Shown one piece after another: positions 1 to 64,000 of a stretch of DNA of 64,000 nucleotides. The stretch is taken from assembly GCA_044372405.1 (NCBI GenBank), contig JBILRW010000004.1, positions 7,171 to 71,170 on the forward strand, given 5' to 3'. The stretch is from Alphaproteobacteria bacterium. Its GTDB lineage: Bacteria > Pseudomonadota > Alphaproteobacteria > JAJTHO01 > CANGYM01. The position numbers were made by a program, and so were the translations under genes. Positions within the stretch are counted from its first letter, which is position 1. Each line of letters opens with the position of its first letter. The notes below the pieces were generated by a model. That model had not been told where the DNA came from, did no database searches, and worked only from the letters and a program-made list of their open reading frames with translations.

Positions 1-1681
1 CCCGGGCCGTTTGGGCATCCAGGGGGGTTTCGGCGTTGGTGAGAACTTTGAGGGTCCGGAAACCATCGGCCCAGGTCATAAACGCCTGAAAATCGCCAGA
101 GATATTGGGATCCACCGTGGGGACTTTGCCGGCGAAAACCTCCCCCGTGGCCCCGTCCAGGGTGATAAAGTCACCCTCGCCAAAGGTCTGGCCGGCCAGC
201 GTCATGGTTTTCTTTTTTGCATCAATGCGCACCGAAGACGCCCCGGAAACACAGGGCTTTCCCATGCCGCGTGCCACAACGGCGGCGTGGGAGGTCATGC
301 CCCCCTTGGACGTTAAAATCCCCCGGGCGGCGTGCATGCCGTGGATGTCTTCGGGGCTGGTTTCGGCGCGCACCAAAATCACGGCATCGCCCTTGCGGGT
401 ACGGGCTTCGGCCTCATCGGCGGTAAAGACAATGCTGCCGCAGGCGGCGCCCGGCGAGGCCGGCAAGCCCTTGGCCAGCAAGGTTTTTTTCGCTTTGGGG
501 TCCAATGTGGGGTGCAGCAATTGATCCAGCGATTCCGGTGTCACACGAATGACGGCGTCTTCTTTGGTAATTAAACCCTCGTTCACCATATCCACAGCGA
601 CTTTTAAACTGGCCGCCGCCGTGCGTTTGCCATTACGGGTTTGCAGCATCCAGAGTTTTTTATTTTGGACCGTAAATTCAATGTCCTGCATGTCTTTGAA
701 ATGTTGTTCCAGGGTGTGGCTCACGGCCAGCAGCTGGTGATAGACGGCGGGCATGGTGGTTTCCATGGCGGCCTCGGGTTCGTCCGAGCCCGCCACAGAC
801 AACGAAAGCGGCGTGCGAATCCCGGCCACAACGTCTTCCCCCTGGGCATTGATGAGGTATTCCCCAAAAATGGCCTTGGTCCCCGTGGAGGGGTTGCGGG
901 TAAAGGCCACGCCCGTGGCGCAATCCTGGCCCCGATTCCCAAACACCATGACCTGAATGTTCACGGCGGTGCCGAGATTGCCGGAGATGTTATGAATCTG
1001 GCGATACACCCGCGCCCGTTGATTTTCCCAACTGTTAAAGACCGCCCGAATGGACCGCCACAGCTGGTCCTGGGTATCCTGGGGGAAGGGTTCTTTGGTG
1101 ATTTCGTGCACTTTGGCTTTGTAGTCGCGAATGACGCCCTGCCAGTCGTTTTCATCCAAATCGGTATCGTAGGCGACGCCTTTGTTGTCCTTGTGCCATT
1201 GCAAAATGTCCTCAAAATCATCATGGCCCATGTCCAGGACCACGTTGCCAAACATTTGGATAAACCGGCGGTAGCTGTCCAGGGCAAACACGCGGTTCTG
1301 GCTGACGCGGGCCAACCCTTCCACCGTTTGATCGTTCAGCCCCAAATTCAAAACGGTATCCAGCATGCCGGGCATAGAGGACGCCGCGCCCGAGCGCACG
1401 GACACCAAAAGCGGATTATAGGCATCGCCAAAGCGGCACCCCATCAGGCCCTCTAACGTTTTGATATTGCGGTCCACCTGTTCGGCCAGATCCGTGGGAA
1501 AGGCTTTGTCATGGGCATAATAATGACGGCACACATCGGTGGTAATGGTAAAGCCCGGGGGGACCGGCAGGTTGAGCGCGCACATTTCGGCCAGATTGGC
1601 CCCCTTGCCCCCCAGCAAATTAGCCATATGGGCGCGACCATCGGCCCGGCCTTCAGAAAATGCATAAACCCACTGTGTCAT
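1..1681 (-). CDS. ppdK: pyruvate phosphate dikinase, N-terminal portion (runs off window start)
   Basis: minus-strand ATG at 1681-1679 translates MTQWVYAFSEGRADGRAHMANLLGGKGANLAEMCALNLPVPPGFTITTDVC, the canonical PpdK N-terminus; open to position 1; plus-strand ORFs here are antisense artefacts. Confidence 0.85.
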   Translation of the reverse strand, partial: MTQWVYAFSEGRADGRAHMANLLGGKGANLAEMCALNLPVPPGFTITTDVCRHYYAHDKAFPTDLAEQVDRNIKTLEGLMGCRFGDAYNPLLVSVRSGAASSMPGMLDTVLNLGLNDQTVEGLARVSQNRVFALDSYRRFIQMFGNVVLDMGHDDFEDILQWHKDNKGVAYDTDLDENDWQGVIRDYKAKVHEITKEPFPQDTQDQLWRSIRAVFNSWENQRARVYRQIHNISGNLGTAVNIQVMVFGNRGQDCATGVAFTRNPSTGTKAIFGEYLINAQGEDVVAGIRTPLSLSVAGSDEPEAAMETTMPAVYHQLLAVSHTLEQHFKDMQDIEFTVQNKKLWMLQTRNGKRTAAASLKVAVDMVNEGLITKEDAVIRVTPESLDQLLHPTLDPKAKKTLLAKGLPASPGAACGSIVFTADEAEARTRKGDAVILVRAETSPEDIHGMHAARGILTSKGGMTSHAAVVARGMGKPCVSGASSVRIDAKKKTMTLAGQTFGEGDFITLDGATGEVFAGKVPTVDPNISGDFQAFMTWADGFRTLKVLTNAETPLDAQTAR

Positions 1682-1826
1682 CGGCGTTATCCCTGGAAAT
1701 CGAAAAAGCGTCCCCTGTTCCTAGCGGATTTTTGGGTGGGGGGCAAGGTTTTGTCATTGAGGTGACGTTTTTGGCCCTGTCCTCAAGTCTCTTTACCCCG
1801 GGGTTGTTTTATAGCACGTTGGGGGC

Positions 1827-2906
1827 ATGACAAAAGACTGTTTTTTTTCTTTGGGATTGATGAGTGGCACGTCGGCGGATGGTATCGATGCGGCGCTGAT
1901 TCGCAGCGACGGGGAGGATTTTGTGGAAACATTGGATACGGCCTTTGTGGCCTATCCCGATGATTTTCGAAAACGGCTGCTTTCCTGCGCCCATGAGCAT
2001 CGGGAAGACGACGCTGTGCGCTCTGAATTTTCATATTGGAACCAGAAAGTTTGTGAGCAGATACTCACAAAAACAAAAGTGAGCGTTCACATGATCGCCA
2101 GCCATGGCCATACCGTGGATCATCGGCCTGATTTGGGATGGACAAAGCAAATGGATGATCCTGCTGCTTTGGCCCATCGGTTTTTCGTGCCTGTGGTGTC
2201 GGATTTTCGTCAAAACGATATGCAAAACGGCGGGCAAGGGGCGCCCTTGGTCCCCATCTATCATCGGGTGCGGGGGCGGGGCCATGCGAAACCGCTGGCC
2301 ATTGTGAATATCGGGGGGGTTAGCAACATTACCCTGATTGATCAAAGTGAACAAATGATCGCTTTTGATGCGGGGCCGGGCAATGCCCTGATGGATGATA
2401 TTTTACAAAAAAGCATCGGGGCGCGGTATGATCATGGGGGGACCCTGGCGCTTTCCGGCCAGGTTCACCAGGATCGGGCCGAGGCCCTGCTATCCGATCC
2501 TTTTTTTGCGCAAAAAGCCCCCAAGTCCCTGGATCGTAACCATTTCGCCCAGCGGGCCCAAAGTTTGGAGGGGCTGCCCTTGCCGGATCATCTGGCGACG
2601 CTGGCCTATGTCACGGCCCTGGCCATTGCCCGAGGTATCCTGATGCACCAGCCCCATTGCCAGGAATGTCTGCTGGTGGGGGGTGGGCGAAAAAATAAAG
2701 CGGTCGTTCACTTTTTATCAGGCCACCTGCCCTGCCCTGTCCGTGACGGCGATGCCGCAGGGTTTGACAGCGATTTTATGGAGGCCGAAGCCTTCGCCTA
2801 TCTGGGCATACGCAGCTTTTTGGGCCTGCCGTATTCCTTTCCCGAAACCACGGGGGTTCGTGTGCCTACGTGTGGGGGGGTGTGGACGTATCCGGGTGAC
2901 AGGTGA
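1827..2906 (+). CDS. anmK: anhydro-N-acetylmuramic acid kinase
   Basis: 359 aa; N-terminus GLMSGTSADGIDAALIR typical of AnmK; last codons GDR-stop are encoded by the heptad repeat. Confidence 0.85.
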   Translation: MTKDCFFSLGLMSGTSADGIDAALIRSDGEDFVETLDTAFVAYPDDFRKRLLSCAHEHREDDAVRSEFSYWNQKVCEQILTKTKVSVHMIASHGHTVDHRPDLGWTKQMDDPAALAHRFFVPVVSDFRQNDMQNGGQGAPLVPIYHRVRGRGHAKPLAIVNIGGVSNITLIDQSEQMIAFDAGPGNALMDDILQKSIGARYDHGGTLALSGQVHQDRAEALLSDPFFAQKAPKSLDRNHFAQRAQSLEGLPLPDHLATLAYVTALAIARGILMHQPHCQECLLVGGGRKNKAVVHFLSGHLPCPVRDGDAAGFDSDFMEAEAFAYLGIRSFLGLPYSFPETTGVRVPTCGGVWTYPGDR

Positions 2907-2939
2907 CAGGTGACAGGTGACAGGTGACAGGTGACAGGC
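2896..2939. repeat. tandem heptad array (GGTGACA)x6, single arm
   Basis: six perfect direct GGTGACA units read directly from sequence; same unit forms hairpin arms in the 23S IVSs and at 17.1, 38.1, 52.9 kb. Confidence 0.9.
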
Positions 2940-2992
2940 AAGAACCATGGGGATGAAAGGGAGGCCATCTAAATTTTCCGTCACCAGGATTT

Positions 2993-3406
2993 TTAAATCA
3001 CCACCCAATCCTCCCGCGTTAACCCCTTCACTTTGGAAAAATGGGTGTTGCTGGTGACCAGGATGGCCTCTGCCTGCAGGGCGTGGGCGGCAATCATCAG
3101 GTCCATGGCGCCGATTTGGGTTTCTTGGGGCGTTCCTTGGGTCTGCAGGTCATGGCGGATTTTGGCATAAAAGGGCGTGACGGCCTCACACCAGGGCAGG
3201 ACGTTCAAATAGGCCAGAAAGTCATCCAGAGCCCTTTGCATCAAACGGGGGGTGGGCCGCTTCTCAATCCCATGGCGTAACTCTGCCACCGTGATCACCG
3301 ACACAAGCACATCTTTCATGGGGATGGCCTGTAATTTTTCCAGAACGGACAGGGGCTTGGTGCGCATAATCGCGCTGCAGGTATCGGTATCTAAGAGGTA
3401 ACGCAT
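2993..3406 (-). CDS. vapC: PIN-domain toxin VapC
   Basis: MRYLLDTDTCSAIMR...VAELRHG...TSNTHFSKV PIN pattern; 1-nt gap to upstream antitoxin gene. Confidence 0.8.
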   Translation of the reverse strand: MRYLLDTDTCSAIMRTKPLSVLEKLQAIPMKDVLVSVITVAELRHGIEKRPTPRLMQRALDDFLAYLNVLPWCEAVTPFYAKIRHDLQTQGTPQETQIGAMDLMIAAHALQAEAILVTSNTHFSKVKGLTREDWVVI

Positions 3407-3407
3407 G

Positions 3408-3635
3408 TTAAAACACACCCCGCTCTTGAGGGGGATTATCCTGACGATTCGCCAGAAAATCCTGGGGTATGGCAGGCGGGGTGGCGAAATAATCGCTCCA
3501 CGACAGGGGCTTGGGGGATAAAATGACCTTATCACCCTCTTGGGTGATAAAAACCTCCTTGGCCGTAAAACGAAAGGCCTTGGGCAACCGCACCGCCTGA
3601 GAACCGCCGGATTGAAACACTTGGGTAATGGTCAT
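3408..3635 (-). CDS. vapB: AbrB/MazE-fold antitoxin VapB
   Basis: 75 aa MTITQVFQSGGSQAVRLPKAFRF..., SpoVT/AbrB swapped-hairpin antitoxin signature immediately upstream of vapC. Confidence 0.7.
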   Translation of the reverse strand: MTITQVFQSGGSQAVRLPKAFRFTAKEVFITQEGDKVILSPKPLSWSDYFATPPAIPQDFLANRQDNPPQERGVF

Positions 3636-3707
3636 GGGGTCACTGTTTTTTTATATGCACAATAAGTATATATTATCATGGATTCAGGGGGATGGCAAGG
3701 GGGAATT

Positions 3708-4049
3708 CTAATGCAGCTCCCCAAGCCCAATAATTTCCTTGGGGGTATCGCCTGGGAATTCGGCGATGAGTTTCAGGTTTCCGCCCAGGGCCTCAACCAA
3801 TTCCCGTACCTTGGATACGGGCAGATCATTTTGGCGTTCCCATTTGGAAACTTGAAACTGTTGCACGCCCAGCAGCGTTGCCAGATCAATTTGGGTTTTG
3901 TGCAGGGATTTTCGTAACTTTTGCAGGGTGATTTCTTCGGCAATTAATTGCTCTGCCCGCTGGGCGATACGGCTTTGCTGGTCGGGGGAGAGTCCTGCGA
4001 TGATGTCGTTTAGGTTGACGGGCATGAGCAGGCTCCTTTCATTCATCAC
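3708..4049 (-). CDS. XRE-family HTH protein, HigA-like antitoxin (apparently orphan)
   Basis: 113 aa with HTH segment QKLRKSLHKTQIDLATLLGVQQFQVSKWE; no toxin ORF upstream, where a palindromic element sits instead. Confidence 0.55.
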   Translation of the reverse strand: MMNERSLLMPVNLNDIIAGLSPDQQSRIAQRAEQLIAEEITLQKLRKSLHKTQIDLATLLGVQQFQVSKWERQNDLPVSKVRELVEALGGNLKLIAEFPGDTPKEIIGLGELH

Positions 4050-4108
4050 AAATATATCATAATCAGAATATATTGAAAATGGGATAATCTATCACGGTCA
4101 GCAAAAAC

Positions 4109-4230
4109 AGGACTTACGCAGAACCTTTGTCATTGCGAGCGCAGCGAAGCAATCCAGGAAGGCCGCCACTGGAAAGACTGGATTGCCACGCCTCCTGCGG
4201 AGGCTCGCAATGACGTTGGGCGCAAGTCCT
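4109..4230. repeat. type-1 palindromic element (RPE-like), copy 1
   Basis: aggacttacgcagaac-gtcattgcgagc...ctggattgccacgcctcctgcggaggctcgcaatgacg...cgcaagtcct; terminal inverted repeats plus internal palindrome; 9 related copies in window. Confidence 0.85.
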
Positions 4231-4236
4231 GAGGCC

Positions 4237-5640
4237 CTAAGAACTAAAATACAATTTATATTCAATAGGGTGGGGACTGGTTTCGTACAGTTTAACTTCT
4301 TCGGTTTTCAGCTCGATATAGGATTCGATCAGACCTTTGGAAAACACGTTGCCTTCGGTTAAGAAGTCATGATCCCGCTCCAGGGCATCCAGGGCTTGAC
4401 GGAGAGAGCTGCAGACGGTGGGCAGGGATTTGACTTCCTGTTCCGAGGCATCGTAGAGGTTGCGGTCCATGGCCGCGCCGGGATCGATTTTGTTGCGGAC
4501 CCCATCCAGGCCGGCCATGACCATGGCGGCAAAGGCCAGGTAAGGGTTGGCGGTGGGGTCGGGGAAACGAACCTCCACCCGTTTGGCCTTGGGGGATTCA
4601 TAGTGGGGAATCCGGCAGGATACGGAACGGTTACGGGAGGAATAGCCCAGGACCACAGGGGCCTCAAACCCAGGAATCAACCGTTTGTAACTGTTGGTGG
4701 TGGGGTTGGTGAAAGCGTTAATGGCCCGACCGTGTTTGATAATCCCGCCGATGTACCACAGGGCTTCCTGGGAAAGACCCGCATACTCAGAACCGGCAAA
4801 CAGGGGCTGACCGTTTTTCCAAAGGGACTGGTGCACGTGCATTCCCGATCCGTTGTCCCCCGCCATGGGCTTGGCCATAAAGGTGGCGGTTTTGTTATAG
4901 GATTGCGCCACATTGCGCACAACGTATTTGTACAGCTGCATCCGGTCCGCGGTTTCCACCAGGGTGCCGTATAAAATCCCCAGTTCACACTGGGCGGGGG
5001 CCACTTCGTGGTGGTGTTTTTCCACGGGCAAGCCCATTTCCTTCATCCGGGTGAGCATTTCCGCGCGGATATCCACCAGGGCGTCTACCGGCGCGCAGGG
5101 GAAATAGCCACCCTTGGCACTGGGACGGTGCCCCAAATTGCCGCCGTCATAATCACGGCCAGAGTTATGGGGCAGCTCTTCTGAATCAATTCTATAAAAA
5201 GAATGATCCTGATTCACGGCAAAACGGACATCATCAAAAATGAAAAACTCAGCCTCTGGCCCGAAATAGGCTGTGTCGGCCAGGTTAGAAGATTTCACAT
5301 AGGCCTCGGCCGCCTTGGCCACCGAGCGGGGGTCACGGTCATAGGGTTTGTTCGTAATGGGGTCAAAAACATCACAAACAACGACCAAACTGGGCTGTGC
5401 GGTAAAGGGATCCACAACAACGCTGTGGGCATCGGGCATCAATTTCATATCGGATTCGTTAATGGCCTTCCACCCGGGGATGGAGGAGCCATCAAACATG
5501 ATCCCCTCATCAAACATTTTTTGATCCACCACGGAAACATCCATGGCCATATGGTGCCAGACACCCTTAAGATCCGAAAAACGGACATCAATATATTGAA
5601 TGTCATGTTCCTGAATCAGATCAAAAACGTTTTGGGCCAT
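4237..5640 (-). CDS. glnA: glutamine synthetase type I
   Basis: 467 aa MAQNVFDLIQEHDIQYIDVRFSDLKG..., full-length GSI. Confidence 0.95.
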   Translation of the reverse strand: MAQNVFDLIQEHDIQYIDVRFSDLKGVWHHMAMDVSVVDQKMFDEGIMFDGSSIPGWKAINESDMKLMPDAHSVVVDPFTAQPSLVVVCDVFDPITNKPYDRDPRSVAKAAEAYVKSSNLADTAYFGPEAEFFIFDDVRFAVNQDHSFYRIDSEELPHNSGRDYDGGNLGHRPSAKGGYFPCAPVDALVDIRAEMLTRMKEMGLPVEKHHHEVAPAQCELGILYGTLVETADRMQLYKYVVRNVAQSYNKTATFMAKPMAGDNGSGMHVHQSLWKNGQPLFAGSEYAGLSQEALWYIGGIIKHGRAINAFTNPTTNSYKRLIPGFEAPVVLGYSSRNRSVSCRIPHYESPKAKRVEVRFPDPTANPYLAFAAMVMAGLDGVRNKIDPGAAMDRNLYDASEQEVKSLPTVCSSLRQALDALERDHDFLTEGNVFSKGLIESYIELKTEEVKLYETSPHPIEYKLYFSS

Positions 5641-5864
5641 AAAAAGTCCTCTGCCACGGTGAAAAAAATGTTATTGCCTCATATCATGCCAAAAACGGGT
5701 TAACGCCTCAAGGGGGGTAAGGGCAAGAGCCCGACTTTTTCACCAATTCCTTTAGGCCGTTGCTTTTTTGTCACAGTTGATCCCTTTAGGGAAAGACCTC
5801 AAGATCCAGATCCAAGGGACCATCAAAGGTCCCCCGATTGAACCTTGCGGGGAGCACGATAGCC

Positions 5865-6656
5865 TTATGACGACGGAACACATAGGCCCCGTTTGGACGG
5901 GGTTTTCAAAAAAGAGCGCCAGGTTTGAGACAAAGACCCCGTGGCCTGGATCTGCTTTAAGCGCTCTGCCAGCGGGGTGGGTTCGGGTTTAAAAAGGGTA
6001 TGATAAAGCGCTTGCAAATCGGCGATGGCTTCCCGGGATTGCCCGGAACGTTTCAGGCCCACCAAATTCAGACCGCGCAAGGATCCCCGCTCGCCCATGA
6101 CCAGGGTATAGGGCAGAACATCTTGTTCAACCCCGGTCAACCCCCCGATCATAGCCCCGCGACCGATACGCACAAATTGGTGAACAGCGCAAAGGCCGCC
6201 CAGGACGGCATCGTCTTCCACAACCACATGGCCGGCCAGGGTGGCGTTGTTGGCCATAATCACACGGTTATGAACCTGGCAATCATGGGCAATATGCACC
6301 CCCACCATCAGCAAGCACTCATCCCCCACGCGGGTATGAAGACCCCCGCCCTCCGTGCCACTATTCACGGTCACATGTTCCCGAATGACGGTACGGGGGC
6401 CGATGGTGGTGTAGGAGACTTCCCCCGCATATTTTAAATCCTGGGGTGGGGTCCCCAGGGAGGCAAAGGGATAAACCGTCGTATTTTCGCCCAAAACCGT
6501 ATGACCGTCCACCACCACGTGGCTGATGAGCTTAACACCGGCGTGCAACGTGACATTCGGCCCCACCACACAAAAAGGGCCCACAGAAACGCCCTGCCCC
6601 ACCTGGGCGGCGGGGTCCACCGAGGCCAGGGGGTGAATGAACTTAGGCGTCGCCAT
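5865..6656 (-). CDS. lpxA: acyl-ACP--UDP-N-acetylglucosamine O-acyltransferase
   Basis: hexapeptide-repeat LbH protein, MATPKFIHPLASVDP...VGPFCVVGP...LKRSGQSREAI matches LpxA along its length; start chosen at MATPK. Confidence 0.85.
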   Translation of the reverse strand: MATPKFIHPLASVDPAAQVGQGVSVGPFCVVGPNVTLHAGVKLISHVVVDGHTVLGENTTVYPFASLGTPPQDLKYAGEVSYTTIGPRTVIREHVTVNSGTEGGGLHTRVGDECLLMVGVHIAHDCQVHNRVIMANNATLAGHVVVEDDAVLGGLCAVHQFVRIGRGAMIGGLTGVEQDVLPYTLVMGERGSLRGLNLVGLKRSGQSREAIADLQALYHTLFKPEPTPLAERLKQIQATGSLSQTWRSFLKTPSKRGLCVPSS

Positions 6657-7155
6657 CAGGGGCGTCCCGATCAACAATCATGGCTGAGAACGTGGCCTCG
6701 CACACGCGAACGCCGGCAACGGAGGCCTCGGCCTCGATCTTCCACACCCGTTTGCGACGCATCAGGGCGCGCACGTCATAAATCACCTGATCCCCGGGGA
6801 CCACGGGCTTGCGAAACTTGGCTGTTTCGATGTTCATAAAATAAACCAGCTTATCCGTCATGTCTTCGCCCAAGGCCACGCCCACCAAAACACCGGCGGT
6901 TTGGGCCATGCCCTCGATCATCAAAACACCGGGCATGACGGGTTTTCCGGGGAAATGCCCCTGGAAATGGGCCTCGTTAATGCTGACATTTTTAACGCCC
7001 CGGGCGCGATCAGGGGCCTCAACAAACAAGACGCGATCAATCATTAAAAAAGGATACCGGTGGGGGATCAGCTGACAAATATCGTCAATGTCCAGATCCT
7101 CAACAACGATGGTGTCGGTTTCTATTTTTTTGCGAAATTTTTTCATTAACGTCAT
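6643..7155 (-). CDS. fabZ: 3-hydroxyacyl-ACP dehydratase
   Basis: 170 aa with LIPHRYPFLMIDRV hot-dog motif; adjacent to lpxA as in the conserved lpxD-fabZ-lpxA cluster. Confidence 0.9.
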   Translation of the reverse strand: MTLMKKFRKKIETDTIVVEDLDIDDICQLIPHRYPFLMIDRVLFVEAPDRARGVKNVSINEAHFQGHFPGKPVMPGVLMIEGMAQTAGVLVGVALGEDMTDKLVYFMNIETAKFRKPVVPGDQVIYDVRALMRRKRVWKIEAEASVAGVRVCEATFSAMIVDRDAPDGDA

Positions 7156-7197
7156 GGGCGGGGAAAAAATCGTTTTGTGTCACTGTATTCCTTCAGA

Positions 7198-7316
7198 ACT
7201 TAGGCAGAACCTTCGTCATTGCGAGCGAAGAGAAGCAATCCAGAAACGCCGATACCAGAAAGACTGGATTGCCACGCCTCCTACGGAGGCTCGCAATGAC
7301 GTTCTGCGTAAGTCCT
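7198..7316. repeat. type-1 palindromic element, copy 2
   Basis: cgtcattgcgagcgaagagaagcaatccag...ctggattgccacgcctcctacggaggctcgcaatgacgttctgcgtaagtcct between fabZ and tRNA-Arg. Confidence 0.85.
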
Positions 7317-7397
7317 ATCCTTAGTCCCATACCAGATTATCATGGGGGGGACAAATGGTTTGTGGGGGCGTGCAGGGCTGTTTATTTTTGAAAAACC

Positions 7398-7474
7398 TGG
7401 CGCGCCCGAGAGGACTTGAACCCCTAACCTCCAGATTCGTAGTCTGGCACTCTATCCAGTTGAGCTACGGGCGC
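7398..7474 (-). tRNA. tRNA-Arg (anticodon ACG)
   Basis: reverse complement GCGCCCGTAGCTCAACTGGATAGAGTGCCAGACTACGAATCTGGAGGTTAGGGGTTCAAGTCCTCTCGGGCGCGCCA folds as cloverleaf with ACG anticodon. Confidence 0.9.
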
Positions 7475-7641
7475 AAAAACAGTGATGGATCCACCCATAA
7501 TGTTATCATGGGTTTGAGGAGGTGTTCTAATGTATTTCCCTGGGGGGTTCAAGAGATTTATGGAACAATTTACGCCCTGTCTTGAAAATCCCCCAAAATC
7601 CGTGCTAAGGCTGGGGCCCTGTATGATTATGAAATAAACCC

Positions 7642-9369
7642 ATGACCCTTTTTCATCGTTTAAAAGCTGATCTTACCCAGAGTGTTAAGGACCTTTTTCC
7701 GGAGGCCGGCGAGGTTTCCTTTGTGGTGGAGCCCTGCAAAGACCCAAAACACGGGGATGTGGCCACCAACGTGGCCATGGTGCTGGCGGGGACATTAAAA
7801 AAAAATCCCCGGGAGGTTGCGGGGGCGTTTTTGCCGCTACTTAAGGCGCTTTCGTATATTGATCAGGCCGATGTGGCGGGTCCTGGGTTTATTAACCTGA
7901 TGATTGAGGAAAATTTCTGGCGTGATGAACTCACCCGGATTTATCATGAAGGCCCCCGGTATGGGGCGCAAAATCTGGGGCATGGCACCCCTGTGATTGT
8001 GGAGTATGTATCGGCCAACCCCACCGGCCCCATGCATGTGGGGCATGTTCGCGGCGGCGTGTTTGGCGATGCCTTGGCCCGTTTGCTGGCCTATGTGGGG
8101 TACGATGTTACCAAAGAATATTATATCAACGATGCGGGGGCGCAAATTGATGTGCTGGCGCGTTCGCTGTATCACCGGTATACCCAGCTGCATGATCCTG
8201 CGGTGGGGGATGTGCCGCCGGGGCTGTACCCGGGGGAGTATGTCATTGACGCCGCCCGCACGATTCAGGGCGAAGATGGCAATCGTTGGTTAAGCGCGGG
8301 GGAAGAGGTTTGGCTGCCTGCCTTCCGCAACAAAGCTGTGGCGGCCATGTTGGGGGAGATTCGGGATGATCTGGCGGCGCTGGGCATTGTGTTTGATCGC
8401 TTTACCTCAGAAGCCAGCCTGCAATCCCAGATTGCGGGGGTTCTTGAGACGTTAGAGCGCATGGGCCATGTGGGTATGGGCACGTTGCCGCCCCCCAAGG
8501 GACAAGAGGATGAGGACTGGCAACCCCGCCACCAACGCCTGTTTTTTTCCACACGTTTTGGGGATGATGTGGATCGGGCGCTGCAAAAGGAAGACGGAAG
8601 TTGGACGTATTTTGCCAGCGATGTGGCCTATAACGCCGATAAAATTCATCGGGGGGCCAAAATGCTGATTAACGTTTTGGGCGCGGATCATGGGGGATAT
8701 GTGAAGCGGTTGAGCGCAGCGGTGGAGGCCCTGTCGGGGGGAAACACAACCCTAACCGTCAAGCTATGCCAGATGGTGGCCCTGAAAAAAAATGGGGAAG
8801 AGCTGAAAATGTCCAAGCGGGCCGGGACCTTTGTCACCGCCAGGGATGTTATTGATCGGGTGGGGAAAGATGTGCTGCGCCTGATTATGCTGACCCGGCG
8901 CAACGATATGGCCTTTGAGTTTGACATTGACCGCGTGTATGAACAAAGCAAAGACAATCCGGTGTTTTATGTTCAATATGCCTTTGCCCGGACCTGTTCC
9001 ATTCTGCGCCATGCGCTTTCGGTATTGGAAACCACGCCCGAAGCATTGAAAACCCGGATGGATCAGGCGGATTTGACGCGCTTGCTGCCCGAGGATCACA
9101 CGCTGATTAAACAGCTGGCCCTGTGGCCCCGCACGCTGGAATTGGCGGCGGTGCATCAGGAGCCCCACCGCATTGTGTTTTATTTGATGGACGTGGCCCA
9201 TGCCTTTCACCATTTGTGGCATTTGGGCAGCAGCCAGCATGCGTTGCGCTTTTTGGCGCCGGAGGATCCGGCCCTGACGTCAGCCCGTTTGGTGTTGGTG
9301 ACGGGCACGCAAAATGTGCTGCGCTCGGCCTTTGACATCTTGGGGGTTGAGGCGAAGGAGACGATGTGA
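7642..9369 (+). CDS. argS: arginine--tRNA ligase
   Basis: 575 aa, class-I motif region PTGPMHVGHVRGG and KMSKRAG. Confidence 0.95.
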   Translation: MTLFHRLKADLTQSVKDLFPEAGEVSFVVEPCKDPKHGDVATNVAMVLAGTLKKNPREVAGAFLPLLKALSYIDQADVAGPGFINLMIEENFWRDELTRIYHEGPRYGAQNLGHGTPVIVEYVSANPTGPMHVGHVRGGVFGDALARLLAYVGYDVTKEYYINDAGAQIDVLARSLYHRYTQLHDPAVGDVPPGLYPGEYVIDAARTIQGEDGNRWLSAGEEVWLPAFRNKAVAAMLGEIRDDLAALGIVFDRFTSEASLQSQIAGVLETLERMGHVGMGTLPPPKGQEDEDWQPRHQRLFFSTRFGDDVDRALQKEDGSWTYFASDVAYNADKIHRGAKMLINVLGADHGGYVKRLSAAVEALSGGNTTLTVKLCQMVALKKNGEELKMSKRAGTFVTARDVIDRVGKDVLRLIMLTRRNDMAFEFDIDRVYEQSKDNPVFYVQYAFARTCSILRHALSVLETTPEALKTRMDQADLTRLLPEDHTLIKQLALWPRTLELAAVHQEPHRIVFYLMDVAHAFHHLWHLGSSQHALRFLAPEDPALTSARLVLVTGTQNVLRSAFDILGVEAKETM

Positions 9370-9372
9370 TCC

Positions 9373-9491
9373 GGAGGACGGAGGACAGAAGACCGAGGAC
9401 GGAATTTGTTTTGATCCTTTCAAGTGTTCAAAGGAATCTTTCCGCCCCTCCTCTGTCTTCTGTCCTCTGTCCTCCGTCCTGTCCTCCGTCC
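9373..9491. terminator. long GGACRG-repeat hairpin between argS and tyrS, terminator-like
   Basis: arm ggaggacggaggacagaagaccgaggacgga and complementary arm cctcctctgtcttctgtcctctgtcctccgtcc flank a ~45-nt loop directly after argS stop. Confidence 0.6.
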
Positions 9492-9527
9492 TTGCATCCC
9501 TAAAAAATGCTGATAGACTCGGGGCTT

Positions 9528-10745
9528 ATGACACAGTATAACTCTTCTTTTTTAAAAACGTTGCACGGGCGTGGTTTGCTGCAGGATGGGGCGGGGCTGC
9601 CGGAGCTGGATGAGCGGCTGAAAAGCCCTGGCCAGCGGGCGTATATTGGGTTTGACTGCACGGCGGATTGTTTGCACGTCGGCAGTTTGCTGCCCGTGAT
9701 TTTGCTGCGGCATTTTCATGGGGCGGGGCATACGCCCATTGTTTTGTTTGGGGGCGGGACGACGAAAATCGGGGATCCTTCGGGAAAAGACACCGCCCGC
9801 CAGCTGCTGGATCATGACACCATCCAAAAAAACAAGGCCGGCATTATGGCCGTGATTCATCGTTTGGTGCCGGGGCTAACCCCGGAAACCGTGGTGGATA
9901 ATGCCGATTGGCTGGGGGGACTGGGCTATATTGATTTTCTGCGCGATATTGGCCCGCATTTTTCCATTAACCGGATGCTGACCTTTGATAGTGTTCGCTT
10001 AAGGCTGGAGCGTGAACAGACGCTCAGTTTTTTAGAATTTAACTATATGCTGCTGCAATCCTATGATTTTTGGCACTTGTTTAAAACCAAGAATTGCATC
10101 CTGCAAATGGGGGGATCGGATCAATGGGGCAATATGATTTCGGGTGTGGATTTGATCCGGCGGCTGGAGGGGAAAACCGCCCACGCCCTGACGGTGCCCC
10201 TGCTGACCACCGCCAGCGGGGCCAAGATGGGCAAAACGGCGGATGGGGCGGTGTGGTTGTCGGCTGAAAAGACCTCCCCCTATGATTTTTGGCAGTACTG
10301 GCGAAATACAGAGGACGCCGATGTGGGGAAATTCCTGCGGTTTTTTACGACGCTTCCCCTGGAGGACATTGATGATCTGACCAAGGCCGGCGGTGCGTCG
10401 CTGAATGCCGCCAAAATCCGCCTGGCCACGGAAGTGACAACGTTGTGTCATGGGGAAGGGGTGGCGCTGTCTGCGGCAGAAACGGCGCAAAAGACCTTTT
10501 CCGGCGGGGGGCTGGGGGAGGATATTCCCACGCTGGCCGTCCAGGGCACAGTGACGGTGATGGATTTGCTTGTGAACGCTCACTTCTGTTCCAGTCGGGG
10601 GGAAGCCAAGCGGTTGATCGAACAAGGCGGCGTGAAAATAGGCGGCAGCACGGTGGGCGATGTGAACGCCAAGGTTGAGCCCTCGTCTGAGCCCCTGCCC
10701 CTTCAGGTGGGCAAAAAAAAACATGCTCGTGTTGTATGGCACTAA
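9528..10745 (+). CDS. tyrS: tyrosine--tRNA ligase
   Basis: HVGS (HIGH-like) and KMGKT (KMSKS) motifs; C-terminal S4 domain; start chosen at MTQYN. Confidence 0.9.
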   Translation: MTQYNSSFLKTLHGRGLLQDGAGLPELDERLKSPGQRAYIGFDCTADCLHVGSLLPVILLRHFHGAGHTPIVLFGGGTTKIGDPSGKDTARQLLDHDTIQKNKAGIMAVIHRLVPGLTPETVVDNADWLGGLGYIDFLRDIGPHFSINRMLTFDSVRLRLEREQTLSFLEFNYMLLQSYDFWHLFKTKNCILQMGGSDQWGNMISGVDLIRRLEGKTAHALTVPLLTTASGAKMGKTADGAVWLSAEKTSPYDFWQYWRNTEDADVGKFLRFFTTLPLEDIDDLTKAGGASLNAAKIRLATEVTTLCHGEGVALSAAETAQKTFSGGGLGEDIPTLAVQGTVTVMDLLVNAHFCSSRGEAKRLIEQGGVKIGGSTVGDVNAKVEPSSEPLPLQVGKKKHARVVWH

Positions 10746-11440
10746 CCCCCCTTCCCATTTTTCTGGCCCTGGATGATCCCGATTGGGATTTGGGGCATGT
10801 GCGCCGTATGGCCAGCCAGATTGTGGGGGTGAAGCTGGGCATGGCCTTTTTTTATCGCCTGGGGCCGGCGGGGGTGGCCGCCCTGCAGGAAGTGAACGTT
10901 CCCTTATTTCTGGATGTCAAGGTCCATGACATTCCCAACACGGCGGCGGCGGCGGTGCGGGCCCTTACCGCGCTGGGGGCATCTTATATGACCCTGCATG
11001 CGGCCGGGGGGGGCGATATGCTGCGGGCCGCGCGCCAGGCGGCGGATGAAGAGGCGGACAGCCTGGCCCTGCCCCGTCCCAAGCTGCTGGGCGTGACGGT
11101 GCTGACCAGTATGGATCAAACGGCCCTGTCCACCGTGGGCGTTCACGGGCCCCTGATTCACCAAGTCCGCCGCCTGGCGGACATCAGCGTGGATGCGGGA
11201 TTGGACGGCATCGTGTGTTCCGCCATGGATTTGGGGGCGCTGTCCCTGCCGGAGGATTTTTTGGCCGTTACCCCCGGCATTCGTTTGCCGGGCATGCCCC
11301 TGGACGATCAAGTCCGCACCATGACCCCGGGGGAGGCCCTAACGGCCGGCGCAACGCACTTGGTCATGGGCCGGCCGTTGCTGCGAGCGACGGATCCGCT
11401 GAAGGTTCTCTCTGAGATTCGGCAGGATATGGGGCTATGA
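10736..11440 (+). CDS. pyrF: orotidine 5'-phosphate decarboxylase
   Basis: 234 aa, LALDDPD...FLDVKVHDIPNT pattern of PyrF. Confidence 0.85.
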   Translation: MALTPLPIFLALDDPDWDLGHVRRMASQIVGVKLGMAFFYRLGPAGVAALQEVNVPLFLDVKVHDIPNTAAAAVRALTALGASYMTLHAAGGGDMLRAARQAADEEADSLALPRPKLLGVTVLTSMDQTALSTVGVHGPLIHQVRRLADISVDAGLDGIVCSAMDLGALSLPEDFLAVTPGIRLPGMPLDDQVRTMTPGEALTAGATHLVMGRPLLRATDPLKVLSEIRQDMGL

Positions 11441-12054
11441 CCAAAATTAAATTTTGCGGCCTGACCCGCACGTCGGATATTCTGTTGGCCCGGGATTTGG
11501 GTGTGGATTATGTGGGCCTGGTGTTTTATCCGCCGTCACCCCGGGCGGTTTCCTTAATCACAGCGGCGCATTTGGCCAGCGTGGCCCGGGCCTGTGGTAT
11601 AAGCGTTGTGTCCCTGACGGTGAATGCGGCCCCTGCCCTTTATGAAGCCATCGCGGCCCTGGTTAAGCCCGATTTATGGCAACTGCATGGGGATGAAAGT
11701 GAACAAACGATCACTCACATAAAAAAAGCCTTTGGCAGGCCCGTGATTAAAGCCATCGCCGTGGCCATGAAAGCCGATATTCCCGCCCATACATCGGCTG
11801 ATTTTTTGTTGTTTGATGCCAAGCCCACCCCCGCCGATACCCTGCCCGGGGGGAATGGGCGGGGGTTTGATGTGACGGTTTTAAAAAATGTGAACGTTCC
11901 CTTTTTTCTGGCCGGGGGACTCACCCCCGATACTGTGGGAAGCCTTTGTGAGCGCGTGCATCCCTTTGCCGTGGATGTGTCCAGTGGGATTGAAACCGTG
12001 CGGGGGATTAAGAATCCTGAAAAAATGAAGGCGTTTGTGAGGGGGGTGTCATGA
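11437..12054 (+). CDS. trpF: N-(5'-phosphoribosyl)anthranilate isomerase
   Basis: 205 aa MTKIKFCGLTRTSDILLARDLGVDYVGLVF, typical TrpF; overlaps pyrF stop by 4 nt. Confidence 0.85.
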   Translation: MTKIKFCGLTRTSDILLARDLGVDYVGLVFYPPSPRAVSLITAAHLASVARACGISVVSLTVNAAPALYEAIAALVKPDLWQLHGDESEQTITHIKKAFGRPVIKAIAVAMKADIPAHTSADFLLFDAKPTPADTLPGGNGRGFDVTVLKNVNVPFFLAGGLTPDTVGSLCERVHPFAVDVSSGIETVRGIKNPEKMKAFVRGVS

Positions 12055-13058
12055 CCTTCCCCGCCCTGCGCCTGCGCCGCCTGCGATCTTCCCCCGCCAT
12101 GCGGGATTTGGTGCAGGAGGTCCGATTGCATCCCAGCGATTTGATTCAGCCCTATTTTGTTCATGATTATGATGATGACGCCCCCATTGCCAGTTTGCCC
12201 GGACAGTGGCGTTTGAGTTTAACATCCGTATGTGAGCGTTCACGCACATTTTATGATCACGGCGGGCGGGCGGTGTTGTTGTTTCCGGTGGTGGGGGCGT
12301 CCCTGAAGGATGACGTGGGGTCGGAGTCCCTGAATCCAAACACGCTGCATGCCCGCGCCGTGGCTGCCGTTAAGGCGGCGGTGCCAGAACTGCTGGTCAT
12401 GGCCGATGTGGCCCTGGATCCCTATACCCGTCATGGTCATGATGGCCTTTTGGATGATGCGGGGGATGTGGATAATGATGCAACGATTGAGGCGTTAATC
12501 GGTCAGGCCCTGGTCCTGGCCCGGGCCGGCGTGGATGTCATCGCCCCGTCGGATATGATGGATGGACGCATTGGGGCGTTAAGAGCGGCCCTGGATGATG
12601 CCGGGTTTTCGGGGGTTTCGTTATTATCGTATACGGCCAAGTTTGCGTCCCATTTGTACGGACCCTTTCGGGATGCGGTGGGCAGTGGGGGGGCGCTGAA
12701 GGGTGATAAAAAAACCTATCAAATGAACCCCGCCAACGCGGGGGAGGCCCTGCGGGAGGCCGCCGAAGATATCGCCGAAGGCGCGGACATGCTGATGGTT
12801 AAGCCCGCCACGTGGTATTTGGACGTTTTGTATCGTATCCGCCAAAGCACCGATGTGCCCGTGCTGGCCTATCACGTCAGCGGGGAATATGCCATGCTCC
12901 ATGCCCTGGCGCAGCAAACGGGAACGCCGTTTCAGGCCCTTTATCACGAAGCCCTGCTGTCCATCAAACGCGCCGGCGCCCGGGGGATTGTCACTTATGG
13001 GGCGGAGGATGTGGTGGGAGAAGTAAAGAGTGCCCTATGCCCAATATCCCGGCGATAA
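12051..13058 (+). CDS. hemB: porphobilinogen synthase (delta-aminolevulinic acid dehydratase)
   Basis: 335 aa, ALRLRRLRSSPAMRDLVQE...PYFV N-terminus and active-site region of HemB; 3' end overlaps convergent purD by ~64 nt. Confidence 0.9.
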   Translation: MTFPALRLRRLRSSPAMRDLVQEVRLHPSDLIQPYFVHDYDDDAPIASLPGQWRLSLTSVCERSRTFYDHGGRAVLLFPVVGASLKDDVGSESLNPNTLHARAVAAVKAAVPELLVMADVALDPYTRHGHDGLLDDAGDVDNDATIEALIGQALVLARAGVDVIAPSDMMDGRIGALRAALDDAGFSGVSLLSYTAKFASHLYGPFRDAVGSGGALKGDKKTYQMNPANAGEALREAAEDIAEGADMLMVKPATWYLDVLYRIRQSTDVPVLAYHVSGEYAMLHALAQQTGTPFQALYHEALLSIKRAGARGIVTYGAEDVVGEVKSALCPISRR

Positions 13059-14281
13059 AACCCGTCGGGCCAGTTAACTTGGCCAGCGGCTTGATAAGCC
13101 AGATCCCGGGCCTGAACCAACGTATCCCCCACGCCCACAAGGGATAAAACGCGGCCGCCGTGGGCCCGTAGCGTACCGTCCGCGTCCCGCCGCGTGGCGG
13201 CGTGAAAAAGATGCGTATTGTGGCCATCTGTATCAGGCAAGGAAAAAATTTCCGTGCCCGTGGGATGATCCCCGGGATATCCCCGGGTGGCCATGACAAC
13301 GCACAGGGCATGACGGGGGGACAGGCGGATCGTGTGTTGATCCAGCGTTTTAACGGCGCAGGCGTAAAGGAGGGGGACGATATCTTGGTCAATTAAGGGC
13401 ATTAACACCTGGCATTCCGGGTCCCCAAAACGGGCGTTAAATTCAATGATGGAGGGTCCGTCCTTCGTCATCATCAGCCCCGCATACAAAACCCCCTGAA
13501 AGGGACAGCCGCGCCGCACCATGGCATCCGCCACGGGCTGAATGATGGTTTTCATAATATGATCGACATCCGCAGACCCCAGCACCGGCGCCGGGGCATA
13601 GGCCCCCATGCCCCCCGTGTTGGGGCCCAGGTCCCCATCGAAAACACGCTTGTGATCCTGGGCATGACCGATATAGCGTGTTGTTTTTCCATCACACAGG
13701 GCAAAAAGGCTGACCTCTTCCCCGTCCAAAAACGTTTCGATGACCACGCGCGATCCGGCCTCCCCAAAGCATCGATCGCCCATCATGGATGTGAGGGCTT
13801 CTTTGGCGTCTTGCCCCGTTTGGGCAATGACAACCCCCTTTCCTGCCGCCAGGCCATCGGCCTTAATCACCACGGGCAAGGGGGCTGCGCCGGCGTAGCT
13901 GAGGGCCGCCGAAAGATCTGTAAAGGTTTCATAGCGAGCGGTGGGCACGCCGGCCTCGGCACAAATGGATTTCATGAAGGCTTTGGAGCTTTCCAGCTGC
14001 GCCGCCGCCTGGCTGGGGCCGAAAACGGGATAGCCGGCGCTTCTGAGTTTATCGGACAAGCCCGCGGCCAGGGGTTTTTCGGGTCCAATGACCACAAAAT
14101 CAACGGCGCGGTCTTGGCAAAAGGTGAGCACCGCCCCATGATCGTCGGGATTCAGGACCACGGAGGAGGCAATGCCGGCATTCCCCGGGGCCGTCCACAG
14201 GTGATCACACAAGGGAGAGGTGGATAGTTTCCAGGCCAGGGCGTGTTCCCGGGCCCCGCCGCCGATTAAAAGGATGTTCAT
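12995..14281 (-). CDS. purD: phosphoribosylamine--glycine ligase
   Basis: 428 aa ATP-grasp enzyme, MNILLIGGGAREHALAWKL N-terminus typical of PurD. Confidence 0.9.
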   Translation of the reverse strand: MNILLIGGGAREHALAWKLSTSPLCDHLWTAPGNAGIASSVVLNPDDHGAVLTFCQDRAVDFVVIGPEKPLAAGLSDKLRSAGYPVFGPSQAAAQLESSKAFMKSICAEAGVPTARYETFTDLSAALSYAGAAPLPVVIKADGLAAGKGVVIAQTGQDAKEALTSMMGDRCFGEAGSRVVIETFLDGEEVSLFALCDGKTTRYIGHAQDHKRVFDGDLGPNTGGMGAYAPAPVLGSADVDHIMKTIIQPVADAMVRRGCPFQGVLYAGLMMTKDGPSIIEFNARFGDPECQVLMPLIDQDIVPLLYACAVKTLDQHTIRLSPRHALCVVMATRGYPGDHPTGTEIFSLPDTDGHNTHLFHAATRRDADGTLRAHGGRVLSLVGVGDTLVQARDLAYQAAGQVNWPDGFYRRDIGHRALFTSPTTSSAP

Positions 14282-14359
14282 GAAGTGAACTTTCTATACA
14301 AGATATTTATATCTGTGGTATACCCCTGTTTTGAGTGAGAAACAAGCCAAGGTTCCCAA

Positions 14360-14848
14360 ATGAATCGCAGTATCATTGAAACCCTGCTCGGCGCGGCCGT
14401 TTTGTTGGTGGCGGGGTATTTTTTGTTTTTTGCCTATCAGCACAGCGATGTGGGGCGCGGCGGGGCAGGGTATCCCTTAAAGGCCACGTTTGAGCGCGTC
14501 AATGGCCTGGCGCTGGGCGCCGATGTGCGCATCAGCGGGATTAAGGTTGGCATCATCAGCGATATGCAGCTGGACACCAAAACCTTTTTGGCCACCATTA
14601 CGTTGAATTTAAAAAACAACATTACCCTGTCGGATGATACGGTGGCGGAGATCACGTCCGATGGATTGTTTGGGGGCAGTTATCTGGCCCTGAATCCTGG
14701 GGGGTCTGATAAAACCTTAAAGGCCGGTGATGCCCTGACCTATACCCAGTCCCCGGCGACGTTTTCTGAGTTGATTACGAAATTTATGCTATCCTCAAAA
14801 GACGATAAGGACAAAGAAGACGATAAAAAAACGCCCCAACCCCAATGA
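14360..14848 (+). CDS. mlaD: MCE-domain lipid-trafficking protein MlaD-like
   Basis: N-terminal TM helix then MCE fold; KDDKDKEDDKK tail. Confidence 0.7.
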   Translation: MNRSIIETLLGAAVLLVAGYFLFFAYQHSDVGRGGAGYPLKATFERVNGLALGADVRISGIKVGIISDMQLDTKTFLATITLNLKNNITLSDDTVAEITSDGLFGGSYLALNPGGSDKTLKAGDALTYTQSPATFSELITKFMLSSKDDKDKEDDKKTPQPQ

Positions 14849-14900
14849 GGTGATGATGGCCAAGGGATTTTATAAAGCCTGTGGGGCACCTCTATTAGCC

Positions 14901-14990
14901 GTCATTGCGAGCGCAGCGAAGCAATCCAGAAAGGCTGCTGTTCCCGGAAACCCTGGATTGCTTCGTCGCGTTGCTCCTTACAATGACGAA
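14901..14990. repeat. type-1 palindromic element, copy 3 (degenerate second arm)
   Basis: gtcattgcgagcgcagcgaagcaatccag...ctggattgcttcgtcgcgttgctccttacaatgacgaaaaa. Confidence 0.8.
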
Positions 14991-15026
14991 AAATTGGGGT
15001 TATTATGTAGAGGTTTTGAGCTGATT

Positions 15027-15518
15027 TTGCGCTGGACTCTTTTTTCTTGGCTATTGTTTTTTATGGTGATTGTTTCGCCGGCCCGGGGGGAGGATATTCC
15101 CGTGAGTGACACCCCTGATGCGGCTGCCCCGCCCCCCCCTGCCCTGTCTGTTGCGGAGCCTGTTGCCGCTGAAGAGCCTTCGATGCCGGAATTATCCCCC
15201 CCGGGTCCTGCCCCCATGGACACCAAACATATTGCGGTGCTGCAGGCCCTGGATAAAGTGACGGGCCGGATTCATGTTCTGAATGTTCCTGTGGATCAGC
15301 CGGCGCAGTTTGTATCCTTGGCCATTGATGTGCGGAGTTGCCGGAAAAGTTTGCCGGAGGATTCCCCCGAATCCGCCGCGTTTTTAGAGATTGAAGAAAC
15401 CACCCCCAAGGGCGAAAAAAGGCCGGTGTTTTCGGGGTGGATGTTTGCCTCTTCCCCGGCGGTTTCGGCCATGGAACACCCGATGTTTGATGTGTGGGTG
15501 GTGGAATGTCGGGATTAA
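15027..15518 (+). CDS. hypothetical secreted protein (Pro/Ala-rich N-terminal region); start uncertain
   Basis: ORF 14850-15518; the first ~50 codons are translation of the type-1 element, so start placed at the TTG preceding signal-peptide-like RWTLFSWLLFFMVIVSPARG. Confidence 0.45.
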   Translation: MRWTLFSWLLFFMVIVSPARGEDIPVSDTPDAAAPPPPALSVAEPVAAEEPSMPELSPPGPAPMDTKHIAVLQALDKVTGRIHVLNVPVDQPAQFVSLAIDVRSCRKSLPEDSPESAAFLEIEETTPKGEKRPVFSGWMFASSPAVSAMEHPMFDVWVVECRD

Positions 15519-15537
15519 CCCCCAGAAAGGAAGCGTC

Positions 15538-16914
15538 ATGAAAGTCCTGATTTGTGGGGCCGGACAGGTCGGTTACAGCATTGCCCAGTACCTTTCCAAG
15601 GAAGACAACGATATTACCGTGATTGATCATAACGAGGATATGATTGATCGCATCAACAATACGCTGGAAGTGCGGGCTTTGTTAGGGCATGCGTCCCACC
15701 CCGATGTCATGGAAAAGGCAGGCGCGGAAGAGGCAGAGCTTCTGATTGCCGTCACCCATTCCGATGAGGTCAATATTGTGGCCTGTCAAATGGCCCACAG
15801 TTTGTTTTCCATTCCCCGGAAAATTGCGCGCTTGCGGGCCCAAAGTTATTTGATTCCGGCCTTTTCCCATATTTACCGGGGCAGTGATGTGCCCATTGAT
15901 GTGATTATTTCCCCCGAAAAAGAAGTGGCCCATGCCATCAGTGAATTTTTGGCGGTACCGGGGGCCTTTGAGGTTGAAATGCTGGCAGAGGGTCAGGTGG
16001 CGTTTTTGGGTATTACCTGTGAAGCCAGCGCCCCGATCTTGCATGTTCCCTTTCGTCAAATGGCGTCCCTGTTTCCCGATTTGCATCTGCGGATTGTGGC
16101 CGTTCAGCGGGGGGGGCGTTTTTTTGTGCCCCATGGGGATCATCAGTTATTGCCGCAGGATCAGGCCTATATCGTGACGGGGACCAAGTCTTTGCGGCGT
16201 GTGTTAAAATTATTCGATCATGAATCCCCCGAATCCCGCCGTCTGGTCATTGCCGGTGCGGGCAATGTGTGTCGTTTCCTGGTGCAAAAAATCCACCAGG
16301 ACCATCCCCACATTGATGCCAAAGTCATTGAATGGAATCGGGACATTGCGGAGGATTTTGCCCGCACCTTTCCCCATGTGAGTATTTTTAACGGTGATGC
16401 CCTGGATCAGGAAATTCTAAACGAGGCCGATATTACCAAGGCCGATACCTATGTCGCCATTACCGATGATGATGAGGCCAATATCCTGAGCAGCCTGCTG
16501 GCCCGTCGTTTGGGATCGTCCAAGGCGTTGGCGCTGGTCAATAGCTTAAGTTATGAGCCCCTCATCAGTTCGCTGGGGATTGATTCGGTGGTGAATCCCC
16601 GCGCCATTACGGTGTCCAAGATTTTGCAATACGTTCGGCGCGGTCACATCCACAAAATCCATTCCATCGGCCAGGGCTTTGGGGAAATTATCGAGGCTGA
16701 TGCCATTGAAAAATCAGACATGGTGGGCAAGCGTCTTCAGGATGTTTATTTGCCCCGCGATACCTTGCTGGCCGCCATTGTTCGGCAAAATCATGTCATT
16801 GTCCCCAACCGTCAAACCCAGATTCTGGCCGGGGATCGCCTGATCATGTTTGTCCCCAAGGGGGCTATTCGTGCCATTGAGTATGCCTTGGCGGCGAAGA
16901 CGGCGTATTTTTAG
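15538..16914 (+). CDS. trkA: Trk potassium uptake system NAD-binding protein TrkA
   Basis: 458 aa, two RCK units, MKVLICGAGQVGYSIAQYL Rossmann start. Confidence 0.9.
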   Translation: MKVLICGAGQVGYSIAQYLSKEDNDITVIDHNEDMIDRINNTLEVRALLGHASHPDVMEKAGAEEAELLIAVTHSDEVNIVACQMAHSLFSIPRKIARLRAQSYLIPAFSHIYRGSDVPIDVIISPEKEVAHAISEFLAVPGAFEVEMLAEGQVAFLGITCEASAPILHVPFRQMASLFPDLHLRIVAVQRGGRFFVPHGDHQLLPQDQAYIVTGTKSLRRVLKLFDHESPESRRLVIAGAGNVCRFLVQKIHQDHPHIDAKVIEWNRDIAEDFARTFPHVSIFNGDALDQEILNEADITKADTYVAITDDDEANILSSLLARRLGSSKALALVNSLSYEPLISSLGIDSVVNPRAITVSKILQYVRRGHIHKIHSIGQGFGEIIEADAIEKSDMVGKRLQDVYLPRDTLLAAIVRQNHVIVPNRQTQILAGDRLIMFVPKGAIRAIEYALAAKTAYF

Positions 16915-16929
16915 GCCCCGTTGGGTCAG

Positions 16930-17257
16930 AAAAGGCGGGGTCGGGGCAGCAGGATTTGTCCCCCGGGTCAAGGGCGAGACGCCAAAAAAGTTGCGTAGCA
17001 AAGCCCCGAAGGGGCGGTCTTTTTTGGTGCGAGGCGAAGCGGACCCTTGAGGCGGGGGACAAATTCTGCTGGGTGGGAGCCTTTTCCTTGTGGGCCGAAC
17101 GCGGCTCCCGCCCCCACATTCAGGTAACAGGTATCAGGTTGCAGGTAACAGAAAACCCCGTCCTCTGGGGCTTGTTATTTCAAGGATACGTCTTGCTCTA
17201 CTTTTTTTCCTGTCACCTGTCACCTGTCACCTGTCACCTGATTCACCCCGCCACGTT
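16930..17257. repeat. ~325-bp composite element copy A (conserved 190-bp core plus heptad-repeat hairpin)
   Basis: ~90 percent identical to 37874-38197; hairpin arms caggtaacaggtatcaggttgcaggtaacag (17120-17150) and cctgtcacctgtcacctgtcacctgtcacctg (17208-17239); internal long-range pairing cagcaggatttgtcccc with ggggacaaattctgctg. Confidence 0.85.
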
Positions 17258-17355
17258 TCTGAAAAAAAACCGCTTGTCTTTCCGCAAGACTTTCTCAACA
17301 TCTTTGCTATAAAGTGGGGGGCAACACCCGCATCGCCACAACCAAGGACTGTATT

Positions 17356-18573
17356 ATGAAAAAAATTATCGTAAAAAACCCCATCGTGGAAATGGATGGC
17401 GATGAGATGGCCCGTGTGATGTGGGATTTGATTAAGGAAAAGCTGATTCATCCCTATTTGGATTTGCCCATTGATTATTATGATTTATCCATTCAGTCCC
17501 GGGATGCGAGCCATGACCAGATTACCATTGATTCGGCCCTGGCGACGCAAAAGCACGGTGTGGCCATTAAATGTGCCACCATTACGGCGGATGAGGCCCG
17601 GGTGGCGGAGTTTGGCTTAAAAAAAATGTGGGCCTCTCCCAACGGCACCATTCGGAATATCCTGGGCGGGACGGTGTTTCGGGAACCCATTATTATTAAA
17701 AATGTTCCCCGTTTGGTCCCTGGTTGGACCCACCCCATTGCCATTGGCCGTCATGCCTTTGGGGATCAGTATAAGGCCACGGATTTTGTGGTGCCCTCTG
17801 CCGGAACGCTCACCATTACCTTCACCCCCAAAGACGGCAAAGGCGAGGTGATTTCCCACAAAGTGTACGATTTTGAATCCCCCGGCGTGGCCATGGCCAT
17901 GTATAATCTGGATGATTCCATTCGGGGTTTTGCCCGGGCGTGTTTGAATTACGGCCTACATCGCGGTTGGCCGGTGTTTTTGTCCACCAAAAACACGATT
18001 TTAAAAAAATACGATGGCCGGTTTAAGGATATTTTTCAAGAAGTGTTTGAGGCGGATTTTAAAGATGGCTTTGCCGAAAAAAACATTACCTATCAACACC
18101 GTTTGATTGATGACATGGTGGCATCGGCCCTGCGGTGGGATGGGAATTTTGTGTGGGCGTGTAAAAACTATGACGGGGACGTGCAGTCGGATTCTGTGGC
18201 CCAGGGGTTTGGGTCTTTGGGACTCATGACCTCCATTTTAATGACACCCGATGGAAAAACCGTGGAAAGCGAAGCCGCCCACGGCACCGTCACCCGTCAC
18301 TTTCGCCGGCACCAGCGGGGGGCGGAAACGTCCACGAACCCCATTGCCTCCATCTTTGCCTGGACCCGGGGCCTGTGGCATCGGGGTAAAATTGATGGTA
18401 ACGCAGAACTGCAACGCTTCAGCCAAATCCTGGAACAAACCTGTGTGGATACGGTGGAAAATGGCGAAATGACCCGGGATATGGCGCTGTTGATCGGGGA
18501 AGGCCAAACCTGGCTGAGCACGCAAAACTTCATCGGGGCCATTGCCAGAAATTTTGAGAAAAAACTGGGGTAA
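17356..18573 (+). CDS. icd: NADP-dependent isocitrate dehydrogenase (eukaryote-type subfamily)
   Basis: 405 aa [26 protein letters not shown]1-like type. Confidence 0.9.
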
Positions 18574-18579
18574 GGCAGG

Positions 18580-18804
18580 GCGATTTAATTGTCCGTCATT
18601 CCGGACAAAATGAGCGAAGCGAGTGCAGAGCCGGAATCCAGCGCAACTGTCAAAAGGCCCAGCCTTTTGCCGGTATATTTTTGAAAAACAAAGAACAAAA
18701 CGCCTCGCGTTTTGGCATATGTGCTGGATCCCGGATCGGCGCTCACTGCGTTCGCTGGTCCGGGATGACGAAAAACATTAATTTAGTGGACAATTAAATC
18801 GACC
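18580..18804. mobile_element. type-2 MITE-like element, copy 1 (core 18594-18770)
   Basis: 13-bp terminal inverted repeats cgtcattccggac / gtccgggatgacg; internal 80 bp is the reverse complement of the internal part of the copy at 60128-60305; nested in an outer 14-bp inverted repeat cgatttaattgtcc. Confidence 0.85.
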
Positions 18805-18809
18805 TGGGG

Positions 18810-19784
18810 TTAAGGCGCAATAAAAAAACTCTCCAAAGAAACAGGGTAATACGGAATTTCTGAGGTTTTTGCGGTTCTCAGCCGTTCTTCATAAAGATGC
18901 CGGATCAGGGATTCCCGGGCCGAAAGGGCTGTTTCGCATCCTGTATCCCACGTCATTTCCACCTTTTCTGGCAGGCTGTCCTGAATGGAAACCAAGGGTC
19001 CATGAAACAGGGGGAGCCAGTGTTCCATGCCCGGAAACGGATGGCCTGACTCAATGGCCTGATAAAAGGGATCGCTGGTGTAGTGTCCGGCAGACAGGAT
19101 GCGGTAGGCTTCTTTGAATCGTTGAATGCTGGCTTCTGTCAAGATGACTTCACACACCGGGGAAAGGGTGATGCTTTTCACCGCACGCACGGTGCATTGG
19201 GATAGGGGATCAAAGGCCCGGAGACTTTCGATGCCATCCCCAAAACGGTCAATCCGAATGGGATACTGAGAAAACGGTGGGAACACATCCATAATGCTGC
19301 CGCGCAAACAAAACTCGCCCCGTTGCCGAACGGTACTGGTGCGGGCGTAGCCCCCCTGGCGAAACCAATCCTGAACCACAGCATCGGGCAGCGTATCCCC
19401 CACGCGGATTTCATGCACCTGGTCTGTAAAAAAGGATGGCGGAGCCACCTTTTGCAGCAGCGCCGGGGCGGCAATAACCATGATGGTTGGCCGGTCGGCA
19501 AATCCCAAATGCAGGCGAGATAACGTGGCCAGACGTTCTGCCATAATATCTTTGTCAGGACTGATGCGCGCATAAGGATCGGTATCCCAGGGGGGTAAAC
19601 GCAACACACGGACATTGGGATCAAAAAAGGATAAAACACGGGCACAATAGTCCATGCGGGCCTCGTTTCGGGCCACGTGAACCAACAAGGTATCCACCGG
19701 TGTTTTCTGCCTGGCCTGTATCAGATCGTAAAAAGGACGGTCACTTTCCAGGGTCATGGGCAGGGCTTTGGTTTGAAGAGGCAA
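18810..19784 (-). pseudogene. mfd: transcription-repair coupling factor Mfd, N-terminal fragment only (324 aa)
   Basis: VLRLPPWDTDPYARISPDKDIMAERLATLSRL and GEFCLRGSIMDVFP match the Mfd UvrB-homology module; ORF stops at the MITE and the RecG-like helicase and C-terminal domains (~800 aa) are absent. Confidence 0.7.
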
Positions 19785-19823
19785 AATTTACCGGGTTTGG
19801 AGGGAAAGTAAATAAGATACCAA

Positions 19824-20035
19824 GGTCATTCCATAAACCCGCTTTATATTCTGGGAAGAATGGCGTTGAGATGGCGATTAACGGGGCAGAATTGCAGCAG
19901 ACTTTAAGTGAGTGCATGGTGGGAGAGCCGCCCATTCTCACGCTGAGCATTGATGGCAAAACGCTACGTGGTTCTAAGTCTTATGAGCACCCTGCCACGC
20001 ACTGCGTGAGTATTTTTTGCCATGAATGAACGGCG
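19824..20035 (+). mobile_element. ISAs1-family IS remnant (one end plus internal transposase fragment)
   Basis: ORF fragment ...LSECMVGEPPILTLSIDGKTLRGSKSYEHPATHCVSIFCHE matches the ISAs1-family transposase (H-repeat protein) segment IAIDGKTLRxSYD...AIHxVSAF; terminus ggtcattccataaacccgctttatattctgggaagaatgg shared with 23443-23547. Confidence 0.55.
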
Positions 20036-20157
20036 GTGGCGGGAGTTACGTTTTTTTTTACAGAAAACAAAACAGCCAAAAACAAAACATCTCTTGACGT
20101 CAAGGGGCGGTGGTTTATTGTTGAACCCATGATTTTATCCCTTGTTTTTTATTTTTT

Positions 20158-20637
20158 ATGACCGTCCCCTTTGAACCCCGCCGCACCATTGAACAGGTTG
20201 AGGAAGGCCATGACCTGGCCCCCAAGTTTGATGAACACGGTTTGATCCCCGTGGTCACCACCTCCGCGGAAACGGGTGAGGTTTTGATGCTGGGCTATAT
20301 GAATGCCGAGGCGCTGCAAAAAACCATTGAAACGGGCCAGGCCCACTACTATAGCCGCAGCCGTAAGGTCCTCTGGCACAAAGGCGCCAGCAGTGGCCTA
20401 ATTCAACATGTCACAGAAATCCGCATTGACGATGATCAGGATGCTGTGTGGATTCGGGTCAGCATCGGTGGCGATTTGGGCGAAGCCAGCTGTCACGTGG
20501 GATACCGCAGTTGTTTTTACCGCAGCATTCCCCTGGGGGCCCATCAGGGCAAAGTCATCTTGACCTACGAAGAAAAAGAAAAAACCTTTGATCCCCTGGC
20601 GATTTATGGGGATGTGCCGAATCCAACGATTCTTTAA
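20158..20637 (+). CDS. hisI: phosphoribosyl-AMP cyclohydrolase
   Basis: 159 aa, GLIPVVTTSAETGEVLMLGYMNAEAL...YYSRSRKVLWHKG typical HisI; monofunctional. Confidence 0.85.
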   Translation: MTVPFEPRRTIEQVEEGHDLAPKFDEHGLIPVVTTSAETGEVLMLGYMNAEALQKTIETGQAHYYSRSRKVLWHKGASSGLIQHVTEIRIDDDQDAVWIRVSIGGDLGEASCHVGYRSCFYRSIPLGAHQGKVILTYEEKEKTFDPLAIYGDVPNPTIL

Positions 20638-20648
20638 AAGAGAGTGTT

Positions 20649-22109
20649 ATGCCCCACCAAGCCCTGAATTTTGACGAACCGTTGTTGTTTGAATTGCCGG
20701 AGGAGGCCTGCGGCATTGACCTGCCCCCCCCTCCCCAGGTCAACGACCGCTTGGGGGGCATGGCCCGCACAAAGGCCCCTGCCTTGCCCAATGTGTCAGA
20801 GCCCCGGGTGGTGCGGCACTTTACCCGTTTATCCCAAAAAAACTTTTCCATTGATTCGGGGTTTTATCCCTTGGGATCGTGCACCATGAAGCACAATCCC
20901 CGTTTGAACGAACAGGCGGCGCGTCTGCCTGGGTTTGCCAATATCCACCCGCTACAGGAAATGGACACCGTTCCCGGCGCCGTGGCCCTGATGGGGCAAT
21001 TATCGGATTGGCTGAAAAATTTAACGGGCCTGGCCAGTGTGGCCCTGTCCCCCGCTGCCGGAGCCCACGGCGAATTGTGCGGCATGTTGACCATCCGCGC
21101 CGCCCTGCATCACCATGGACATCATCACAAAACCGTCGTTTTGGTGCCGGAATCCGCCCATGGAACAAATCCCGCCACGGCGGCGGCGTGCGGGTTTACG
21201 GTGCGGAATTTACCGGCCAATGATCGGGGGCGGCTGGATCTCTCAGCGTTTTATGATGCCCTCACCGATGATGTGGCCGCCATTATGCTGACCAACCCCA
21301 ACACCTGCGGACTCTTTGAGGATGATATTGTGAAAATCGCGCAGGCACTGCATGCCAAAGGCGCCTATATGTACTGTGATGGGGCCAATTTTAATGCCCT
21401 GGCCGGTGTGGTGCGTCCAGGGGATTTGGGTGTTGATGCCATGCATATCAATTTGCACAAAACATTTTCCACCCCCCACGGCGGCGGCGGACCGGGCAGT
21501 GGTCCGGTGGTGTTTTCTGAGGCTCTTGCGCCCTTTATTCCCTTACCTTGGGTGGTGGGGAATGCTGAGGACGGCCACCGGGTTCTGGATACGAAAACGG
21601 ATGAAGCCGCCCACGCCACGGGCAGGATTAAGGCCTTTTGGGGGCAATTTACCACGTTTGTCCGCGCCGTGGCGTATATGAAAAGTTTTGGAACCACCGG
21701 CATTGCCCAGGCGTCTAAAGATGCTGTTCTCAACGCCAACTACATCCGCGCGGGGTTATCCGATGCGCTGAAGGCCCCCTTTGATGGACCGTGCATGCAC
21801 GAGGTTTTGTTTGACGAATCCAGTCTAAAACCCCTGGGCCTGACCACCATGGATATGGCCAAGGGATTGATTGACAAAGGATTTCACCCCATGACGGTCT
21901 ATTTCCCCCTGGTGGTTCAAGGGGCGATGCTGATTGAACCCACGGAGAGCGAATCCAAACAAACCCTGGATGAATTTATGGTGGCGGTGCGCGATGTGTT
22001 GACCATGTCCCCCGAATCCCTGAAAGAATCCCCCCGGCACACCCCGCGCCGACGTCTGGACGAAGCCCGGGCCGCCCGAACGCCGGTATTAAGGGCGTCT
22101 ACGCACTGA
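20649..22109 (+). CDS. gcvPB: glycine dehydrogenase (decarboxylating) subunit 2
   Basis: 486 aa, PLGSCTMKHNPRLNE and PLP-lysine region HINLHKTFSTPHGGGGPG; no gcvPA, gcvT or gcvH adjacent. Confidence 0.9.
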   Translation: MPHQALNFDEPLLFELPEEACGIDLPPPPQVNDRLGGMARTKAPALPNVSEPRVVRHFTRLSQKNFSIDSGFYPLGSCTMKHNPRLNEQAARLPGFANIHPLQEMDTVPGAVALMGQLSDWLKNLTGLASVALSPAAGAHGELCGMLTIRAALHHHGHHHKTVVLVPESAHGTNPATAAACGFTVRNLPANDRGRLDLSAFYDALTDDVAAIMLTNPNTCGLFEDDIVKIAQALHAKGAYMYCDGANFNALAGVVRPGDLGVDAMHINLHKTFSTPHGGGGPGSGPVVFSEALAPFIPLPWVVGNAEDGHRVLDTKTDEAAHATGRIKAFWGQFTTFVRAVAYMKSFGTTGIAQASKDAVLNANYIRAGLSDALKAPFDGPCMHEVLFDESSLKPLGLTTMDMAKGLIDKGFHPMTVYFPLVVQGAMLIEPTESESKQTLDEFMVAVRDVLTMSPESLKESPRHTPRRRLDEARAARTPVLRASTH

Positions 22110-22139
22110 GTTTTATGGTTCGGGGGGCGGTGGTAAACA

Positions 22140-22781
22140 CTACCCCAAAAAATGCTCGATCACCCTTCGGCCATCGGTGCCCAGGCCCAAATCGGGATCC
22201 ACGGCGCGCTCTGGATGGGGCATTAATCCCAAAACAGTTTTGGTTTCATTGTAAACGCCGGCAATGTCATCAACGGAACCATTGGGATTGTTTGTATAGC
22301 GATAGGCGATGCCGTCTTGATCCTGCAGACGTGCCAAGCCTGGAGAATCCAACAGATAGCATCCATCATGATGGGCAATGGGCATAGCAAAAGACCCCTG
22401 ACCACGGCCATCACACAGGGTGATGATGCGGTGGATAAATTTCAGGCCTTGGTTACGCATCAGGGCGCCGGGCAAAAGGTGGGCCTCTGTCAGGATTTGA
22501 AAGCCATTGCAAACCCCCAAAACTTTTCGGCCTTGCTGAATGTGACGGCGAATCTCTGGCATAAGGGCGGCATGGGCGGCCATGGCGCCACAGCGCAGGT
22601 AATCCCCGTAGCTAAAGCCCCCTGGCAAGGCAACAAGGTCCACGGTGGGTAGGATCGTATCCTGGTGCCAGACCTTGATGGGGGGAATGCCTGTCACCTG
22701 ATGCAGCGCCACAACCATATCGCGGTCGCAATTGGATCCCGGGAAAACAATCACCGCGCTACGCATGGGTGGCTTTTTCAT
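22140..22781 (-). CDS. purQ: phosphoribosylformylglycinamidine synthase subunit PurQ
   Basis: class-I glutamine amidotransferase, [15 protein letters not shown]...GVCNGFQIL catalytic Cys region. Confidence 0.85.
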
Positions 22782-23379
22782 CCCCTGGCAATACCGAGCG
22801 GATCCCCTCCCAGGGGCTTTCAAAATCAAAGGTGCGAAACGCTTGGTTTAAGTGCACAGGCTCGTACACAACCCCCTGACGATCGGGGTCATAACGCACC
22901 TCAACATAACCGGTGAGGGGGAAATCTTTACGGAGCGGGTGCCCCTCAAACCCATAATCCGTCAAAATCCGGCGCAAATCAGGGTGATCCGCAAATCGGA
23001 TGCCAAACATGTCCCAGGTCTCTCTTTCCCACCAATTGGCGACGGGAAAAAGGGGGATCATTGTGGGAACAAGCAGGCCCTCTTTCACCTCGACTTTAAC
23101 CCGCACACGGACATTGTGGCGCAGCGATAAAAATTGATAGACCACATCAAAACGACAATCACGCGCAGGATAATCAACACCCGCAATATCGATTAACTGG
23201 TGACACAGTGTGGCAGAATCATCCCGAAGAAAACGAACCACATCCATGAGATTATGGGAATCCGTACGAAAGCTGATCTCCCCAAATCGGGTGGATTCCA
23301 GGGTCACAAGATCGCCAAAGGGGGCCTTGATGGCCTGAATCATCGTGTCAATCACAGAAAAAGGAGGGGCGTATACCAT
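22759..23379 (-). CDS. nuoC: NADH-quinone oxidoreductase subunit C
   Basis: 206 aa; [64 protein letters not shown] are NuoC hallmarks; no other nuo genes flank it; its 3' end overlaps purQ. Confidence 0.85.
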
Positions 23380-23442
23380 AGCAGGTGATTTTTTTGGTGT
23401 TATTATCCCGTAGCATGCTTAAACGGGGTTGGCAAGACGGTG

Positions 23443-23547
23443 GGTCAGGGTCATTCCATAAACCAGGATTAGACGAGGAATCCGATGGCTGTGGAGGTCA
23501 ACACCATTCTTCCCAGAATGTAAAGCGGGTTCATTGAATGACCCTGA
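23443..23547. mobile_element. 105-bp palindromic IS-end-derived element (solo ISAs1-like terminus pair)
   Basis: gggtcattccataaacc...ggttcattgaatgaccc termini inverted; internal segment is the reverse complement of the IS end at 19824-19895. Confidence 0.5.
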
Positions 23548-23640
23548 TAAGACACTGGATCTTTTTTTGCGCTTTCTGCAAAAGGTGTATAGGATCACCC
23601 GCATTCAGAAGCCATCCCACAAACAAAAAAGGACCCAAGC

Positions 23641-24210
23641 ATGTCACGTTCTTTAAATCTGAAACGGATTCAACTTTCTGGGGGATTGGCGCTGGGAGCC
23701 GTGTTGGCCTTGATTGTTTTGCCACCAACCTGGCCCGAAGGCACCGTCATGCACGCGCTTCTCCGGGCCCTGGGCAGTCTTTTGATTGGTCTGGCGGCGT
23801 TGGGGCGTTTGTATTCGACGGCGTTTTTGGGTGGGTTTAAAAATCAGAAGCTTGTGGTGGCGGGTCCCTTTTCCGTGGTGCGCAATCCGCTGTATGTTTT
23901 TTCTTTTATTGGGGTCTTGGGTATTGCCCTGGCCACGGCCCAGGTTGTGTTGATGGTGGCAGCACCTGCCTTATTTTTACTGCTGATGCACCGTTTGATC
24001 GGTCGGGAAGAGGTTTTTTTGCGCGAAAGGTTCGGTGACGAATATCAAAACTACTGCGCCCAAACGCCCCGTTTTGTTCCCAGGCTTTCTTTATACCAGG
24101 CCCCAGATACCATGGATATGTGTCCGCAGTATCTGCGCAACGCCCTGAAAGACGCCATTTGGTGGTTTTCCGCCATACCTGTGTTGGATCTTCTTTCCAG
24201 GTTTCATTAA
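23641..24210 (+). CDS. membrane methyltransferase, isoprenylcysteine carboxyl methyltransferase (ICMT/PEMT) family
   Basis: 189 aa, 4-5 TM helices, C-terminal GPFSVVRNPLYV...REE..L...FGDEY motif typical of ICMT-fold methyltransferases. Confidence 0.6.
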   Translation: MSRSLNLKRIQLSGGLALGAVLALIVLPPTWPEGTVMHALLRALGSLLIGLAALGRLYSTAFLGGFKNQKLVVAGPFSVVRNPLYVFSFIGVLGIALATAQVVLMVAAPALFLLLMHRLIGREEVFLRERFGDEYQNYCAQTPRFVPRLSLYQAPDTMDMCPQYLRNALKDAIWWFSAIPVLDLLSRFH

Positions 24211-24226
24211 AAGGCCCCTCTCAAAA

Positions 24227-24331
24227 CCTCAATGTTTCGTCTTTGCGAGCCTCCGTAGGAGGCGTGGCAATCCACTCTTTCCTTTGTCGGCCTTTCTGGA
24301 TTGCTTCGCTGCGCTCGCAATTGACGTTCTG
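24227..24331. repeat. type-1 palindromic element, copy 4
   Basis: cgtctttgcgagcctccgtaggaggcgtggcaatcca...ctggattgcttcgctgcgctcgcaattgacgttctgcgtaagtcct. Confidence 0.85.
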
Positions 24332-24430
24332 CGTAAGTCCTGAGACATAAAAAATGGCTCTGTTGTCTAACAGGGGCCTGGGCCACCATCTGTAACAAAA
24401 GTCACTTTTTGCAAAAAAAAGGTGAAAAAG

Positions 24431-24823
24431 TTAGCCGGCTTGCTGATCGCATACCTTTTGGACTTCCCGCCAGGTGTCGGCCATGGTGGTCATGGAATCA
24501 ATGACGGCATCGCAGATGTCGGGGTCATTTTTGATATTGATTTTGGCCAACATGGTTTGCAAAAACTGGTAATAGTTTTCCAGAACATCGCACATTTGAT
24601 CCGTGGCGGCGTTGCGATCCAGGCAGCTCATCAGGCCCGTCACCAAAGTCATACATTTTTCGGTTTCGTTGTAACGGGCTTCATATTGGTTGGCCAGGAC
24701 GTGTTCTTTGGCCTGTTTGATGTAGCTGACGCCTTTTTCCATCAGGCGGGCAATCTGCTCCCCCGGGGGCAGGCTGGTGACGTTGTTGGCCTTGTAGGCA
24801 CTCTGGGCGTATTTTTTGTGCAT
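24431..24823 (-). CDS. fliS: flagellar export chaperone FliS
   Basis: 130 aa from MHKKYAQSAYKANN...; four-helix pattern matching FliS (…LYxxxxxxLxxAN…W); upstream ORF extension is translated repeat. Confidence 0.7.
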   Translation of the reverse strand: MHKKYAQSAYKANNVTSLPPGEQIARLMEKGVSYIKQAKEHVLANQYEARYNETEKCMTLVTGLMSCLDRNAATDQMCDVLENYYQFLQTMLAKINIKNDPDICDAVIDSMTTMADTWREVQKVCDQQAG

Positions 24824-24865
24824 GGGGGTAAGGATACAGGAAGACAATAAAAAAAGGATTATTGC

Positions 24866-24995
24866 GGCACCTCTAAAAACCCCCAATTTTTCGTCATTGC
24901 AAGTCGCAACGCGACGAAGCAATCCAGGGTTTTCGGGGGCTGTGGCCTTTCTGGATTGCTTCGCTGCGCTCGCAAAGACGGTTTTTAGAGGTGCC
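24866..24995. repeat. type-1 palindromic element, copy 5 (both arms of gaagcaatccag type, outer IR ggcacctctaaaaac)
   Basis: tttcgtcattgcaagtcgcaacgcgacgaagcaatccag...ctggattgcttcgctgcgctcgcaaagacggtttttagaggtgcc. Confidence 0.8.
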
Positions 24996-25086
24996 CTTTC
25001 TGATGAACACCCCGATGATGAACACCCCGACTGGACAATGTTTTGCCGCCGGGATAGGGTAGACGAGACGATTGAGTAAGGTCCCC

Positions 25087-27156
25087 ATGAAACGCTTTTT
25101 TTTCCTTTTTTTTAGTTTTTGGATTGCCGGTTTGGGGCTTGGCGATGCCCAGGCGGCGGCACTGCGCATTGCACCCCGTGTGGTTCATGCGGAGCAGGCC
25201 TCCGCCACGCTGATTGCCGCCCAAGAGGGCTGGTATCCTGGGGCCGTGCATTATTTTGCCCTGGAACTCACCCATACCCCGGGATGGCATACCTATTGGA
25301 AAAACCCGGGGGATTCGGGCCTGCCGACGCAATTGCAGGTGGATATTCCCTCTTCCTTTACGTTATCATCGCTGTCTTGGCCTGCGCCGGAAAAATTGCC
25401 GGTGTCTCATTTGGTCAATTATGGGTATCAGGGCACCATCCGCCTTTATTTTTCCATCACCGCCCCTTCGCCCCTGCCGGATTTGACAAGGCCCATTCAG
25501 ATCAAGGCCACGTGGCTGGCCTGCCAAGACATCTGTATTCCTGAGGACGCAACCTTTGTTCTGCCCGCCCAACTTTTATCCCAGCCGGCATCCCCGGATG
25601 CGGATTTTATGGAAAGGCGGCAGATGGATTTGACCTATCCCACGTTAACGGGTCATTTTTTTGTTCAGGATCATGCGCTTAATGTCTTTTTGACCTCTGT
25701 GCCCAGGAATGTTGAAAAGGGGTATTTTTTTATTGATAAGCCTGGTGTTGCCCCCCCCAGTGCGCCCCAAAGCCTGAATCAAAATGGTAAAGATCTGTTG
25801 ATTCAAATCCCGCTAGAGGATGGGGTTACGCTGCCGCTGAAGGACCCTCTTTCGGGGTTCATCACCCTCAACGGCACGCCTTATACCGTGTCTTTGCCTG
25901 TGGGATCGTCCGATGTGCCGCTTTATAAAGAGCGTTTTGCATCCCTGGGCTGGGGCCAGGCCTGGCTGTATGCGTTTTTGGGCGGGCTGATTTTAAACAT
26001 TATGCCCTGTGTGTTTCCGATTTTATCGCTGAAGGCCCTTTCCATTGCCCATTTGCGGGGCAAAGACGAACGTGAAGCCCGCTTGGACGGCGTTGTGTAT
26101 GCGGGGGGGATTATCACGGGCTTTGTGATCATGGCAGGTCTGATGGCGGGCCTTCGCCAGGCCGGTATCGCCGTGGGCTGGGGATTTCAATTGCAAGAGC
26201 CCTGGTTTCTTGTCACCTTAATCCTGATTCTTTTTTCGGTGATTCAGGGATTGCGCGGCATTCTGCCCGTGCATCTGACTATTGCCGTGGCCCATCATCA
26301 GGGGTACCGGGGGGCTTTTTTAACGGGATTGCTGGCGACGGTGCTGGCCTCCCCCTGCACGGTACCCTTTATGGCGCCGGCCATTGGGTTTGCGCTGACC
26401 TTGCCCGTGTTTAGTTTGATTTTGGTTTTTGTGATGCTGGGGCTGGGCATGGCCTTTCCGTATCTGCTGATTAGTATGGTGCCTGCCCTTCATCGTTTGT
26501 TGCCCGCCCCGGGTCCCTGGATGCAGCGGGTGAAGGATTTCATGGTGTATCCCTTGCTGGCGACCATTTTGTGGCTGCTGTGGGTTTTGGGACAACAGGC
26601 GGGCCTGGCGGCGGTGATGCTGGTGCTGCTGGGGATGCTGTGTCTTTCGCTGCTGTTGTGGGGGCTGGCGTTTTCCAGGATTTCTGCACTGCGGACGGGC
26701 TTTTGGGTCGTCATTGTGTCCCTGCTGGTGGTGATGCCCGTGTTAACGTATAAAATTGATCGGGGGACCGTTTCCGAAGCCAACCTGGCCCCTGCCTTTT
26801 CCCTGGATACCCTGAATGCGCTGCGGGCCAAGGATCAACCCGTTTTTGTTTATGCCACGGCGGACTGGTGCATTACGTGTAAAGTCAATGAGGGCACCAC
26901 GCTGCATCGCCGAGAGATTCAGCAGTTTTTTGTTCAAAACAACATTGCCGTTTTGCGGGCCGACTGGACGCGCCGTGATGATACCATTACCCGCTATCTG
27001 GAGACCTTTAACCGCAGCGGCGTTCCCGTGTATGTCTTTTACCCGTCGGGGGATCGTCCGCCCGTGTTGCTGCCCCAAATCCTGACCCCTGCCCGGGTTT
27101 TACAGACCCTGACCCCCCTGCTGAAGGATTCCCCCTGCAGCAGCACATCCTGTTAA
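25087..27156 (+). CDS. dsbD: thiol:disulfide interchange protein DsbD
   Basis: N-terminal periplasmic alpha domain with signal peptide, central TM domain (CVFPILSLK, SPCTVPF), C-terminal thioredoxin with DWCITCK. Confidence 0.85.
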   Translation: MKRFFFLFFSFWIAGLGLGDAQAAALRIAPRVVHAEQASATLIAAQEGWYPGAVHYFALELTHTPGWHTYWKNPGDSGLPTQLQVDIPSSFTLSSLSWPAPEKLPVSHLVNYGYQGTIRLYFSITAPSPLPDLTRPIQIKATWLACQDICIPEDATFVLPAQLLSQPASPDADFMERRQMDLTYPTLTGHFFVQDHALNVFLTSVPRNVEKGYFFIDKPGVAPPSAPQSLNQNGKDLLIQIPLEDGVTLPLKDPLSGFITLNGTPYTVSLPVGSSDVPLYKERFASLGWGQAWLYAFLGGLILNIMPCVFPILSLKALSIAHLRGKDEREARLDGVVYAGGIITGFVIMAGLMAGLRQAGIAVGWGFQLQEPWFLVTLILILFSVIQGLRGILPVHLTIAVAHHQGYRGAFLTGLLATVLASPCTVPFMAPAIGFALTLPVFSLILVFVMLGLGMAFPYLLISMVPALHRLLPAPGPWMQRVKDFMVYPLLATILWLLWVLGQQAGLAAVMLVLLGMLCLSLLLWGLAFSRISALRTGFWVVIVSLLVVMPVLTYKIDRGTVSEANLAPAFSLDTLNALRAKDQPVFVYATADWCITCKVNEGTTLHRREIQQFFVQNNIAVLRADWTRRDDTITRYLETFNRSGVPVYVFYPSGDRPPVLLPQILTPARVLQTLTPLLKDSPCSSTSC

Positions 27157-27176
27157 TCTCAAAAGAAAGCATCCCT

Positions 27177-27887
27177 ATGAAATTTTTCCCCCTTTTTGTT
27201 TTGACTTTGATGATGGCGCTTATACCCTCAGTGGCCCAGGCCAGTGACGATGGTTCCCCCCAGGATATTTTGACGGTTTCTGCCCAGGGGGAAGTGCGCA
27301 TTCCCGCCAACCTGGCCACCGTTTCCCTGGCCATTGAAACCACGGGAAAAACGGCGGAGGCCGCCCAGACCGACGCCGCCCGCAGGGCCAATGCCGTGGT
27401 GGCTTTTTTGAAAACAGAGAACGTGAAGAACCTGCAAACCACGCAGGTGACCCTGAATCCGGAGTATCGTTTTGATCAGGGGAAAAATACCCTGATTGGC
27501 TACCGGGCGGTGCAGTCGTTATCGTTTGAAACCTCAGCGACGGAGGCCGGTCGCCAGATTGATCAGGCCGTTGTTAAGGGGGCGTCCCGTGTGGATTTCC
27601 TCACCTTCCGCGCCGATGAAGACAGCCGGAAAAAAGCGGAAACTGAGGCCCTGACCCGCGCCGCTGAAAACGCCCGGGCCAAGGGAAAAACGGTGCTTGA
27701 GGCCCTGGGATTAACCTGGCAGCGCATTGCCTTTATCAATGTGAATCCCCTGGAAACCCTGCCCCCCCAGCCCAGAAATTTCCAAATCCGCGCCATGAGT
27801 GCCGACGCCGCCCCAGCCCCCTCCCCCACCTTGGGCGGTCAGGATACAGTGAGCGTCTCGGTTCAAATGGGGATTGTGTATCGGTAA
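27177..27887 (+). CDS. SIMPL-domain periplasmic protein (BP26/Omp28-like)
   Basis: 236 aa with signal peptide; ILTVSAQGEVRIPANLATVSLAIE...LTRAAENARAKG matches the SIMPL (DUF541) family. Confidence 0.8.
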   Translation: MKFFPLFVLTLMMALIPSVAQASDDGSPQDILTVSAQGEVRIPANLATVSLAIETTGKTAEAAQTDAARRANAVVAFLKTENVKNLQTTQVTLNPEYRFDQGKNTLIGYRAVQSLSFETSATEAGRQIDQAVVKGASRVDFLTFRADEDSRKKAETEALTRAAENARAKGKTVLEALGLTWQRIAFINVNPLETLPPQPRNFQIRAMSADAAPAPSPTLGGQDTVSVSVQMGIVYR

Positions 27888-27892
27888 CCCTG

Positions 27893-27925
27893 GGAGCGCC
27901 GAATCCGGGATGACGAAAAACATAG
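27893..27925. repeat. fragment of type-2 MITE terminus
   Basis: gagcgccgaatccgggatgacgaaaaacat resembles the right terminus gctggtccgggatgacgaaaaacat of the 18.6 kb copy. Confidence 0.4.
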
Positions 27926-27949
27926 GGGCAAGTCTAAAAACCTTGAGCC

Positions 27950-30900
27950 CTAACCCCCCGCCAAAACCAACGCCCGCGCTGTCCGCAGGTCCATTTTTCC
28001 TGTGGACAGCAGCGGGATGGTGTCGGTTTTCACCATGGCATCGGGGCGGGGCAGCCAGAGATTGGGCAGGCGGCCGGTTTTTTTCAGGGCCTCGTAAAGC
28101 GTTTCCGGGGTCAAGGTCTCACTGACAAACAGGACCCCCAGACGTTCGCCCTTGCTGGCATCGGGCAGGCTGACCACAACGGCCTGATGGTCCCCCAAAA
28201 CGGCGTGGATTTCTTCCTCGATTTTCCCATGGGGCACCATTTCGCCGCCCATTTTGCTGAATCGGCTCAGGCGGTCTGTGATGATCAAAAACCCATCGGG
28301 GTCCAGTTTTCCAATATCGCCCGTGTCATACCAACCGTCCTTCATGACAGAGGCCGTCCTGTCCGGATCATTGTAATAGCCCTGCATTTGGGAGGGACTT
28401 TTGATAAAAATCCGGCCTTCCTGATCGGGGGGCAAGATCGTATCGCTTTCCAGATCCAAAATCCGAACGCTGACGCCTGGGATGGGTTTGCCCACACTGC
28501 CCAGGCGGGTTCCTTTGTGCTGCAGGCCCCCGTGCTGAATATCCGGAACATTTACCGATACGACGGGGCCCAGCTCGGTGGTGCCATAGCCCTCTAAAAC
28601 ATGGGCCTGGGGCAACGCGGCCGCCAATTTTTCCGCCGTTTCGGCGGTGAGTTTTTCACCGCCCACAATGACCAGTTTCAGGCTGGCCAGCTCGCCTTCT
28701 TTGGCGGTGGTTGTGTAGGTGCGAACAAAGGTGGGGGTGGCCACAATCAGGCCGCATTTTTCTTTGTGAATCGTGCGCACCACGGTTTTGGCATCCAGGG
28801 GGTTGGGGTGATACACCACGCGCCGCCCCGTAATGGCCGGCAACCACAGGCACGCCGTTAAGCCAAAGGAATGGAAAAACGGCAAAATCCCCATCAGGGT
28901 TAATTCGGTTTTCGTTTCACTTTCTCCCTCCGCCTGTTCCAGCAAAACGCCGATGCTTTCGATGTTGGCGATGATGTTTTGGTGCGACAGGGCAACGGCC
29001 TTGGGCGTTCCCGTGCTGCCGCTGGAAAACAGCAGGACCGCTGTATCGTTTTTATGGCCGCGCACCCACAGAGATTTTAACAAAAACGTGGGAAACAACG
29101 CCACTTGCACCAAAGCTACGAGTTTTCCGACCTTGGAAAGGGTAGCCGGCATATCCTCAAGAAAAACCATGCGGTCATCGGGGGCGATGTTTGCCTTTTC
29201 AATAAAGGTCCTTGAGGTGATGATGGTGGTGGCGGAGAGGGTTTTTAGGGCCGTGGCCAGGGCCTCCGCCCCCAAAGAAAAGTTTAGATTCACGGCAACC
29301 TTGCCCTGCATCACCGCCGCGATATTCACCAAAGCCCCCCCCACCGTCGCGGGCAGTAAAATGGGAATGTTACCGCCGGAGGTATTTTTTTTCAGCCATA
29401 GCCCAATCAGCCGCGCCCCCACCAGGGCCCGAAAGCCGGTGCATTTTTTTCCCGTGGTATCGGAAAAAATCGTATCCCGAAAATGTCGCCGCATCTGGGT
29501 GACAAAACGTCCCCCCAGGGTGTCCTTATCAGCATAGCGCAGCGGGATGGCATCGGTGCCCAGCTCGGAAACGATATGTTCCAGTTCCCAGGCCTGGGTT
29601 TGCGCCGGCACAGCCTGTCCCACGGAAACCGTGACGGGATAGGGGATTTGTTTGGGCCATTTTTTGAAAAAACGGCGACCGGAAAAGCTGAAAATGCTGC
29701 CCCATAACCGCTCCAGATGGACCGGCAGGATGTCCACATCCATCCCGTCGACCAATTTTTCAACGCCGCGTTTAAAGGGATAGAGATGACCCGTGCGGCT
29801 GAGGACGCCTTCGGGAAAAATGCAGATAACACCCCCTTCGCGCAGGCGCTCCCGCGCTGTTTCCAGGCCCTGGCGTGTCTCCCCCACGGCCCCACTGCCA
29901 AAGGGAATGGCACCGGCCGCCGTTAAACAAAAACGGGTCAGGGGTTTTTTCCAGAACTTGGCCAAGACCAGAAAATGCACCCGCTTGGGCGCCATCATAC
30001 TGATCACCAGCCCATCAATAAACGTGACGTGATTGGCAATAATCACGGTGGGCCGCGTCAGGGGGGGGAATTTTCCCTTCTCCAGGCCTGGCCCCACCAA
30101 GGTGACCCGATAAATGCCGCGCATGACTGCGTAAAGAAGAGATTCCAGGGCATCCTGCAACAATTTGGGATAGGCCATAACGCCCAGCGCAAGCCCGAAC
30201 AGCACAATCACCCCACTGGCGGTAATCATGCCAGAGGCACTGAGGCCCACCTGGGTTCCCAAAAGCCAGAATAAGCCCGAGGCCAGCAAAACCCCCATCA
30301 TATCAAAAAAATTATTCACGGCCATAACCTGGCCCCGCTGATCATCGGGGGATTCCTTTTGCATCAGGGTCACCACCGGCACAATAAACAGCCCGGCCCC
30401 CAAACCCGCCAGCGTAATCCAAAACGCCGTATCCCAATATCCCGTGGCAAACAATCCGCACGCGATACAGGCCAGTCCCATAATCACCGCGCCCCAGACA
30501 ATCAGGGTTTTGCGAATGCTTTTGCCCAAAATATAACCGGCGGCGATGCTGCCAATTCCAATACCCACCGCCAGAAAGGAAAACAGCGATGCGGCCTTGG
30601 CATCACTCAACCCCAAATGGGTGGTGCCGAGCAAAATCAGGGACAGATAAATGAGTGCCCCCAGCATCCAATACACCGCGCTGCCGGATAAGGCCCCGAT
30701 TAAGCTCCGGCGTGTCTTCACAAGGGGCCACGCATGAACGATTTCCCCAAAGGGGTTGAGATCAAAGGGCTTACTGGGATTAAAAAGGGTCGTTGTGGGG
30801 GCAAACAAACACAAAACGGTGCCGATCACCGCCAGGGCCGTTAAAATCACCCCAATAATAATGGGGTTATGCTGAAAAACCTGCCACATCACACCGCCGG

Positions 30901-31381
30901 CCAAAGAGCCCGTGATAATGGCCACAAAGGTGAGCATATTCAGATACCCATTGGCTTTGGGCCAATCCTCGGGCTTCATCCATTCCGGCAAAATCCCGTA
31001 TTTTGACGGGCTGAAAAATGTTGCCTGAACCGCCGTAAAAAACAGCGTCATCATCAGCAAATCCATGCGATGGGGGGCCCATATAAAAATGACCAATGCC
31101 GCCCCCATGGCCACAATTTCAACGGCTTTGCTGAGTTTTAAGACACGGCTTTTCGGGTATCGATCCGTCAAATACCCCGCGTACCCCGAAAACAACACAA
31201 ACGGCAAAATGGACAGGGCGCTGATGACGGATAAATAGGTCTTTTGCTGATTGGGATCCGTGAACATGGCCACAGAGGCCAGGGACAACACCAGCTTAAA
31301 GGCATTATCATTAAACGCCCCCAAAAACTGGGCCGCCAGAAAACACAAAAAACGCGGGTGAAACGGATGGATTTTGATCAT
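27950..31381 (-). CDS. aas: tri-domain fusion: MFS lysophospholipid transporter (LplT-like) + 2-acyl-GPE acyltransferase (PlsC fold) + acyl-ACP synthetase (Aas)
   Basis: 1143 aa; N-terminal ~400 aa with 12 TM (MFS); middle HxxxxD acyltransferase motif ANHVTFIDG with FPEG; C-terminal AMP-binding domain (SSGSTGTPKAV, YGTTE, TGDIGKLD). Confidence 0.8.
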   Translation of the reverse strand: MIKIHPFHPRFLCFLAAQFLGAFNDNAFKLVLSLASVAMFTDPNQQKTYLSVISALSILPFVLFSGYAGYLTDRYPKSRVLKLSKAVEIVAMGAALVIFIWAPHRMDLLMMTLFFTAVQATFFSPSKYGILPEWMKPEDWPKANGYLNMLTFVAIITGSLAGGVMWQVFQHNPIIIGVILTALAVIGTVLCLFAPTTTLFNPSKPFDLNPFGEIVHAWPLVKTRRSLIGALSGSAVYWMLGALIYLSLILLGTTHLGLSDAKAASLFSFLAVGIGIGSIAAGYILGKSIRKTLIVWGAVIMGLACIACGLFATGYWDTAFWITLAGLGAGLFIVPVVTLMQKESPDDQRGQVMAVNNFFDMMGVLLASGLFWLLGTQVGLSASGMITASGVIVLFGLALGVMAYPKLLQDALESLLYAVMRGIYRVTLVGPGLEKGKFPPLTRPTVIIANHVTFIDGLVISMMAPKRVHFLVLAKFWKKPLTRFCLTAAGAIPFGSGAVGETRQGLETARERLREGGVICIFPEGVLSRTGHLYPFKRGVEKLVDGMDVDILPVHLERLWGSIFSFSGRRFFKKWPKQIPYPVTVSVGQAVPAQTQAWELEHIVSELGTDAIPLRYADKDTLGGRFVTQMRRHFRDTIFSDTTGKKCTGFRALVGARLIGLWLKKNTSGGNIPILLPATVGGALVNIAAVMQGKVAVNLNFSLGAEALATALKTLSATTIITSRTFIEKANIAPDDRMVFLEDMPATLSKVGKLVALVQVALFPTFLLKSLWVRGHKNDTAVLLFSSGSTGTPKAVALSHQNIIANIESIGVLLEQAEGESETKTELTLMGILPFFHSFGLTACLWLPAITGRRVVYHPNPLDAKTVVRTIHKEKCGLIVATPTFVRTYTTTAKEGELASLKLVIVGGEKLTAETAEKLAAALPQAHVLEGYGTTELGPVVSVNVPDIQHGGLQHKGTRLGSVGKPIPGVSVRILDLESDTILPPDQEGRIFIKSPSQMQGYYNDPDRTASVMKDGWYDTGDIGKLDPDGFLIITDRLSRFSKMGGEMVPHGKIEEEIHAVLGDHQAVVVSLPDASKGERLGVLFVSETLTPETLYEALKKTGRLPNLWLPRPDAMVKTDTIPLLSTGKMDLRTARALVLAGG

Positions 31382-31399
31382 GAAGCGTCCTGAAAACGG

Positions 31400-32011
31400 T
31401 TAAGCGCTAAGGCGCACAAAGAGAAATTTTGTGTATTCTCTGATGGGGCCCCACCAGGCGTTGGGGTCTTTCCAACGACCCTCTTGAAATAACGGCTCAA
31501 TCAACAGGGGATGGGGGGTGATGATGCGATCCGGCAGGGCCTTTTTAAATAAAATCATGGCCCGGGGCAAATGGAGATCATCCGTCACCAAAATCAGATG
31601 ATTGATTTTCTGGTTACGCACCCACGCCGCCGTTTGTTCGGCATTTTGAACCGTATTACGGGCCACACTGTCAAAAATGACACAACAGGCCATTTTGGCC
31701 GCCGGAATTTTCCCCCGTTCAATCAATTCTGTTTTTTTAACATCCGGGTGAACGCCGGAAACATAAAAAAAGCGGGCGTGGCCCTCTTGGAACAACCGCA
31801 GCCCCTCATCAATGCGCCCCTGACGACCGGTTAAAACAACGATGGCATCGGCAGAGGCTGTGGGTAACGTCCGATCCGTGGGCAGGGTTTGCATAAACAC
31901 AAAAAACCCCAGGGTGTAGAGCAACACCACGACATTAAAAAGAGAGGAGAGAATAAAAAACATGGCTGCAAAGCGCGTGTGAGAAACTGCTTTTCCAAAA
32001 ACGAGAGGCAT
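31400..32011 (-). CDS. YdcF/ElyC-like DUF218 protein
   Basis: 203 aa from MPLVFGK; AIVVLTGRQGRIDEGLRLF...VSGVHPDV pattern of the DUF218 family; the longer ORF start (32167) is translated repeat. Confidence 0.55.
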   Translation of the reverse strand: MPLVFGKAVSHTRFAAMFFILSSLFNVVVLLYTLGFFVFMQTLPTDRTLPTASADAIVVLTGRQGRIDEGLRLFQEGHARFFYVSGVHPDVKKTELIERGKIPAAKMACCVIFDSVARNTVQNAEQTAAWVRNQKINHLILVTDDLHLPRAMILFKKALPDRIITPHPLLIEPLFQEGRWKDPNAWWGPIREYTKFLFVRLSA

Positions 32012-32060
32012 ACTAGCACAGGGGGCCTGCAAAAAGAATGTGAAAGTTTTTGGCAGGTGG

Positions 32061-32180
32061 GGATCTAAAACCCTCAATTTTTCGTCATTGCGAGCCTCCG
32101 TAGGAGGCGTGGCAATCCAGGATTTCGGGAGCTGTAGCTTTTCTGGATTGCTTCGCTGCGTTCGCAAAGACGGTTTAAGA
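32061..32180. repeat. type-1 palindromic element, copy 6
   Basis: ccctcaatttttcgtcattgcgagcctccgtaggaggcgtggcaatccag...ctggattgcttcgctgcgttcgcaaagacgg. Confidence 0.85.
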
Positions 32181-32287
32181 GTTGTCTTAAAAAAAACCTT
32201 TAAAAAAACGATGCCTTCTTAAGGTTTATGGTCTAGAATGCCCCCACAACAGAAACAATGAATGTTTTTTTTAAGGAGACCTACGGC

Positions 32288-34081
32288 ATGACCACTTCTG
32301 CCTCTAACGAATCTAAGAATCCTGATCCCGCGATTCCCTTTGTATCCCCCGCTGCCATGGCGGATGTGATGAAAAGGGCCCAGGAGGTTGCCGCCGATTT
32401 TCTGGCGCGTCACGCCGGCACGCAATCCAATGACATGTCCCATTTGTTGGAGGCCTTTGGGGCCTTTTACGGCAAGATTCTCAGCAATCCATTGTACCTG
32501 TATCAATCCCAGATTGATTTTTGGAAAAACTATTTTACGCTTTGGCAACGCACCAGCGAGCGCATGCTGGGCGCCGCTGAATCCACCGATCCCGTGGCCG
32601 TGCCTGAGGCGGGGGATAGACGTTTCTCTGATCCTTTATGGCAAGAAAACGCGGTGTTTGATTTTATTAAACAGACGTATTTGCTCACCTCTCACTGGGT
32701 CAATGGCTTGGTGAAAAATGTTGAGGGGCTGGATGACAAAACGTCTCAAAAAATTGCCTTTTATACCAAGCAACTGGTGGATGCGGCCTCGCCCACCAAC
32801 TTTGCCATGACCAACCCGGCGGTGCTGCGGGAAACCTTGGCGACCGGCGGGGAAAATTTACTGAAGGGGTTTCAAAACCTGCTGGCGGATTTGGAACGCG
32901 GTGAGGGTCAACTGGCCATTAGCATGACCGATTATAACGCCTTTGAGGTCGGTAAAAATCTGGCCACCACCCCGGGTAAGGTTGTGTTTGAGAGCCCCCT
33001 GTTCCAATTGATTCAATACGCCCCCAGCACAAAGACTGTCTTTAAAAACCCGCTGCTCATTATGCCGCCCTGGATCAATAAATTTTATATTTTGGATCTT
33101 CAGGCCAAAAATTCCTTTATCAAATGGGCTGTGGATCAGGGGCATACCGTGTTTATCATGTCCTGGGCCAATCCCGGGCCGGATTTGGTGGATACAACCT
33201 TTGAAGATTACATGATGGCGGGTTATACGGCGTTAAAACAAATTGAAACCCTCACCGGGAACCCGTCTGTTAATGTCATCGGGTACTGTATTGGTGGCAC
33301 GGCCTTGGCCGCACTGCTGGCGTGGTTGCAGGCGAAGAAAGAGGAAAAACGCGTGGCCTCCGCGACGTTTTTCACCACACTGATGGATTTTTCAGAGCCT
33401 GGCGATTTGGGTGTCTTTATTGACGAACAGCAAGTTTCCGCTCTGGAAAAGAAAATGGCCGCCAGCGGTGGGTATCTTGAGGGCCGCGATATGGCCACCA
33501 CCTTTAACCTGCTGCGCTCCAACGATCTGATTTGGTCCTTTGTGGTCAATAACTATATGATGGGCAAGGATCCCTTCCCCTTTGATCTGCTGTACTGGAA
33601 TTCTGATTCCACCCGCTTGCCGGGGAAAATGCACAGCTTTTACCTGCGCACCATGTATATGCAAAACAAGCTGATTGAAAAAAATGGCATCACGCTGGCC
33701 GGTGTGCCCATTGATTTACGCACCATCAAAACCCCCAGTTATTGGGTGTCCACCCGTGAAGATCACATTGCCCCCTGGCGAGCGACCTATACCACCACGC
33801 AGTTGTTTGCGGGGGAAAAGACCTTTTTGCTAGCAGGTTCCGGTCACATTGCGGGCATTATCAACCCCCCAGAAAAAAACAAATACGGCTATTGGCTGAA
33901 CAAGGCCCTGCCCCCCCGTCCCGAAGATTGGCTGAAAAACGCCGTTGAATCCAAGGGATCCTGGTGGCCCCAGTGGCAAAAATGGGCGGCGGAAAAAGGC
34001 GGCGAACAGATCCCGGCCCCCGCTTTACCGGCCAAGGGTGAGCCTGCCCCCGGACGGTATGTTACTGTGCGGTATGGTTGA
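32288..34081 (+). CDS. phaC: class I poly(R)-hydroxyalkanoate synthase
   Basis: ~598 aa; lipase-box GYCIGG with catalytic Cys, alpha/beta hydrolase core; N-terminal PhaC-N domain. Confidence 0.9.
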   Translation: MTTSASNESKNPDPAIPFVSPAAMADVMKRAQEVAADFLARHAGTQSNDMSHLLEAFGAFYGKILSNPLYLYQSQIDFWKNYFTLWQRTSERMLGAAESTDPVAVPEAGDRRFSDPLWQENAVFDFIKQTYLLTSHWVNGLVKNVEGLDDKTSQKIAFYTKQLVDAASPTNFAMTNPAVLRETLATGGENLLKGFQNLLADLERGEGQLAISMTDYNAFEVGKNLATTPGKVVFESPLFQLIQYAPSTKTVFKNPLLIMPPWINKFYILDLQAKNSFIKWAVDQGHTVFIMSWANPGPDLVDTTFEDYMMAGYTALKQIETLTGNPSVNVIGYCIGGTALAALLAWLQAKKEEKRVASATFFTTLMDFSEPGDLGVFIDEQQVSALEKKMAASGGYLEGRDMATTFNLLRSNDLIWSFVVNNYMMGKDPFPFDLLYWNSDSTRLPGKMHSFYLRTMYMQNKLIEKNGITLAGVPIDLRTIKTPSYWVSTREDHIAPWRATYTTTQLFAGEKTFLLAGSGHIAGIINPPEKNKYGYWLNKALPPRPEDWLKNAVESKGSWWPQWQKWAAEKGGEQIPAPALPAKGEPAPGRYVTVRYG

Positions 34082-34097
34082 GGAAGCAGGCGTTTCT

Positions 34098-35276
34098 CTA
34101 ACGGATAATGCCTTCTTGGTTGTGGTTGAGGGCAACACCAAACTCTGGGGCAAACCAGGGGGTTAACCCAAACAACTCCTCGTTTTGCTGTTTTTGTCTT
34201 TCCTGATAGTTTCTAAGACAGGTTTGTGAGGTTTGGGCCATGCTTTCTAAAATGGCGCGGCGTGTTGTTTCTGGTTGTAATATCTGAAGGCTGCCCCCCT
34301 CGGTTGCGGTCACTATGACCTTTATTTTGCTATCATCCAGAAAGGCGTTTAGCCCCCGTCCCCCTGGAAGAAGCAGATTAATCGTTCCTGACTCATCCAC
34401 CGTTAAGGAATCATCGCCTGCTTGACAGGATCCCCCCAGTTCATTAAGGTTACGAACTGTTGTATTGTAGAGATCTTTATTGCCTGTGGTGATATTGGCA
34501 AGAAGCATAATACCACCAGCAATCCCACAAGCAGTAAAAAAAGCCTGATTGTTTTCTGAAGTAAGTTTAGACCTGATCGCGCTCCTGTCCTGATCATACG
34601 CCCCCAGGGGATACGTTTCACCCATGGTTTGTTTGAGATGCTTCAGTAATAAACCCAGTTTATCATCGGTCTTGGGGTATCTGTCAAATATTCCCCCAAC
34701 GATATTGCGGGGCCAAAGCGAAAGCTGTTGGCCTTCAGAGGAAAATGCGTTGTGCCGTATCCTTGAGATAAAGAAATCCCGGAATGGGTGGTTTTCCCCC
34801 ATAGCCTTTTTCAGGTCATCAAAAAATCGTTCTACTTTCGTTCCTTCACCGTTTTTAGGGTATCGTTCTTCTATGAGCTTGGTAAGAGCTATCTGAAAAG
34901 TGACTATGTTTTCTTCTGAAAAAGGCTCGGTCATTTCAGAGATAGAATCATCGTTAAGCAACGTAGAAATAGCCTTCAGAGTATCGTCCCTTTGCCTGCC
35001 GGTCAACGCAGGGGAACCGATATACAAGCATAGGTTATCCACTTCAAATGCAGAAGAGCCAATATCAGTATGAGCAAAACCAAGACCAAAACTATGGTTG
35101 ATAGTATGACATGCAAGCAGATTATTCAGGGCTTCTGCCAAGGCTTCTCTTTGCTCATCAGGAAGGTTACGTATATGGTTGACCAATACATCAGCCTCTT
35201 GTGAGCTTCCTACTCTTTGCCTAATCTCTAAAAATTTGGGAAGCACTGAAAAAATGTCGTTAGGAATGCCCTTCAT
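34098..35276 (-). CDS. hypothetical protein (AT-rich orphan, 392 aa, no recognisable domain)
   Basis: long uninterrupted ORF with composition clearly lower in GC than neighbours; sits between phaC and tRNA-Ala; soluble, no signal peptide. Confidence 0.55.
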   Translation of the reverse strand: MKGIPNDIFSVLPKFLEIRQRVGSSQEADVLVNHIRNLPDEQREALAEALNNLLACHTINHSFGLGFAHTDIGSSAFEVDNLCLYIGSPALTGRQRDDTLKAISTLLNDDSISEMTEPFSEENIVTFQIALTKLIEERYPKNGEGTKVERFFDDLKKAMGENHPFRDFFISRIRHNAFSSEGQQLSLWPRNIVGGIFDRYPKTDDKLGLLLKHLKQTMGETYPLGAYDQDRSAIRSKLTSENNQAFFTACGIAGGIMLLANITTGNKDLYNTTVRNLNELGGSCQAGDDSLTVDESGTINLLLPGGRGLNAFLDDSKIKVIVTATEGGSLQILQPETTRRAILESMAQTSQTCLRNYQERQKQQNEELFGLTPWFAPEFGVALNHNQEGIIR

Positions 35277-35515
35277 AAAAATACCCTGCTAAAAATTAAA
35301 GTCTGTTCCCCAACATACAAACGTTTCCGGAGGAAAGATGTGACGGATGTCACATCTGGGAGGGATTTTTACGATTTTTTTCTTCCTTTCGGGAGGGGGG
35401 ATATTGGTTCAGGCGATGGGATCGGAAACGGGTCCCAAAGTCAGGCACACCCCGAAAAAATTTCCCAAAGCCCCCCTTGCATCCGGGGGACGTTTTTGCT
35501 AAAGCTATGGGCAAT

Positions 35516-35591
35516 GGGGGTGTAGCTCAGCTGGGAGAGCGCCTGCTTTGCACGCAGGAGGTCATCGGTTCAATCCCGTTCACCTCCACCA
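35516..35591 (+). tRNA. tRNA-Ala (anticodon TGC)
   Basis: GGGGGTGTAGCTCAGCTGGGAGAGCGCCTGCTTTGCACGCAGGAGGTCATCGGTTCAATCCCGTTCACCTCCACCA with G3:U70 identity pair and encoded CCA. Confidence 0.9.
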
Positions 35592-35997
35592 TATTTTTTT
35601 AGGACGCCTGGAAAAACCTGAACTTTTCGTCAAAAATTTCCTGACCTTATCACCCTACGAAATGGAAAATCTCTGGTACAAATGCTGATTTTCTCGTCAT
35701 GCTGCGCATCGTCGTAGCATCCAGGTGGATTCGCCACTGACGTGCGGATGACGATTAGAAATGAACAGCCCTGGCGCCCCCAATGGAAAACCTTGCAACA
35801 CGCGGGACCCTTTGATATACCTGTCGCATCTGAAGAGTATCGCTGGCTGCGCGTTCGCCTTAGCCTTATTTGTGTACATTTCGTACACGGCACTCGGCTG
35901 CGGCGATGCTCGCCTACCGATACTCTCCATCTGCAATAGGTATAGCCTCAGGCTCTACTGTGACAAAGATCCCTGCACCGTTCATAAAAATCAAAAA

Positions 35998-36699
35998 ATG
36001 CCCGACTTTTCCCCCGATTTTTTATTCTTTCATGCGCCCGCCTTAATGAAGGGGGCCATGACCACGATACAGTTGGGGGTGTTGTCCTTTGGGCTTAGTT
36101 TGATGCTGGGGCTGGTTTGGGCCATGATCCGCCTGTACGGCGCGCCTGTGTTTGCCAAACCCGCGCGTGCGTTGGCGTTGTTTTTTCGCGGTATGCCGGA
36201 ACTTTTGATCATCCTGGTTATTTATTACCTGCATGGTCCTGTTTTGGATTTTGTGACATGGGGACGGGTGGATCAATTATCGCCCTTTACCTCGGGCGTT
36301 TTGGCCCTTTCTTTGTGTTATGGCGCCTATGCCAGTGAGGTGATTCGTTACGCCCTTTTAACCATCCCCATTCACCAGATCGAAGCCGCAGACGCCTTTG
36401 CGCTGTCGCCAGAGCGTCGCTTTATCCGGATTGTTTTGCCCCAGGCAACCTTTCGATCGTTAAAGGGTCTCACCAATCTTTTTTTATCCTTGATGAAGGA
36501 CACAGCCCTGCTTTCCGTCATCAGTGTGCCTGAATTGATTCGCATGACCCACCTCAGCATTGCCTCGGCCAAGCATCCGTTTACCTTTTATATGCTGGCG
36601 GCGCTTTTATACTTGCTCATGACGTCCTTTGTCCTGATTGTTATGGGTATTTTGGATCGTGTTTATTTTTACCGCTTTGTGGATGAGGAACGACGTTAA
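35998..36699 (+). CDS. polar amino-acid ABC transporter permease (HisM/ArtQ family)
   Basis: EAA-like loop region and 5 TM segments typical of His/Gln/Arg/opine family; no cognate ATPase or binding-protein gene adjacent. Confidence 0.7.
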   Translation: MPDFSPDFLFFHAPALMKGAMTTIQLGVLSFGLSLMLGLVWAMIRLYGAPVFAKPARALALFFRGMPELLIILVIYYLHGPVLDFVTWGRVDQLSPFTSGVLALSLCYGAYASEVIRYALLTIPIHQIEAADAFALSPERRFIRIVLPQATFRSLKGLTNLFLSLMKDTALLSVISVPELIRMTHLSIASAKHPFTFYMLAALLYLLMTSFVLIVMGILDRVYFYRFVDEERR

Positions 36700-37841
36700 T
36701 GCTGCACCCAGAAACCCGCCTGACCCATTTGGCCCGGGATTCCCGTCGTTTTGATGGGGCGGTGAATTTGCCCGTGATGCGGGCCTCGACGGTTTTGTTT
36801 GATGACACCGAGCATTTAAAAGCCACAGAAAAAACATGGCACCAAAAACCGTACTATGGCCGTCACGGCCTGACCCCCACCTTTGCCTTTGAAGACGCCG
36901 TGGCCAGCTTGGAAAAGGGATACAGAGGCATTGCCGTAGAATCCGGACTGGCGGCCTTAACGTGCGCGTTTTCAGCCTTTTTAAAAAGTGGGGATCATGT
37001 TTTGATTCACGATGCGGCCTATGGTCCTGTGCGCCATTACTGCGATGATGTGCTGCAGCGTTTTGGGATTGAGGTGAGCTATTATTCCCCCCAAAATCCT
37101 ATCGCTCCCCTGATTCAGCCCAACACGCGGGTGCTGCATTTAGAGGCCCCCGGGTCCATTACCTTTGAAATGCAGGACATTCCGGCCCTTTGCGCCCTGG
37201 CACGAGAAAACAATATCATAACGCTGATGGATAATACCTGGGCGACACCCCTTTATTTCCAAGCCTGCGCCGCCGGTGTGGATGTTGTGATTCATGCGGC
37301 CACGAAATATTTTGTGGGGCACTCCGATGCCATGCTGGGCGTGATTGTGGCCAGGGATGAATCCCTGTATCACTCCCTAAAAACCAACGCCGCCCGCCAT
37401 GGCCATCACGCCGCGCCGGATGATATTTTTTTGGCCCTGCGCGGGATGCGCACCCTGGCCGTTCGGTTGGCCCGTCACCAGGAAACAGCCCGATTGCTGA
37501 TGGATTATTTGGCGGATCATCCGGCGGTGATACGGATTTTATCCCCCGCCCATCCCAGCCATGGGGGTCACAACCTGTGGAAACGGGATTTTTCCGGCGC
37601 CAGCGGCCTTTTTTCCTGTGTCGTTAACATGACCTACGAAGACCTTTGTGCCGCAGTCAACCGTCTGACCCTTTTTGGCCTGGGCTATAGCTGGGGGGGA
37701 TTTGAATCCCTGGCCGTCCCGTTTGATATGCGCCGCGCACGCACCGCCCTTGCCTGGACAGAGGGCCCTGTCCTGCGGCTTCATGCGGGCCTGGAACATC
37801 CGGATGATTTGATTGCGGATCTGAAAAACGCTTTGTCGTGA
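36699..37841 (+). CDS. metC: cystathionine beta-lyase or related Cys/Met-metabolism PLP enzyme
   Basis: 380 aa; PLP-lysine region ATKYFVGHSDAMLG, fold-type I trans-sulfuration family; ATG overlaps permease stop (TAATG). Confidence 0.75.
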   Translation: MLHPETRLTHLARDSRRFDGAVNLPVMRASTVLFDDTEHLKATEKTWHQKPYYGRHGLTPTFAFEDAVASLEKGYRGIAVESGLAALTCAFSAFLKSGDHVLIHDAAYGPVRHYCDDVLQRFGIEVSYYSPQNPIAPLIQPNTRVLHLEAPGSITFEMQDIPALCALARENNIITLMDNTWATPLYFQACAAGVDVVIHAATKYFVGHSDAMLGVIVARDESLYHSLKTNAARHGHHAAPDDIFLALRGMRTLAVRLARHQETARLLMDYLADHPAVIRILSPAHPSHGGHNLWKRDFSGASGLFSCVVNMTYEDLCAAVNRLTLFGLGYSWGGFESLAVPFDMRRARTALAWTEGPVLRLHAGLEHPDDLIADLKNALS

Positions 37842-37873
37842 TTTTAGGGCGTGTTCATAATCTCGCTTGGGCG

Positions 37874-38197
37874 GAAAAGGCGGGGCGGGGCAGCAGGATT
37901 TGTCCACCGGGTCAAGGGCGAGACGCCAAAAAAGTTGCGTAGCAAAGCCGCGCAGCGGCGGTCTTTTTTGGTGCGAGGCGAAGCGAACCCTTGAGGCGGT
38001 GGGCAAATTCTGCTGGGTGGGAGCCTTTTCCTTGTGGGCCGAACGCGGCTCCCGCCCCCACATTCAGGTAACAGGTTGCAGGTAACAGGTAACCCAGCCC
38101 TCTAGGGCTTGTTATTTCGCTGGTACGTCTTGTTCCACTCTTTTTTCCTGTTACCTGTTACCTGCAACCTGTTACCTGATTCACCCCGCCGCGTTTT
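37874..38197. repeat. ~325-bp composite element copy B
   Basis: ~90 percent identical to 16930-17257 including heptad hairpin arms 38065-38093 and 38147-38178. Confidence 0.85.
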
Positions 38198-38380
38198 CCA
38201 TAAAATCGCTTTTGGCTGAACCTTCCTTTGCCAGCAAGGGATTATGAGATTATGAACACAGGCTCTTAGGGCACCTCACCCCTTGGCCCATTTTTTGCAC
38301 CACCCTACCCGAACACCCCTCTTTACCCTTTATCAACCAAAGGGGGCGTACACTGATCAACACATAGTCATGGTGAAGCG

Positions 38381-40105
38381 ATGGCAGACGTCAGATTTGG
38401 TAACATTAAAGTCAACGACAATGGGTCGATTAACCTGTCATCCAAGGTGCTGGGTGTTGACCTGAATCAGTTGGTGGATGGGTACGTTAAGGCCAAAAGC
38501 ATTCCCATTACCCGCAAAGAAGTCGAAGTTTCCAAAAAAAGCGATATTCTCTCAGGCTATAAAGATTATGAATCCCTGCTAAACGCCCTAAAAACCCCAG
38601 CGTCAAATCTGCGTCGTCCCAGCGTGGCCCAGGCAGGAACCGACGTTTTTGGGCAAAAAATTGCCTATCCCACATCCGGCACGGGGGGATCCTCCACCGC
38701 CGTCACCGTCACCCCCAAAACAGACACGCCCCTGGGCACCTATAGCCTGACCGTGAACCGGTTGGCCCGATCCGATTCAGCCCTCAGCAGTGCTGTGGAT
38801 GTTTTTACCAGTAAAGAAGCCCCCCTCATCACGGCCAATGGAACACTTTCTGTCAATGGGACATCCATCGCGGTCAGTGCCGGGGATAGCCTAAAAACCG
38901 TTATTGAGGCCATTAATGCAAAAACGGACACCACCAAAGTCCGGGCGCAAATCGTGGATTTGGGCAATAACACCTATCGTTTGAGCTTATCCGCCAATGA
39001 AACGGGCAAGGCCATCGCCCTTTCCGGTTCAGATGCGGGCGTTTTGGATGATTTAAACCTGAGCAGTTCCGGATCCGGCGAAACGGATACCACATTATCA
39101 TCCGAGGTCGTTTATAACGGCGTAACGGTAACCCGCAGCAGCAACACGATCAAGGATTTGATTCCCGGTGCCTCCATTGATCTGTTTTCCGCCAATCCGC
39201 TGGATAAAATCCGGATTTCTGTAGAAACCAACAACCAAAACGTTCGCGGCCAGGTGGATGCCTTTGTTGAGGCCTATAACGATTTAAAAGATTTTTACGA
39301 TACCCAAACCGTGGTGAATGGGGACGGCACAGTCCCAAAGACCTCTATTTTGGTGAATCAGACAGCGTTTCGTGGATCTTTTCTGGGTCTGGAAACGATG
39401 TTAACGGGGCAGGTTTCTGGGGTATCGGGGGTGAATACCCTTCGGGACATTGGCATTACGCTGGATAAAGAGAACCGCCTGGTGGTGGATGATGTGAAGC
39501 TCAATGACGCCATTGTGGATAAGGGCGATGCGGTGGCTAAACTTTTCGGCTTTAGCAGCAGCAGTAGCAGCAGTGATTTTTTTGTGGCGCGGCGGCCCGA
39601 TTCCCTGAAATCCAGTTTGGGCAACACGGATATTACGGTTCGTGTTCTGGAAACCAATGCATCAGGAAAACCGATAAAGGCAGAAATGGTTGTGGGCGGG
39701 GTCACGTATAACTCAACCCAGGTGACGATTTCAGACGGGGGTGCCATTGTCCCCCCCAGCGGTATTGGACTCGACGGGGCCCGTTTCGGCTACACCGGCG
39801 GTGTTGTTACCGTGGGCAGCCCCAAAACCTCCACCATCAAAATGACCCAAGGCATTGCCGATACGGTGGCCAGTTATCTGGATACCAGTCTCAGTACCGA
39901 CGGGGTCCTCGCCAATCAAAAAGACAGCATCCAAAAAAACATTGATAAAATTGGCACGCAAATGGCGACGCTGAAAACACAGGTGGCGGATTATGAAAAA
40001 GGCCTGCGTTTATCCCTGCAAAGCACTGAATCCCGGGTTTCCCAGTTAACGGCCACGCAAAATTTTCTAAAGGCCCAGACGGATGCCCTGGCGGCGAATA
40101 ACTAA
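38381..40105 (+). CDS. fliD: flagellar filament capping protein FliD (hook-associated protein 2)
   Basis: 574 aa; collinear similarity to E. coli FliD, e.g. LSVNGTSIAVSAGDSLKTVIEAINAK...YRLSLSANETG and C-terminal coiled coil ...VSQLTATQNFLKAQ. Confidence 0.8.
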   Translation: MADVRFGNIKVNDNGSINLSSKVLGVDLNQLVDGYVKAKSIPITRKEVEVSKKSDILSGYKDYESLLNALKTPASNLRRPSVAQAGTDVFGQKIAYPTSGTGGSSTAVTVTPKTDTPLGTYSLTVNRLARSDSALSSAVDVFTSKEAPLITANGTLSVNGTSIAVSAGDSLKTVIEAINAKTDTTKVRAQIVDLGNNTYRLSLSANETGKAIALSGSDAGVLDDLNLSSSGSGETDTTLSSEVVYNGVTVTRSSNTIKDLIPGASIDLFSANPLDKIRISVETNNQNVRGQVDAFVEAYNDLKDFYDTQTVVNGDGTVPKTSILVNQTAFRGSFLGLETMLTGQVSGVSGVNTLRDIGITLDKENRLVVDDVKLNDAIVDKGDAVAKLFGFSSSSSSSDFFVARRPDSLKSSLGNTDITVRVLETNASGKPIKAEMVVGGVTYNSTQVTISDGGAIVPPSGIGLDGARFGYTGGVVTVGSPKTSTIKMTQGIADTVASYLDTSLSTDGVLANQKDSIQKNIDKIGTQMATLKTQVADYEKGLRLSLQSTESRVSQLTATQNFLKAQTDALAANN

Positions 40106-40143
40106 AGAGGTTTTTCAGGCTTTGGCGGCGCGGAAGGGGTCGT

Positions 40144-40440
40144 TTACGAAAATCCCCTCTCCACATCCATGGATTGGTGCAAAACATCGACAACAAAAAT
40201 ACCTTCTGGATCTGTTTTTCTGTAAAAAATCACATGGGACCCTTCAAAAAAGCACAAAGCGCCCTCTTCCAGTTCAGGCCTTGCCACACCATGGTGGGGG
40301 TTTTTGGCAAGATAGGCCATACGGTTTCTTAACGACAAAAGATAATGCTGGGTGCGATCAGGACCAAAGCGCTCCACAGAAAACTCTTTGATGTCTTTTA
40401 GACGCTGAAGGGCGCGTCGCGAGAGTCGATAGGAAGCCAT
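40144..40440 (-). CDS. parE: ParE/RelE-family toxin
   Basis: 98 aa MASYRLSRRALQRLKDIKEFS...VIFYRKTDPEGIFVVDVLHQSMD typical ParE. Confidence 0.75.
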   Translation of the reverse strand: MASYRLSRRALQRLKDIKEFSVERFGPDRTQHYLLSLRNRMAYLAKNPHHGVARPELEEGALCFFEGSHVIFYRKTDPEGIFVVDVLHQSMDVERGFS

Positions 40441-40445
40441 AACAT

Positions 40446-40688
40446 TTACAAATCAGCCATCAACTGATCCATAAACGTTTCCCCATCAACGGTATCGCCT
40501 GCCGCCCACTGTCGGTTGGCCTCGGCAAAGCACCCTTTTAAAAACGCTATCTTTTTCTGTTGCTCTTCCAGCAAAAACAAACCGGCCCGAACAGCCTCAC
40601 TGACCGAGGCAAAGCGTCCCTGATCCAGGCAACCCTGAACAAACTGGGCATAATGGGGAGTTAGCGTTACGCTGGTGTTTCGTTTCAT
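40446..40688 (-). CDS. parD: ParD/ribbon-helix-helix antitoxin
   Basis: MKRNTSVTLTPHYAQFVQGCLDQGRFASVSEAVRAGLFLLEE matches ParD N-terminal RHH; 5 nt upstream of parE. Confidence 0.65.
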   Translation of the reverse strand: MKRNTSVTLTPHYAQFVQGCLDQGRFASVSEAVRAGLFLLEEQQKKIAFLKGCFAEANRQWAAGDTVDGETFMDQLMADL

Positions 40689-40780
40689 AAAAACCTCTTG
40701 CACCCAATAATAATACACCTAAACATAATAAAATACAAGCGTCTATACCTGTTACAGATTGTCTTGAAAATACATCGGTG

Positions 40781-41809
40781 TCACCCATGCTCAAACATCA
40801 AACAGGCCACGTTGACCGGTTTGGATTTCAAAGCCTTTTCCAGACCCAGGCTATGTTCCAATCCCCGCAGGACCGCGGCATGGTTGTATTTTTTCATCAG
40901 GGCCAGGATGGCGGGCTTATCCTTAAAAAACAACGGGGGGCGCAGAGCTGCCATGGCCGCATCCAGGGTAGTTTGGGATCCTTTCAAATGAAGGTGCAAC
41001 GTATGTAATGTTTTAAGAATATCCATCACGGCCCGAACCACCATAATATAGGGCGTGGGCTGGGCCTGGGGATGATTTTTCACAAAAGCCGCCAGATCTT
41101 CCGGATAGTGCCTGGGGCGCAGCAAATAGGAAAAGGCCAAATCCCGTGCATGATCGTCATGATCCAGGGCCAGGATACGCATGTCCTCCAGCGTAATGGT
41201 GCGGCGGGGATGTACCAGCAGGGGCAGGGTTTGTAGGGCGGCCTCAACAGCACTCATCTGGGTCGCTAAATTCTTTTCAGCAAACAACAGCGCATCGGGA
41301 TCCATGGTATAATCCGATAAGCCGCGGCGCAGCGCCGCCATACACGCCGCCGGGGTGTCCTCGTAACATCCAATCAGGCCCGCGCGCTCATCGGCCTCGG
41401 CCCATTTTCTTAAGGCGCTGGTGGCCTTGATGGTGCCCGAGGTCACCACCACCATCACCCCGTAACGCAGTTGTTTGCCCAAATCCAAAAGGGCAGGGCT
41501 GATATCCCCCAGGCCCGATTCCGCCCGCACCACAACACAGGGATCCCCCCCCATCAAGGACGGCGTCAGCATCAAATCATACAAAACGTCCGCCTCTTTC
41601 CCCCAATCCTCAGAATGCAGGGTGGTATGGGTGTGGCTGGGCAAGGCTGACTTGATCTGATCCACCCCCCGACGAATGCTGGATTCATTATCCCCATGAA
41701 AAATCAGGGTAAAAAGATTTCTCCCCAAACGGGGAAGGATCTTTGGCAAAGCGCTGGGGGTCAATTTCATAATGACTGTGATACTCAACATCGGGTGGCG
41801 CGATGTCAA
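40781..41809 (-). CDS. holA: DNA polymerase III subunit delta (tentative)
   Basis: 342 aa, size and helical C-terminal domain consistent with HolA; N-terminal ...LFTLIFHGDNESSI... resembles the delta yLLyGed motif region; divergent, assignment tentative. Confidence 0.45.
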   Translation of the reverse strand: MTSRHPMLSITVIMKLTPSALPKILPRLGRNLFTLIFHGDNESSIRRGVDQIKSALPSHTHTTLHSEDWGKEADVLYDLMLTPSLMGGDPCVVVRAESGLGDISPALLDLGKQLRYGVMVVVTSGTIKATSALRKWAEADERAGLIGCYEDTPAACMAALRRGLSDYTMDPDALLFAEKNLATQMSAVEAALQTLPLLVHPRRTITLEDMRILALDHDDHARDLAFSYLLRPRHYPEDLAAFVKNHPQAQPTPYIMVVRAVMDILKTLHTLHLHLKGSQTTLDAAMAALRPPLFFKDKPAILALMKKYNHAAVLRGLEHSLGLEKALKSKPVNVACLMFEHG

Positions 41810-41902
41810 GATATCCGTCGGGGTTTCCCTCGGGGGTTATGGTAAAAGCGCCGCACGGAGGCGGGTGCCAAAAAAAAGAATGCTCACCTTGCAAAATCCC
41901 TG

Positions 41903-41931
41903 TTGACAGCAAGGGGGGCTTGCCCTATAAA
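41903..41931 (+). promoter_or_regulatory. sigma70-type promoter upstream of 23S rRNA
   Basis: TTGACA (41903-41908), 17-nt spacer, TATAAA (41926-41931); ~160 nt before the mature 23S 5' end. Confidence 0.5.
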
Positions 41932-42235
41932 CACACTCCCTGCTGGCGAGATTTTCAAATTCCGCCCAACTCATAAGGGGTGCAGGCCGGTCTGTGACAC
42001 AGTAAAAATATGATAACTGACTCTCAGTGAGGGTTAGGCACCCCACAAGCAGAGCCATCTGTTTCTGTGGTGTCTAGCACCAAAAACTGAGAAGCTGAGA
42101 ACAATCCTCAAGCGTAAATAAGAGCATCTGGTGGATGCCTTGGCGATTGCAGGCGATGAAGGACGTGCTAGGCTGCGATAAGCAGCGGGGAGGGGCCAAG
42201 ACCCTTTGATCCGCTGATTTCCGAATGGGGGAACC

Positions 42236-42335
42236 CACCTTTCAGGTGACAGGTGACGGGTGACAGGTAACAGGTTTTGCATTGCGCAGGCCTGTCACCT
42301 GATACCTGTAACCTGTCGCCTGATCTAGGTATTCT
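42236..42335 (+). other. 23S rRNA intervening sequence 1 (helix 9 position), heptad-repeat hairpin
   Basis: arms caggtgacaggtgacgggtgacaggtaacagg / cctgtcacctgatacctgtaacctgtcgcctg replace helix 9. Confidence 0.8.
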
Positions 42336-42729
42336 TTGGCTGAACACATAGGCCTTAGAAAGCAAACCCAGTGAACTGAAACATCTCAGTAGCTGGAGGA
42401 AAAGACATCAACCGAGATTCCGTAAGTAGTGGCGAGCGAACGCGGAACAGCCCAGTGCTCTCTCGAATGTAACTGGAACGACTTGGAAAAGTCGGCCATA
42501 GTGGGTGATAGCCCCGTACAGGTAAGAATAGAGAGAGACTCGAGTAGGGCGGGACACGTGAAATCCTGTCTGAACATGGGGGGACCACCCTCCAAGGCTA
42601 AATACTCGCAATCGACCGATAGTGAACCAGTACCGTGAGGGAAAGGCGAAAAGAACCCCCATAAGGGGAGTGAAATAGAACCTGAAACCGGATGCTTACA
42701 AGCAGTTGGAGCGGGCGCACCCGAGGGCT

Positions 42730-42860
42730 GCGCCCAGGTAACGGGTAGCAGGTAACAGGTAACAGGTAGAAACTTTCGGGTCATAAACTTTTGTTAAATT
42801 GATCTGAAATTTTTCTTCCTGTCACCTGTCACCTGTCACCTGTCACCTGGCCGCGCCCTC
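42730..42860 (+). other. 23S rRNA intervening sequence 2 (helix 25 position), heptad-repeat hairpin
   Basis: arms caggtaacgggtagcaggtaacaggtaacaggtag / cctgtcacctgtcacctgtcacctgtcacctgg with AT-rich 50-nt loop, at the helix-25 IVS site known from Salmonella. Confidence 0.8.
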
Positions 42861-43808
42861 CGGCGCGCCCGTGACAGCGTACCTCTTGTATAATGGGTCC
42901 GCGACTTAGTGTAGCAAGCAAGGTTAAGCCGATAGGTGGAGCCGAAGCGAAAGCGAGTGTGAATAGCGCGTTTAGTTTGCTGTATTAGACCCGAAACCAA
43001 GTGAGCTAACCATGGCCAGGCTGAAGGTTGGATAACACCAACTGAAGGGCCGAACCCACGTCTGTTGAAAAAGACGGGGATGAGCTGTGGTTAGGGGTGA
43101 AAGGCCAATCAAACTTGGAAATAGCTGGTTCTCCGCGAAAACTATTTAGGTAGTGCGTCAGACGAATACCATGGGGGGTAGAGCACTGAATCGGCTAGGG
43201 GGGCGCGAGCCTTACCAAACCGAATCAAACTCCGAATACCCATGAGTACTATCTGGCAGACAGGCATCGGGTGCTAAGGTCCGGTGCCGAGAGGGAAACA
43301 GCCCAGACCGCCATCTAAGGTCCCCAAGACTATGTTAAGTGGGAAAGGATGTGGGAAAGCCATGACAGCTAGGAGGTTGGCTTAGAAGCAGCCATCCTTT
43401 AAAGAAAGCGTAATAGCTCACTAGTCTAATCAAGCATTCCTGCGCCGAAGATGTAACGGGGCTCAAACATAGCACCGAAGATGCGGGCGCGCCTATGGCG
43501 CGCGGTAGCGGAGCGTTCCCTAAGCCGTCGAAGCAGTCCTGTCAGGGGCTGTGGAGGTATGGGAAGTGAGAATGCGGACATGAGTAGCGACAAACAGAGT
43601 GAGAGACTCTGTCGCCGAAAGCCCAAGGGTTCCTATCCAATGCTAATCAGGGTAGGGTTAGTCGATTCCTAAGGCGAGGCCGAAAGGCGTAGTCGATGGG
43701 AACACGGTTAATATTCCGTGACCTTTGGTCCGTGACGGATCGAAACGATTGTACTTTCTTATCGGATTGATAAGTGCAGTCCAACGGTTCCAGGAAATAA
43801 CGGACCAG

Positions 43809-44380
43809 CTTGGGATTGTTTAAGGGAAAAGAAAAAAGCACGCCAGAGGCGACGTGCTAGAAATTTATTCGTTGTTGCGTCGACGATCAATTTCGTCGAG
43901 TGCAGCGAATGTGATGCATCCTGGAAGCATCGAAATTGCCCCAGGAATGTTTAAAACAAAAAGAAAAAAGAATCTCCATCCTCCTTCAACAAGGATCATT
44001 TCTGCTCCTTGCTTTGGAAATAGGGAAATTCTGTCGGTTTTAAACTCCTTCTCCAGAAGAATTGCGGAGAAGTAAACAAAAAACACGACTGTAACTAAAG
44101 AAGAAACGACTAAATTTAGGCGTCTTTTTTTGTACTTATCCATGGTGTTAAGTTATTTAACTAAGGTTTATTTTGACATTATGCAGTGCAGTGCAGTGCA
44201 GTGCAGTGCAGTGACATTTGTCACATTACGAAAAATAATTTCCCTTAAACAATCCCAGGCGTTCAGGTGACAGGTAACGGGTAACAGGTGACAGGTTGTG
44301 GGTTACAGGTTATGGGTAGATTTTCTACCTATTTTCTGTTTCCTCTTCCTGTTACCTGTCTCCTGTTACCTGTTACCCGG
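43809..44380 (+). other. 23S rRNA intervening sequence 3 (helix 45 position), composite ~570 bp
   Basis: 19-bp inverted repeat cttgggattgtttaaggga / tcccttaaacaatcccagg bounds an AT-rich 410-bp module with a 92-codon ORF (43865-44143, minus) and a (GCAGT)5 microsatellite (44183-44207); followed by heptad hairpin 44263-44379. Confidence 0.8.
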
Positions 44381-44649
44381 ACAATGATCGTACCCGAAAC
44401 CGACACAGGTGGGCAGGTCGAGTAGACCAAGGCGCTTGAGAGAAGTATCCTGAAGGAACTCGGCAAATTGCTCCCGTAACTTCGGAAGAAGGGAGCCCGT
44501 CATGAAGGCAACTTTTTGGCGGGGTCACAAAAGAGGGGGTTGCGACTGTTTAACAAAAACACAGGACTCTGCGAAGTCGTAAGACGAAGTATAGGGTCTG
44601 ACGCCTGCCCGGTGCCGGAAGGTTAAGGAAGGATGTGCAAGCATTTGAC

Positions 44650-44729
<80 letters not shown>

Positions 44730-45170
44730 TGAATGGCGTAACGACATCCCCACTGTCTCCAGGATATACTCAGCGAAATTGAATTCCCCGTGAAGATGCG
44801 GGGTTCCCGCGGTCAGACGGAAAGACCCCGTGCACCTTTACTACAGCTTTACACTGGCTCTAGGAATATCATGTGTAGGATAGGTGGGAGACTTTGAAGC
44901 CTTGGCGCCAGCCAGGGTGGAGTCAACCTTGAAATACCACCCTTGATGTTTTTAGGGTCTAACCCAGGTCCGTGAATCCGGATCGGGGACCGTGTATGGT
45001 GGGTAGTTTGACTGGGGCGGTCGCCTCCCAAATGGTAACGGAGGCGCGCGAAGGTAAGCTCAGTACGGTCGGAAATCGTACGTCGAGTGCAATGGCATAA
45101 GCTTGCCTGACTGCGAGGCTGACAAGCCGAGCAGAGACGAAAGTCGGTCATAGTGATCCGGTGGTTCTTC

Positions 45171-45224
<54 letters not shown>

Positions 45225-45253
45225 AACGCCCAAGCGTCCACAGCGACGGCGTT

Positions 45254-45331
<78 letters not shown>

Positions 45332-45339
45332 TGGTACGT

Positions 45340-45380
<41 letters not shown>

Positions 45381-45688
45381 TGCCGTGGGTGTTTGATGAT
45401 TGAGAGGATTTGCCCCTAGTACGAGAGGACCGGGGTGAACGTACCTCTGGTGTACCGATTGTGGCGCCAGCCGCATCGTCGGGTAGCTATGTACGGAACG
45501 GATAACCGCTGAAAGCATCTAAGCGGGAAACCGGCCTCAAAACGAGTCATCGTAGAGCCGTAGTAGACCACTACGTTGATAGGTGGCGTGTGAAAGGGTG
45601 GTAACACCTGAAGCTAAGCCATACTAATCGCTCATCTCTCTTTTGGATTGTTCTCGCGTCTTATGTTTTAACAAAGACGCATCTCATG

Positions 45689-45736
45689 CACCACCGTACA
45701 GGTTGGGGGTCCCTCCACCCCCATCCTGTACGGTGG
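45689..45736 (+). terminator. stem-loop downstream of 23S rRNA (terminator-like)
   Basis: caccaccgtacagg ... cctgtacggtgg 12-bp stem followed by T-rich ttatcatattttt. Confidence 0.4.
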
Positions 45737-45786
45737 GGTCAGTTATCATATTTTTGCGGTGTTGCTTCACATTTTCTTCATGAAAA

Positions 45787-46134
45787 TTGCTGTTTATGAA
45801 ACTTTTTCACAAAAAGATTTTTCAAAAACCAAGTTACCGTATTCTTTTGGGTATTTTAGGTGTTGCCCTACTTATTTCTCTGTATTTTAGACATTTGTTT
45901 GTTTTTCCCCTCATGACTGCGACGATTGTTTTGCCGATCAGGGCTCCTTTCCTTTTGTTTTCTAAAAGTATCTCATTGTATGAAATGGCTGCTTTTGCTA
46001 ATTCTGTACTTTTAGGGTTGTGTTATGTGGCTTGGCGTAAACGCCGTCATGCGTGGTGGGTTGAGGTGCTTTGCGTTTTGGCTTTTTATCTGGCAATGGG
46101 GGCAGCCATTTTTAGTATGGGGAATATGACGTAG
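45787..46134 (+). CDS. hypothetical small membrane protein (AT-rich)
   Basis: 115 aa, three predicted TM helices; ORF plus flanks bounded by 31-bp direct repeats 45735-45765 and 46134-46164. Confidence 0.4.
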   Translation: MLFMKLFHKKIFQKPSYRILLGILGVALLISLYFRHLFVFPLMTATIVLPIRAPFLLFSKSISLYEMAAFANSVLLGLCYVAWRKRRHAWWVEVLCVLAFYLAMGAAIFSMGNMT

Positions 46135-46171
46135 GGGTCAGTTATCATGTTTTTGGTGTGTTGCAGGAAAG

Positions 46172-46201
46172 AAAAAAGGGCCACAATGTGACCCTTTTTT
46201 T
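46172..46201. terminator. bidirectional rho-independent terminator between convergent ORFs
   Basis: aaaaaagggccacaatgtgaccctttttt: GC stem flanked by A-run and T-run. Confidence 0.6.
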
Positions 46202-46204
46202 AGG

Positions 46205-46489
46205 CTATTTGTTCTTCATGCGAAGCTCATAGCCTTTGCTCATCAAATCTACCGCCGCGTAATCAAAAGTGACCTTTTTAATCTCTTCGGGGATCTCGCA
46301 GATCTCCGAAGAGATTTCTCTGGTATGACTCCCAAGGGGGAAGTGTATGTCAATTTTTTTCAGCCGCACGCCGGCGACTATGAAAAACTTCACCCATTCT
46401 TCAGGGATCTGTTCAAAAAGAGCCAGAGCGGCGTCCCACCCATCGGGGGTGTGGACGTTTTCCAAAAACTGGTCTATATTCATCTTCAT
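46205..46489 (-). CDS. hypothetical protein (94 aa, AT-rich)
   Basis: MKMNIDQFLENVHTPDGWDAALALFEQIPEEW...; acidic, no TM; terminator immediately downstream. Confidence 0.4.
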   Translation of the reverse strand: MKMNIDQFLENVHTPDGWDAALALFEQIPEEWVKFFIVAGVRLKKIDIHFPLGSHTREISSEICEIPEEIKKVTFDYAAVDLMSKGYELRMKNK

Positions 46490-46646
46490 AATGAAAAAAA
46501 AACGCTTGACGCGTTAGGAAAGTTCCCCACCATTATGGCAGCGCAGCGCAGTCAAGATAAATTTTGTGTAAATTTTAGGCAAGCGCCGACTAGACTTATT
46601 CAGGCCTGTATGATAAGCTAGAAAAATGATAAAGAAGGTAAACCTT

Positions 46647-46886
46647 ATGATGCAGATAGGGGCTTTTGAGGCCAAAAATCGTTTTTCGGAAATTTTGCGC
46701 TGGGTTGCGGAGGGTGAGGAAGTCACCATAACCCGCCATGGTAAAGTCGTGGCCGTCATCATGGACCCTGAACAGGGGCGGACCCAAAAAGCCTCTCAGG
46801 CTTTTAGACAGTGGGAAGCGTTGGCAGGCAGCATCAAGGCAACCCCCGGCGAAATCGCCGCATGGGTGAAAGACGGTCGTCCATGA
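46647..46886 (+). CDS. Phd/YefM-family antitoxin
   Basis: MMQIGAFEAKNRFSEILRWVAEGEEVTITRHGKVVAVIM matches the Phd/YefM N-terminal fold; stop overlaps the downstream PIN toxin start (ATGA). Confidence 0.7.
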   Translation: MMQIGAFEAKNRFSEILRWVAEGEEVTITRHGKVVAVIMDPEQGRTQKASQAFRQWEALAGSIKATPGEIAAWVKDGRP

Positions 46887-47290
46887 ACCTTGTTTTGGAC
46901 AGCTCGGTTGTCTTATCGGCCTTGCTGGCGGATGAACAGGCGGAGTATGCGTCCTTGATTATTGGCCGGTTGAAGCGTTGCGAAGTGTATGGTGTTGTGC
47001 CGTCCCTGTTTTTTATGGAAGCCGCCAACGGCCTTCTTATGGCGCACCGACGAAAAAGGGTGGGTCAAGACACGTTGATTCTGCTGTTGCAAACCCTCTC
47101 CATCATGCCTTTTGAGAGGATCGAAACACCGGATATTTTGCAAACAACCGCGCTGGCGCAAAAACACACCCTTACCGTTTATGATGCCACGTACCTGTCC
47201 ATCGCTCTGCGTGGGGCTTTCCCGCTGGCGTCTTTGGATTCAGCCCTGCAAAAGGCAGCCCTGGCAGAGGGGATCTTTTATCAGCCCTAG
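46883..47290 (+). CDS. vapC: PIN-domain toxin VapC
   Basis: MNLVLDSSVVLSALLADE...VYDATYLSIAL...SLDSAL conserved acidic residues of the PIN fold. Confidence 0.8.
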   Translation: MNLVLDSSVVLSALLADEQAEYASLIIGRLKRCEVYGVVPSLFFMEAANGLLMAHRRKRVGQDTLILLLQTLSIMPFERIETPDILQTTALAQKHTLTVYDATYLSIALRGAFPLASLDSALQKAALAEGIFYQP

Positions 47291-47395
47291 TGTTTTCCGT
47301 TTCTGTCCATACGAACACAAACCGCGTTCACCAAAAATTTTATTTTGAAAAAACGGAAAATTCCGCCATACTCTGCAACTATGACACGTTGTTCG

Positions 47396-47435
47396 GGCTA
47401 CCGGATCTGCGTTCGCGTTGCTTGCCCGGTATGAC
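47396..47435. repeat. half-copy of type-2 MITE (right arm only)
   Basis: ggctaccggatctgcgttcgcgttgcttgcccggtatgacgaaaaa matches gctggataccggatctgcgttcgctaacgctcacttgtccggcatgacgaaa. Confidence 0.6.
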
Positions 47436-47474
47436 GAAAAAATAAGAGGGGCTTGTTTTGATCGTAAATTGACC

Positions 47475-48203
47475 TCACAACACCGGCCCTGTTCCCTGGC
47501 CAACGCCTGGGGGATTTTTGAGGGATTTTTGGATAAAGGCCAGGGCGTCTTCGGCGGCCTGGGGCAAAGAGAGTCCGCGCGCCAGTCCTGTGGCCAGAGC
47601 GCTGGAAAGAATACAGCCCGTACCATGGGTGTGACGGGTGGGGATGCGGGGGTGAGAAAAACGGGTTTCTTTGCCCCCTTCCCTTAACACATTCACGATC
47701 ATGGTGCCGTCTTCGTGTCCCCCCGTGATGAAAACAGCGGGGGCGTGAGACAGGGGGAGTAATGCGGCCTCTATGGTGTTGGGTGTCACGCAGGTGATGC
47801 GGGGCAGCAGGTCTTTTTTCAGGATAGACAGCCCGTCTTCATCAATGAGCGGGGCCCCATGACTGGCCCAGAGTATGGGATCCAGCACCACGGGACACGA
47901 AACCTGATCCAAAATTGTTACCAAACATCGGGCAAGGGCGCCGCTGCCCATCATGCCGATTTTGATGGCTTGGGGCGGTGTATCCGCCAGCAGGGTTTCC
48001 ACTTGATCCTGAAACAGCGCGGCGTCCGTGGGCACAATCCGTCCCACCGTCAACGTGTTTTGCACCGTTTGCGCCGTGATCACCGCCAGGGCGTAGCCCC
48101 CCAGGGCGTGAATGGTTTTCACATCCACCAAAACGCCCGCGCCGCCGCCGGGATCAAAGCCCGCCAGGGACAAAACAACGGGGGGTTTGGGGGATTCAGA
48201 CAT
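47475..48203 (-). CDS. thiD: hydroxymethylpyrimidine/phosphomethylpyrimidine kinase
   Basis: VLSLAGFDPGGGAGVLVDVKTIHALGGYALAVITAQTVQNT ribokinase-fold ThiD signature. Confidence 0.85.
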   Translation of the reverse strand: MSESPKPPVVLSLAGFDPGGGAGVLVDVKTIHALGGYALAVITAQTVQNTLTVGRIVPTDAALFQDQVETLLADTPPQAIKIGMMGSGALARCLVTILDQVSCPVVLDPILWASHGAPLIDEDGLSILKKDLLPRITCVTPNTIEAALLPLSHAPAVFITGGHEDGTMIVNVLREGGKETRFSHPRIPTRHTHGTGCILSSALATGLARGLSLPQAAEDALAFIQKSLKNPPGVGQGTGPVL

Positions 48204-49131
48204 TGTCCCCCTGGGGTAAAACAGCGCTTTGGCCCAGCGGGTGACAGGTTTGCAGGGTATCCCGCAAATGATCATCGGGAATGTGGGTATAAATCTGGGT
48301 GGTGGAGAGATCTTCATGACGCAAAATGGCCTGGAGTGTGGGCAGATCGACGCCCCGATGCAGCAAATGCGTGGCCAAAGAATGCCGCAAAACGTGGGCC
48401 GACAGGGGGGGAAGGCCCACCTTGGCCGCTAAATTTTTAAGTTTCAGATCCAGCTGCTGGCGGGTGACGTGCCCCTGGCGACTGCGAGCGGGAAACAAAA
48501 ACGGGCTTTGGGGGCGGGATAAAAAATGGGGACGGACGGCCTGATAGGCCCGCAAAGCCTCTGCCGTCCCGACGGTTAGGGGCAAAAGGCGTTCTTTGCC
48601 CCCCTTTCCCGTGACCATGAGAGAACTCAGATCTTTGGACAGGGCCGAAAGCGGCAGCGAAACCAGCTCACTGGCGCGAAGGCCAACGCCATACAGAAGC
48701 TCCAGCATGGCCAGCAGGCGTTTGTCCTCTGGCGTTAAGGCCCGCTGCAACCAGGCAAAAAGACAGGCCACGTGGTCTTCGGTTAAATAATGGGGGATGG
48801 GGCGGGGTTGCGCGGGGGTTTTCAGGGATTTTGTGGGGTTATCGGGCCGGATGCCTTCCGTTTGTAAAAACAAAAAAAATTGACGCAGAGCCGTAATGGC
48901 GCGGCTGCGGCTTCGGGGGCTAAGGGAGAGGGCCTGAACATAGGCGATGATGTCCTCAGCCGTAACAGATTCCATGGGTTTTTGTGTTTTTTCCAAAAAA
49001 AAGCCAATATCCCGACGATACGCCATAAGGGTATTGGGCGCAGCATTGCGTTCAATGGCCATCATGTCCAAAAAACGCCCCAAGAAGGTCGGCGATACCG
49101 GCGCAGCAAAATCAATGATCTCCGTGGTCAT
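48196..49131 (-). CDS. xerD: site-specific tyrosine recombinase XerC/XerD type
   Basis: N-terminal SAM-like domain (FLDMMAIERNAAPNTLMAYRRD) and catalytic C-terminus with ...HVLRHSLATHLLHRGVDLPTLQAILRHEDLSTTQIYTHI (R-H-R-Y). Confidence 0.85.
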   Translation of the reverse strand: MTTEIIDFAAPVSPTFLGRFLDMMAIERNAAPNTLMAYRRDIGFFLEKTQKPMESVTAEDIIAYVQALSLSPRSRSRAITALRQFFLFLQTEGIRPDNPTKSLKTPAQPRPIPHYLTEDHVACLFAWLQRALTPEDKRLLAMLELLYGVGLRASELVSLPLSALSKDLSSLMVTGKGGKERLLPLTVGTAEALRAYQAVRPHFLSRPQSPFLFPARSRQGHVTRQQLDLKLKNLAAKVGLPPLSAHVLRHSLATHLLHRGVDLPTLQAILRHEDLSTTQIYTHIPDDHLRDTLQTCHPLGQSAVLPQGDNV

Positions 49132-49459
49132 GATCCCCTGCCCCCGATACCAAACGAAAGGTCCGGCTGCAATACGGACAGACGATTTGCCTTTGAGATC
49201 CCATGGCCAGATAAACCTTTGGATGTCCCAAGGGCCCGCCGCCGCCATCACATGAGGGACGCGGGGTTTTGACATCAATAACCTCGAAGGCATCCGCGTT
49301 TGGAGGGGTCAGGGGTGAAACGGATGGGATCATGATACGGGGTTTCCTGGATTTTTCCTGTTTTTTATAAAGGGGTTTGGGGGAAAAATCAATGGGAGGG
49401 TTTAAGTGTTTGTTTTTAGCCTTTCCTTAAAGAATTGGCTTTTATAGTCATAGGATTCG

Positions 49460-49578
49460 GGACTTAGGCAAAACCTTGCGTCTGGCGAGCGCAGCGAAGC
49501 AATCCAGAAATGCCGATACCGGAAAAACTGGATTGCCACGCCTCCTACGGAGGCTCGCAATGACGTTTTGCGTAAGTC
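49460..49578. repeat. type-1 palindromic element, copy 7
   Basis: ggacttaggcaaaaccttgcgtctggcgagcgcagcgaagcaatccag...ctggattgccacgcctcctacggaggctcgcaatgacgttttgcgtaagtc; flanked by direct ATAGGATT. Confidence 0.85.
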
Positions 49579-49619
49579 ATAGGATTGTTTTGGGAAGCCA
49601 TAGAGGAACCACAACCACC

Positions 49620-50228
49620 ATGCGGGTCAAGGTTATTGAGTGTCATCACCAAGGGACCCTATCCATGGACGGGTTATCCGATCTGTTATCGGCGCGTTTT
49701 TTGATGCACAAGCATGATTTGTTTGCGGTGGATGAGGACGGAAAACAGGCTGTTTGGTTGCAAAATTATTACCGCATGAACCCACCGGCGGTTCTGGTTG
49801 GTAAAGGGAATGTGGAAATTTCTCCCCTGGCGATTTTATCGCTGTGCCGGAAAGCCAGCCTGGAATTTTTGCGCGAGATCAAAGAATCCCTGAACCAATA
49901 CAAGCAAAGCATTGCCCATATTAAAAAAGCCGTTCACGTGCCCAGTGGGGGGGAGGTGTGTATTGAACCCAGCCATATGCTGCTGGAGACCTCCGACAGC
50001 CAAGTCTTAATCACCTTGGTGCGTCAAGGGGAACAGGGGATTTTGGTTCTGGATAACATGGTGCCCCGTGTCGGAGATACCCTAACGGCGGAGGCCTTTG
50101 CCCAGAAAAAAGCCATTTATTATCATGATTCCACGGGGCTAAATCATGATATTGTGGCGTTTCACTTGCGGGACCACCCGGATGATCCGGGGCATGAGGT
50201 GCATGTTTTAATTAAGGTGCAGCTTTAA
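49620..50228 (+). CDS. hypothetical protein (202 aa)
   Basis: ORF beginning MRVKVIECHHQGTLSMDGL...; upstream extension of the ORF is translated repeat; no recognisable domain. Confidence 0.45.
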   Translation: MRVKVIECHHQGTLSMDGLSDLLSARFLMHKHDLFAVDEDGKQAVWLQNYYRMNPPAVLVGKGNVEISPLAILSLCRKASLEFLREIKESLNQYKQSIAHIKKAVHVPSGGEVCIEPSHMLLETSDSQVLITLVRQGEQGILVLDNMVPRVGDTLTAEAFAQKKAIYYHDSTGLNHDIVAFHLRDHPDDPGHEVHVLIKVQL

Positions 50229-51987
50229 CATCCTCAATGATCACCTGAACGGTGGGCGTGCTGCCCCAGGTGTCTTTTTTTAAGGTTCCGGCCACCGAAA
50301 GAGGTTTTCCCCGACTGTTAAGTAAGGCCTGACCCATGGGATGATCGGCGCAGCGAAAGGCAATGGCCTTGGATGACCAAGCACGCTGGGGATCCTTCAG
50401 CTGACACCGCACATGGGCCCCGCCCACAACACCCGCAAAGGACACCACCACCTGATGAAACGCAAAACGCGGCTGGGGGTTGCCCACGCCAAAGGGCGAA
50501 AGGCGCTCAATCTGCTCCACCAAAGACAGATTGGCGGCGGTGAGCGGTAGCGATAAATCCAAATCCAAGAGCGGGCGAATGTTATCCCGGGCAATAATTT
50601 CGCCAATGCGGGATTCAAAAAACGCATGGGCCGCTGTCAGTTGATCCGCTGTCACGCTAAAGCCCCCCGCCATGGCATGGCCGCCGCCGGCCAGCAAGAT
50701 CCCCTCTTGCCGCGCCGCCAGGATCATCTGCCCCAGGTGAATGCCCCGAATGGATCGGCAAGAGGCCTTGGCAATCCCCTTATCATCCAGCGCCAAAACC
50801 ACCGCAGGTTTGTGGTAACGATCCTTTAGCCGGCTGGCTACAATGCCGATAACACCCGGATGCCAGCCCTGGCCATAGACCCAGATCATGCTGCCGGTGG
50901 TGCCCTCGGCCTGGCGGATGGCTTGATCCAGGATATCGGCTTCGATGGTTTTGCGCTCGGCATTGTGCAGGGCCAGGGCCTGGGAATACACCATGGCTTG
51001 CTGCGCATCATCACAGCTGAGCAATTTCGACCCCATATCCGATTGCCCCACGCGGCCCCCGGCATTGATATGGGGGCCCAGGATAAAGCCCAGGTGATAG
51101 GGGCTGGGGGCCTCGTCCAAACGAGCCACATCAGAAAGGACCTTTAGCCCCATGTTCATGCGGCGGCCCAACACCTTCAGCCCCTGGGAAACAAAGGCGC
51201 GGTTGATGCCATGCAGTGGCACCACATCACACACCGTTCCCAGCGCCACAATATCCAAGAGCAAGAGTAAATTAGGCTCGGGCTGGGTTTCAAAAAAGCC
51301 TTCTTTTTTTAATGTTTGATTTAACGCCACCAAAAACAAAAACGTCACCCCCACCGCCGCCAGGTGACCGCAGGGGCTGTCTTCATCCAAACGATTGGGA
51401 TTCACCACGGCCACGGCGGGGGGCAAGGCGCTTTCCCCCACGTGATGGTCAATGACAATAACATCCAGCCCCAAATCCCGGGCATAGCCCAGGGGATCAT
51501 GGGCCACAATGCCGCAATCAACGGTAATGACCACCTTCATCCCCAGAGCCTTCAGTTTATCAAACGCCCCCCGATTGGGGCCGTAGCCCTCTGCCATACG
51601 GTCCGGAATATACACCGTCAGCGGCCGGCCCAGCATACTCATATAGCGTTTCAGCAGCGCCGATGATGTCGCCCCATCCACATCGTAATCCCCAAAAACG
51701 GCGATGGCGTCTTTGTTTTTCAGGGCGGCCACCATGCGGGTGACGGCGCGGTCCATGTCCTTTAGGTGGAACGGATCGGGGAGTAACTCCTTCAGCCGGG
51801 GATTCAAAAAAACGGCTGCCGTTTCCAGGGCAATGCCGCGAATGGCCAACAGTTTCCCCACAACCTCTGGCACGCCATGCCGCTGTGCCAGGGCCAAGGC
51901 CGTGCGGTCTGAATAGGGCTTCAGCGACCACAGCCGACCCGTCAGGGAAAGCGATTCATCCAATACATCCATAAAACATCCCTTCAA
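50212..51987 (-). CDS. recJ: single-stranded-DNA-specific exonuclease RecJ
   Basis: 591 aa, DHH motifs FGDYDVDGATS and VIVIDHHV, DHHA1 domain, C-terminal OB fold. Confidence 0.9.
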   Translation of the reverse strand: MKGCFMDVLDESLSLTGRLWSLKPYSDRTALALAQRHGVPEVVGKLLAIRGIALETAAVFLNPRLKELLPDPFHLKDMDRAVTRMVAALKNKDAIAVFGDYDVDGATSSALLKRYMSMLGRPLTVYIPDRMAEGYGPNRGAFDKLKALGMKVVITVDCGIVAHDPLGYARDLGLDVIVIDHHVGESALPPAVAVVNPNRLDEDSPCGHLAAVGVTFLFLVALNQTLKKEGFFETQPEPNLLLLLDIVALGTVCDVVPLHGINRAFVSQGLKVLGRRMNMGLKVLSDVARLDEAPSPYHLGFILGPHINAGGRVGQSDMGSKLLSCDDAQQAMVYSQALALHNAERKTIEADILDQAIRQAEGTTGSMIWVYGQGWHPGVIGIVASRLKDRYHKPAVVLALDDKGIAKASCRSIRGIHLGQMILAARQEGILLAGGGHAMAGGFSVTADQLTAAHAFFESRIGEIIARDNIRPLLDLDLSLPLTAANLSLVEQIERLSPFGVGNPQPRFAFHQVVVSFAGVVGGAHVRCQLKDPQRAWSSKAIAFRCADHPMGQALLNSRGKPLSVAGTLKKDTWGSTPTVQVIIEDVKAAP

Positions 51988-51996
51988 GCAGGGGCA

Positions 51997-52581
51997 TCAT
52001 AGCAAAGTTTGGGGCCAAGTGATGGATTTCATGCGATCTCGTGCGGACTGAGAAATAAAATAACAATCTCCCTCGTCATACTTAGCACCCCAAATGTCGC
52101 ACTTAGGAAATATCCTTTCAACACATTGAAGCCACTCCATCTCAACGCCGCAGCCCACCAGTTCCAAACGCTTTAAATTCGAGAGAGGCCTTATCCAATC
52201 CGTGCTAGAGGGAATCTGAAGGCATATTAAAGTAAGAGCCTCTAAATTCACCAATGATCCTAGAGCATAAAACAAATTGTGATCAAATTTTTTTTCGAAT
52301 ATCGCTTTGTATTTGCGATTAAGTTTATTTGGGTATTTCTGATTCAGATAATATTCGAATGCGTCATCTTCGTATTCGATATCGATAACCAAGCGATTAA
52401 TGTCTGGGGGAATCTCTGAGAAGTTCGTGCATTCCTGGCCATTAAAGACTCTAAAAATATTTTCACATTTTTCATAAGAAAACTTCGTTGTAAAAGCGGA
52501 TTTAGCCATAAGCCCTAAGCACGAAAAACTGTTGAAAGTGGCATCATAGCAAAGTTTGGGGGAAGGGACAGGGGGGATCAT
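51997..52581 (-). CDS. hypothetical leucine-rich-repeat protein (eukaryote-like cysteine-containing LRR), AT-rich
   Basis: LVNLEALTLICLQIPSSTDWIRPLSNLKRLELVGCGV fits LxxLxLxxCxxI LRR_cc consensus; low-GC ORF immediately beside tRNA-Cys; true start may be MAKSAF at 52509. Confidence 0.5.
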   Translation of the reverse strand: MIPPVPSPKLCYDATFNSFSCLGLMAKSAFTTKFSYEKCENIFRVFNGQECTNFSEIPPDINRLVIDIEYEDDAFEYYLNQKYPNKLNRKYKAIFEKKFDHNLFYALGSLVNLEALTLICLQIPSSTDWIRPLSNLKRLELVGCGVEMEWLQCVERIFPKCDIWGAKYDEGDCYFISQSARDRMKSITWPQTLL

Positions 52582-52593
52582 GGAAAAAAACTT

Positions 52594-52667
52594 TGGAGGC
52601 TCGGAAGGGAATCGAACCCCCGTACAAGGATTTGCAGTCCTCTACATCACCACTCTGCCACCGAGCC
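52594..52667 (-). tRNA. tRNA-Cys (anticodon GCA)
   Basis: reverse complement GGCTCGGTGGCAGAGTGGTGATGTAGAGGACTGCAAATCCTTGTACGGGGGTTCGATTCCCTTCCGAGCCTCCA, anticodon loop CTGCAAA. Confidence 0.9.
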
Positions 52668-52720
52668 TTGCATGATTCATTTTATAAAGACCCTGCCGTT
52701 AAAAAGCAAGATGATTGTGG

Positions 52721-52836
52721 AATTTACGCAGAACGTCATTGCGAGCCTCCGTAGGAGGCGTGGCAATCCAGTCTTTTGTGGCGGCATTTCTGGGTTGCTT
52801 CGCTGCGCTCGCAATGACGAACACTTTGCGTAAGTC
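52721..52836. repeat. type-1 palindromic element, copy 8
   Basis: aatttacgcagaacgtcattgcgagcctccgtaggaggcgtggcaatccag...gggttgcttcgctgcgctcgcaatgacgaacactttgcgtaagtc. Confidence 0.85.
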
Positions 52837-52856
52837 ATTGATTGCAAAGGACTTTC

Positions 52857-52894
52857 TGTCACCTGTCACCTGTCACCTGTCCCCCGTCACCTGA
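52857..52894. repeat. tandem heptad array (TGTCACC)x5, single arm
   Basis: ctgtcacctgtcacctgtcacctgtcccccgtcacctg; supplies the last codons (VTGDR-stop) of coaBC. Confidence 0.85.
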
Positions 52895-54060
52895 TCCCAC
52901 ACCATGCTGGCCAGGCTTTCTTTACTTTGGCGGGGAAAGGGGATTTCGTGATGCTCGGTGATGAGGGTTAAGGCATTGTCGGGGCTGTCAAAGGCGGGGG
53001 CATCGGGGGTGTGGGTGTTGGCCAGGATGATGTCACAGTTTTTTTGAATACGTTTGGCGGCCGCTTTGGCCAGGGTGTCCTCAGTTTGGGCGGCAAAGCC
53101 AATGACGCACCGGGGCCGTTGCCCCGCGGGCAGGGCCGCGAGGGTGGCCAGGACATCCACCGTGGGCACCAGGGTTAGGGTCAGGGGGTTGGTTTTGGGG
53201 CGTTTGCCGGAACAAACATCTTCACACCGGTAATCCGCCACGGCGGCCACAGCCAGGCAATAATCAAAGGGCTGGGGGCGGTTTTGAATTTGGGCGAGGG
53301 CGGCGGAGCGCATAGCTTCTGCCGTGGGGGTTTTGATATAGTGAATGCGGGGGGACGTTGGGCGGGGGGCGGTGGTAAACCCCTCCAAAATCACCACCTC
53401 CGCCCCGCGTTCGGCGGCGGCTGCTGCCAGGGCATAGCCCATCTGGCCGCTGCTGGCATTGCTGAGGAAACGCACGGGATCCAGCGGTTCCCGCGTCGCC
53501 CCCACGGTGAGGAGCACCGATTTTCCGGTTAACGTTAGCGGCGCCAGCAGCGCCCCCACAATGGTTTCGGGCTCGGCCATGCGGCCCTGCCCTTCTTCCC
53601 CGCAGGCGGCCTCACCCACGGCGGGTTCAATGACAGAGATGCCGCGTTTTTTTAGGGTTTCTATATTGGCTTGCGTGGCGGCGTGGGCGTACATGGCGGG
53701 ATTCATGGCCGGTGCAACCCACACGGGGGCCGTTGTGGCCAGCAAGACCGCACGGGCCAGATCATCCGCCGCCCCCATGGCCATGGTGGCCAGAAAATCA
53801 GCGGAGGCCGGCGCCACAAGCACAACATCGGCCTCCCGCGCCAGGCGGATGTGGCCCATGGTGGCTTCATCGGTCAGGGAAAACAAATCGGTATAGACGG
53901 GATGCCCGCTTAGGGCTGAGAGGGTCAGCGGACTGATGAACTGCTGGGCCCCCGATGTCATGATCACCTGAACGCTGTGGCCCTGTTTTTGGAGCAGGCG
54001 CAGGACCTCGCAGGCCTTATACGCCGCAACGCTGCCGGTGATGATTAAGAGAACGCGCAT
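52873..54060 (-). CDS. coaBC: bifunctional phosphopantothenoylcysteine decarboxylase / phosphopantothenate--cysteine ligase
   Basis: 395 aa, flavoprotein N-domain MRVLLIITGSVAAYKA plus CoaB C-domain. Confidence 0.9.
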   Translation of the reverse strand: MRVLLIITGSVAAYKACEVLRLLQKQGHSVQVIMTSGAQQFISPLTLSALSGHPVYTDLFSLTDEATMGHIRLAREADVVLVAPASADFLATMAMGAADDLARAVLLATTAPVWVAPAMNPAMYAHAATQANIETLKKRGISVIEPAVGEAACGEEGQGRMAEPETIVGALLAPLTLTGKSVLLTVGATREPLDPVRFLSNASSGQMGYALAAAAAERGAEVVILEGFTTAPRPTSPRIHYIKTPTAEAMRSAALAQIQNRPQPFDYCLAVAAVADYRCEDVCSGKRPKTNPLTLTLVPTVDVLATLAALPAGQRPRCVIGFAAQTEDTLAKAAAKRIQKNCDIILANTHTPDAPAFDSPDNALTLITEHHEIPFPRQSKESLASMVWDQVTGDR

Positions 54061-54069
54061 GTCCTGCCT

Positions 54070-54990
54070 TTAGTGTAGAAACAATGCCACAAACACCGGA
54101 ATGTAGAACAAACCGATTAACATACTGAAAAAAACGGTGGTGGCGGCCTTTTCCGGGTGAATGCGGTACTGGGCGGCAAAGGCCACGGTGTTACCGGCAA
54201 GCGGCATAATGCTGATAATCATCAGCACGCGCCGGGCCGTATCATCCAACATGCCCACAAAGTGCTGATCCAACGCCACCACGGCAAAGGCCAGAGCCGG
54301 CCACAACACAAATTTTTGCCCCCACAGCAGCGCCGCAAAACGCCCGCCGCCCAGGGTCAGGGACTTCACGCCGGATAGGCCCAATCCCACAATCATAATC
54401 CCCAAAACGACATAGGCCCCCCGGAAATAGCCCCATAAATCCAGCAGGGGCCCAGGCAACACCACCCCCGTGGCATTGAGTATCAACCCCGCCGCCGTGG
54501 CGTACAGCACCGGCATATGGGCGATTTTTTTCAGGCTTTCTTTGGGGGAGAAATGACCCCGGGCCAAGAAATACAACCCCAGCGTGTATTCGCAAAGGGC
54601 CACACCCAGGGCCGCGAAAATGTAGACACTGAGGTCATCCGGATACAGCGCGGCAAAAACCGGCACCCCCAGATACCCGGAATTGGCGGTGGAGGACGCC
54701 TGGCCGATTAAATTGCGATGGCGGTCTTGGTAAAACAGTCCGCTGAAATGATACATGGTGGTGCCGGTAATGGCCGCCATGGCGTAACAAATAAAGGGCA
54801 TCAGGATATAGGCGGGCCGAAGCTCCATGGTCGCCGCCGCGCCGAAAAACACGGCGGGGACAACGATTTGAATCAGAATTTTGCTTAAACTCCGCCGTCC
54901 CACCCGCAAAAAACGCCCCGCCACAAAGCCCAGGAAAATCAGAAAGTACAGGGGCAAAATTTTGCCCAGCAGCAGAAAAAAAAGATCCAT
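54070..54990 (-). CDS. AEC-family (auxin efflux carrier-like) membrane transporter
   Basis: ~306 aa, 9-10 TM helices, MDLFFLLLGKILPLYFLIFLGFVAGR N-terminus typical of the AEC/MdcF family. Confidence 0.7.
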   Translation of the reverse strand: MDLFFLLLGKILPLYFLIFLGFVAGRFLRVGRRSLSKILIQIVVPAVFFGAAATMELRPAYILMPFICYAMAAITGTTMYHFSGLFYQDRHRNLIGQASSTANSGYLGVPVFAALYPDDLSVYIFAALGVALCEYTLGLYFLARGHFSPKESLKKIAHMPVLYATAAGLILNATGVVLPGPLLDLWGYFRGAYVVLGIMIVGLGLSGVKSLTLGGGRFAALLWGQKFVLWPALAFAVVALDQHFVGMLDDTARRVLMIISIMPLAGNTVAFAAQYRIHPEKAATTVFFSMLIGLFYIPVFVALFLH

Positions 54991-55000
54991 GGGAGGCCTG

Positions 55001-55127
55001 GGTGGTGGTGAGTGGGGAGTGGGGAGTCGTAAAGATGGTGCCTGAGCAAGGAATGACTGTAACATTGTCACATTTAAAAAAAAAGATTATAAACACTACG
55101 ACTCACCACCCCCTACTCACCACCGAC
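55001..55127. repeat. imperfect 31-bp inverted repeat pair flanking a 65-bp spacer with palindrome tgtaacattgtcaca (55058-55072)
   Basis: ggtggtggtgagtggggagtggggagtcgta versus tacgactcaccaccccctactcaccaccgac in the divergent AEC / cysI intergenic region. Confidence 0.45.
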
Positions 55128-55136
55128 AATCTTGCC

Positions 55137-56849
55137 ATGACCGAAAAACTTTCCCACGTTGAACATGTTAAGGCCGACAGCCATCAGCTGCGCGGCACGA
55201 TCCAAACCGATTTGGTGGATACAGAAACGCCGTTTTCTGAGGATATGTATAATCTGCTGAAATTCCACGGCCTTTATCAGGGTTATAACCGCGATACGGC
55301 CACCGAGCGCAAAAAGCAAAAGCTGGAAAAAGAATACGAAATGATGATCCGCGTTCGCATACCCGGCGGGCGGATGAATCGGGCGCAATATCTGCATTTT
55401 GATACCTTGGCGGATCAGTATGGGGGGGGGAAGCTGCGCTTTACCACGCGCCAGGCCATTCAGTATCATAATATCCTAAAGGGCGATCTGCACGCCACCA
55501 TGGCGGGGATTAACGAGAGCTTGTTCACAACAGAAGCCGCCTGCGGCGATGTTGTCCGTAACGTCACCACCATTGCCGCGCCGATTCGGGACAAAATTCA
55601 CGAACGCCTTTACCATGACGCGGATATGCTATCGGCGGCGTTGTTGCCGCGCTCTAACGCATATGCTGAAATTTGGCTGGATAATGAAAAGTTTCTGGAT
55701 ATTCAGAATCCTTCTGTGAACAAAACCGGCGATGAGGTGGAGGATTTATACGGCCCCACCTATCTGCCCCGTAAATTCAAAATCGGCATCACGGTGCCTG
55801 AGGATAATTCGGTGGATGTTCTGACCAATGATCTGGGCATTGTGGCGTTGTTTGATGATCAGCAGACCTTGCTGGGGTACAATATCCATGTTGGGGGAGG
55901 GCTGGGGATTACCCATAACAAACCCGAAACCTATCCCCGCCTGGCCAGTGCCATTTGTTTTGTGGGGCCGGATGATTTGCTGGCGGCGGCCCGGGCTGTG
56001 GTCACCGTTCACCGCGACTGGGGGGACCGCACCAACCGCAAACATGCCCGTATCAAATATGTGGTTGAGGAAAAAGGCGTTTCTTGGGTCAAGGCCGAAA
56101 TGGAAAAAGTGATGGGCCGCCCGCTGGCGGATCCCAGGCCCCAAAGCCCCTATAAAATCGTGGATCATTTGGGGTGGCAGACCCAAGGCGATGGGCACCT
56201 CTATTTAGGCCTACCCGTTTTGAGTGGCCGCGTTCATGATGTTGGGGATATGCGTTTGCGCACGGCGCTGCGCCATGTGGTTACCGAGTATGCGCCCCTG
56301 GTCATTGTCAGCCCCACCCAAGATGTGATTTTGGGGGATATTCGCCCCGAGGACCGCGCCGCTGTGGAAGAGATCTTTCACAATCACGGCGTCAAGCTGC
56401 GGGATGAGGTTTCCAACGTCCGTCGCTGGTCCATGGCGTGTCCGGCGTTGCCCACCTGCGGGTTGGCCTTAACGGAGGCCGAGCGGATCCATGATCCCCT
56501 GATGGCCAATATCGAAACGATGCTGGCCGACATTGGCCTGGACAAAGACCTGTTCACCATCCGCATTACCGGTTGTCCCAACGGGTGCGCGCGTCCCTAT
56601 GCCGGGGATGTGGGGTTGGTGGGGCGGATACCCGGGTTTTACGCCCTGTATTTGGGGGGGGACTTCCTGGGCACACGCCTGAATGAAAAAGTTCTGGATA
56701 AGCTGGCCTATGACGCCATTCCCGCCACGTTGAAAAAGGCCCTGGTGGATTTTCGGGATCATCGAGAGGAGAAACATACGACCTTTGGCGATTATTGTCA
56801 TGATCGGGGGGTTGAGTACATGAAGGCTTTGCTGGCGGACGCTGCCTGA
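55137..56849 (+). CDS. cysI: assimilatory sulfite reductase hemoprotein (siroheme/4Fe-4S nitrite-sulfite reductase family)
   Basis: 570 aa, two NIR_SIR ferredoxin-like halves, cluster-binding CPALPTC...CPNGCARP. Confidence 0.85.
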   Translation: MTEKLSHVEHVKADSHQLRGTIQTDLVDTETPFSEDMYNLLKFHGLYQGYNRDTATERKKQKLEKEYEMMIRVRIPGGRMNRAQYLHFDTLADQYGGGKLRFTTRQAIQYHNILKGDLHATMAGINESLFTTEAACGDVVRNVTTIAAPIRDKIHERLYHDADMLSAALLPRSNAYAEIWLDNEKFLDIQNPSVNKTGDEVEDLYGPTYLPRKFKIGITVPEDNSVDVLTNDLGIVALFDDQQTLLGYNIHVGGGLGITHNKPETYPRLASAICFVGPDDLLAAARAVVTVHRDWGDRTNRKHARIKYVVEEKGVSWVKAEMEKVMGRPLADPRPQSPYKIVDHLGWQTQGDGHLYLGLPVLSGRVHDVGDMRLRTALRHVVTEYAPLVIVSPTQDVILGDIRPEDRAAVEEIFHNHGVKLRDEVSNVRRWSMACPALPTCGLALTEAERIHDPLMANIETMLADIGLDKDLFTIRITGCPNGCARPYAGDVGLVGRIPGFYALYLGGDFLGTRLNEKVLDKLAYDAIPATLKKALVDFRDHREEKHTTFGDYCHDRGVEYMKALLADAA

Positions 56850-57385
56850 TGCTGCCCCTGATGCTGGATGTGGCGAGCCTGCCCATTGCCCTGATGGGGC
56901 GGGGGGAGGCCTATGAAAAACGCATTACGCTGCTGAAAGAGGCGGGGGCGGGGAATTTGGATTTGTATTTGGTGAGCGAGGGGGGAGAGGCCCCTGCCCT
57001 CCTCACCACTTTCTCCGCCGGTACCTATCGCCTGGTTTATATCGCCGGCCTTACGGAAGAGGCCTCTCGCCCCTATTACGATGCCGCCAAAGCGGGGGGG
57101 GCCTTTGTGAATGTGGAGGATGTCAAACCCCTGTGTGATTTTCACGTCCCGTCCATCCTGCGCCGGGGCCCCATGATGATCACGGTATCCAGCGATGGCC
57201 AGGCCGCGGGATTGTCCAAGGCCATTACCCACCATCTGGGCACCCACGTTTTTCCGCCGATTTGGGAAACCTATTTTCAGGATCTGGTGGCCCTACGCGC
57301 CCAGATGAAGGCCGAAGGGGCCAGTTTTTCTGAGGTGGCCAGGGCTCTGAGGGAGGGGTTTGGGAGGTTGGTGGGGGAATTCTGA
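56849..57385 (+). CDS. siroheme synthase N-terminal-domain protein (precorrin-2 dehydrogenase / sirohydrochlorin ferrochelatase, CysG-N/SirC-like)
   Basis: 178 aa Rossmann-like domain; start overlaps cysI stop (ATGCTG over TGA), implying co-translation with cysI. Confidence 0.65.
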   Translation: MLPLMLDVASLPIALMGRGEAYEKRITLLKEAGAGNLDLYLVSEGGEAPALLTTFSAGTYRLVYIAGLTEEASRPYYDAAKAGGAFVNVEDVKPLCDFHVPSILRRGPMMITVSSDGQAAGLSKAITHHLGTHVFPPIWETYFQDLVALRAQMKAEGASFSEVARALREGFGRLVGEF

Positions 57386-57571
57386 TGAGCCCTTGTAGAG
57401 CGTTTCTGCTTTTGATGGATACGAGGAAGGCGAGGCGACGTGTATTAAACATACACGAGCCGATGGCTGACAACGTATCCATCAAAATGAGAAATGCTAT
57501 ACCTTGAAATCTCCCCCTCCCTTGGCTATGGTGGGCCTGTGAAGATAACAATAAAATTGAGACTCAAAACA

Positions 57572-58903
57572 ATGCGTATCCGGTTGTGTTTTTTTTCCTG
57601 GGTGATCCTGATGATGGTTTTGGGGCTAACCCCCGCCCATGCGGAACTGGCGGTGGATATTAACCAGGGAACATTTAAGCCCATACCCATGGCCTTTGTG
57701 CCGTTTTCGGTGACGCAGGGGCAGGATGCGACGCTGGCGGAGAACATTCGCCGGGTGATTACCGCCGATTTGGACAGCACGGGACTGATTGATCCTGTGA
57801 ATCAAATGGCCTTTCCTGAGGATCTGGATGTGTTTGAGCGCGTTCCCGATTTTGCCAGCTGGCGGGCGGTTTCGGTTCAGCTGATCTTAACGGGCAAGGT
57901 CGAGCGCACCAGCACCAGTGCCATTAAGGTTCATTTTAAACTGTATGATGCGCTGCGTTCGGAAACGCTGCTGTATCTCAGCCTGACCACCCCCGTGGAC
58001 AACTGGCGCCGCTTGGCCCATTTGATTGCGGATCAGATTTATGAACGCATTACGGGGGAATCGGGCTATTTTGATTCCCGCATTGCCTTTGTGGCGGAAA
58101 GTGGTCCCCCCAAACGGGTTCAAAAACGCCTGGCGGTGGTGGATTCCGACGGGGAGAATCTGCGGTATCTCAGCGATGGTCGGAACTTGGTCCTGACCCC
58201 GCGTTTCTCGCCCAAAGAACCCATCATCACCTATTTGGAATACAAGGGCAACGGAACGCCCCAGGTGTATTTTCACCACATTGATACCGGCCGCAAAGAA
58301 ATTTTGGGACAATTTCCGGGCATGACCTTTGCCCCCCGATTTGCGCCGGATGGCAAGACCTTGGCCTTTAGTATGGAGGTGGGGGGGAATTCGGATGTTT
58401 ATAAATACGATATTCGCTCTCGCCAGAAAACGCGGCTGACCAATCATCCGGGCATTGATACTTCGCCGTCGTTTTCGCCCGATGGTAGCAAAATTGTCTT
58501 TAACTCGGACCGGGGCGGCACCCAGCAGCTGTATATCATGTCGGCCAATGGGGGCCCTGCCGAGCGCATTACCTTTGGTGAAGGCCGCTACACCACCCCC
58601 GTTTGGTCACCCCGGGGGGATTACATTGCCTTTACCAAATCACGTCATGGGACGTTTTATATCGGCGTGATTAAACCGGATGGGTCGGGCGAGCGATTAC
58701 TCACCAGCAGCTTTTTGGATGAAGGCCCCACCTGGGCCCCCAACGGTCGGGTCATTATGTTCTTTCGCGAAAAGCCTTTATCGCGGGGACAGAAGTCTTC
58801 TGAGCTTTTCACCGTGGATTTAACGGGCCGGAACCTGCGTAAAATACCCCTGGCGGTGCGGGCGTCCGATCCGGCCTGGTCGGGGCTGAATCCCAATTAT
58901 TAA
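57572..58903 (+). CDS. tolB: Tol-Pal system periplasmic protein TolB
   Basis: signal peptide, N-terminal TolB domain then WD40-like beta-propeller repeats (YFSPDGSKIVF, PVWSPRGDYIAF); no tolQRA or pal adjacent. Confidence 0.85.
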   Translation: MRIRLCFFSWVILMMVLGLTPAHAELAVDINQGTFKPIPMAFVPFSVTQGQDATLAENIRRVITADLDSTGLIDPVNQMAFPEDLDVFERVPDFASWRAVSVQLILTGKVERTSTSAIKVHFKLYDALRSETLLYLSLTTPVDNWRRLAHLIADQIYERITGESGYFDSRIAFVAESGPPKRVQKRLAVVDSDGENLRYLSDGRNLVLTPRFSPKEPIITYLEYKGNGTPQVYFHHIDTGRKEILGQFPGMTFAPRFAPDGKTLAFSMEVGGNSDVYKYDIRSRQKTRLTNHPGIDTSPSFSPDGSKIVFNSDRGGTQQLYIMSANGGPAERITFGEGRYTTPVWSPRGDYIAFTKSRHGTFYIGVIKPDGSGERLLTSSFLDEGPTWAPNGRVIMFFREKPLSRGQKSSELFTVDLTGRNLRKIPLAVRASDPAWSGLNPNY

Positions 58904-58917
58904 TGCGGGGAGGGCCT

Positions 58918-60075
58918 ATGGTCCGATTGGTCGCGTTCCTCTGGATATTAGTGTTAGGCAGCGCGAGCATGGCCCTGGCCGAAATCCCCATTGCCGCCGC
59001 GGGCCCCATGACCGGTCCCTATGCCAGCATTGGGGAGCAACTGCGGCGCGGGGCCAGTATGGCGGTAGAGGACATCAACGCCGCGGGGGGTCTGTTGGGT
59101 CAACCCCTGTCCCTGCGGATTATGGATGATGCGTGTGATCCGAAGCAGGCGACGTTGGTGGCGTCTCAACTGGCCAATGATCATTATACGTTTGTGGCGG
59201 GGCATTTTTGTTCCAGTGCGTCCATTCCGGCGTCCAATGTTTATAACGATGCGGGGATCATTATGGTCTCTCCGGCGTCCACATCCCCCACCCTCACCGA
59301 GCGTAATCTGACCAATATCTTTCGGGTGTGTGGCCGCGATGATCAGCAGGGGGTTATTGCTGCCGATTATATCCGCCGTCATTTTGGGGATCAGAGGCTG
59401 GCCATTATTCACGATAAAACCTCTTACGGCAAAGGCCTGGCCGATGTCACCAAAAAGGCATTGAATGAGGCCGGCCTTCAGGAAATTCTCTATGAAGGCA
59501 TCACCACGGGCGAGCGGGACTTTACGGCCCTGATTACCCGTATGAAATACCATAATATCGGTGTTTTGTACGTGGGGGGATACTTTACAGAGGCCGCTTT
59601 GCTCCGCCGCCAGGCCCATGATCAGGGCCTGAATATCCCGCTGATTTCTGGCGATGCGCTGGTGACGCGGGAATACTGGACCATTGCGGGGAAAACGGGG
59701 GAAGGCACGCTGATGACCTTTAACCCCGACCCTCGAAAAAACCCAGGCGCGGCCAAGGTGGTGCAGGCCTTTCGCGACCAAGGCTATGAGCCCGAGGGCT
59801 ATACGCTCTATAATTACGCCGGTGTTCAGGTGTATGCTGAGGCCGTCAAACGCGCTGGCACCACGGATGCCAAAGCCGTTCGTGATGTTATGCACGGCGG
59901 GACCTTTGATACCTTACTGGGCCCCATTACCTTTGATGCCAAGGGCGATGTGACCAAGCCGCAATATGTGGTTTATGAATGGTCCAAGGGGGAGTATGCG
60001 GAGATTGAGGATGGGGGACGGGGGACAGAGGACGGAAGACAGAGGACGGAAGACGGAGAAAAGAAGGGGAAGTAA
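58918..60075 (+). CDS. branched-chain amino acid ABC transporter substrate-binding protein (LivK/LivJ family)
   Basis: signal peptide, type-I periplasmic binding fold; last ~20 residues EDGGRGTEDGRQRTEDGEKKGK are encoded by a GGACRG repeat array. Confidence 0.8.
   Translation: MVRLVAFLWILVLGSASMALAEIPIAAAGPMTGPYASIGEQLRRGASMAVEDINAAGGLLGQPLSLRIMDDACDPKQATLVASQLANDHYTFVAGHFCSSASIPASNVYNDAGIIMVSPASTSPTLTERNLTNIFRVCGRDDQQGVIAADYIRRHFGDQRLAIIHDKTSYGKGLADVTKKALNEAGLQEILYEGITTGERDFTALITRMKYHNIGVLYVGGYFTEAALLRRQAHDQGLNIPLISGDALVTREYWTIAGKTGEGTLMTFNPDPRKNPGAAKVVQAFRDQGYEPEGYTLYNYAGVQVYAEAVKRAGTTDAKAVRDVMHGGTFDTLLGPITFDAKGDVTKPQYVVYEWSKGEYAEIEDGGRGTEDGRQRTEDGEKKGK
60015..60057. repeat. GGACRG-type tandem repeat array (single arm)
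   Basis: ggacgggggacagaggacggaagacagaggacggaagacggag, same unit family as the hairpin at 9373-9491. Confidence 0.8.
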
Positions 60076-60127
60076 GGCGAGGGCTTTGTTTTATAACAAT
60101 TCACTTTCAAAAAAATACGAATCTCAT

Positions 60128-60305
60128 CGTCATCCCGGACCAACGAGCGTTAGCGAGTGCCGAGCCGGGATCCAGCACATACGCCAAAACGCGAAGCGTT
60201 TTGTTCTTTGTTTTTAAAGAGTATATCGGCAAAAGGCTGCGCCTTTTGACAGTGGCGCTGGATACCGGATCTGCGTTCGCTAACGCTCACTTGTCCGGCA
60301 TGACG
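60128..60305. mobile_element. type-2 MITE-like element, copy 2
   Basis: termini cgtcatcccggac / gtccggcatgacg; internal region is the reverse complement of the copy-1 interior. Confidence 0.85.
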
Positions 60306-60349
60306 AAATGTGAGGGTTTTTTTTCACTGTGAATGGGTATACGTTGTTT

Positions 60350-60754
60350 TTACTGATCAAATAGACCTTGATAGACCCCATACCCCTCGGCCTGCAAATC
60401 ATCTTTGGCCACAAAACGGAGCGCGGCGGAATTGATGCAGTAACGATTGCCCCCACCCGGTCCATCGGGGAAAACGTGCCCCAAATGGGCGTCGGAGGTC
60501 ACGGATCGCACCTCAACCCGCCGCATCCCGTGGGTGGTGTCTGTTTTTTCGGTGATGTTTTGGGGATTGAGCGGCTGGGTAAAGCTGGGCCAGCCTGTGC
60601 CGGAATCAAATTTGTGGAGGGAGGCAAACAGAACCTCCCCCGAAATCACATCCACATACAGGCCCTCCCCCTTATGATCCCAATAGGGATTGTTAAAGGG
60701 CGGCTCGGTCCCGTTTTCTTTGGTGACGTGGTGTTGCAGGGGGGTGAGGGTCAT
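60350..60754 (-). CDS. msrB: peptide-methionine (R)-S-oxide reductase
   Basis: 135 aa with GTGWPSF and RYCINSAAL motifs of MsrB (SelR). Confidence 0.85.
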
Positions 60755-60942
60755 AGAGGGAGAGTATGGGGGAGTTGGAGGCTTTTTCAAAGAAAAATAA
60801 TTTATGTAAAATTTATCTTGACTGCGCTGCACAGCAGGGCGCGTTTTGGCAGATATGATGGATCCCGTCGGGGCCCCAGGCTCGGTCCGGGATGACGGCG
60901 GAATTCGTGGTGTCTTGAAAACGAATGAGTAGGATACGTCCC

Positions 60943-61824
60943 CTACGGAAACGCCTTAACAATCACCCGACCAACCTTCATTTCGGGCAGCCAGATTTTG
61001 CCGTCCTGGATCAAAAAATCGGCAGGACCGGATAAATGTGTTAACACAGGCACCGCTTGCCCCCCCGACAGCGGGATTTGGTAAACTGAACCCGTGGCCC
61101 AATCCGACACAAATAAAGAATCCTGATAAACCGCCACCCCATCCAAATTCCCCAACAACGGCGAAAGTTGGGTGAACGCATAGGCATTTTCGCCCGTGCT
61201 CGTAATTTTCAGCACGGGACCATTGGCCTGGCCCGTATCCCCAAAACCCACGGCATACACGGCATCGTTATGATACGCCAAACCATTGGGACCCCGGAGT
61301 AAATCCACAGGAAACGACTGCTGAGACCCATCCGCCAGGGTAATGCGATAAAGACGCCCCGTATCGGTGCCCGAAACCAGCAAACGATCCTGGGGCGTGG
61401 CCACAATATCATTCAAAAACGCAACAGGCTGTTGATTAAACTGAACGGTGCGCGGCGCAAAGGAAAACGCCTGATCCACCTGGCGGGTCTCTACATTATA
61501 CCCATACACCTGATCAACATCCGTCACCCACAGGTGACCATTGGAAAAAACCAGACCCTTGGGGGCATTCAGCCCCTCCGCCCACTTGGCATCCAGCACC
61601 GTGCCATCGGGGGAAACCCGGGTGATGTAACCATCACCGTCTTTGGTTGTGGGGGCCAGCTCTTTACCCAGGTTGGAAATGTAATAGGACGTCCCGTCAA
61701 AGGCCACACTTTCCGGATGATCGAGCCCCGTAATCATAAAGCCCTCTGCCGCGGGCTCGCCCGCCCACGCCGCAACCGAAACGCCCAAAACCAACAGCAA
61801 CGCCAAACGAAAAACGGGAATCAT
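60943..61824 (-). CDS. SMP-30/gluconolactonase/LRE-like beta-propeller protein, secreted
   Basis: 293 aa with signal peptide; repeated blade motifs (GPNGLAY, NLDGVAV, PESVAFD). Confidence 0.7.
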
Positions 61825-61920
61825 GGTCTACCTCTAACAACATGGGGGATGATTCTTCTTTGTATATCCTAAAACAGGGGTCGGGGGAAGGGGGTAATGG
61901 TTTTTGAAAGTGAACAGTCT

Positions 61921-62640
61921 CTAAAACACCCCCACCCCATAAATCACCCGATGAATCACATAAGGATACTGCACCAACATTTTGTTTTGGTTCAGGGCCA
62001 GGATTTCCTGGGGGCGTAGCGGTTCCCCCCGGGCGGGATGGGCGTGGGCGCCGATGCGCTTTAGGGACAAAAGAAAATCAGCCAAGGTTAACGGTTTTGT
62101 TGGGTAAATCTGGGTGGTAATGCTTAGGGCTGCGGGATGCAGCAGGGCCACCAGATCGTCCTTTGTGGGCCAGGGAATGATTTTATCGGCCCGGCCCAGG
62201 GCATAAAGCGCCTCATAAAACGGTGCAAAGCTGCCGGATCCCAGGGTTGTTAAAGCAATCACGCCCTGGGGTTGCAAAAACGCCCGCCAGGACAGGGGCG
62301 CCCGGGGGTCATCAAACCACGGCAAACTCATGCTGCTGGTGATGACATCAAAATGGGGACCCGGGGCAAAGGGCAGGGCCTCCGCCCGTCCCACCACACG
62401 CTGCGCCGGCCGCTGAATCTGTTGCAGCATGGCCAGGCTGGGATCCACGGCGGTATAGCGGATGGGATCCGGCAGGGCCTCCCCCACAAACCCCGTCCCC
62501 GCGCCTATATCACAAAGGCTTTGCAGATGCGGACATTGCCCCTGAACCCAATGGGCCAAATCCGTGGCCACCTGCCGCTGAATCAGGGCGTGGTCGTTAT
62601 AACGGGCGGCGGCGCTGTCAAAGGCTTGGGGGGGACTCAC
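61921..62640 (-). CDS. bioC: class I SAM-dependent methyltransferase, BioC-like (malonyl-ACP O-methyltransferase)
   Basis: YNDHALIQRQVA and CDIGAGTG motif I as in BioC; GTG start overlaps bioH-like stop (GTGA). Confidence 0.55.
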   Translation of the reverse strand: MSPPQAFDSAAARYNDHALIQRQVATDLAHWVQGQCPHLQSLCDIGAGTGFVGEALPDPIRYTAVDPSLAMLQQIQRPAQRVVGRAEALPFAPGPHFDVITSSMSLPWFDDPRAPLSWRAFLQPQGVIALTTLGSGSFAPFYEALYALGRADKIIPWPTKDDLVALLHPAALSITTQIYPTKPLTLADFLLSLKRIGAHAHPARGEPLRPQEILALNQNKMLVQYPYVIHRVIYGVGVF

Positions 62641-63374
62641 GCCAAGACCTCCAAGATTGTCTCTGCGCACCAGGCCGGATGGGTCAGGGGCAACAGATGA
62701 CTGTGGCCCGGATGGATTGCCACCGTTTGGGCGTGGCTCGCCCAGGGGTAGGTGATGATGGGATCGTTAGCGGAGGTTAAGGCACAGAAAATGGGCGGGG
62801 GAGAATTGGATTTATCCACAACGTCATTGCGAGCCTCCGCAGGAGGCGTGGCAATCCAGTCTTTCGGCTCGCTGCATTTCTGGATTGCTTCGCTACGCTC
62901 GCAATGACGAGGGTTATGTGTAAATCCTTGGGAAACCTCTTTTTGCATGGCTTTCAAGGCGTCCTGCAGTATGTTTTGGGGCGTGATGCACGGATAGGGT
63001 CCCCCAGCCCTTTCCTGAAAATCCCGTAACACCTGGGTGGGATTTTTCTCAAAACCCCGCGCCATGGCCTGTAAAACCCGTAGGGGAATCCCCCCGGGAT
63101 TTTGGGGACTGGCCACAAAACAGGGGGCGCTGTTAATGGCAATCCATCGGGCATGAGGGAGCGCCTGATACCCCGAAAAAAAGCCATAAGAATGCCCGAT
63201 CCACAGGTCGTAATCCTCATGTCTCATCCCTAAAAAATCCCAGTTTTCCATAGCTTCACAGTGCCAGGACGGCGGCAGATACCGGATCATCTCCCCCCAT
63301 ATGCCGGGGCCATAGCCCCAACCGTGCACCAGCAACACCCGCATACTATGCCCCAACATAACTGGCGCGACCAT
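62637..63374 (-). CDS. bioH: BioH-like alpha/beta-hydrolase (pimeloyl-ACP methyl ester esterase) carrying an in-frame type-1 element insertion
   Basis: LLVHGWG, nucleophile elbow GHSYG, SAPCF, then after the insert ANDPI (Asp) and HPGHSHLLP (His) collinear with E. coli BioH; residues CERSEAIQKCSEPKDWIATPPAEARNDV are the translated repeat. Confidence 0.65.
   Translation of the reverse strand: MVAPVMLGHSMRVLLVHGWGYGPGIWGEMIRYLPPSWHCEAMENWDFLGMRHEDYDLWIGHSYGFFSGYQALPHARWIAINSAPCFVASPQNPGGIPLRVLQAMARGFEKNPTQVLRDFQERAGGPYPCITPQNILQDALKAMQKEVSQGFTHNPRHCERSEAIQKCSEPKDWIATPPAEARNDVVDKSNSPPPIFCALTSANDPIITYPWASHAQTVAIHPGHSHLLPLTHPAWCAETILEVLA
62808..62927. repeat. type-1 palindromic element, copy 9, inside bioH-like CDS
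   Basis: cgtcattgcgagcctccgcaggaggcgtggcaatccag...ctggattgcttcgctacgctcgcaatgacga; no stop codon in the host reading frame. Confidence 0.85.
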
Positions 63375-63864
63375 ACAGCGGCGTGAGGGGGGCCGACGGA
63401 GCGTTGAGATAATCCACGGGCAGTAGTGGCCCCGAAAAAGAGTGCGCCGGCGGGTGATTCGTGGTTTCCATAACCTCAGAGGCATCGCCGCCGTAGCTGA
63501 GGAAAACCTGATCCTTATAAAACGGCAAAATCATGGGTTGATCCGGCGGGATGACCTGCTGATGCAGGCGAAACCAACAGACACGCAGCGCATCAAAGGC
63601 ATTGACGCCCTGAGCCTGCCAACCGGAGAGCTTCAGCGCCACCCCCACCGCCAACCCGATACGAATGCCGGTAAAAGACCCCGGCCCCCGCACAATACGA
63701 ATGGTTCCTTGACGAAGGATTCCCTGATCCTTATCGGTCAGCAAAGCTTGCAACGTGGGTAATAAGGTTTCGGCCAGGCCCCGTTGTTCTAAAAAGAGAG
63801 GCTCATCCTCCCCCCTGACCATAAAGGGGGGTTGGGACACCGTGTTAATCAACACATCAGGCAC
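63346..63864 (-). CDS. tsaB: tRNA threonylcarbamoyladenosine biosynthesis protein TsaB (YeaZ family)
   Basis: 172 aa; RGLAETLLPTLQALL...RGPGSFTGIRIGLAVGVALKL matches the TsaB core; stop abuts bioH-like start. Confidence 0.65.
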   Translation of the reverse strand: MPDVLINTVSQPPFMVRGEDEPLFLEQRGLAETLLPTLQALLTDKDQGILRQGTIRIVRGPGSFTGIRIGLAVGVALKLSGWQAQGVNAFDALRVCWFRLHQQVIPPDQPMILPFYKDQVFLSYGGDASEVMETTNHPPAHSFSGPLLPVDYLNAPSAPLTPLYGRASYVGA

Positions 63865-64000
63865 AAGCCGCCTCCACCTTAACCGACTCCACGTTGAGAA
63901 GGGGCATCATGCGGGCGCGGGCCTCGGGCAAAGACAGCGAGCGGGGGGCCAAGAGACACATCTCTAAAAAATGTCCCGTAATGCTGAGGGCCTCATAGAG
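63861..64000 (-). CDS. 3' end of unidentified upstream gene (partial, runs off window end)
   Basis: minus-strand frame open from 64000 to stop at 63861 (...MMPLLNVESVKVEAACA), stop overlapping tsaB ATG. Confidence 0.3.

Follow-up and report, generated by a model that had tools for sequence, protein, structure and literature searches.

A 64,000-nt stretch of alphaproteobacterial DNA, referred to here as the window, contains nine palindromic repeats of ~125 bp, where none is expected by chance, and these elements join two known kinds: the shell of an IS701-type MITE and a cargo of the CGTC REP type. Judged from their sequence, the copies of one subfamily (type-A) are MITEs with IS701-family terminal repeats and 5-bp target-site duplications. 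We consider it probable (roughly 80%) that an IS701-family insertion sequence of the ISAba11/ISPlag1 clade is either their parent, with the copies as non-autonomous derivatives, or the vehicle on which they hitch-hike. The elements are selfish DNA of an ordinary kind, albeit with one instructive twist, and the position of the REP dimer within IS701-type ends means that, in this alphaproteobacterial lineage, the dimer occurs inside a transposon shell. The nine copies are as follows.

c1, 4108-4231, minus strand: type-A MITE of 124 bp with ends CAGGACTT..AAGTCCTG, 5 nt 3' of the glnA stop codon
c2, 7194-7317, minus strand: type-A MITE between tRNA-Arg and a fabA-like gene, with a perfect 5-bp target-site duplication (AAGGA at 7189-7193 and 7318-7322)
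c3, about 14884-15012, minus strand: type-B shell with a degenerate left arm and an alternative side hairpin in arm 1 (GAGCAACGCGAC), 36 nt past the stop codon of an mlaD-like gene and with a DUF2155 gene downstream
c4, 24214-24342, plus strand: A/B chimera, type-B in its left arm and type-A in its right terminal inverted repeat, 4 nt past the stop codon of a PEMT-like gene
c5, 24865-24996, plus strand: the type-B copy that is best preserved, GGCACCTCTAAAAACC..GGTTTTTAGAGGTGCC, bearing GTCGCAACGCGAC as its side hairpin; it lies between genes, on the upstream side of dsbD, and shows no target-site duplication
c6, about 32059-32190, plus strand: type-B shell in degenerate form, lying between a DUF218 gene and phaC, which diverge from each other
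c7, 49458-49581, minus strand: type-A MITE upstream of a XerC/D-like integrase gene, with the perfect 5-bp duplication AATCC (49453..49586 with flanks)
c8, 52718-52839, plus strand: type-A MITE of 122 bp between the coaBC stop codon and tRNA-Cys, with the perfect 5-bp duplication GATTG (52713..52844 with flanks)
c9, 62806-62929, plus strand: type-A MITE in frame within the CDS of a BioH-like esterase (minus strand), with flanks GAGAA and GGGAA that are 4/5 identical (62801..62934 with flanks)

The first-pass annotation had claimed nine copies near 4.1-62.8 kb, lying at gene boundaries, in 5' regions of ORFs and in one CDS, and built on a consensus of nested inverted repeats around an internal palindrome. 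Every copy was found at its position, the consensus was borne out, and most copies do lie at gene boundaries. Arm motifs of 30 and 37 nt each gave seven matches in the window with three or fewer mismatches (0 expected; 100 shuffles), and GTCATTGCGAG occurs 14 times against an expectation of 0.9. When folded as single strands the copies form a long hairpin with branches, with folding energies between -25 and -38 kcal/mol and z-scores between -3.6 and -6.7.

The type-A shell is characterised by terminal inverted repeats of 13-17 nt, TAGGACTTACGCA, which are present in the five complete copies and at the right end of c4. The termini read TAGGACTTACGCA..TGCGTAAGTCCTG/A, with TAGGACTTACGCA(N)A(N)C at either end as befits the inverted repeats of a MITE. 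The size and non-coding character are also those of a MITE: the copies measure 122-124 bp, their interior is wholly palindrome and they encode nothing. In a set of 19 type-A copies (those of the window together with those of four related MAGs) the length from GGACTT to AAGTCC is exactly 120 nt in 17 and 118 nt in two; two further terminal bases per end make up the 124-bp element, which is flanked by 5-bp duplications of AT-rich targets. A perfect 5-bp direct repeat lies 2 nt outside GGACTT..AAGTCC in 10 of these 19 copies, whereas the permutation null gave a mean of 0.53 and a maximum of 3 in 5000, and an offset-free test comparing the longest word shared by the flanks returned a mean of 5.2 vs 3.43 +/- 0.26. 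There is no duplication at c1 (flanks GGCCT vs TTTTT), nor at several type-A copies in the relatives.

The terminal repeat is matched at no fewer than 120 metagenome loci. Many of the loci listed are MITEs of 90-200 bp with other, unrelated interiors, and full-length insertion sequences of 1.06-1.19 kb with the same ends are present in six loci (L171, L196, L225, L233, L208 and L190). Perfect 5-bp duplications flank 40 of the 80 paired-repeat elements among the matches listed (null mean 0.86, maximum 6). The insertion sequences encode a DDE transposase of ~340 aa that matches the NCBIfam model for the IS701 family (NF049921; E = 1.9e-120, 402 bits, cut-off 250) as well as Pfam DDE_Tnp_1 and DDE_5; the IS701-model match belongs to this partner insertion sequence and no part of it to window DNA. 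Relatives of the transposase were found by tblastn on plasmids of Acinetobacter, Planktothrix, Nostoc, Nodularia, Moraxella and Paraburkholderia. The Planktothrix relative is annotated as 'IS701-like element ISPlag1 family transposase', while those on Acinetobacter plasmids (50% identity; their records say only 'transposase') are read as ISAba11-like, judged by their size and ends. One A. baumannii plasmid copy has identical ends, TAGGACTTACGCA..TGCGTAAGTCCTA, and the flank repeat AAGGT, the single plasmid copy in this analysis to provide an ISAba11-like 5-bp flank repeat. Together with the metagenome loci, this copy places the repeats of the window elements on an autonomous insertion sequence. 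Members of the IS701 family make target-site duplications of 4-5 bp, the length being 5 bp in ISAba11 and its group.

We identify the type-A copies as IS701-type MITEs because full-length insertion sequences and unrelated MITEs end in the same inverted repeat. In the alphaproteobacterial DNA examined (the window and, by tblastn, 15 loci of related MAGs) there is neither an IS701 transposase gene nor a member of the ISAba11/ISPlag1 clade; the transposase would act in trans, from elsewhere in the genome. The REP dimer would be a passenger inside the MITE, such that the unit amplified is presumably the composite and not the bare REP. The CGTC cargo is absent from all of the matches listed with this terminal repeat, and hence the pairing of this shell with this cargo is known from a single lineage.

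The cargo (~85 nt) is a head-to-head dimer, CGTCATTGCGAG..GCAATCCAG-loop-CTGGATTGC..CTCGCAATGACG, of a REP-like unit that consists of a CGTC tag, an ATTGC/GCAAT stem and a CCAG tail, and all nine window copies contain CGTCATTG or CGTCTTTG. Compared with the template of the CGTC-tagged REPs (Di Nocera, De Gregorio & Rocco 2013, BMC Genomics 14:522; PMC3733652), the cargo fits as a putative member of that superfamily. The CGTC tag is unpaired in single-unit folds, the stem begins with A-T pairs as ATTGC pairs with GCAAT, GCAAT-CCA-G supplies the CCA tail in all units, and all copies are dimers with CGTC outermost. That paper describes the same unpaired CGTC at one end, with TGTC or CCTC as variants of the motif, and the same stem opening with AT and CCA(G) tail, in units that are mostly head-to-head dimers foldable as one large hairpin and that predominate in Alphaproteobacteria. 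It also describes positions near ORF 3' ends, occasional in-frame intragenic copies and no known or associated transposase gene, all of which are shared with the window elements. The stem is where the two differ, with 5 bp and an interior of 12-20 nt here, sometimes holding a second small hairpin, as opposed to 8-9 bp and loops of 4-5 nt in the four CGTC families described there, where the text mentions variable loops solely for Bradyrhizobium CGTC-1. According to the same paper, REP dimers such as H. neapolitanus CGTC-1 and A. variabilis GTAG-15 regularly lie within longer palindromes. The window elements are built in this way too, their dimer and terminal repeats folding as one long branched hairpin. 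In that paper the enclosing palindrome is not identified as a transposon shell, no target-site duplications are reported, and the lists of encoded peptides do not include VIASEAKQS, RHCERSEAIQ, LLRFARNDG or DCFASLAMT.

The core of the cargo also occurs bare. A set of 68 non-redundant bare cores from IMG/VR shares YC-GTCATTGCGAG..CTCGCAATGAC-GR, with C before GTCATTGCGAG in 62/68 and G after the other side in 60/68, and shows no target-site duplication at any offset or length. The bare core is common in Alphaproteobacteria and has one copy in a cyanobacterial plasmid; plasmid matches came from Novosphingobium, Methylosinus, Methylocystis, Methylobacterium and Aulosira. Paired cores 1.37-1.39 kb apart (L038, L056, L086 and L098) were considered as the ends of a transposase-bearing element, but they flank a portal gene instead, which is part of GTA-like terminase-portal-protease clusters. 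Literature matches to GTCATTGCGAGC, CTCGCAATGAC and the peptides FARNDG and ASLAMT were chance only, and the RepRanger paper held nothing specific to the element. Br-REP1 and Br-REP2 of Bradyrhizobium were rejected as the same element, since their sequences differ.

The same cargo is housed in a different palindromic shell in c3, c5 and c6 (type-B). These copies have no duplication and no known parent element, and searches of viral contigs for further type-B copies, or for type-A composites, gave chance matches or none. The division into two terminus subfamilies, proposed in the first pass, is real, and c4 has one terminus of each kind. At the orthologous site in a related genome (L111), aligned over both flanks, the element is type-A throughout and complete, and AGATA is duplicated around it. 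Conversion between copies is seen directly in c4, and sequence exchange among copies, by recombination or conversion, would account both for this chimera and for the duplication-less c1.

Unidirectional intergenic regions hold six of the nine copies, and four of the nine lie 4-40 nt past an upstream stop codon (of the glnA, PEMT-like, mlaD-like and coaBC genes). The copies at 14.9, 24.9 and 32.1 kb had been placed inside the 5' regions of ORFs, which is probably because the ORFs were extended mechanically: in these genes the Pfam domains begin a good distance past the elements, and the start of dsbD lies beyond c5. The one copy said to be inside a CDS, c9, is indeed so. Its host ORF spans 62637-63485 when called mechanically, with a likely true start at 63344, and the element encodes ..GFTHNPRHCERSEAIQKCSEPKDWIATPPAEARNDVVDK.. 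within the BioH-like esterase, adding 129 nt (43 codons) that are predicted to form a disordered loop. Three of the six reading frames of the element are free of stop codons, and 124 + 5 nt gives 129 nt or 43 whole codons, so that a coding insertion is tolerable, as in bioH. Two further candidates for in-frame coding copies were discarded: in L123 an OEP lipoprotein starts past the element and the long frame is an artefact, and in L117 the open frame has no domain.

Among the GTDB species representatives, the closest genomes are four lake-water MAGs labelled 'Alphaproteobacteria bacterium', at 73-85% nucleotide identity. The same element is present in four other MAG species, which excludes its confinement to the window as an assembly artefact. 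In two cases the intergenic region that it occupies also holds a copy in the window: the c4 site, with both flanks aligned, and the c8 site, past the same gene. The copy corresponding to c8 (L118) follows the coaBC ortholog but is turned the other way round, and in this comparison the coaBC side alone is aligned; L118 ends at the element. Old copies thus persist across species at orthologous sites. In another locus (L120) a copy separates two genes that are direct neighbours in the window, the intergenic DNA being too diverged for a clean empty site. L001, in which glnA is identical to that of the window, was rejected as an empty site for c1, since all similarity to the window is lost a few bases short of the edge of the element; this is a rearrangement or assembly break. 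The host is an uncultured freshwater alphaproteobacterium. Nothing points to the reduced intracellular genome to which the repeat density had been likened: the flanks are ordinary free-living housekeeping genes (PhaC, DsbD, TrkA and GlnA among them), and a GC content of 49-58% counts against it. One copy per 7 kb is typical also for REPs of free-living bacteria.

Conservation among copies reaches 97-99% in the cargo arms and 82-86% in the terminal repeats. This is the reverse of what constraint by transposition only would leave, and the pattern suggests that the cargo is under some further constraint or evolves in concert. The structure might be selected by the host, with the hairpin kept either for a role as RNA (stabilising 3' ends, termination or attenuation) or as DNA to which a conserved protein binds, and transposition explaining arrival only. 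We regard this as unlikely as the principal explanation, though it is compatible with the MITE mechanism. It would suit the intergenic positions soon after stop codons, the superior conservation of the cargo arms and the retention of copies in the same intergenic region although the flanking genes are only 73-85% identical. The core sequence is moreover conserved across phyla, and CGTC REPs of other genomes are enriched near ORF 3' ends (PMC3733652). However, Rfam gives no match on any copy at the gathering score, nor even at E <= 1 for four loci with type-A or bare copies; the sites include a divergent promoter region, coding sequence and tRNA neighbours, in both orientations; most copies are not trailed by a T run; and similarity between copies can arise by the conversion seen in c4. 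Under the IS701-type MITE reading, a host-level role such as that of an mRNA 3'-end hairpin would be secondary. A bolder proposal, which we offer tentatively and with the odds against it, is that CGTC-type REP dimers may spread inside the MITE shells of DDE transposons (IS701/ISAba11-type here, and other shells in Aulosira and type-B). On this view the cargo would be so highly conserved because a conserved protein interacts with the REP itself in a sequence-specific manner, and the MITE would have captured a functional module and not junk.

The cargo also has the architecture of a REPIN, with two inverted REP units that are each a small hairpin, a spacer of ~20 nt and folding as one long hairpin, and the absence of target-site duplications at bare cores is what Y1 transposition predicts. 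It is nevertheless improbable that the elements are inverted REP doublets moved as single-stranded hairpin DNA by a Y1, IS200-like transposase (RAYT), as for the GTAG REPs of Pseudomonas and E. coli. The type-A copies have 5-bp duplications, their terminal repeats are exactly the ones found on a DDE insertion sequence, and the tag is CGTC, the GTAG hallmark of RAYT-associated REPs being absent. No Y1 transposase was found among ~20 scanned window ORFs adjoining elements or beside the cores examined, and in the one survey of CGTC REPs (PMC3733652) CGTC units are reported not to flank a RAYT or IS200 gene in any of the species. The window elements do share with REPIN/RAYT systems and E. coli BIMEs the inverted REP doublets, long hairpins and intergenic density of about one per 7-8 kb; they differ in lacking GTAG tag and RAYT and in having DDE-type duplications, and we saw no evidence of IHF or gyrase motifs in them. 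An artefact of assembly or binning, in which one repeat was spuriously copied or joins unrelated contigs, has a negligible probability: short-read contigs do break at the element (L002 ends inside c1, L001 at its edge), but the copies are 78-87% identical in pairs, with individual duplications and flanks, and two recur in the corresponding intergenic region of independent MAGs, which come from other samples.

Among known systems, the IS701-type MITE shell has its counterpart in elements and MITEs of the ISAba11/ISPlag1 clade, with which it shares the TAGGACTTACGCA repeat, the 5-bp duplication of AT-rich targets and, for the MITEs, a size range of 90-200 bp; unlike the insertion sequences of this clade, the window elements are non-coding and have an unrelated interior. 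The Nezha MITE of Anabaena/Nostoc (130-170 bp; Zhou, Tran & Xu 2008) shares its repeats with ISNpu3, which is absent from the host genome (summarised in PMC3184786). Like the window elements it is described as a small MITE with terminal inverted and direct repeats, a stable hairpin and AT-rich targets, but it differs in host phylum and interior, and this likeness by description, apart from any comparison of the TAGGACTTACGCA terminus, is a lead only. The resemblance to REP and RPE repeats noted in the first pass holds for a dispersed palindromic family with an in-frame coding copy, as with the RPEs of Rickettsia, and fails for simple REP/BIME units, since type-A copies are MITEs in which the interior only is a REP-like dimer. 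Rickettsia RPEs likewise lie in frame in protein-coding genes and add a peptide segment, and RPE-4 and RPE-6 are classed as CGTC REPs (PMC3733652). They differ from the window elements in sequence; here, the host is not an obligate intracellular bacterium, the mode of insertion can be read from the terminal repeats and the 5-bp duplication, and only one of nine copies is coding.

These elements have consequences for the annotation of the genomes that carry them. The ATTGCGAG/GCAATCC palindrome is very widespread and gives rise to recurrent spurious peptides (..HCERSEAIQ.., ..LLRFARNDG.., ..DCFASLAMT.. and ..SLRAKRSNP..) and to false 5' gene extensions, such that its recognition would improve gene calls in alphaproteobacterial MAGs. 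The copies are also sites of contig breaks and recombination. The bioH gene shows cleanly how a transposon can lengthen an enzyme by 43 residues, predicted to be a disordered loop, with the reading frame unbroken. CGTC REPs form the second major superfamily of REPs, and how they spread has called for explanation since 2013 because no transposase is associated with them. For this orphan CGTC-like class, the identity of the terminal repeats and the 5-bp duplications now implicate a mechanism in one lineage, that of the ISAba11/ISPlag1 clade of the IS701 family.

Sequence reading together with a repeat search recovered nine copies of the palindromic element in the window and no hidden additional ones, confirming the family and positions proposed in the first-pass annotation. 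Each of the two arm motifs gives seven matches at ≤3 mismatches where none is expected (100 dinucleotide-preserving shuffles), and there are 14 occurrences of the 11-mer GTCATTGCGAG where 0.9 would be expected. Either strand of the copies folds into a long branched hairpin (-25 to -38 kcal/mol; z = -3.6 to -6.7 versus shuffles), which is also the RNAalifold consensus structure, and no Rfam family matches the element. The copies share an inner cargo and differ in their outer shell, which is of type A, type B or both.

Copies of the element in the window: position, shell, context and, for type-A copies, flanking bases
c1, 4.1 kb: type A; 5 nt past the glnA stop codon; without duplication
c2, 7.2 kb: type A; gap between tRNA-Arg and fabA; 5-bp duplication AAGGA
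c3, 14.9 kb: type B; 36 nt past the stop codon of a mlaD-like gene
c4, 24.2 kb: left arm type B, right end type A; 4 nt past the stop codon of a PEMT-like gene
c5, 24.9 kb: type B; dsbD lies 78 nt downstream
c6, 32.1 kb: type B; gap between divergent DUF218 and phaC genes
c7, 49.5 kb: type A; 5' of a XerC/D-like gene; 5-bp duplication AATCC
c8, 52.7 kb: type A; gap between coaBC and tRNA-Cys; 5-bp duplication GATTG
c9, 62.8 kb: type A; within a CDS; flanks GAGAA and GGGAA

The cargo (~85 nt) reads C-GTCATTGCGAG-(side hairpin)-GCAATCCAG-(~20-nt loop)-CTGGATTGC-TTCGCTGCG-CTCGCAATGAC-G. Its halves pair with one another through P1 (GTCATTGCGAG/CTCGCAATGAC) and P2 (GCAATCCAG/CTGGATTGC), and a single half also folds on itself via ATTGC/GCAAT. 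Seven copies have CCTCCGTAGGAGG as side hairpin; in the other two its place is taken by a different small hairpin (GTCGCAACGCGAC in c5, a diverged version of it in c3). The type-A shell is (T/C)AGGACTTACGCA.A.C ... G.T.TGCGTAAGTCCT(G/A) and the type-B shell GGCACCTCTAAAAACC(CCCAATTTTTC) ... GGTTTTTAGAGGTGCC.

The cargo also occurs as a bare core elsewhere. Scanning IMG/VR for GCAATCCAG-N15-45-CTGGATTGC returned 108 loci, most with the GTCATTGCGAG...CTCGCAATGAC frame. Across 68 non-redundant copies the bare unit is YC-GTCATTGCGAG...CTCGCAATGAC-GR (75–123 nt) with variable small P1–P2 hairpins, and these copies have neither a conserved outer shell nor a target-site duplication at any offset. In four IMG/VR loci (L038, L056, L086, L098) bare cores fill both intergenic gaps flanking the portal gene of GTA-like terminase-portal-protease clusters from high-GC alphaproteobacteria, with a conserved spacing of 1.37–1.39 kb. 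BLAST found full-length cargo in plasmids of Novosphingobium, Methylosinus and Methylocystis, partial matches in those of Methylobacterium and Legionella, and one full-length plasmid copy in the cyanobacterium Aulosira. This last copy (Aulosira laxa plasmid AP018309.1, 160554-160862; L253) lies within a different long inverted repeat (..CCTTACCAAGGCTACGGTGTACAC.. / ..GTGTACACCGTAGCCTTACCAAGG..) and is a second example of a REP dimer nested in another shell.

Prokaryotic REPs have been divided into two superfamilies, GTAG-tagged and CGTC-tagged (Di Nocera et al. 2013, PMC3733652). The latter, which include Rickettsia RPE-4 and RPE-6, have an unpaired CGTC, an AT-initial stem and a CCA tail; they are chiefly head-to-head dimers of Alphaproteobacteria, lying near ORF 3' ends and now and then in frame within genes. 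They "apparently lack a dedicated transposase", and no mechanism is put forward in that study (PMC3733652). The window cargo resembles them in tag, AT-stem, tail, dimer and host, but its stem is 5 bp versus 8–9 bp in the four described families and its encoded peptides are missing from the published lists (PMC3733652), so we call it CGTC-like only. It is probably a further REP sequence class, rather than a demonstrated member of CGTC-1 to CGTC-4; a literature search for the cargo sequence and its typical translations found neither.

The type-A shell has the properties of a transposon. A lineage-specific 37-mer, used to scan genomes, hit 15 loci. These belong to four MAGs that bear the label "Alphaproteobacteria bacterium"; three of the MAGs come from Lake Mendota, and all four are distinct from the source genome (syntenic genes 73–85% identical). 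Every copy in them is type A. Of 19 type-A copies, 17 span 120 nt from GGACTT to AAGTCC and the other two span 118 nt. In 10 of the 19, the same five bases stand on both sides, two positions beyond the ends (permutation null: mean 0.53, maximum 3 in 5000). From this uniform length and the matching flanks it follows that the element is 124 bp long with a 5-bp target-site duplication, a hallmark of DDE transposases and not of tyrosine transposases specific for hairpins.

A metagenome scan for TAGGACTTACGCAVA gave at least 120 loci. Among the matches listed, this repeat ends dozens of different 90–200-nt MITEs with unrelated interiors, as well as complete insertion sequences of 1.06–1.19 kb (L171, L196, L225, L233, L208, L190), and 40 of 80 paired-repeat elements have perfect 5-bp duplications (null mean 0.86, maximum 6). 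The ~340-aa protein of the insertion sequences matches NCBIfam NF049921, "IS701 family transposase" (E = 1.9e-120, 402 bits, cut-off 250), and also Pfam DDE_Tnp_1 and DDE_5. Its plasmid relatives include Acinetobacter proteins at 50% identity, recorded just as "transposase" and read by us as ISAba11-like, a Planktothrix protein annotated as IS701-like ISPlag1, and others from Nostoc, Nodularia, Moraxella, Paraburkholderia and Piscirickettsia; the ends of one A. baumannii plasmid copy are exactly TAGGACTTACGCA...TGCGTAAGTCCTA. The CGTC-like cargo is in none of the 120 metagenome matches listed, and hence the composite is specific to the present alphaproteobacterial lineage. Neither the window nor the loci from relatives encode an IS701 transposase; type-A elements would be mobilised in trans by such an enzyme. 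We consider it probable (about 0.8) that the type-A copies are an IS701 (ISAba11/ISPlag1)-type MITE carrying a head-to-head CGTC-like REP dimer as passenger, and every feature is accounted for by known kinds.

After insertion, copies can persist and change. Locus L111 of a relative has a copy at the same site as c4, with both flanks aligning; this copy has a normal type-A left end and the duplication AGATA in place of the type-B left arm of c4, a difference that would reflect exchange between copies. Locus L118, also from a relative, has a copy directly 3' of coaBC, where c8 lies too; the coaBC flank alone aligns, L118 ending at the element, and because the orientation of this copy is opposite it may be an independent insertion. 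At locus L001, glnA is identical to that of the window and divergence starts a few bases before c1, which, with the missing duplication of c1, is a rearrangement or assembly break. Across 20 type-A copies, mean column identity is 99% in cargo arm 1 (used in finding copies), 97% in arm 2 (not so used), 87% in the loop, and 86% and 82% in the left and right terminal repeats. Better conservation of cargo than of terminal repeats inverts what is usual for MITEs and would be compatible with constraint on the cargo itself or with concerted evolution.

The first-pass placement of copies in 5' regions of ORFs probably reflects open frames that cross the elements (three of six MITE frames have no stop codon); the Pfam domains of these genes start far downstream. 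A likeness to reduced intracellular genomes is not borne out, the flanking genes being ordinary free-living housekeeping genes, the GC content 49–58% and the relatives lake MAGs. Directly downstream of c1, beside glnA, are two genes that may be a toxin-antitoxin pair:
2993–4049, minus strand: PIN-domain gene and HTH (Xre-like) gene

One copy does lie inside a CDS, as first noted. This is c9, in a gene for a BioH-like alpha/beta-hydrolase (62637–63485) that adjoins a BioC-like methyltransferase gene. Homologues of 201–221 aa (one bears the name pimeloyl-ACP methyl ester esterase) can be aligned to either side of the insert and do not have its ~42 residues (VSQGFTHNPRHCERSEAIQKCSEPKDWIATPPAEARNDVVDK), which are kept in a metagenome protein 99% identical to that of the window. 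Element plus duplication (124 + 5 = 129 nt) amount to 43 codons and thus keep the reading frame; the GHSYG nucleophile motif is intact, as are the Asp and His motifs at the C-terminal end. AlphaFold2 gives pLDDT >90 for the hydrolase core and 27–41 for residues 138–178, which correspond to the inserted segment and are predicted to be a disordered loop following the lid helices. In P0003, a BioH-like protein of 70% identity, the site of the c9 insert is occupied by a different, repeat-like segment that is also in frame (..PPSPPWGEGRGEGPETKK..LSLTLSLKGRGNSWD..), which suggests an insertion-tolerant hot spot in the lid region.

Besides the palindromic element, this lineage has another dispersed repeat family, consisting of heptamer arrays in the 23S rRNA gene and between genes.
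42108–45648, plus strand: 23S rRNA gene, 3541 nt versus the 2925-nt Rfam model
~42240–42325, 42715–42855 and 44180–44390: three large insertions in the 23S gene
2895–2938, 17121–17151/17209–17240, 38065–38093/38147–38178, 52856–52893 and 60016–60058: intergenic GGTGACA/CCTGTCA arrays
16931–17267 and 37875–38205: ~330-nt direct repeat (93% identity over 219 nt) containing an inverted heptamer-array pair
35516–35591: tRNA-Ala(TGC), separated from the downstream 23S gene by 6.5 kb with protein-coding ORFs

Every 23S insertion is an inverted pair of arrays, (CAGGTGA/CAGGTAA)n ... (CCTGTCA/CCTGTTA)n, and looks like an intervening-sequence hairpin of heptamer repeats. The intergenic arrays, also seen in the flank of L122, are often inverted pairs ~60 nt apart, and one immediately adjoins c8. 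An Rfam scan of the window found no 16S or 5S rRNA gene, and the rRNA operon appears to be split.

What is new here is the identification of the shell and the duplication evidence, which in one lineage connects an "orphan" class of REPs with a specific transposase family. The cargo itself is a very common REP sequence class that seems to be undescribed.

Follow-up and report, generated by a model that had tools for sequence, protein, structure and literature searches.

REP doublets are mobilized by RAYT transposases in gamma-proteobacteria, and the related BIMEs are mosaic. The element described here was found twice in a stretch of 64,000 nucleotides of alphaproteobacterial DNA (the whole stretch is hereafter the window). 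It resembles the REP/REPIN/BIME group in being a non-coding intergenic palindrome with an inverted doublet forming a single long hairpin, in its mosaic modules, in the lack of a target-site duplication, in a hairpin kept by compensatory change and in its frequent position just past stop codons. However, its unit is of ~165 nt versus the 20-40 nt of REP, there is no GTAG-like 5' tetranucleotide, no RAYT gene was found among the 20 window ORFs tested, and its copy number is apparently lower. Correia/NEMIS repeats of Neisseria and ERIC are also non-autonomous repeats of 100-350 bp with terminal inverted repeats, and as here their transcripts would carry stems of >20 bp cleavable by RNase III, with possible effects on the termination or stability of flanking mRNAs. 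Correia elements, though, have a TA target duplication, 26-bp inverted repeats and an IHF site, none of which was seen in this element, and the sequences are not similar. BOX elements of Streptococcus pneumoniae (boxA-boxB-boxC) share with this element the conserved end modules, the exchangeable inner modules, a strong predicted structure and the intergenic location, but their sequence is unrelated, they belong to another phylum, and their modules are direct instead of forming a tail-to-tail inverted dimer.

A second group of described systems concerns rRNA. Bacterial 23S intervening sequences (IVSs) are located at helices 9, 25 and 45 and are excised by RNase III. Two heptad hairpins of the window (42238-42332 and 42713-42870) are at the classical helix 9 and helix 25 sites and have long stems of the kind removed by this enzyme, but the 325-bp element itself is outside the rRNA genes. 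Cyanobacterial STRR heptanucleotide arrays are, like the heptads found here, tandem arrays of period 7 scattered through non-coding DNA, although in another lineage; the arrays described here are commonly paired as the inverted arms of 28-33-bp hairpins and also occur within an rRNA gene. Mitochondrial double-hairpin elements of chytrids and fission yeasts are GC-rich, presumed mobile and mostly intergenic, with some inside rnl and rns, and their sequence conservation across species is striking (PMC10085805). They provide the nearest analogue for hairpin repeats that also occur inside rRNA genes (PMC10085805), but they are organellar and much shorter, and here only the heptad hairpin type is shared with the rRNA. 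Our searches of the literature yielded no direct precedent for IVSs derived from heptads or repeats, nor for an IVS hairpin type recurring in intergenic repeats.

Compared with these systems, the element is a new family within a known kind, the composite palindromic intergenic repeats. The reading that we favor, with a probability of roughly 0.55, is that of a lineage-restricted, previously undescribed family of non-coding composite palindromic repeats that is mosaic, non-autonomous and similar in kind to REPIN, BIME, BOX and Correia elements.

Two discrete copies in the window

The initial annotation had described two copies of a 325-bp element with ~90% identity, and both were recovered with nearly the same limits:

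16929..17258, + strand: copy A1, whole element; trkA stop codon (16914) upstream, conserved icd promoter region (from ~17283) downstream
37874..38197, + strand: copy A2, whole element; stop codon of a cystathionine beta-lyase-like gene (37841) upstream, fliD (38381) downstream

Identity between A1 and A2 is 89.7% over 339 nt by BLASTN and 90% in a MAFFT alignment. The head motif GAAAAGGCGGGG is found exactly at 16929 and 37874 and has no other occurrence in the window, and neither BLASTN with a word size of 7 nor an nhmmer profile detected a third copy of the core in the 64 kb. Similarity ends within ~8 nt of either boundary and the flanks are unrelated; hence, A1 and A2 are discrete units and not the product of a segmental duplication. 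Both are intergenic and co-directional with the neighboring genes. The element starts 15 nt (A1) or 33 nt (A2) past the stop codon of the upstream gene, in the same direction as that gene, and no other terminator was found between the stop codon and the element at either copy.

Anatomy and fold of the element

The element is made of three hairpins closed by short terminal inverted repeats. Its parts, all on the + strand, are as follows:

16929..16946, + strand: head (left end) of A1, GAAAAGGCGGGGTCGGGG, invariant in every copy; its GGCGGGG pairs with CCCCGCC of the right end to form the terminal inverted repeat
16947..17071, + strand: hairpin 1 of A1, with outer stem CAGCAGGATTTGTCCCCCGGGTCAAGGG / CCCTTGAGGCGGGGGACAAATTCTGCTG, a G.U pair conserved in all copies and a variable apex
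17003..17025, + strand: terminator-like motif in the apex of hairpin 1 of A1, GCCCCGAAGGGGC GGTC TTTTTT
17071..17113, + strand: hairpin 2 of A1, GGGTGGGAGCC ... GGCTCCCGCCC; the 5' arm and the start of the loop are within the invariant 31-nt block CAAATTCTGCTGGGTGGGAGCCTTTTCCT
17120..17241, + strand: hairpin 3 (heptad hairpin) of A1, (CAGGTAA-type) x4.4, a loop of ~55 nt, (CCTGTCA) x4.6
17242..17258, + strand: right end of A1, TTCACCCCGCCACGTTT
37891-38015, + strand: hairpin 1 of A2
38015-38057, + strand: hairpin 2 of A2
38064-38179, + strand: heptad hairpin of A2, with a perfect 30-bp stem
38180-38197, + strand: right end of A2

Hairpin 1 is ~125 nt long, with an outer stem CAGCAGGATTTGTCC.../...GGACAAATTCTGCTG. 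The long-range complementarity that had been pointed out in the core corresponds to this stem and is real, its 28-nt arms being 89% complementary. It had also been stated that each copy ends with a heptad hairpin, which is the case: CAGGTRA / TYACCTG heptads are followed by (GA)TTCACCCCGCC, and the stems of hairpin 3 are of 28-30 bp in A1 and A2. The loop of this hairpin in A1 holds a small terminator-like hairpin (17156-17170). The right end of the window copies reads TTCACCCCGCC(R)CGTTT, and the CCCCGCC contained in it pairs with the head; this GGCGGGG/CCCCGCC pairing of the ends was present in every fold. Both strands of A1 are much more structured than shuffled sequences, with folding energies of -164 kcal/mol (z = -7.8) for the + strand and -168 kcal/mol (z = -9.8) for the - strand.

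Related copies in other organisms

Further copies of the core, which the initial annotation had proposed to look for, do exist. Using the six-frame translation as a protein query and one DNA scan of metagenomes, we recovered related copies at five other loci, in metagenomes of relatives:

L003/L005/L006: one locus, 5S-tRNA-[element]-DnaJ
L008: host DNA on a contig from the viral collection; the element follows an OmpA-family gene and the terminator of that gene
L023: on the downstream side of a tRNA
P0146: downstream of rplA; known from protein only
L017: contig end, upstream of a gene; partial copies at both contig ends

The protein query gave P0001 (the L003 copy) and then P0143, P0145 and P0146, while a further hit, P0144, was an ORF of a eukaryotic satellite and was discarded. 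Among DNA searches, a 22-mer from the loop of hairpin 2 had no match in the first metagenome scan; the second scan yielded two contigs of true loci (L005 and L006) along with chance matches in coding or unrelated DNA (L004 and L007). Another chance match, of a 23-mer of the core in a genome collection (L002), was inside a trmL-like coding sequence. Four patterns searched in the viral collection returned L008 only, and this is not a viral copy, as the element sits in host DNA beside a prophage.

The IDH of the closest organisms is 93% and 85% identical to that of the window, and their beta-lyase 99%, 82%, 80% and 71%. The relative with the 82% beta-lyase comes from the same JGI sample as L008, and copy A2 is also present in a 99%-identical strain (L021). 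What the copies of the relatives have in common with those of the window is the base of hairpin 1, both ends and, in hairpin 2, the 5' arm, including the 31-nt block. Blocks invariant in all copies are the head through CAGCAGGATT, GGGTCAAGGGCGAG, GGCGAAGCG.ACCC, the 31-nt CAAATTCTGCTGGGTGGGAGCCTTTTCCT and CCCCGCC.CG at the right end. In contrast to these blocks, the intergenic DNA upstream of icd could not be aligned with that of the 85% relative.

Contigs of three independent assemblies (L001, L021 and L017) end inside the element, and these breaks support a multi-copy repeat. The copy number nevertheless looks modest: ~73 kb of DNA from relatives that had not been chosen for the element held only the partial copies at both ends of L017. 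As regards orientation, four of the six copies in which it could be read are co-directional with the upstream gene, while the other two (the L003 group and P0146) are antisense to all their neighbors.

An inverted dimer with exchangeable modules

At L003/L005/L006, L008, L023 and P0146, the third hairpin contains no heptads and is instead an inverted paralogue of hairpin 1. In type B copies, the core profile finds the right half on the other strand (E ~1e-10 to 1e-11; 70% over 304 nt), and the whole type B element folds as a single giant MFE hairpin of -184 to -205 kcal/mol. Considering this inverted paralogy and the single giant hairpin, the ancestral form appears to have been a tail-to-tail dimer. 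The basic unit (U) is best read as a hairpin of ~165 nt whose head, GAAAAGGCGGGG(T)CGGGG, and tail, GGGTGGGAGCC, are both conserved, and the ancestral element would have consisted of U and its inverted paralogue U' joined by their tails. In such a dimer, the two tails make up hairpin 2, while the two heads provide the terminal inverted repeat. Head and tail, which are inverted repeats of each other, are the most conserved parts of the element. The right end of A1, TTCACCCCGCCACGTTT, would likewise be the leftover of the head of U'.

Modules assort independently, since L023 and P0146 combine an apex of hairpin 1 of the window type with a third hairpin of the B type, and L017 begins with hairpin 2 and is devoid of hairpin 1. 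Among copies with a readable third hairpin, only those of the window organism have CAGGTRA heptads in it. The heptad hairpin and its loop are common to A1 and A2 (84% identity); therefore, the interior of U' was probably replaced once, and the derived element was then copied within the genome.

Structural constraint, transcription signals and alternative functions

Hairpin 1 is maintained by compensatory change. Across five copies, eight of 59 pairs have changed on both sides, 95.6% of cells are paired, and none of 500 shuffles reached the observed covariation. The same can be seen within the genome: four of the seven substitutions between the cores of A1 and A2 make up two compensatory pairs (C-G to A-U and C-G to G-C), where 0.037 pairs are expected by chance (P ~7e-4), and the rest are one U-A to U.G change and two unpaired positions. 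The G.U pair in the outer stem of hairpin 1 was kept in all copies, and in the six copies compared (6/6) the + strand gave the more stable fold of the core, by 5-18 kcal/mol. The conserved G.U and the greater stability of the + strand point to a strand-specific single-stranded fold, which an RNA and a single-stranded DNA would fit equally well.

The apex of hairpin 1 in copies of the window type contains, on the + strand, a GC hairpin with T6 after it, and the stem of this motif covaries in A2 and L023 (GCCGC/GCGGC). Type B copies are devoid of it. Given this arrangement, transcription of the + strand would stop before the 3' arm of hairpin 1, and this putative terminator probably ends the trkA and beta-lyase transcripts. 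Any RNA that reads through would be expected to carry stems of >20 bp, potential substrates of RNase III; according to a passage in PMC4524435, which cites De Gregorio et al. 2003 (its ref. 50), this enzyme needs stems of >20 bp in length and cuts the NEMIS repeats of Neisseria.

These data bear on a reading in which the element is a host-selected, cis-acting RNA of 3' UTRs or intergenic regions (a terminator, an insulator or an RNase III or stability module) that is only rarely duplicated. It would explain why A1 and A2 begin 15 and 33 nt past a stop codon, co-directional and with no terminator in between, and the conservation of the GC hairpin and T6 apex in A1, A2 and L023, with a compensatory change in the stem. 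The greater + strand stability of the core in all copies, the four of six readable copies that are co-directional with the upstream gene and the compensatory changes that accrued after the A1/A2 duplication fit as well. However, the element is antisense to every neighbor at the L003 group and P0146, the L008 copy follows a gene that already has a strong terminator, and the terminator-like apex is missing from type B copies. Moreover, the 3' arm of hairpin 1 covaries and yet would seldom be transcribed if the apex terminator works, and module shuffling and assembly breaks are products of a repeat family. We consider this reading unlikely.

Less probable still is a multi-copy gene for independently transcribed structured sRNAs, the variable tips of which would be tolerated like expansion segments, as the 23S rRNA tolerates its heptad insertions. 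The covariation in hairpin 1, the strand bias in stability, the conserved frame with variable tips and the invariant blocks of 28-31 nt, kept though housekeeping proteins are only 71-85% identical to those of the window, could all be expected of such a gene. Against it, the scan for sigma-70 promoters found none shared by the copies, no conserved promoter lies upstream of either end, the flanks are unrelated, and neither strand has a terminator where the element ends, the terminator-like motifs being internal. Nothing in Rfam reached the gathering threshold, and even at E <= 10 the best score was 24.8 bits, for an unrelated miRNA model with a cutoff of 86. In addition, the conserved blocks are a mutually inverted head and tail, as expected of recognition ends, and type B copies are dimeric palindromes. 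The initial proposal that the core is a structured RNA more than neutral DNA holds in part: compensatory changes within the genome and across relatives speak against neutrality, but a free-standing RNA gene fits poorly with the lack of a conserved promoter, the occurrence in both orientations, the lack of an Rfam match and the internal terminator-like T6.

A duplicated short protein-coding gene or gene fragment can practically be dismissed, since, even if several frames are open across the core on both strands (with ORFs of 84 and 174 aa starting MWGREPRS...) and metagenome gene callers annotated such ORFs (P0001, P0143, P0145 and P0146), no Pfam family reached threshold on the open frames and the core is no piece of any known gene by this search, the called ORFs change frame between copies through indels, the hairpin substitutions are compensatory and not synonymous, and all six frames are nearly open, as GC-rich palindromic DNA predicts.

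Evidence for and against mobility, and a proposed mechanism

We return to the favored reading, a mosaic family of non-autonomous repeats. It is supported by the discrete limits of the copies, their occurrence at unrelated sites and in both orientations, the contigs that end within the element, the match between conserved blocks and mutually inverted ends, the shuffling of modules and the presence of other palindromic repeat families in the genome. Compared with MITEs, the fit is partial, because inverted ends and multiple loci are found but target duplications are not. In type B, ~17 of 20 nt agree between the head, AAAAG-GCGGGG(T)CGGGGC, and the right end when reverse-complemented, AAACG(Y)GGCGGGG-CGGGAC, and the window copies retain 11-13 nt of this terminal inverted repeat. 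There are two unrelated loci in the window and at least five in relatives. Inspection by eye of A1, A2, L006, L003, L008 and L023 revealed no target-site duplication. The fit to REPINs is also partial: type B copies form the inverted doublet that folds into one long hairpin, but the unit (~165 nt, not 20-40 nt) has no GTAG-like motif at its 5' end, and neither a RAYT gene nor any other transposase, including Y1 transposases, was detected among the 20 window ORFs tested. A tyrosine recombinase is encoded at 48196-49293, unlinked to the element.

Relatives do not have the element beside icd or the beta-lyase gene, where gene order differs in every relative recovered, and no pair of filled and empty sites was found for the family, as synteny is broken at both window sites in all these relatives. 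The genome contains at least three other families of palindromic repeats, one of them with an insertion polymorphism between L005 and L006.

As a mechanism, we propose that an enzyme acting in trans may copy the element, always as a discrete unit, to new intergenic positions. This enzyme would recognize single-stranded DNA hairpins, being perhaps of the RAYT or IS200-type HUH kind; the absence of target duplications, the strand-biased fold that tolerates G.T pairs and the REPIN-like dimer all suggest a single-stranded hairpin mechanism. Hairpin modules would pass from one copy to another, and in the window organism the heptad hairpin would have taken the place of the interior of U' once, the resulting variant being then copied to at least two loci. 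The heptad palindrome also occupies the insertion sites of the 23S rRNA gene at helix 9, at helix 25 and in domain III, and it is present at the 3' ends of genes.

Some features argue against a mobile repeat. Conservation is strongest not only at the ends but also in the center, and a role as RNA would explain the strand-biased G.U pattern equally well. Furthermore, A1 and A2 are 10% apart and the structure was nevertheless kept, which selection for a host function could explain.

Heptad hairpins and the 23S rRNA insertions

Heptads similar to those of hairpin 3 are found in the 23S rRNA gene and in solitary arrays:

42238..42332, + strand: 23S insertion at helix 9, replacing E. coli 132-149; wholly a heptad hairpin
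42713..42870, + strand: 23S insertion at helix 25, replacing E. coli 541-554; the heptad hairpin closest to hairpin 3 of A1
44260..44380, + strand: heptad hairpin at the 3' end of the 23S domain III insertion (~629 nt, 43745-44375), a non-classical site
2895..2938, + strand: solitary heptad array, (GGTGACA) x6.3, overlapping the anmK stop codon
52856..52893, - strand: solitary heptad array, (GTGACAG)n on the gene strand, overlapping the coaBC stop codon

The initial annotation was correct in assigning the hairpins of the 23S IVSs and of the 325-bp element to the same type. They share a TTCAGGTRA start, an ACCTGA end and a T-rich run ahead of the 3' arm; over 39 nt, hairpin 3 of A1 and the helix 25 insertion have 3' arms with 97% identity, and both hairpins have the same periodic A.C mismatches. 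Heptad stems, in the element and in the 23S insertions, are of 28-33 bp, a predicted length that should be sufficient for RNase III. There is also a hairpin made of another heptad at 9372-9492.

An IVS is an extra stem-loop that replaces the tip of a 23S helix, and this is what the heptad hairpins at E. coli 132-149 and 541-554 are, while the element of ~325-330 bp is intergenic. It had been suggested that the element is a mobile unit able to land in rRNA, but this was not supported: the only part common to the element and the 23S gene is the heptad palindrome, and core and heptad hairpin do not make up a single module, as relatives have another third hairpin. CAGGTRA-type arrays number 10 in the 64-kb window, one in L008 and none in ~67 kb from L009, L010, L016 and L018. 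With another third hairpin in relatives, and with such arrays common in the window organism alone, there is no indication that the element of 325 bp enters rRNA. Searches of plasmids and phages by BLAST gave no match to the core; only the heptad arrays matched, the CCTGTCA array being 88-95% identical to arrays on Anabaena plasmids. The best reading of the heptad hairpin is that of a separate, lineage-specific and fast-evolving simple-repeat palindrome that has proliferated in the window genome.

A stronger version of this reading makes the heptad hairpin an actively propagating palindromic module, which template switching or gene conversion would carry from one dispersed array to another and which would insert at the tips of existing hairpins (in mobile repeats, at the 3' ends of genes and in 23S helices). 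We put it forward tentatively, the odds being against it. If true, this genome would show bacterial rRNA IVSs born from its own pool of repeats, and a single RNase III pathway would process both the 23S insertions and the elements of 330 bp.

Implications

The family offers a compact case in which non-coding repeats of an uncultured lineage of freshwater Alphaproteobacteria evolved by modules and preserved their structure. Its practical effect is on metagenomes, where it produces assembly breaks and spurious ORF calls.

The heptad hairpins bear on a different question, the origin of bacterial 23S rRNA IVSs, which is a long-standing puzzle. Here, one genome has the same type of hairpin at two classical IVS sites, at the 3' end of a domain III insertion and as a module of a dispersed repeat, and related heptad arrays are also found alone, including over the stop codons of housekeeping genes. 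The recruitment of IVSs from the genome's own pool of repeats thereby becomes directly testable through close relatives.

Palindromic repeat families

The 325-bp element, a hairpin-rich intergenic repeat, is much rarer in the window than a palindromic repeat of about 125 nt with GTCATTGCGAGCGCAGCGAAGCAATCCAG and CGTCATTGCGAGCCTCCGTAGGAGGCGTGGCAATCC, of which the 64 kb hold nine copies. The latter repeat is also found in relatives, at 85-93% identity.

Copies of the ~125-nt palindromic repeat
4106-4231; 7192-7317; 14884-15004, window copies 1-3
24219-24330; 24876-24996; 32064-32176, window copies 4-6
49456-49581; 52715-52836; 62802-62928, window copies 7-9
L005 199-328, copy in a relative

A third palindromic repeat family, of about 180 nt and with CGTCATCCCGGAC as its 5' start, occurs both in the window and in relatives. 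The metagenome contigs L003, L005, and L006 share one locus (5S, tRNA, element, DnaJ), in which the spacer that separates the tRNA from the element's right end is filled by this repeat in L005 but measures 55 nt in L006 and L003; hence, the repeat displays an insertion polymorphism. In L008, a relative's contig from IMG/VR, it also adjoins the right end of the element.

Copies of the ~180-nt palindromic repeat
18594-18770; 60127-60306, window
L005 719-905; L008 1-104, relatives

Inspection of L008 from 4737 to 10740 revealed host chromosome (an OmpA-family gene, rpsA, and holB) followed by a prophage integrated beside a tRNA and carrying DUF2924, serine recombinase, LuxR, and lysozyme genes. 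The element copy of this contig, which is of type B (its third hairpin is an inverted paralogue of hairpin 1), lies within the host part.

A 52-nt inverted repeat (19818-19869 and 23498-23549, 88% complementary) was also found in the window, enclosing about 3.6 kb.

Heptad arrays and hairpins

Arrays with a period of 7 nt extend over two stop codons and also occur inside one coding region, and (GGTGACA)n, read on the gene strand, contains TGA in all three frames. Another heptad, GGAGGAC/GTCCTCC, makes up a hairpin longer than 20 bp (-64 kcal/mol, z = -8.8) that is located in a 137-nt gap between two codirectional genes.

Heptad features in the window
2895-2938, array over the stop codon of anmK
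52856-52893, array over the stop codon of coaBC
60009-60058, array in the gene at 58903-60075, within its C-terminal coding region
9372-9492, GGAGGAC/GTCCTCC hairpin

The (CCTGTCA)n array alone matches, at 88-95%, arrays on plasmids of Anabaena (NC_019773.1 and NC_019429.1) and of Enterobacter and Klebsiella (NZ_CP056130.1 and CP064824.1); therefore, this heptad is not exclusive to the lineage.

rRNA genes and their surroundings

Domain III of the 23S rRNA carries an AT-rich insertion of about 629 nt, at a site different from those of classical intervening sequences. The product of its antisense ORF looks membrane-like and had no Pfam matches.

23S rRNA gene and its insertion
42108-45648, 23S rRNA gene
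43745-44375, domain III insertion
43865-44143, minus strand, 92-aa antisense ORF
44182-44213, (TGCAG)6.4

A 36-nt direct repeat (45730-45765 and 46129-46164) lies immediately downstream of the 23S gene. Four genes close to repeat-rich stretches and downstream of the 23S gene (2993-3535, 3708-4049, 46811-47290, and 48196-49293) may represent toxin-antitoxin pairs together with a small integrated element; two of them encode PIN-domain proteins, one encodes an HTH protein, and one encodes a tyrosine recombinase.

The 23S gene is solitary, with no 16S or 5S rRNA gene found across the 64-kb window. In the relatives, the 5S gene (L003 5801-5915, L005 441-555, and L006 2377-2491) adjoins the tRNA and is not close to any 23S gene. 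Considering both arrangements, the rRNA genes of this lineage appear to be unlinked.

Follow-up and report, generated by a model that had tools for sequence, protein, structure and literature searches.

A 231-bp unit has recently been inserted between two convergent genes of an uncultured alphaproteobacterium, and the 177-bp core of this unit belongs to a family of palindromic repeats. In the window (the whole stretch of DNA that was analysed, 64 kb in length), the unit occupies positions 18576-18806, carries 18-bp inverted ends and is flanked by a 9-bp direct repeat. We consider that the feature is probably a non-coding MITE-like repeat, in which a pair of hairpins is enclosed in a shell that is moved in trans, and that the hairpins are likewise probably Ssn-type sites. 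The features at this locus, which is referred to as copy 1, are listed below.

17356-18573, forward strand: isocitrate dehydrogenase gene (icd), the left neighbour (Pfam Iso_dh, E = 1e-57; an identical protein is encoded on contig L001)
18567-18575, no strand: left copy of the direct repeat, GGGGTAAGG, which overlaps the icd stop codon (18571-18573); present once in contigs L010 and L011 and twice here
18576-18593, forward strand: left outer inverted end of the 231-bp unit, CAGGGCGATTTAATTGTC; absent from L010 and L011
18594-18641, forward strand: left arm, an NTS/SRM-like hairpin unit, CGTCAT-TCCGG-(26 nt)-CCGGA-ATCCAG
18651-18669, no strand: core hairpin 1, CAAAAGGC-CCA-GCCTTTTG, read from the sequence; conserved in 20 copies
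18686-18714, reverse strand: core hairpin 2 with a T-rich tail, terminator-like, CAAAACGCGAGGCGTTTTG then TTCTTTGTTT
18724-18770, reverse strand: right arm, an NTS/SRM-like hairpin unit, CGTCAT-CCCGG-(25 nt)-CCGGG-ATCCAG
18771-18806, forward strand: right outer segment, closed by the inverted end GACAATTAAATCGACCTG (18789-18806); missing from L010 and L011
18807-18815, no strand: right copy of the direct repeat, GGGTTAAGG, identical to GGGGTAAGG at 8 of 9 positions
18810-19757 (ORF 18810-19784), reverse strand: stand-alone Mfd-N-terminal-like gene, ~315 aa, with the UvrB-interaction domain only

The limits of the inserted unit follow from the comparison of a filled and an empty allele. L010 and L011 (from two JGI samples) match window positions 18036-20480 at 99.9% identity and are without 18576-18806, which makes the insertion recent; the filled allele is present in L001, as in the window. 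The empty allele reads ...CTGGGGTAAGG / CTTACAAGCCTGGCGA / CGCAAT..., and the filled allele reads ...CTGGGGTAAGG / CAGGGCGATTTAATTGTC-core-(18 nt)-GACAATTAAATCGACCTG / GGGTTAAGG / CGCAAT.... The left outer end, starting with CAGGG, agrees with the reverse complement of the right outer end, which reads CAGGT, at 17 of 18 positions, and none of 300 shuffles scored as well. It is important to note that the alleles differ by more than a clean insertion. The filled allele is without 16 bp of the empty one, namely a small hairpin (AGGCTT-ACA-AGCCT) and the last codons of the mfd-like gene, and a G-to-T difference in the right direct repeat creates the stop codon of that gene (18810-18812). The empty allele is ancestral, because excision cannot make the 16 bp and the encoded SPGL resembles the C-termini of homologues.

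The original prediction had copy 1 abutting a prematurely ended mfd, and this part of it did not survive. Relatives at 55-76% identity carry the same gene of ~315 aa with different neighbours. The mfd-like homologues (314-336 aa, 55-100% identity) end at the same position and adjoin unrelated genes in relatives. The original prediction had itself asked for a look at this gene in relatives; the same stand-alone gene with the same end was found there, which on that prediction's own terms refutes the truncation. Judged by these homologues, the mfd-like gene is conserved, intact and stand-alone, not a truncated mfd. To annotate this short Mfd-N-like gene as a pseudogene would be an error, as it is genuine. 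Its product ends in ...FFIASPGL in the empty allele, three residues longer than the ...FFIAP found here; the insertion altered only the last few codons, as a result of the 9-bp target duplication and the 16 bp missing from the derived allele. A 1143-aa ORF (27950-31381) was considered as a full-length second mfd and proved to be an MFS/acyltransferase/AMP-binding protein. Neither the 324-aa ORF nor the periplasmic-binding protein had a match when identical proteins were looked up.

Two full copies of the repeat are present in the 64-kb window, at 18594-18770 and 60128-60305, as had been predicted. Besides copy 1, the following copies and partial copies were recognised, and four of the window's five copies are in spacers between convergent genes.

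27893-27925, forward strand: terminal fragment made of the 3' half of an arm and AAAAACAT from the outer segment; 20 of 20 positions identical to copy 1
35695-35773, forward strand: third, shorter hairpin pair, CGTCATGCTGCGCATCGTCGTAGCATCCAG then a degenerate partner, ending in GAAATGAACAGCCCTG, the same outer end as in the 232-bp copies of relatives
47382-47471, forward strand: half element, with one degenerate arm and the outer segment
60092-60341, reverse strand: copy 2, a 250-bp unit with its core at 60128-60305 and outer inverted ends TATAACAATTCAC...GTGAATGGGTATA, unlike those of copy 1
60840-60926, forward strand: half element, comprising a portion of core hairpin 2, an arm whose loop differs and an outer segment; family D13

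Copy 2 is the reverse complement of the entire copy 1 (global alignment score 280, versus 198 in the direct orientation). The element is thus found in either orientation, as proposed, but it is the whole element that is inverted and not, as proposed, its interior. The two copies are 86.6% identical over their whole length; the arms reach 81.6% and 85.4%, and the centre, which had been described as an exact reverse complement and is not, reaches 90.2%. The interior seems inverted because the arms are imperfect inverted repeats of each other, so that the ends look alike in both orientations: the halves of each copy pair as 77-nt arms with 77% identity, and one arm pair of 130 nt is 88% complementary, a repeat far above chance. 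The predicted 13-bp terminal inverted repeats exist (CGTCATyCCGGAC / GTCCGGrATGACG, complementary at 12 of 13 positions), but they are not the true termini of the inserted 231-bp unit. Likewise, the predicted fragments near 27893-27925 and 47396-47441 were confirmed, but the second extends to 47382-47471 and the partial copy at 60840-60926 had been missed. The 50-aa ORFs within the element are spurious. In Rfam, neither gathering thresholds nor a limit relaxed to E = 1 gave a family for the repeat, except for PhrS, which matched by chance (12 bits), and the 230-bp unit had no counterpart in a plasmid collection.

The shell of copy 2 differs from that of copy 1. Its outer ends form a 24-nt imperfect inverted repeat (1 of 300 shuffles scores as well), CAGGG ends are absent, and there is no clear direct repeat. 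In the sister strains L153 and L155, the flanks match the window at 98-99.5% identity, and the whole 250-bp unit is inverted, ends included, and is only 87.5% identical. Since the shell and core of copy 2 are inverted together in these strains, the shell travels with the core. The same locus in L153 and L155 additionally carries a type-1 element, which belongs to another repeat family of the window (CGTCATTGCGAGC...GCAATCCAG), and 284 extra bases; the copy-2 spacer is thus a hot spot.

Full copies with 80-87% identity were found on 18 metagenome contigs, and copies of the family are known from related freshwater populations. With at least 16 additional copies in relatives and an empty site in near-identical strains, the proposal of a small, non-coding, dispersed mobile element stands. 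Roughly ten copies in relatives (~80% nucleotide identity) share one shell, CAGGGCTGTTCATGTCTATGCAT-core-...GAAATGAACAGCCCTG, of 231-232 bp at different sites; their ends read CAGGGCTGTTCAT..., and their direct repeats (GGTTTTTTTA, CAGACGTA and ACGCTAGAG) are 8-10 bp long. Several other copies in relatives have outer ends that are not of the CAGGG type, and in L146 and L144 there is no clear direct repeat. Most copies are flanked by some inverted repeat whose sequence differs between copies, and the flanks show no homology to each other. When L147 and L149 were compared with the window at position 7575, the downstream sequence was not orthologous, so that no interspecies empty site could be defined there.

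The 177-bp core is composed of two inward-facing hairpin units of 47-48 nt, which flank a centre of ~80 bp with two short A/T-flanked hairpins. The arms follow the general layout CGTCAT-N-CCGG-(24-26 nt)-CCGG-N'-ATCCAG and measure ~48 nt, close to the ~50 bp originally estimated. The two interior hairpins, likewise foreseen, are located at 18651-18669 and 18696-18714 and are similar to each other (CAAAAGGC-nnn-GCCTTTTG and CAAAACGC-nnn-GCGTTTTG); a T-rich tail comes after the second, which is the best-conserved part of the family. In all 20 copies the core boundaries are sharp at CGTCAT / ATGACG, and the outer segments vary.

The arm stem was analysed in 19 distinct arms from the window and the 18 metagenome contigs. 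Across its eight pairs, 96% of the cells are paired, and compensatory changes (T-A, C-G, A-T and G-T) occur at three of the eight, for example from CCGG/CCGG to CCAG/CTGG. The observed covariation score was reached by none of 500 shuffles, and slid registers are only 9-43% paired. In these arms the invariant columns are 1-6 (CGTCAT), C45, C46, A47 and G48. A 246-nt region folds as a single long hairpin (-66.6 kcal/mol, z = -8.45). Single arms have folding energies no better than those of shuffled sequence, so the support for the stem comes from covariation. Core hairpin 2 scores terminator-like, and the terminator-like match of the core is no more frequent than in shuffles.

The closest counterparts of the arms are the Ssn-related motifs, hairpins of 20-50 nt that include the Neisseria NTS, CGTCATTCCCGCGMAVGCGGGAATCYRG (Chenal et al. 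2025, PMC11893778). These motifs are bound and cut, solely as single-stranded DNA, by small GIY-YIG nucleases (SsnA, cd10448); the C directly after the palindrome is critical for binding, cleavage takes place ~3 nt from the motif, and ssn genes are typically flanked by motifs (PMC11893778). The arms share with NTS/SRM a CGTCAT head, which is invariant here, a palindromic stem, the C after the palindrome and an ATCCAG-type tail that resembles ATCYRG. They also share a unit length within 20-50 nt, over-representation, an intergenic position, the frequent arrangement in inverted pairs and, in relatives, a small single-domain GIY-YIG gene beside such units. They differ in their TCCGG-type stem and their loop of 24-26 nt, and in being a fixed pair within a larger element that has inverted ends and duplicates its target, an arrangement that is undescribed in PMC11893778. 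Because of these long loops, the full arms miss the published SRM pattern, HGTCWYN(0-2)YYVSBRHN(0-5)WNVSBRGN(0-2)RNCYNB, whose sole match in the window is at 60869-60897.

No GIY-YIG or Ssn-like gene was found in the 64-kb window. In relatives L144 and L142, a full 177-bp copy has, 61 nt upstream, the gene of a 106-aa GIY-YIG protein (PF01541, E = 7e-16); the Ssn-like label of the relatives' genes refers to this Pfam GIY-YIG assignment only. The family of the 106-aa protein has 2750 matches at E <= 1e-10; NCBIfam has no model for the protein, and only remote GIY-YIG matches (E > 0.1) were obtained in the PDB. In a Propionivibrio metagenome-assembled genome (L121), a GIY-YIG gene has short-loop arms of the CGTCATTCCGGCGAAAGCCGGAATCCAG type on both sides, and in Roseibium (L123) two GIY-YIG genes abut arms of the same type. 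A gene between two type-1 elements (24431-24922) was considered as a candidate ssn and set aside, as it is FliS-like by eye and has no phmmer match to the Ssn-like protein.

The hairpin frame of the arms is enriched in the window as a whole. CGTCAT-N15-45-ATCCAG occurs 17 times, versus 0.16 expected (~100-fold), a number reached by none of 100 shuffles, and 16 of the 17 matches were judged convincing. The frame is common to the 177-bp repeat, the type-1 family and the third, short type at 35695. One of five type-1 copies has a clear target duplication. A terminus shared with type-1 elements had been noted and is real, in that ATGACGAAAAA is common to the repeat terminus and some type-1 copies (14983, 24887 and 32078). 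The idea of common machinery built on it holds for the CGTCAT...ATCCAG hairpin frame and not for the outer inverted ends, which differ between the two families; a shared transposase is therefore not established, and a shared hairpin-binding protein is plausible from the common frame.

Scanning one genome per species with the arm pattern gave at least 120 loci, spread over Alpha-, Beta-, Gamma- and Deltaproteobacteria, Chloroflexota, Acidobacteria and others. Among the matches listed, nearly all interiors are self-complementary, and many occur in inverted pairs. RecJ of the host is 52-55% identical to that of Rhodospirillales-type genera and 88% identical to that of an uncultured relative. A 21.8-kb stretch of this relative has no CGTCAT...ATCCAG units, versus 16 convincing ones in the 64-kb window, so the expansion of these units looks lineage-specific.

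Among known systems, the repeat resembles MITEs in being small, non-coding, inserted in either orientation and polymorphic for presence and absence; it has terminal inverted repeats and, at copy 1, a target-site duplication. It differs from them in that the interior, rather than the ends, is most conserved, which is unusual for a MITE. NIMEs of Neisseria, which are units flanked by inverted dRS3 (ATTCCCN8GGGAAT), are similar in consisting of a 50-150-bp unit bounded by inverted hairpin motifs, and the arm ends here, CGTCATTCC...GGAATCCAG, are identical to the ends of dRS3-containing NTS. In contrast to NIMEs, the present repeat has outer inverted ends and direct repeats, and the stem sequence and the taxon differ. 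Like REP, BIME and REPIN elements, it consists of extragenic hairpins in inverted pairs, which lie at 3' ends in high copy number and may terminate transcription or stabilise mRNA. The REP head is the tetranucleotide GTAG/GTGG. The conserved head here is another one, direct repeats are present, and the associated gene encodes GIY-YIG and not a Y1 transposase.

As to the ends, the ISAs1 family has an inverted end of 14-22 bp that starts with CAGGG, and a direct repeat of ~10 bp (PMC11946415). Copy 1 is comparable in its 18-bp ends starting with CAGGG and its 9-bp repeat, as are the 232-bp copies of relatives in their CAGGGCTGTTCAT ends and repeats of 8-10 bp; in contrast, the right end of copy 1 reads CAGGT and the ends of copy 2 are unrelated. 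The resemblance to ISAs1 thus amounts to five bases and a repeat length. Neither an ISAs1 transposase nor a full-length parent element with the same ends was found in the window or in the fetched loci, and the only enzyme of this kind in the 64-kb window is an Xer-like tyrosine recombinase. The flank of copy 2 was also considered as an IS903-like or CAGGG-type end, and this was dropped as unconvincing. With copy 2 and several relative copies having other ends, a single transposase family cannot explain all copies.

Several other explanations can be weighed against the preferred one. One is a simple 177-bp MITE, bounded by 13-bp terminal inverted repeats, that cut mfd short as it inserted. It draws on the 13-bp ends and two copies, which are real, and on the fact that the element abuts the stop codon of an ORF with only the UvrB-interaction domain of Mfd. 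Yet the polymorphic segment measures 231 bp and has other ends, the protein of the element-free allele is merely three residues longer, and the homologues (314-336 aa, 55-100% identity, same end, unrelated contexts) have already refuted the truncation, so we regard this explanation as extremely improbable. Hardly more probable is a REP doublet of the REPIN/BIME type, spread by a RAYT transposase (Y1, IS200/IS605-like). Two inverted hairpin units, intergenic at gene 3' ends and in high copy number, would fit it. However, the head is CGTCAT and not GTAG/GTGG, the gene beside the arms is GIY-YIG and not a Y1 transposase, and several copies are flanked by direct repeats, which single-strand Y1 transposition does not make. 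A non-mobile structural or regulatory palindrome (a bidirectional terminator or a recombination site), copied by homologous recombination or gene conversion, is somewhat better placed and still improbable. The terminator-like core hairpin and the preference of copies for convergent 3' spacers agree with it, as do the difference between strains at the copy-2 locus, which is a replacement and not a clean insertion, and the indel and substitution that separate the copy-1 alleles. Against this, several sites independently show inverted ends together with direct repeats of 8-10 bp, and there is no homology between the flanks of the copies on which recombination could act.

The most serious alternative, doubtful as it is, holds that the 177-bp pair is itself mobile via single-stranded DNA, driven by Ssn (an IS-like NTS-ssn-NTS arrangement), and enters the loops of palindromes or terminators; the target palindromes would then appear as the variable outer inverted repeats. 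This would account for the sharp core boundaries with differing outer segments in 20 copies and for the differing inverted repeats that flank most copies. The empty copy-1 site did hold a small hairpin (AGGCTT-ACA-AGCCT), an Ssn-like gene adjoins a copy, and an IS-like origin was raised in the Ssn paper itself (PMC11893778). But roughly ten relative copies share a shell at different sites with their own direct repeats, from which it follows that shell and core moved jointly, and the copy-2 shell is inverted with its core in the sister strains. Moreover, Ssn cuts ~3 nt from its motif and not 18-36 nt away, and no transposition activity is known for Ssn.

In the reading that we prefer, the shell-bounded unit would be mobilised in trans by a transposase whose staggered cuts lie 8-10 bp from each other, and the CAGGG-starting ends and repeat length of copy 1 and the 232-bp relatives may be an ISAs1-like signature of this mover. 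The two hairpins would serve as binding and cleavage sites, in single-stranded DNA, for an Ssn-type GIY-YIG nuclease encoded elsewhere in the genome. Neither partner was found in the 64-kb window, so both are as yet unseen in this genome; the identity of the mover and the binding of the arms by an Ssn protein of this organism are what we infer from the ends and the arms. At copy 1, the 231-bp unit entered the convergent 3' spacer of icd and the mfd-like gene recently and duplicated 9 bp of the target. In its new place between convergent genes, the element probably serves as a terminator or RNA-end hairpin as well.

The feature belongs with the Ssn-related repeats, the NIME-like mosaics and the MITEs, and what it adds to them is a pair of filled and empty alleles. 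Repeats of the NTS/dRS3 type have been catalogued for more than 20 years; their Ssn partner was identified only in 2025, and how they multiply is still open (PMC11893778). The present locus makes the mechanism of spread testable, as it offers a filled/empty pair at 99.9% identity, defined ends, a target duplication and copies in relatives, one of them beside an Ssn-like gene. It is conceivable, and at present no more than a tentative suggestion, that the hairpins are subterminal signals of a hitherto unrecognised, GIY-YIG-dependent kind of transposition, or that Ssn-related hairpins spread as fixed inverted pairs inside small units that have inverted ends and duplicate 8-10 bp of the target. 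In the latter case, the polymorphism at copy 1 would be a first natural snapshot of the expansion of NTS/dRS3-like repeats.

At copies of the 177-bp hairpin-pair element in relatives (L139 and L150), the flank past the direct repeat echoes a handful of bases from the far end of the element. The layout is GCCCTG-N9-element-N9-GGGGC, with a total repeat of 18-19 bp, and suggests either insertion beside end-like sequences or a CTG-N8-9-CAG target preference. In metagenome contigs L144 (238-557) and L142 (820-1155), genes for a lytic transglycosylase and an rlpA-like protein are separated by an inserted Ssn-like GIY-YIG gene, and the element lies directly downstream of this GIY-YIG gene; the gene caller merged the element with the rlpA-like ORF. 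At the msrB spacer, where copy 2 of the element resides, the sister strains carry ~284 nt of extra sequence that is absent from the window (L153 1880-2163; L155 1160-1257).

The type-1 family, which shares the hairpin frame of the 177-bp element, comprises elements of ~120-126 bp. Each is built as an inverted pair of CGTCATTGCGAGC...GCAATCCAG hairpins, with a short loop in one and a long loop in the other. The outer inverted ends are of two kinds, GGACTTACGCAGAAC and GGCACCTCTAAAAAC, and a clean 8-bp direct repeat, ATAGGATT, occurs at the copy near 49460. A FliS-like gene is bracketed by two type-1 copies.

Repeats in the window (window coordinates)
4106-4231, type-1 copy
7192-7321, type-1 copy
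14884-15004, type-1 copy
24219-24329, type-1 copy
24876-24996, type-1 copy
32064-32176, type-1 copy
49456-49581, type-1 copy
52715-52836, type-1 copy
62802-62928, type-1 copy
16931-17149 and 37875-38093, 219-nt repeat (93% identity)
2881-2952, intergenic tandem CAGGTGA-type heptamer array
17109-17256, same type
38141-38205, same type
52848-52895, same type
60000-60057, same type
19818-19869 and 23498-23549, 52-nt inverted repeat (88% identity)

The 219-nt repeat is palindromic inside (GCAGGATTTGTCCCCCG...CGGGGGACAAATTCTGC), is adjoined by heptamer arrays, and is also found in L002 and L138 at 73-81% identity; a search of Rfam gave no match to it. The intergenic heptamer arrays often form inverted pairs with a short spacer between them. 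Arrays of this kind also occur within the 23S rRNA match (42108-45648). This match is 3541 nt long for a model of 2925 nt, and the surplus coincides with inverted GGTGACA / TGTCACC arrays at 42231-42324, 42723-42865, and 44252-44381, which look like intervening sequences made of heptamer hairpins.

The mfd-like gene beside copy 1 of the 177-bp element (18810-19757, minus strand) encodes ~315 aa with the UvrB-interaction domain only, as do its homologues in L002-L013, and is a stand-alone homologue of the Mfd N-terminus. It is conserved across this uncultured alphaproteobacterial lineage in varied contexts, and the window holds no full-length mfd. Directly upstream, the 52-nt inverted repeats enclose a 3.6-kb block of hisI, gcvPB-like, purQ-like, and lone nuoC-like genes; this block may be able to invert or may have been rearranged. 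Several window genes are found outside their usual operons, and around recJ, the genes of an uncultured relative (L156; RecJ 88% identical) are entirely different from those at 49476-52581. Synteny appears to be poorly conserved in this lineage.

Follow-up and report, generated by a model that had tools for sequence, protein, structure and literature searches.

A conserved short mfd gene in an uncultured alphaproteobacterial lineage encodes a predicted stand-alone UvrA-binding module

In E. coli Mfd, contact with UvrA is mediated by residues R165, R181 and F185 (PMC3025350). R165 and R181 are buried against D7 in apo-Mfd (PMC3025350, PMC3488230), and Mfd derivatives in which D2 is unmasked bind UvrA in vitro and inhibit the UvrA GTPase (PMC3025350). 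Natural Mfds without D1/D2 are known from Buchnera aphidicola, Wigglesworthia glossinidia and the Arabidopsis chloroplast, where the RNAP-interaction domain and the translocase have been kept and UvrABC is absent (PMC13453472, PMC3488230). The gene described here, mfd-N, is the reciprocal of these module-less Mfds: it retains the UvrA-binding half and no longer encodes the motor. Both are natural derivatives that have shed one half, and the two halves can exist independently. CarD/CdnL, widespread and experimentally characterised stand-alone homologues of the Mfd RNAP-interaction domain (CarD_TRCF, PF02559), show that one Mfd module can exist by itself as a conserved protein with a function of its own, although the module concerned is not the one found in mfd-N.

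The window, which is the whole 64-kb stretch of DNA analysed, comes from a metagenomic contig of 71,787 bp. The gene, its central domain and its neighbours are as follows.

18810..19757, minus strand, stop included: mfd-N, encoding a 315-aa stand-alone UvrB-homology module D1a-D2-D1b (ORF, Pfam, NCBIfam and PDB matches, family alignment)
19155..19412, minus strand: domain 2 (UvrB_inter, the UvrA-binding domain), residues 125-210 of the 324-aa ORF (Pfam PF17757, 68 bits)
17314..18573, plus strand: icd, isocitrate dehydrogenase, convergent with mfd-N (Pfam Iso_dh, 1e-57)
20158..20637, plus strand: hisI, phosphoribosyl-AMP cyclohydrolase, upstream of mfd-N and divergent from it (PF01502, from the identical copy in contig L007)

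The icd gene thus converges on mfd-N from the other strand, as a sequence-only reading of this DNA had noted; its start is possibly an internal ATG about 13 codons downstream. mfd-N itself lies in an uninterrupted ORF (18810-19784, minus strand), which in a program-made list extends to a TTG at 19784 and comprises 324 aa. We place the start at the ATG at 19757, which probably gives a protein of 315 aa, because the family alignment and independent gene calls begin there. All seven other clusters of the family described below align from the Met at this position, the independent calls are 315 aa long, and database records from independent contigs include precisely this 315-aa protein. The nine extra codons that the TTG would add have no support. 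A scan for promoters and terminators around the gene was uninformative and gave no convincing promoter.

UvrB_inter is the sole Pfam domain of the ORF (E 7.7e-19). The protein aligns to positions 65-282 of 1148 of the NCBIfam Mfd model PRK10689 (E 1e-33) and, in a search of PDB sequences, to residues 62-279 of E. coli Mfd (E about 3e-31), so that the part of Mfd that is present is the UvrB-homology module D1a-D2-D1b with its UvrA-binding domain 2. Scores against the NCBIfam Mfd equivalogs (PRK10689 and TIGR00580) fell below their cutoffs (115.9 bits against 1329, and 77.3 against 800). The protein terminates at the D1b/D3 boundary: Pfam gave no match to CarD_TRCF (PF02559, the RNAP-interaction domain D4) in the ORF at E <= 0.1, and no helicase or TRCF domain that would correspond to the translocase D5/D6 with its TRG motif or to D7. 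Compared with Mfd, mfd-N likewise has no obvious Walker A motif by eye. The sequence-only reading had seen an N-terminal piece of mfd, 324 codons long, that covered the UvrB-homology and RNAP-interaction parts; the N-terminal assignment and the UvrB homology stand, while the length becomes 315 aa and the RNAP-interaction part drops out.

UvrB shares with mfd-N the fold of domains 1a, 2 and 1b, including the UvrA-binding domain 2 (Foldseek TM about 0.6). The score of mfd-N as UvrB is 52 bits against a cutoff of 750, however, and only UvrB positions 127-255 align, which leaves out domain 3 and the beta-hairpin and C-terminal regions; the full architecture of UvrB is absent. Judged by these alignments, mfd-N is clearly closer to Mfd than to UvrB.

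The closest database proteins form eight clusters (P0001-P0008), all of 314-336 aa, with 100, 76, 71, 70, 71, 68, 66 and 55% identity to mfd-N, respectively. Their alignment has 114 invariant columns, and in every member a conserved PYxPV...F motif is followed by just a few residues, a short and variable tail. In an exhaustive HMMER search of 1.84 billion representatives, this short family appeared as a single 50% cluster at 557 bits. The next match scored 226 bits, at 41-43% identity, and belonged to ordinary Mfds, many of them 1,100-1,200 aa long. Three other short Mfd N-terminal matches on long contigs (P0030, P0066 and P0070) were rejected as stand-alone forms, since their tails, rich in arginine, proline and alanine and read out of frame, indicate frameshifts; members of the short family have no such tails. 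A scan of GTDB genomes with the family alignment returned, among the matches listed (at least 600), only loci of the full-length type with 35-44% identity, and these served as controls and as a sample for synteny. The frame was at least 950 codons long in 68 of the 70 GTDB mfd loci that reached a stop (median 1,130). A degenerate DNA pattern specific to the family recovered only two further short genes, in a known context. JGI names P0001-P0006 (315-322 aa) 'transcription-repair coupling factor (superfamily II helicase)', yet there is no helicase inside; NCBI calls the orthologue P0006, which lies in the MAG GCA_046081225.1 (JBJTVN01), a 'hypothetical protein'. By these searches the short family appears so far to be limited to one uncultured alphaproteobacterial lineage.

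An AlphaFold2 model of the mfd-N protein, built from a 42-sequence alignment, had a pLDDT of 93.3 and a pTM of 0.89. The best Foldseek matches in the PDB were the E. coli Mfd N-terminal structures 2b2n (TM 0.82/0.84 over 306 columns) and 3hjh, followed by full-length Mfds and UvrB. The model has the same three domains as 2b2n, to the same extent (306 of 315 residues), and suggests that the protein covers practically the same stretch as the crystallised E. coli Mfd 1-333 construct. That construct was shortened in the laboratory from a 1,148-aa protein, whereas the short form is a natural product conserved across a lineage; sequence identity between the two is only about 26%, and the short family carries substitutions of its own. 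R165, R181 and F185 of E. coli Mfd are conserved as R152, R168 and F172 (315-aa numbering) and are invariant in the short family. Across 55 full-length alphaproteobacterial modules, 74 columns are conserved at 90% or more, and at 49 of these 74 the short family is identical and invariant. Family-wide changes at positions conserved in full-length Mfd (C59T, L60D, D63A/S, A150C, G162F and R188C) could alter the binding partners.

We then searched for the missing part of the gene by tblastn with six full-length alphaproteobacterial Mfds of 1,144-1,198 aa, taken from the exhaustive HMMER search. In the 64-kb window, matches were confined to 18813-19715, which bears out, at the locus and across the window, the claim of the sequence-only reading that the helicase/translocase core is absent. 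The same queries matched 12 related loci only at the short gene, again with no translocase part. Long tblastn extensions past the stops (P0094 on L004-L006, P0113 on L009/L010) were discarded as noise, with about 19-24% identity beyond the stop. Of the proteins at the two edges of the window, one had no database record, and the other has pyruvate-phosphate dikinase upstream and no mfd. An ORF of 1,143 aa in the window (27950-31381, minus strand) was considered as an intact mfd and rejected: it encodes an MFS transporter, an acyltransferase and an AMP-binding enzyme in one fusion and resembles a fused LplT-Aas lysophospholipid recycling system.

Mfd could nevertheless be split in this lineage, with a separate D3-D7 gene elsewhere in the genome whose product associates with that of mfd-N, for example through the D2:D7 clamp, and performs transcription-coupled repair in trans. 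The strong purifying selection described below and the kept D2 surface, which also contacts D7, would fit cooperation with the remainder of Mfd, and a D3-D7 protein should be viable, given that module-less Mfds work separately in Buchnera and Wigglesworthia. Yet no D3-D7 sequence was found within 10 kb of mfd-N in any of its five gene contexts, or in the 64-kb window, and no split Mfd was found in literature searches. The D2:D7 contact is moreover released when Mfd engages RNAP, so an untethered module would presumably drift off just when it is needed. We consider such an arrangement unlikely.

Complete mfd-N genes were found in five gene contexts, which are listed here in gene order.

P0008 (55% identity; 359-kb ENA contig): glmS-fer2-mfdN, then a convergent nucleotidyltransferase toxin-antitoxin pair
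P0003, P0004 and P0006: abhydrolase-mfdN, then convergent yhdP
P0002: radC-mfdN-PALP-tatA
P0007: thyX-hypothetical-mfdN
Window: hisI, mfdN, then convergent icd

In several cases 12-21 nt separate mfd-N from the same-strand gene upstream of it (21 nt from fer2 in L001), a spacing that suggests co-transcription. We compared the flanking genes with those of full-length mfd in 80 GTDB reference loci. A glmS homologue occurred at most 10 kb upstream of mfd in five of the 80, and in four reference loci examined closely the distance was 4-8 kb, with both genes on the same strand. An ABC2/GldG-like/DUF4340 operon was found near full-length mfd in four of the 80, with order and orientation equal in one. 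Nearly all other flanking genes had no match or a single match. Nine of the 80 reference loci have homologues of the AMP-binding enzyme (25-29% identity) a few kb downstream of the full-length mfd, a proximity that is probably due to chance in a family with many paralogues. Since the upstream neighbours of P0008 recur beside full-length mfd in other Alphaproteobacteria, gene order suggests that this most divergent member still sits where the ancestral mfd was and became truncated there.

This bears on a further possibility, that a normal full-length mfd is present elsewhere and that mfd-N arose as a duplicate of an N-terminal domain and plays an accessory part. Almost all free-living bacteria have Mfd, and its loss would be unusual, which speaks for such a duplication. 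The neighbours of P0008, by contrast, are genes that flank full-length mfd in other Alphaproteobacteria, as expected of an orthologue truncated in place. HMMER moreover found no UvrB-homology module 43-55% identical to the short family in 15 billion proteins, the range in which a duplicate from within the lineage would be expected, and the best matches outside the family are each nearer to reference taxa than to the short family. A duplicate of this kind therefore seems to us quite improbable. The relatives of the window's ArgS show 98, 82, 79 and 62% identity and then 55% or less (Magnetovibrio, Thalassospira and Azospirillum; best 120 of 8,000 candidates), and the Mfd-N series of 100, 76, 71 and 55%, followed by 43% or less, runs parallel to it. 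From this parallel we infer that the short form dates from the stem of a deep uncultured alphaproteobacterial lineage and is characteristic of all of it.

The sequence-only reading had also placed the end of the frame directly before a MITE, and this is what we find: the mfd-N stop (18810-18812) adjoins a MITE-like element.

18576..18806, no strand: MITE-like palindromic element of 231 bp with 19-nt terminal inverted repeats (inverted repeat 95% complementary; hairpin fold z = -9.1)
18567..18575, no strand: left copy of a putative 9-bp target-site duplication, GGGGTAAGG, which contains the icd stop TAA (18571-18573)
18807..18815, no strand: right copy of the putative duplication, GGGTTAAGG, with one mismatch; its TTA (18810-18812, plus strand) is the present TAA stop of mfd-N

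The element has the features of a MITE in being short and non-coding, with terminal inverted repeats and a putative target-site duplication. It occurs once in the 64-kb window and is polymorphic for presence and absence. Two JGI contigs (L009/L010) that are 99.9% identical to the window lack 18577-18815 and have about 16 nt in its place, and the empty site of L009 holds the duplication sequence in a single copy. In this MITE-free allele, mfd-N ends in ...FFIASPGL before the stop, as against ...FFIAP in the window, a tail about four residues longer, and the icd stop lies 3 nt from that of mfd-N. Because MITE-free alleles are equally short, the element did not truncate mfd; it is a later, secondary insertion beside an already short gene. 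The insertion, together with a small deletion, exchanged only the last four codons of mfd-N and supplied a new stop. Assemblies L007/L008 break inside the element, as expected of a repeat. A metagenome scan found no copy of it in a collection that apparently also lacks this contig.

The divergent spacer between mfd-N and hisI (19785-20157) is unusually long and is common to the MITE-free contigs. An ORF reaching into it (19700-20029, plus strand), which ends in ...LTLSIDGKTLRGSKSYEHPATHCVSIFCHE, resembles what we take to be an ISAs1-type transposase fragment; Pfam gave no match for this ORF. On a JGI contig (L097), anmK and glnA, which the window also has, are separated by a PIN/MazE toxin-antitoxin pair and an HTH gene (4678-5731), so that the window differs here from a closely related strain. 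This arrangement and the MITE polymorphism show active small-scale turnover of mobile elements in the population. A tyrosine recombinase gene in the window (48196-49293, minus strand; Phage_integrase and N-terminal SAM-like domain) adjoins thiD and may encode XerC/D or the integrase of a mobile element; it overlaps the ORF 47475-48317 (minus strand) by about 120 nt, and one of the two starts is probably mis-set.

Nei-Gojobori estimates of dN/dS between mfd-N and its orthologues were 0.10-0.18 at dS 1.1-3.5, and the closest informative pair (L011/L004) gave 0.18 at dS 0.45. The flanking genes abhydrolase and yhdP gave 0.09 and 0.19. Despite dS above 1, no stop or frameshift was found across the 315 codons of the orthologues, so the marks of a pseudogene (dN/dS near 1, a broken frame, no orthologues of the same length) are all missing. 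Assembly artefacts are an unlikely source of these orthologues because JGI, ENA, Logan and NCBI assemblies agree. We conclude that mfd-N is very probably a functional gene. The sequence-only reading had taken it for a remnant, which does not fit a gene of about 315 aa conserved down to 55% identity in five contexts under this degree of constraint. That mfd lost its 3' part through a recent deletion or through insertion of the MITE, and survives as a decaying, non-functional pseudogene, as the missing helicase part, the mobile element adjoining the stop and the transposase-like fragment in the spacer to hisI might suggest, is highly improbable in view of the constrained orthologues of equal length, the equally short MITE-free alleles, the high-confidence predicted fold and the R/P/A-rich out-of-frame tails that mark truly frameshifted Mfd N-terminal ORFs.

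Nor does the host look like a reduced endosymbiont, given its GC content of 52-57% in the window, its many biosynthesis genes and a flagellar gene. The window encodes glnA, argS, tyrS, lpxA, anmK, pyrF, trpF, hemB, purD, purQ, hisI and gcvPB, as well as nuoC, phaC, sulfite reductase, coaBC, thiD, recJ, tolB, fliD and transporters. The explanation offered in the sequence-only reading, loss of transcription-coupled repair in a reduced endosymbiont genome, is at odds with this gene content, and the Mfds of known endosymbionts have lost the opposite half. The window also holds a 23S rRNA gene (42108-45648, plus strand) of 3,541 nt, compared with 2,925 nt in the model. Three long hairpins inserted in it (about 42240-42324, 42696-42887 and 44263-44380) match palindromic miRNA-precursor models on both strands, and for that reason resemble intervening sequences or MITE-like hairpins. 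A search of the 64-kb window at the gathering threshold detected no 16S rRNA, and the roughly 2 kb downstream of the 23S gene gave no 5S rRNA even at E <= 0.01, which suggests that the rRNA genes may be unlinked.

The explanation that we prefer overall is a functional, already short gene encoding a free UvrA-binding module, and on the comparative and modelling evidence we consider it rather likely. The ancestor of a deep uncultured alphaproteobacterial lineage would, with strong grounds for this step, have lost everything past D1b from its mfd. The remaining gene of about 315 codons would encode a complete, well-folded module, kept by purifying selection while the neighbourhood was reshuffled. 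The protein is predicted to retain the surface of domain 2 through which E. coli Mfd and UvrB bind UvrA and, with no domain 7 to mask this surface, to bind UvrA constitutively. It may then compete with UvrB, or hand UvrA to UvrB, and so modulate or redirect nucleotide excision repair. Because it has neither an RNAP-interaction domain nor a motor, the protein alone cannot displace stalled RNAP or perform canonical Mfd coupling. We give this UvrA-binding mechanism, in a genome without the translocase part, somewhat better than an even chance. The equivalent domains of UvrB also contact UvrD (PDB 7egt), which makes UvrD a speculative alternative partner of the mfd-N protein.

A bolder statement, that a free-living lineage discarded the Mfd motor and the RNAP-binding domain and kept a bare, permanently unmasked UvrA-binding module under selection, has in our estimate a little less than an even chance of being correct. 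If it is true, the module would serve nucleotide excision repair as a natural regulator or adaptor; it would have no described counterpart and would mirror the endosymbiont Mfds from which the module is missing. mfd-N would be the first natural, conserved stand-alone UvrB-homology module of Mfd, as none was found in searches of full-text literature. For annotation the short form is a trap, and surveys that score the presence or absence of Mfd or COG1197 will mis-score genomes that carry it. The lineage may live without Mfd-type transcription-coupled repair, and a cell that makes only the UvrA-binding module would be a natural experiment in which UvrA is recruited without displacement of RNA polymerase.
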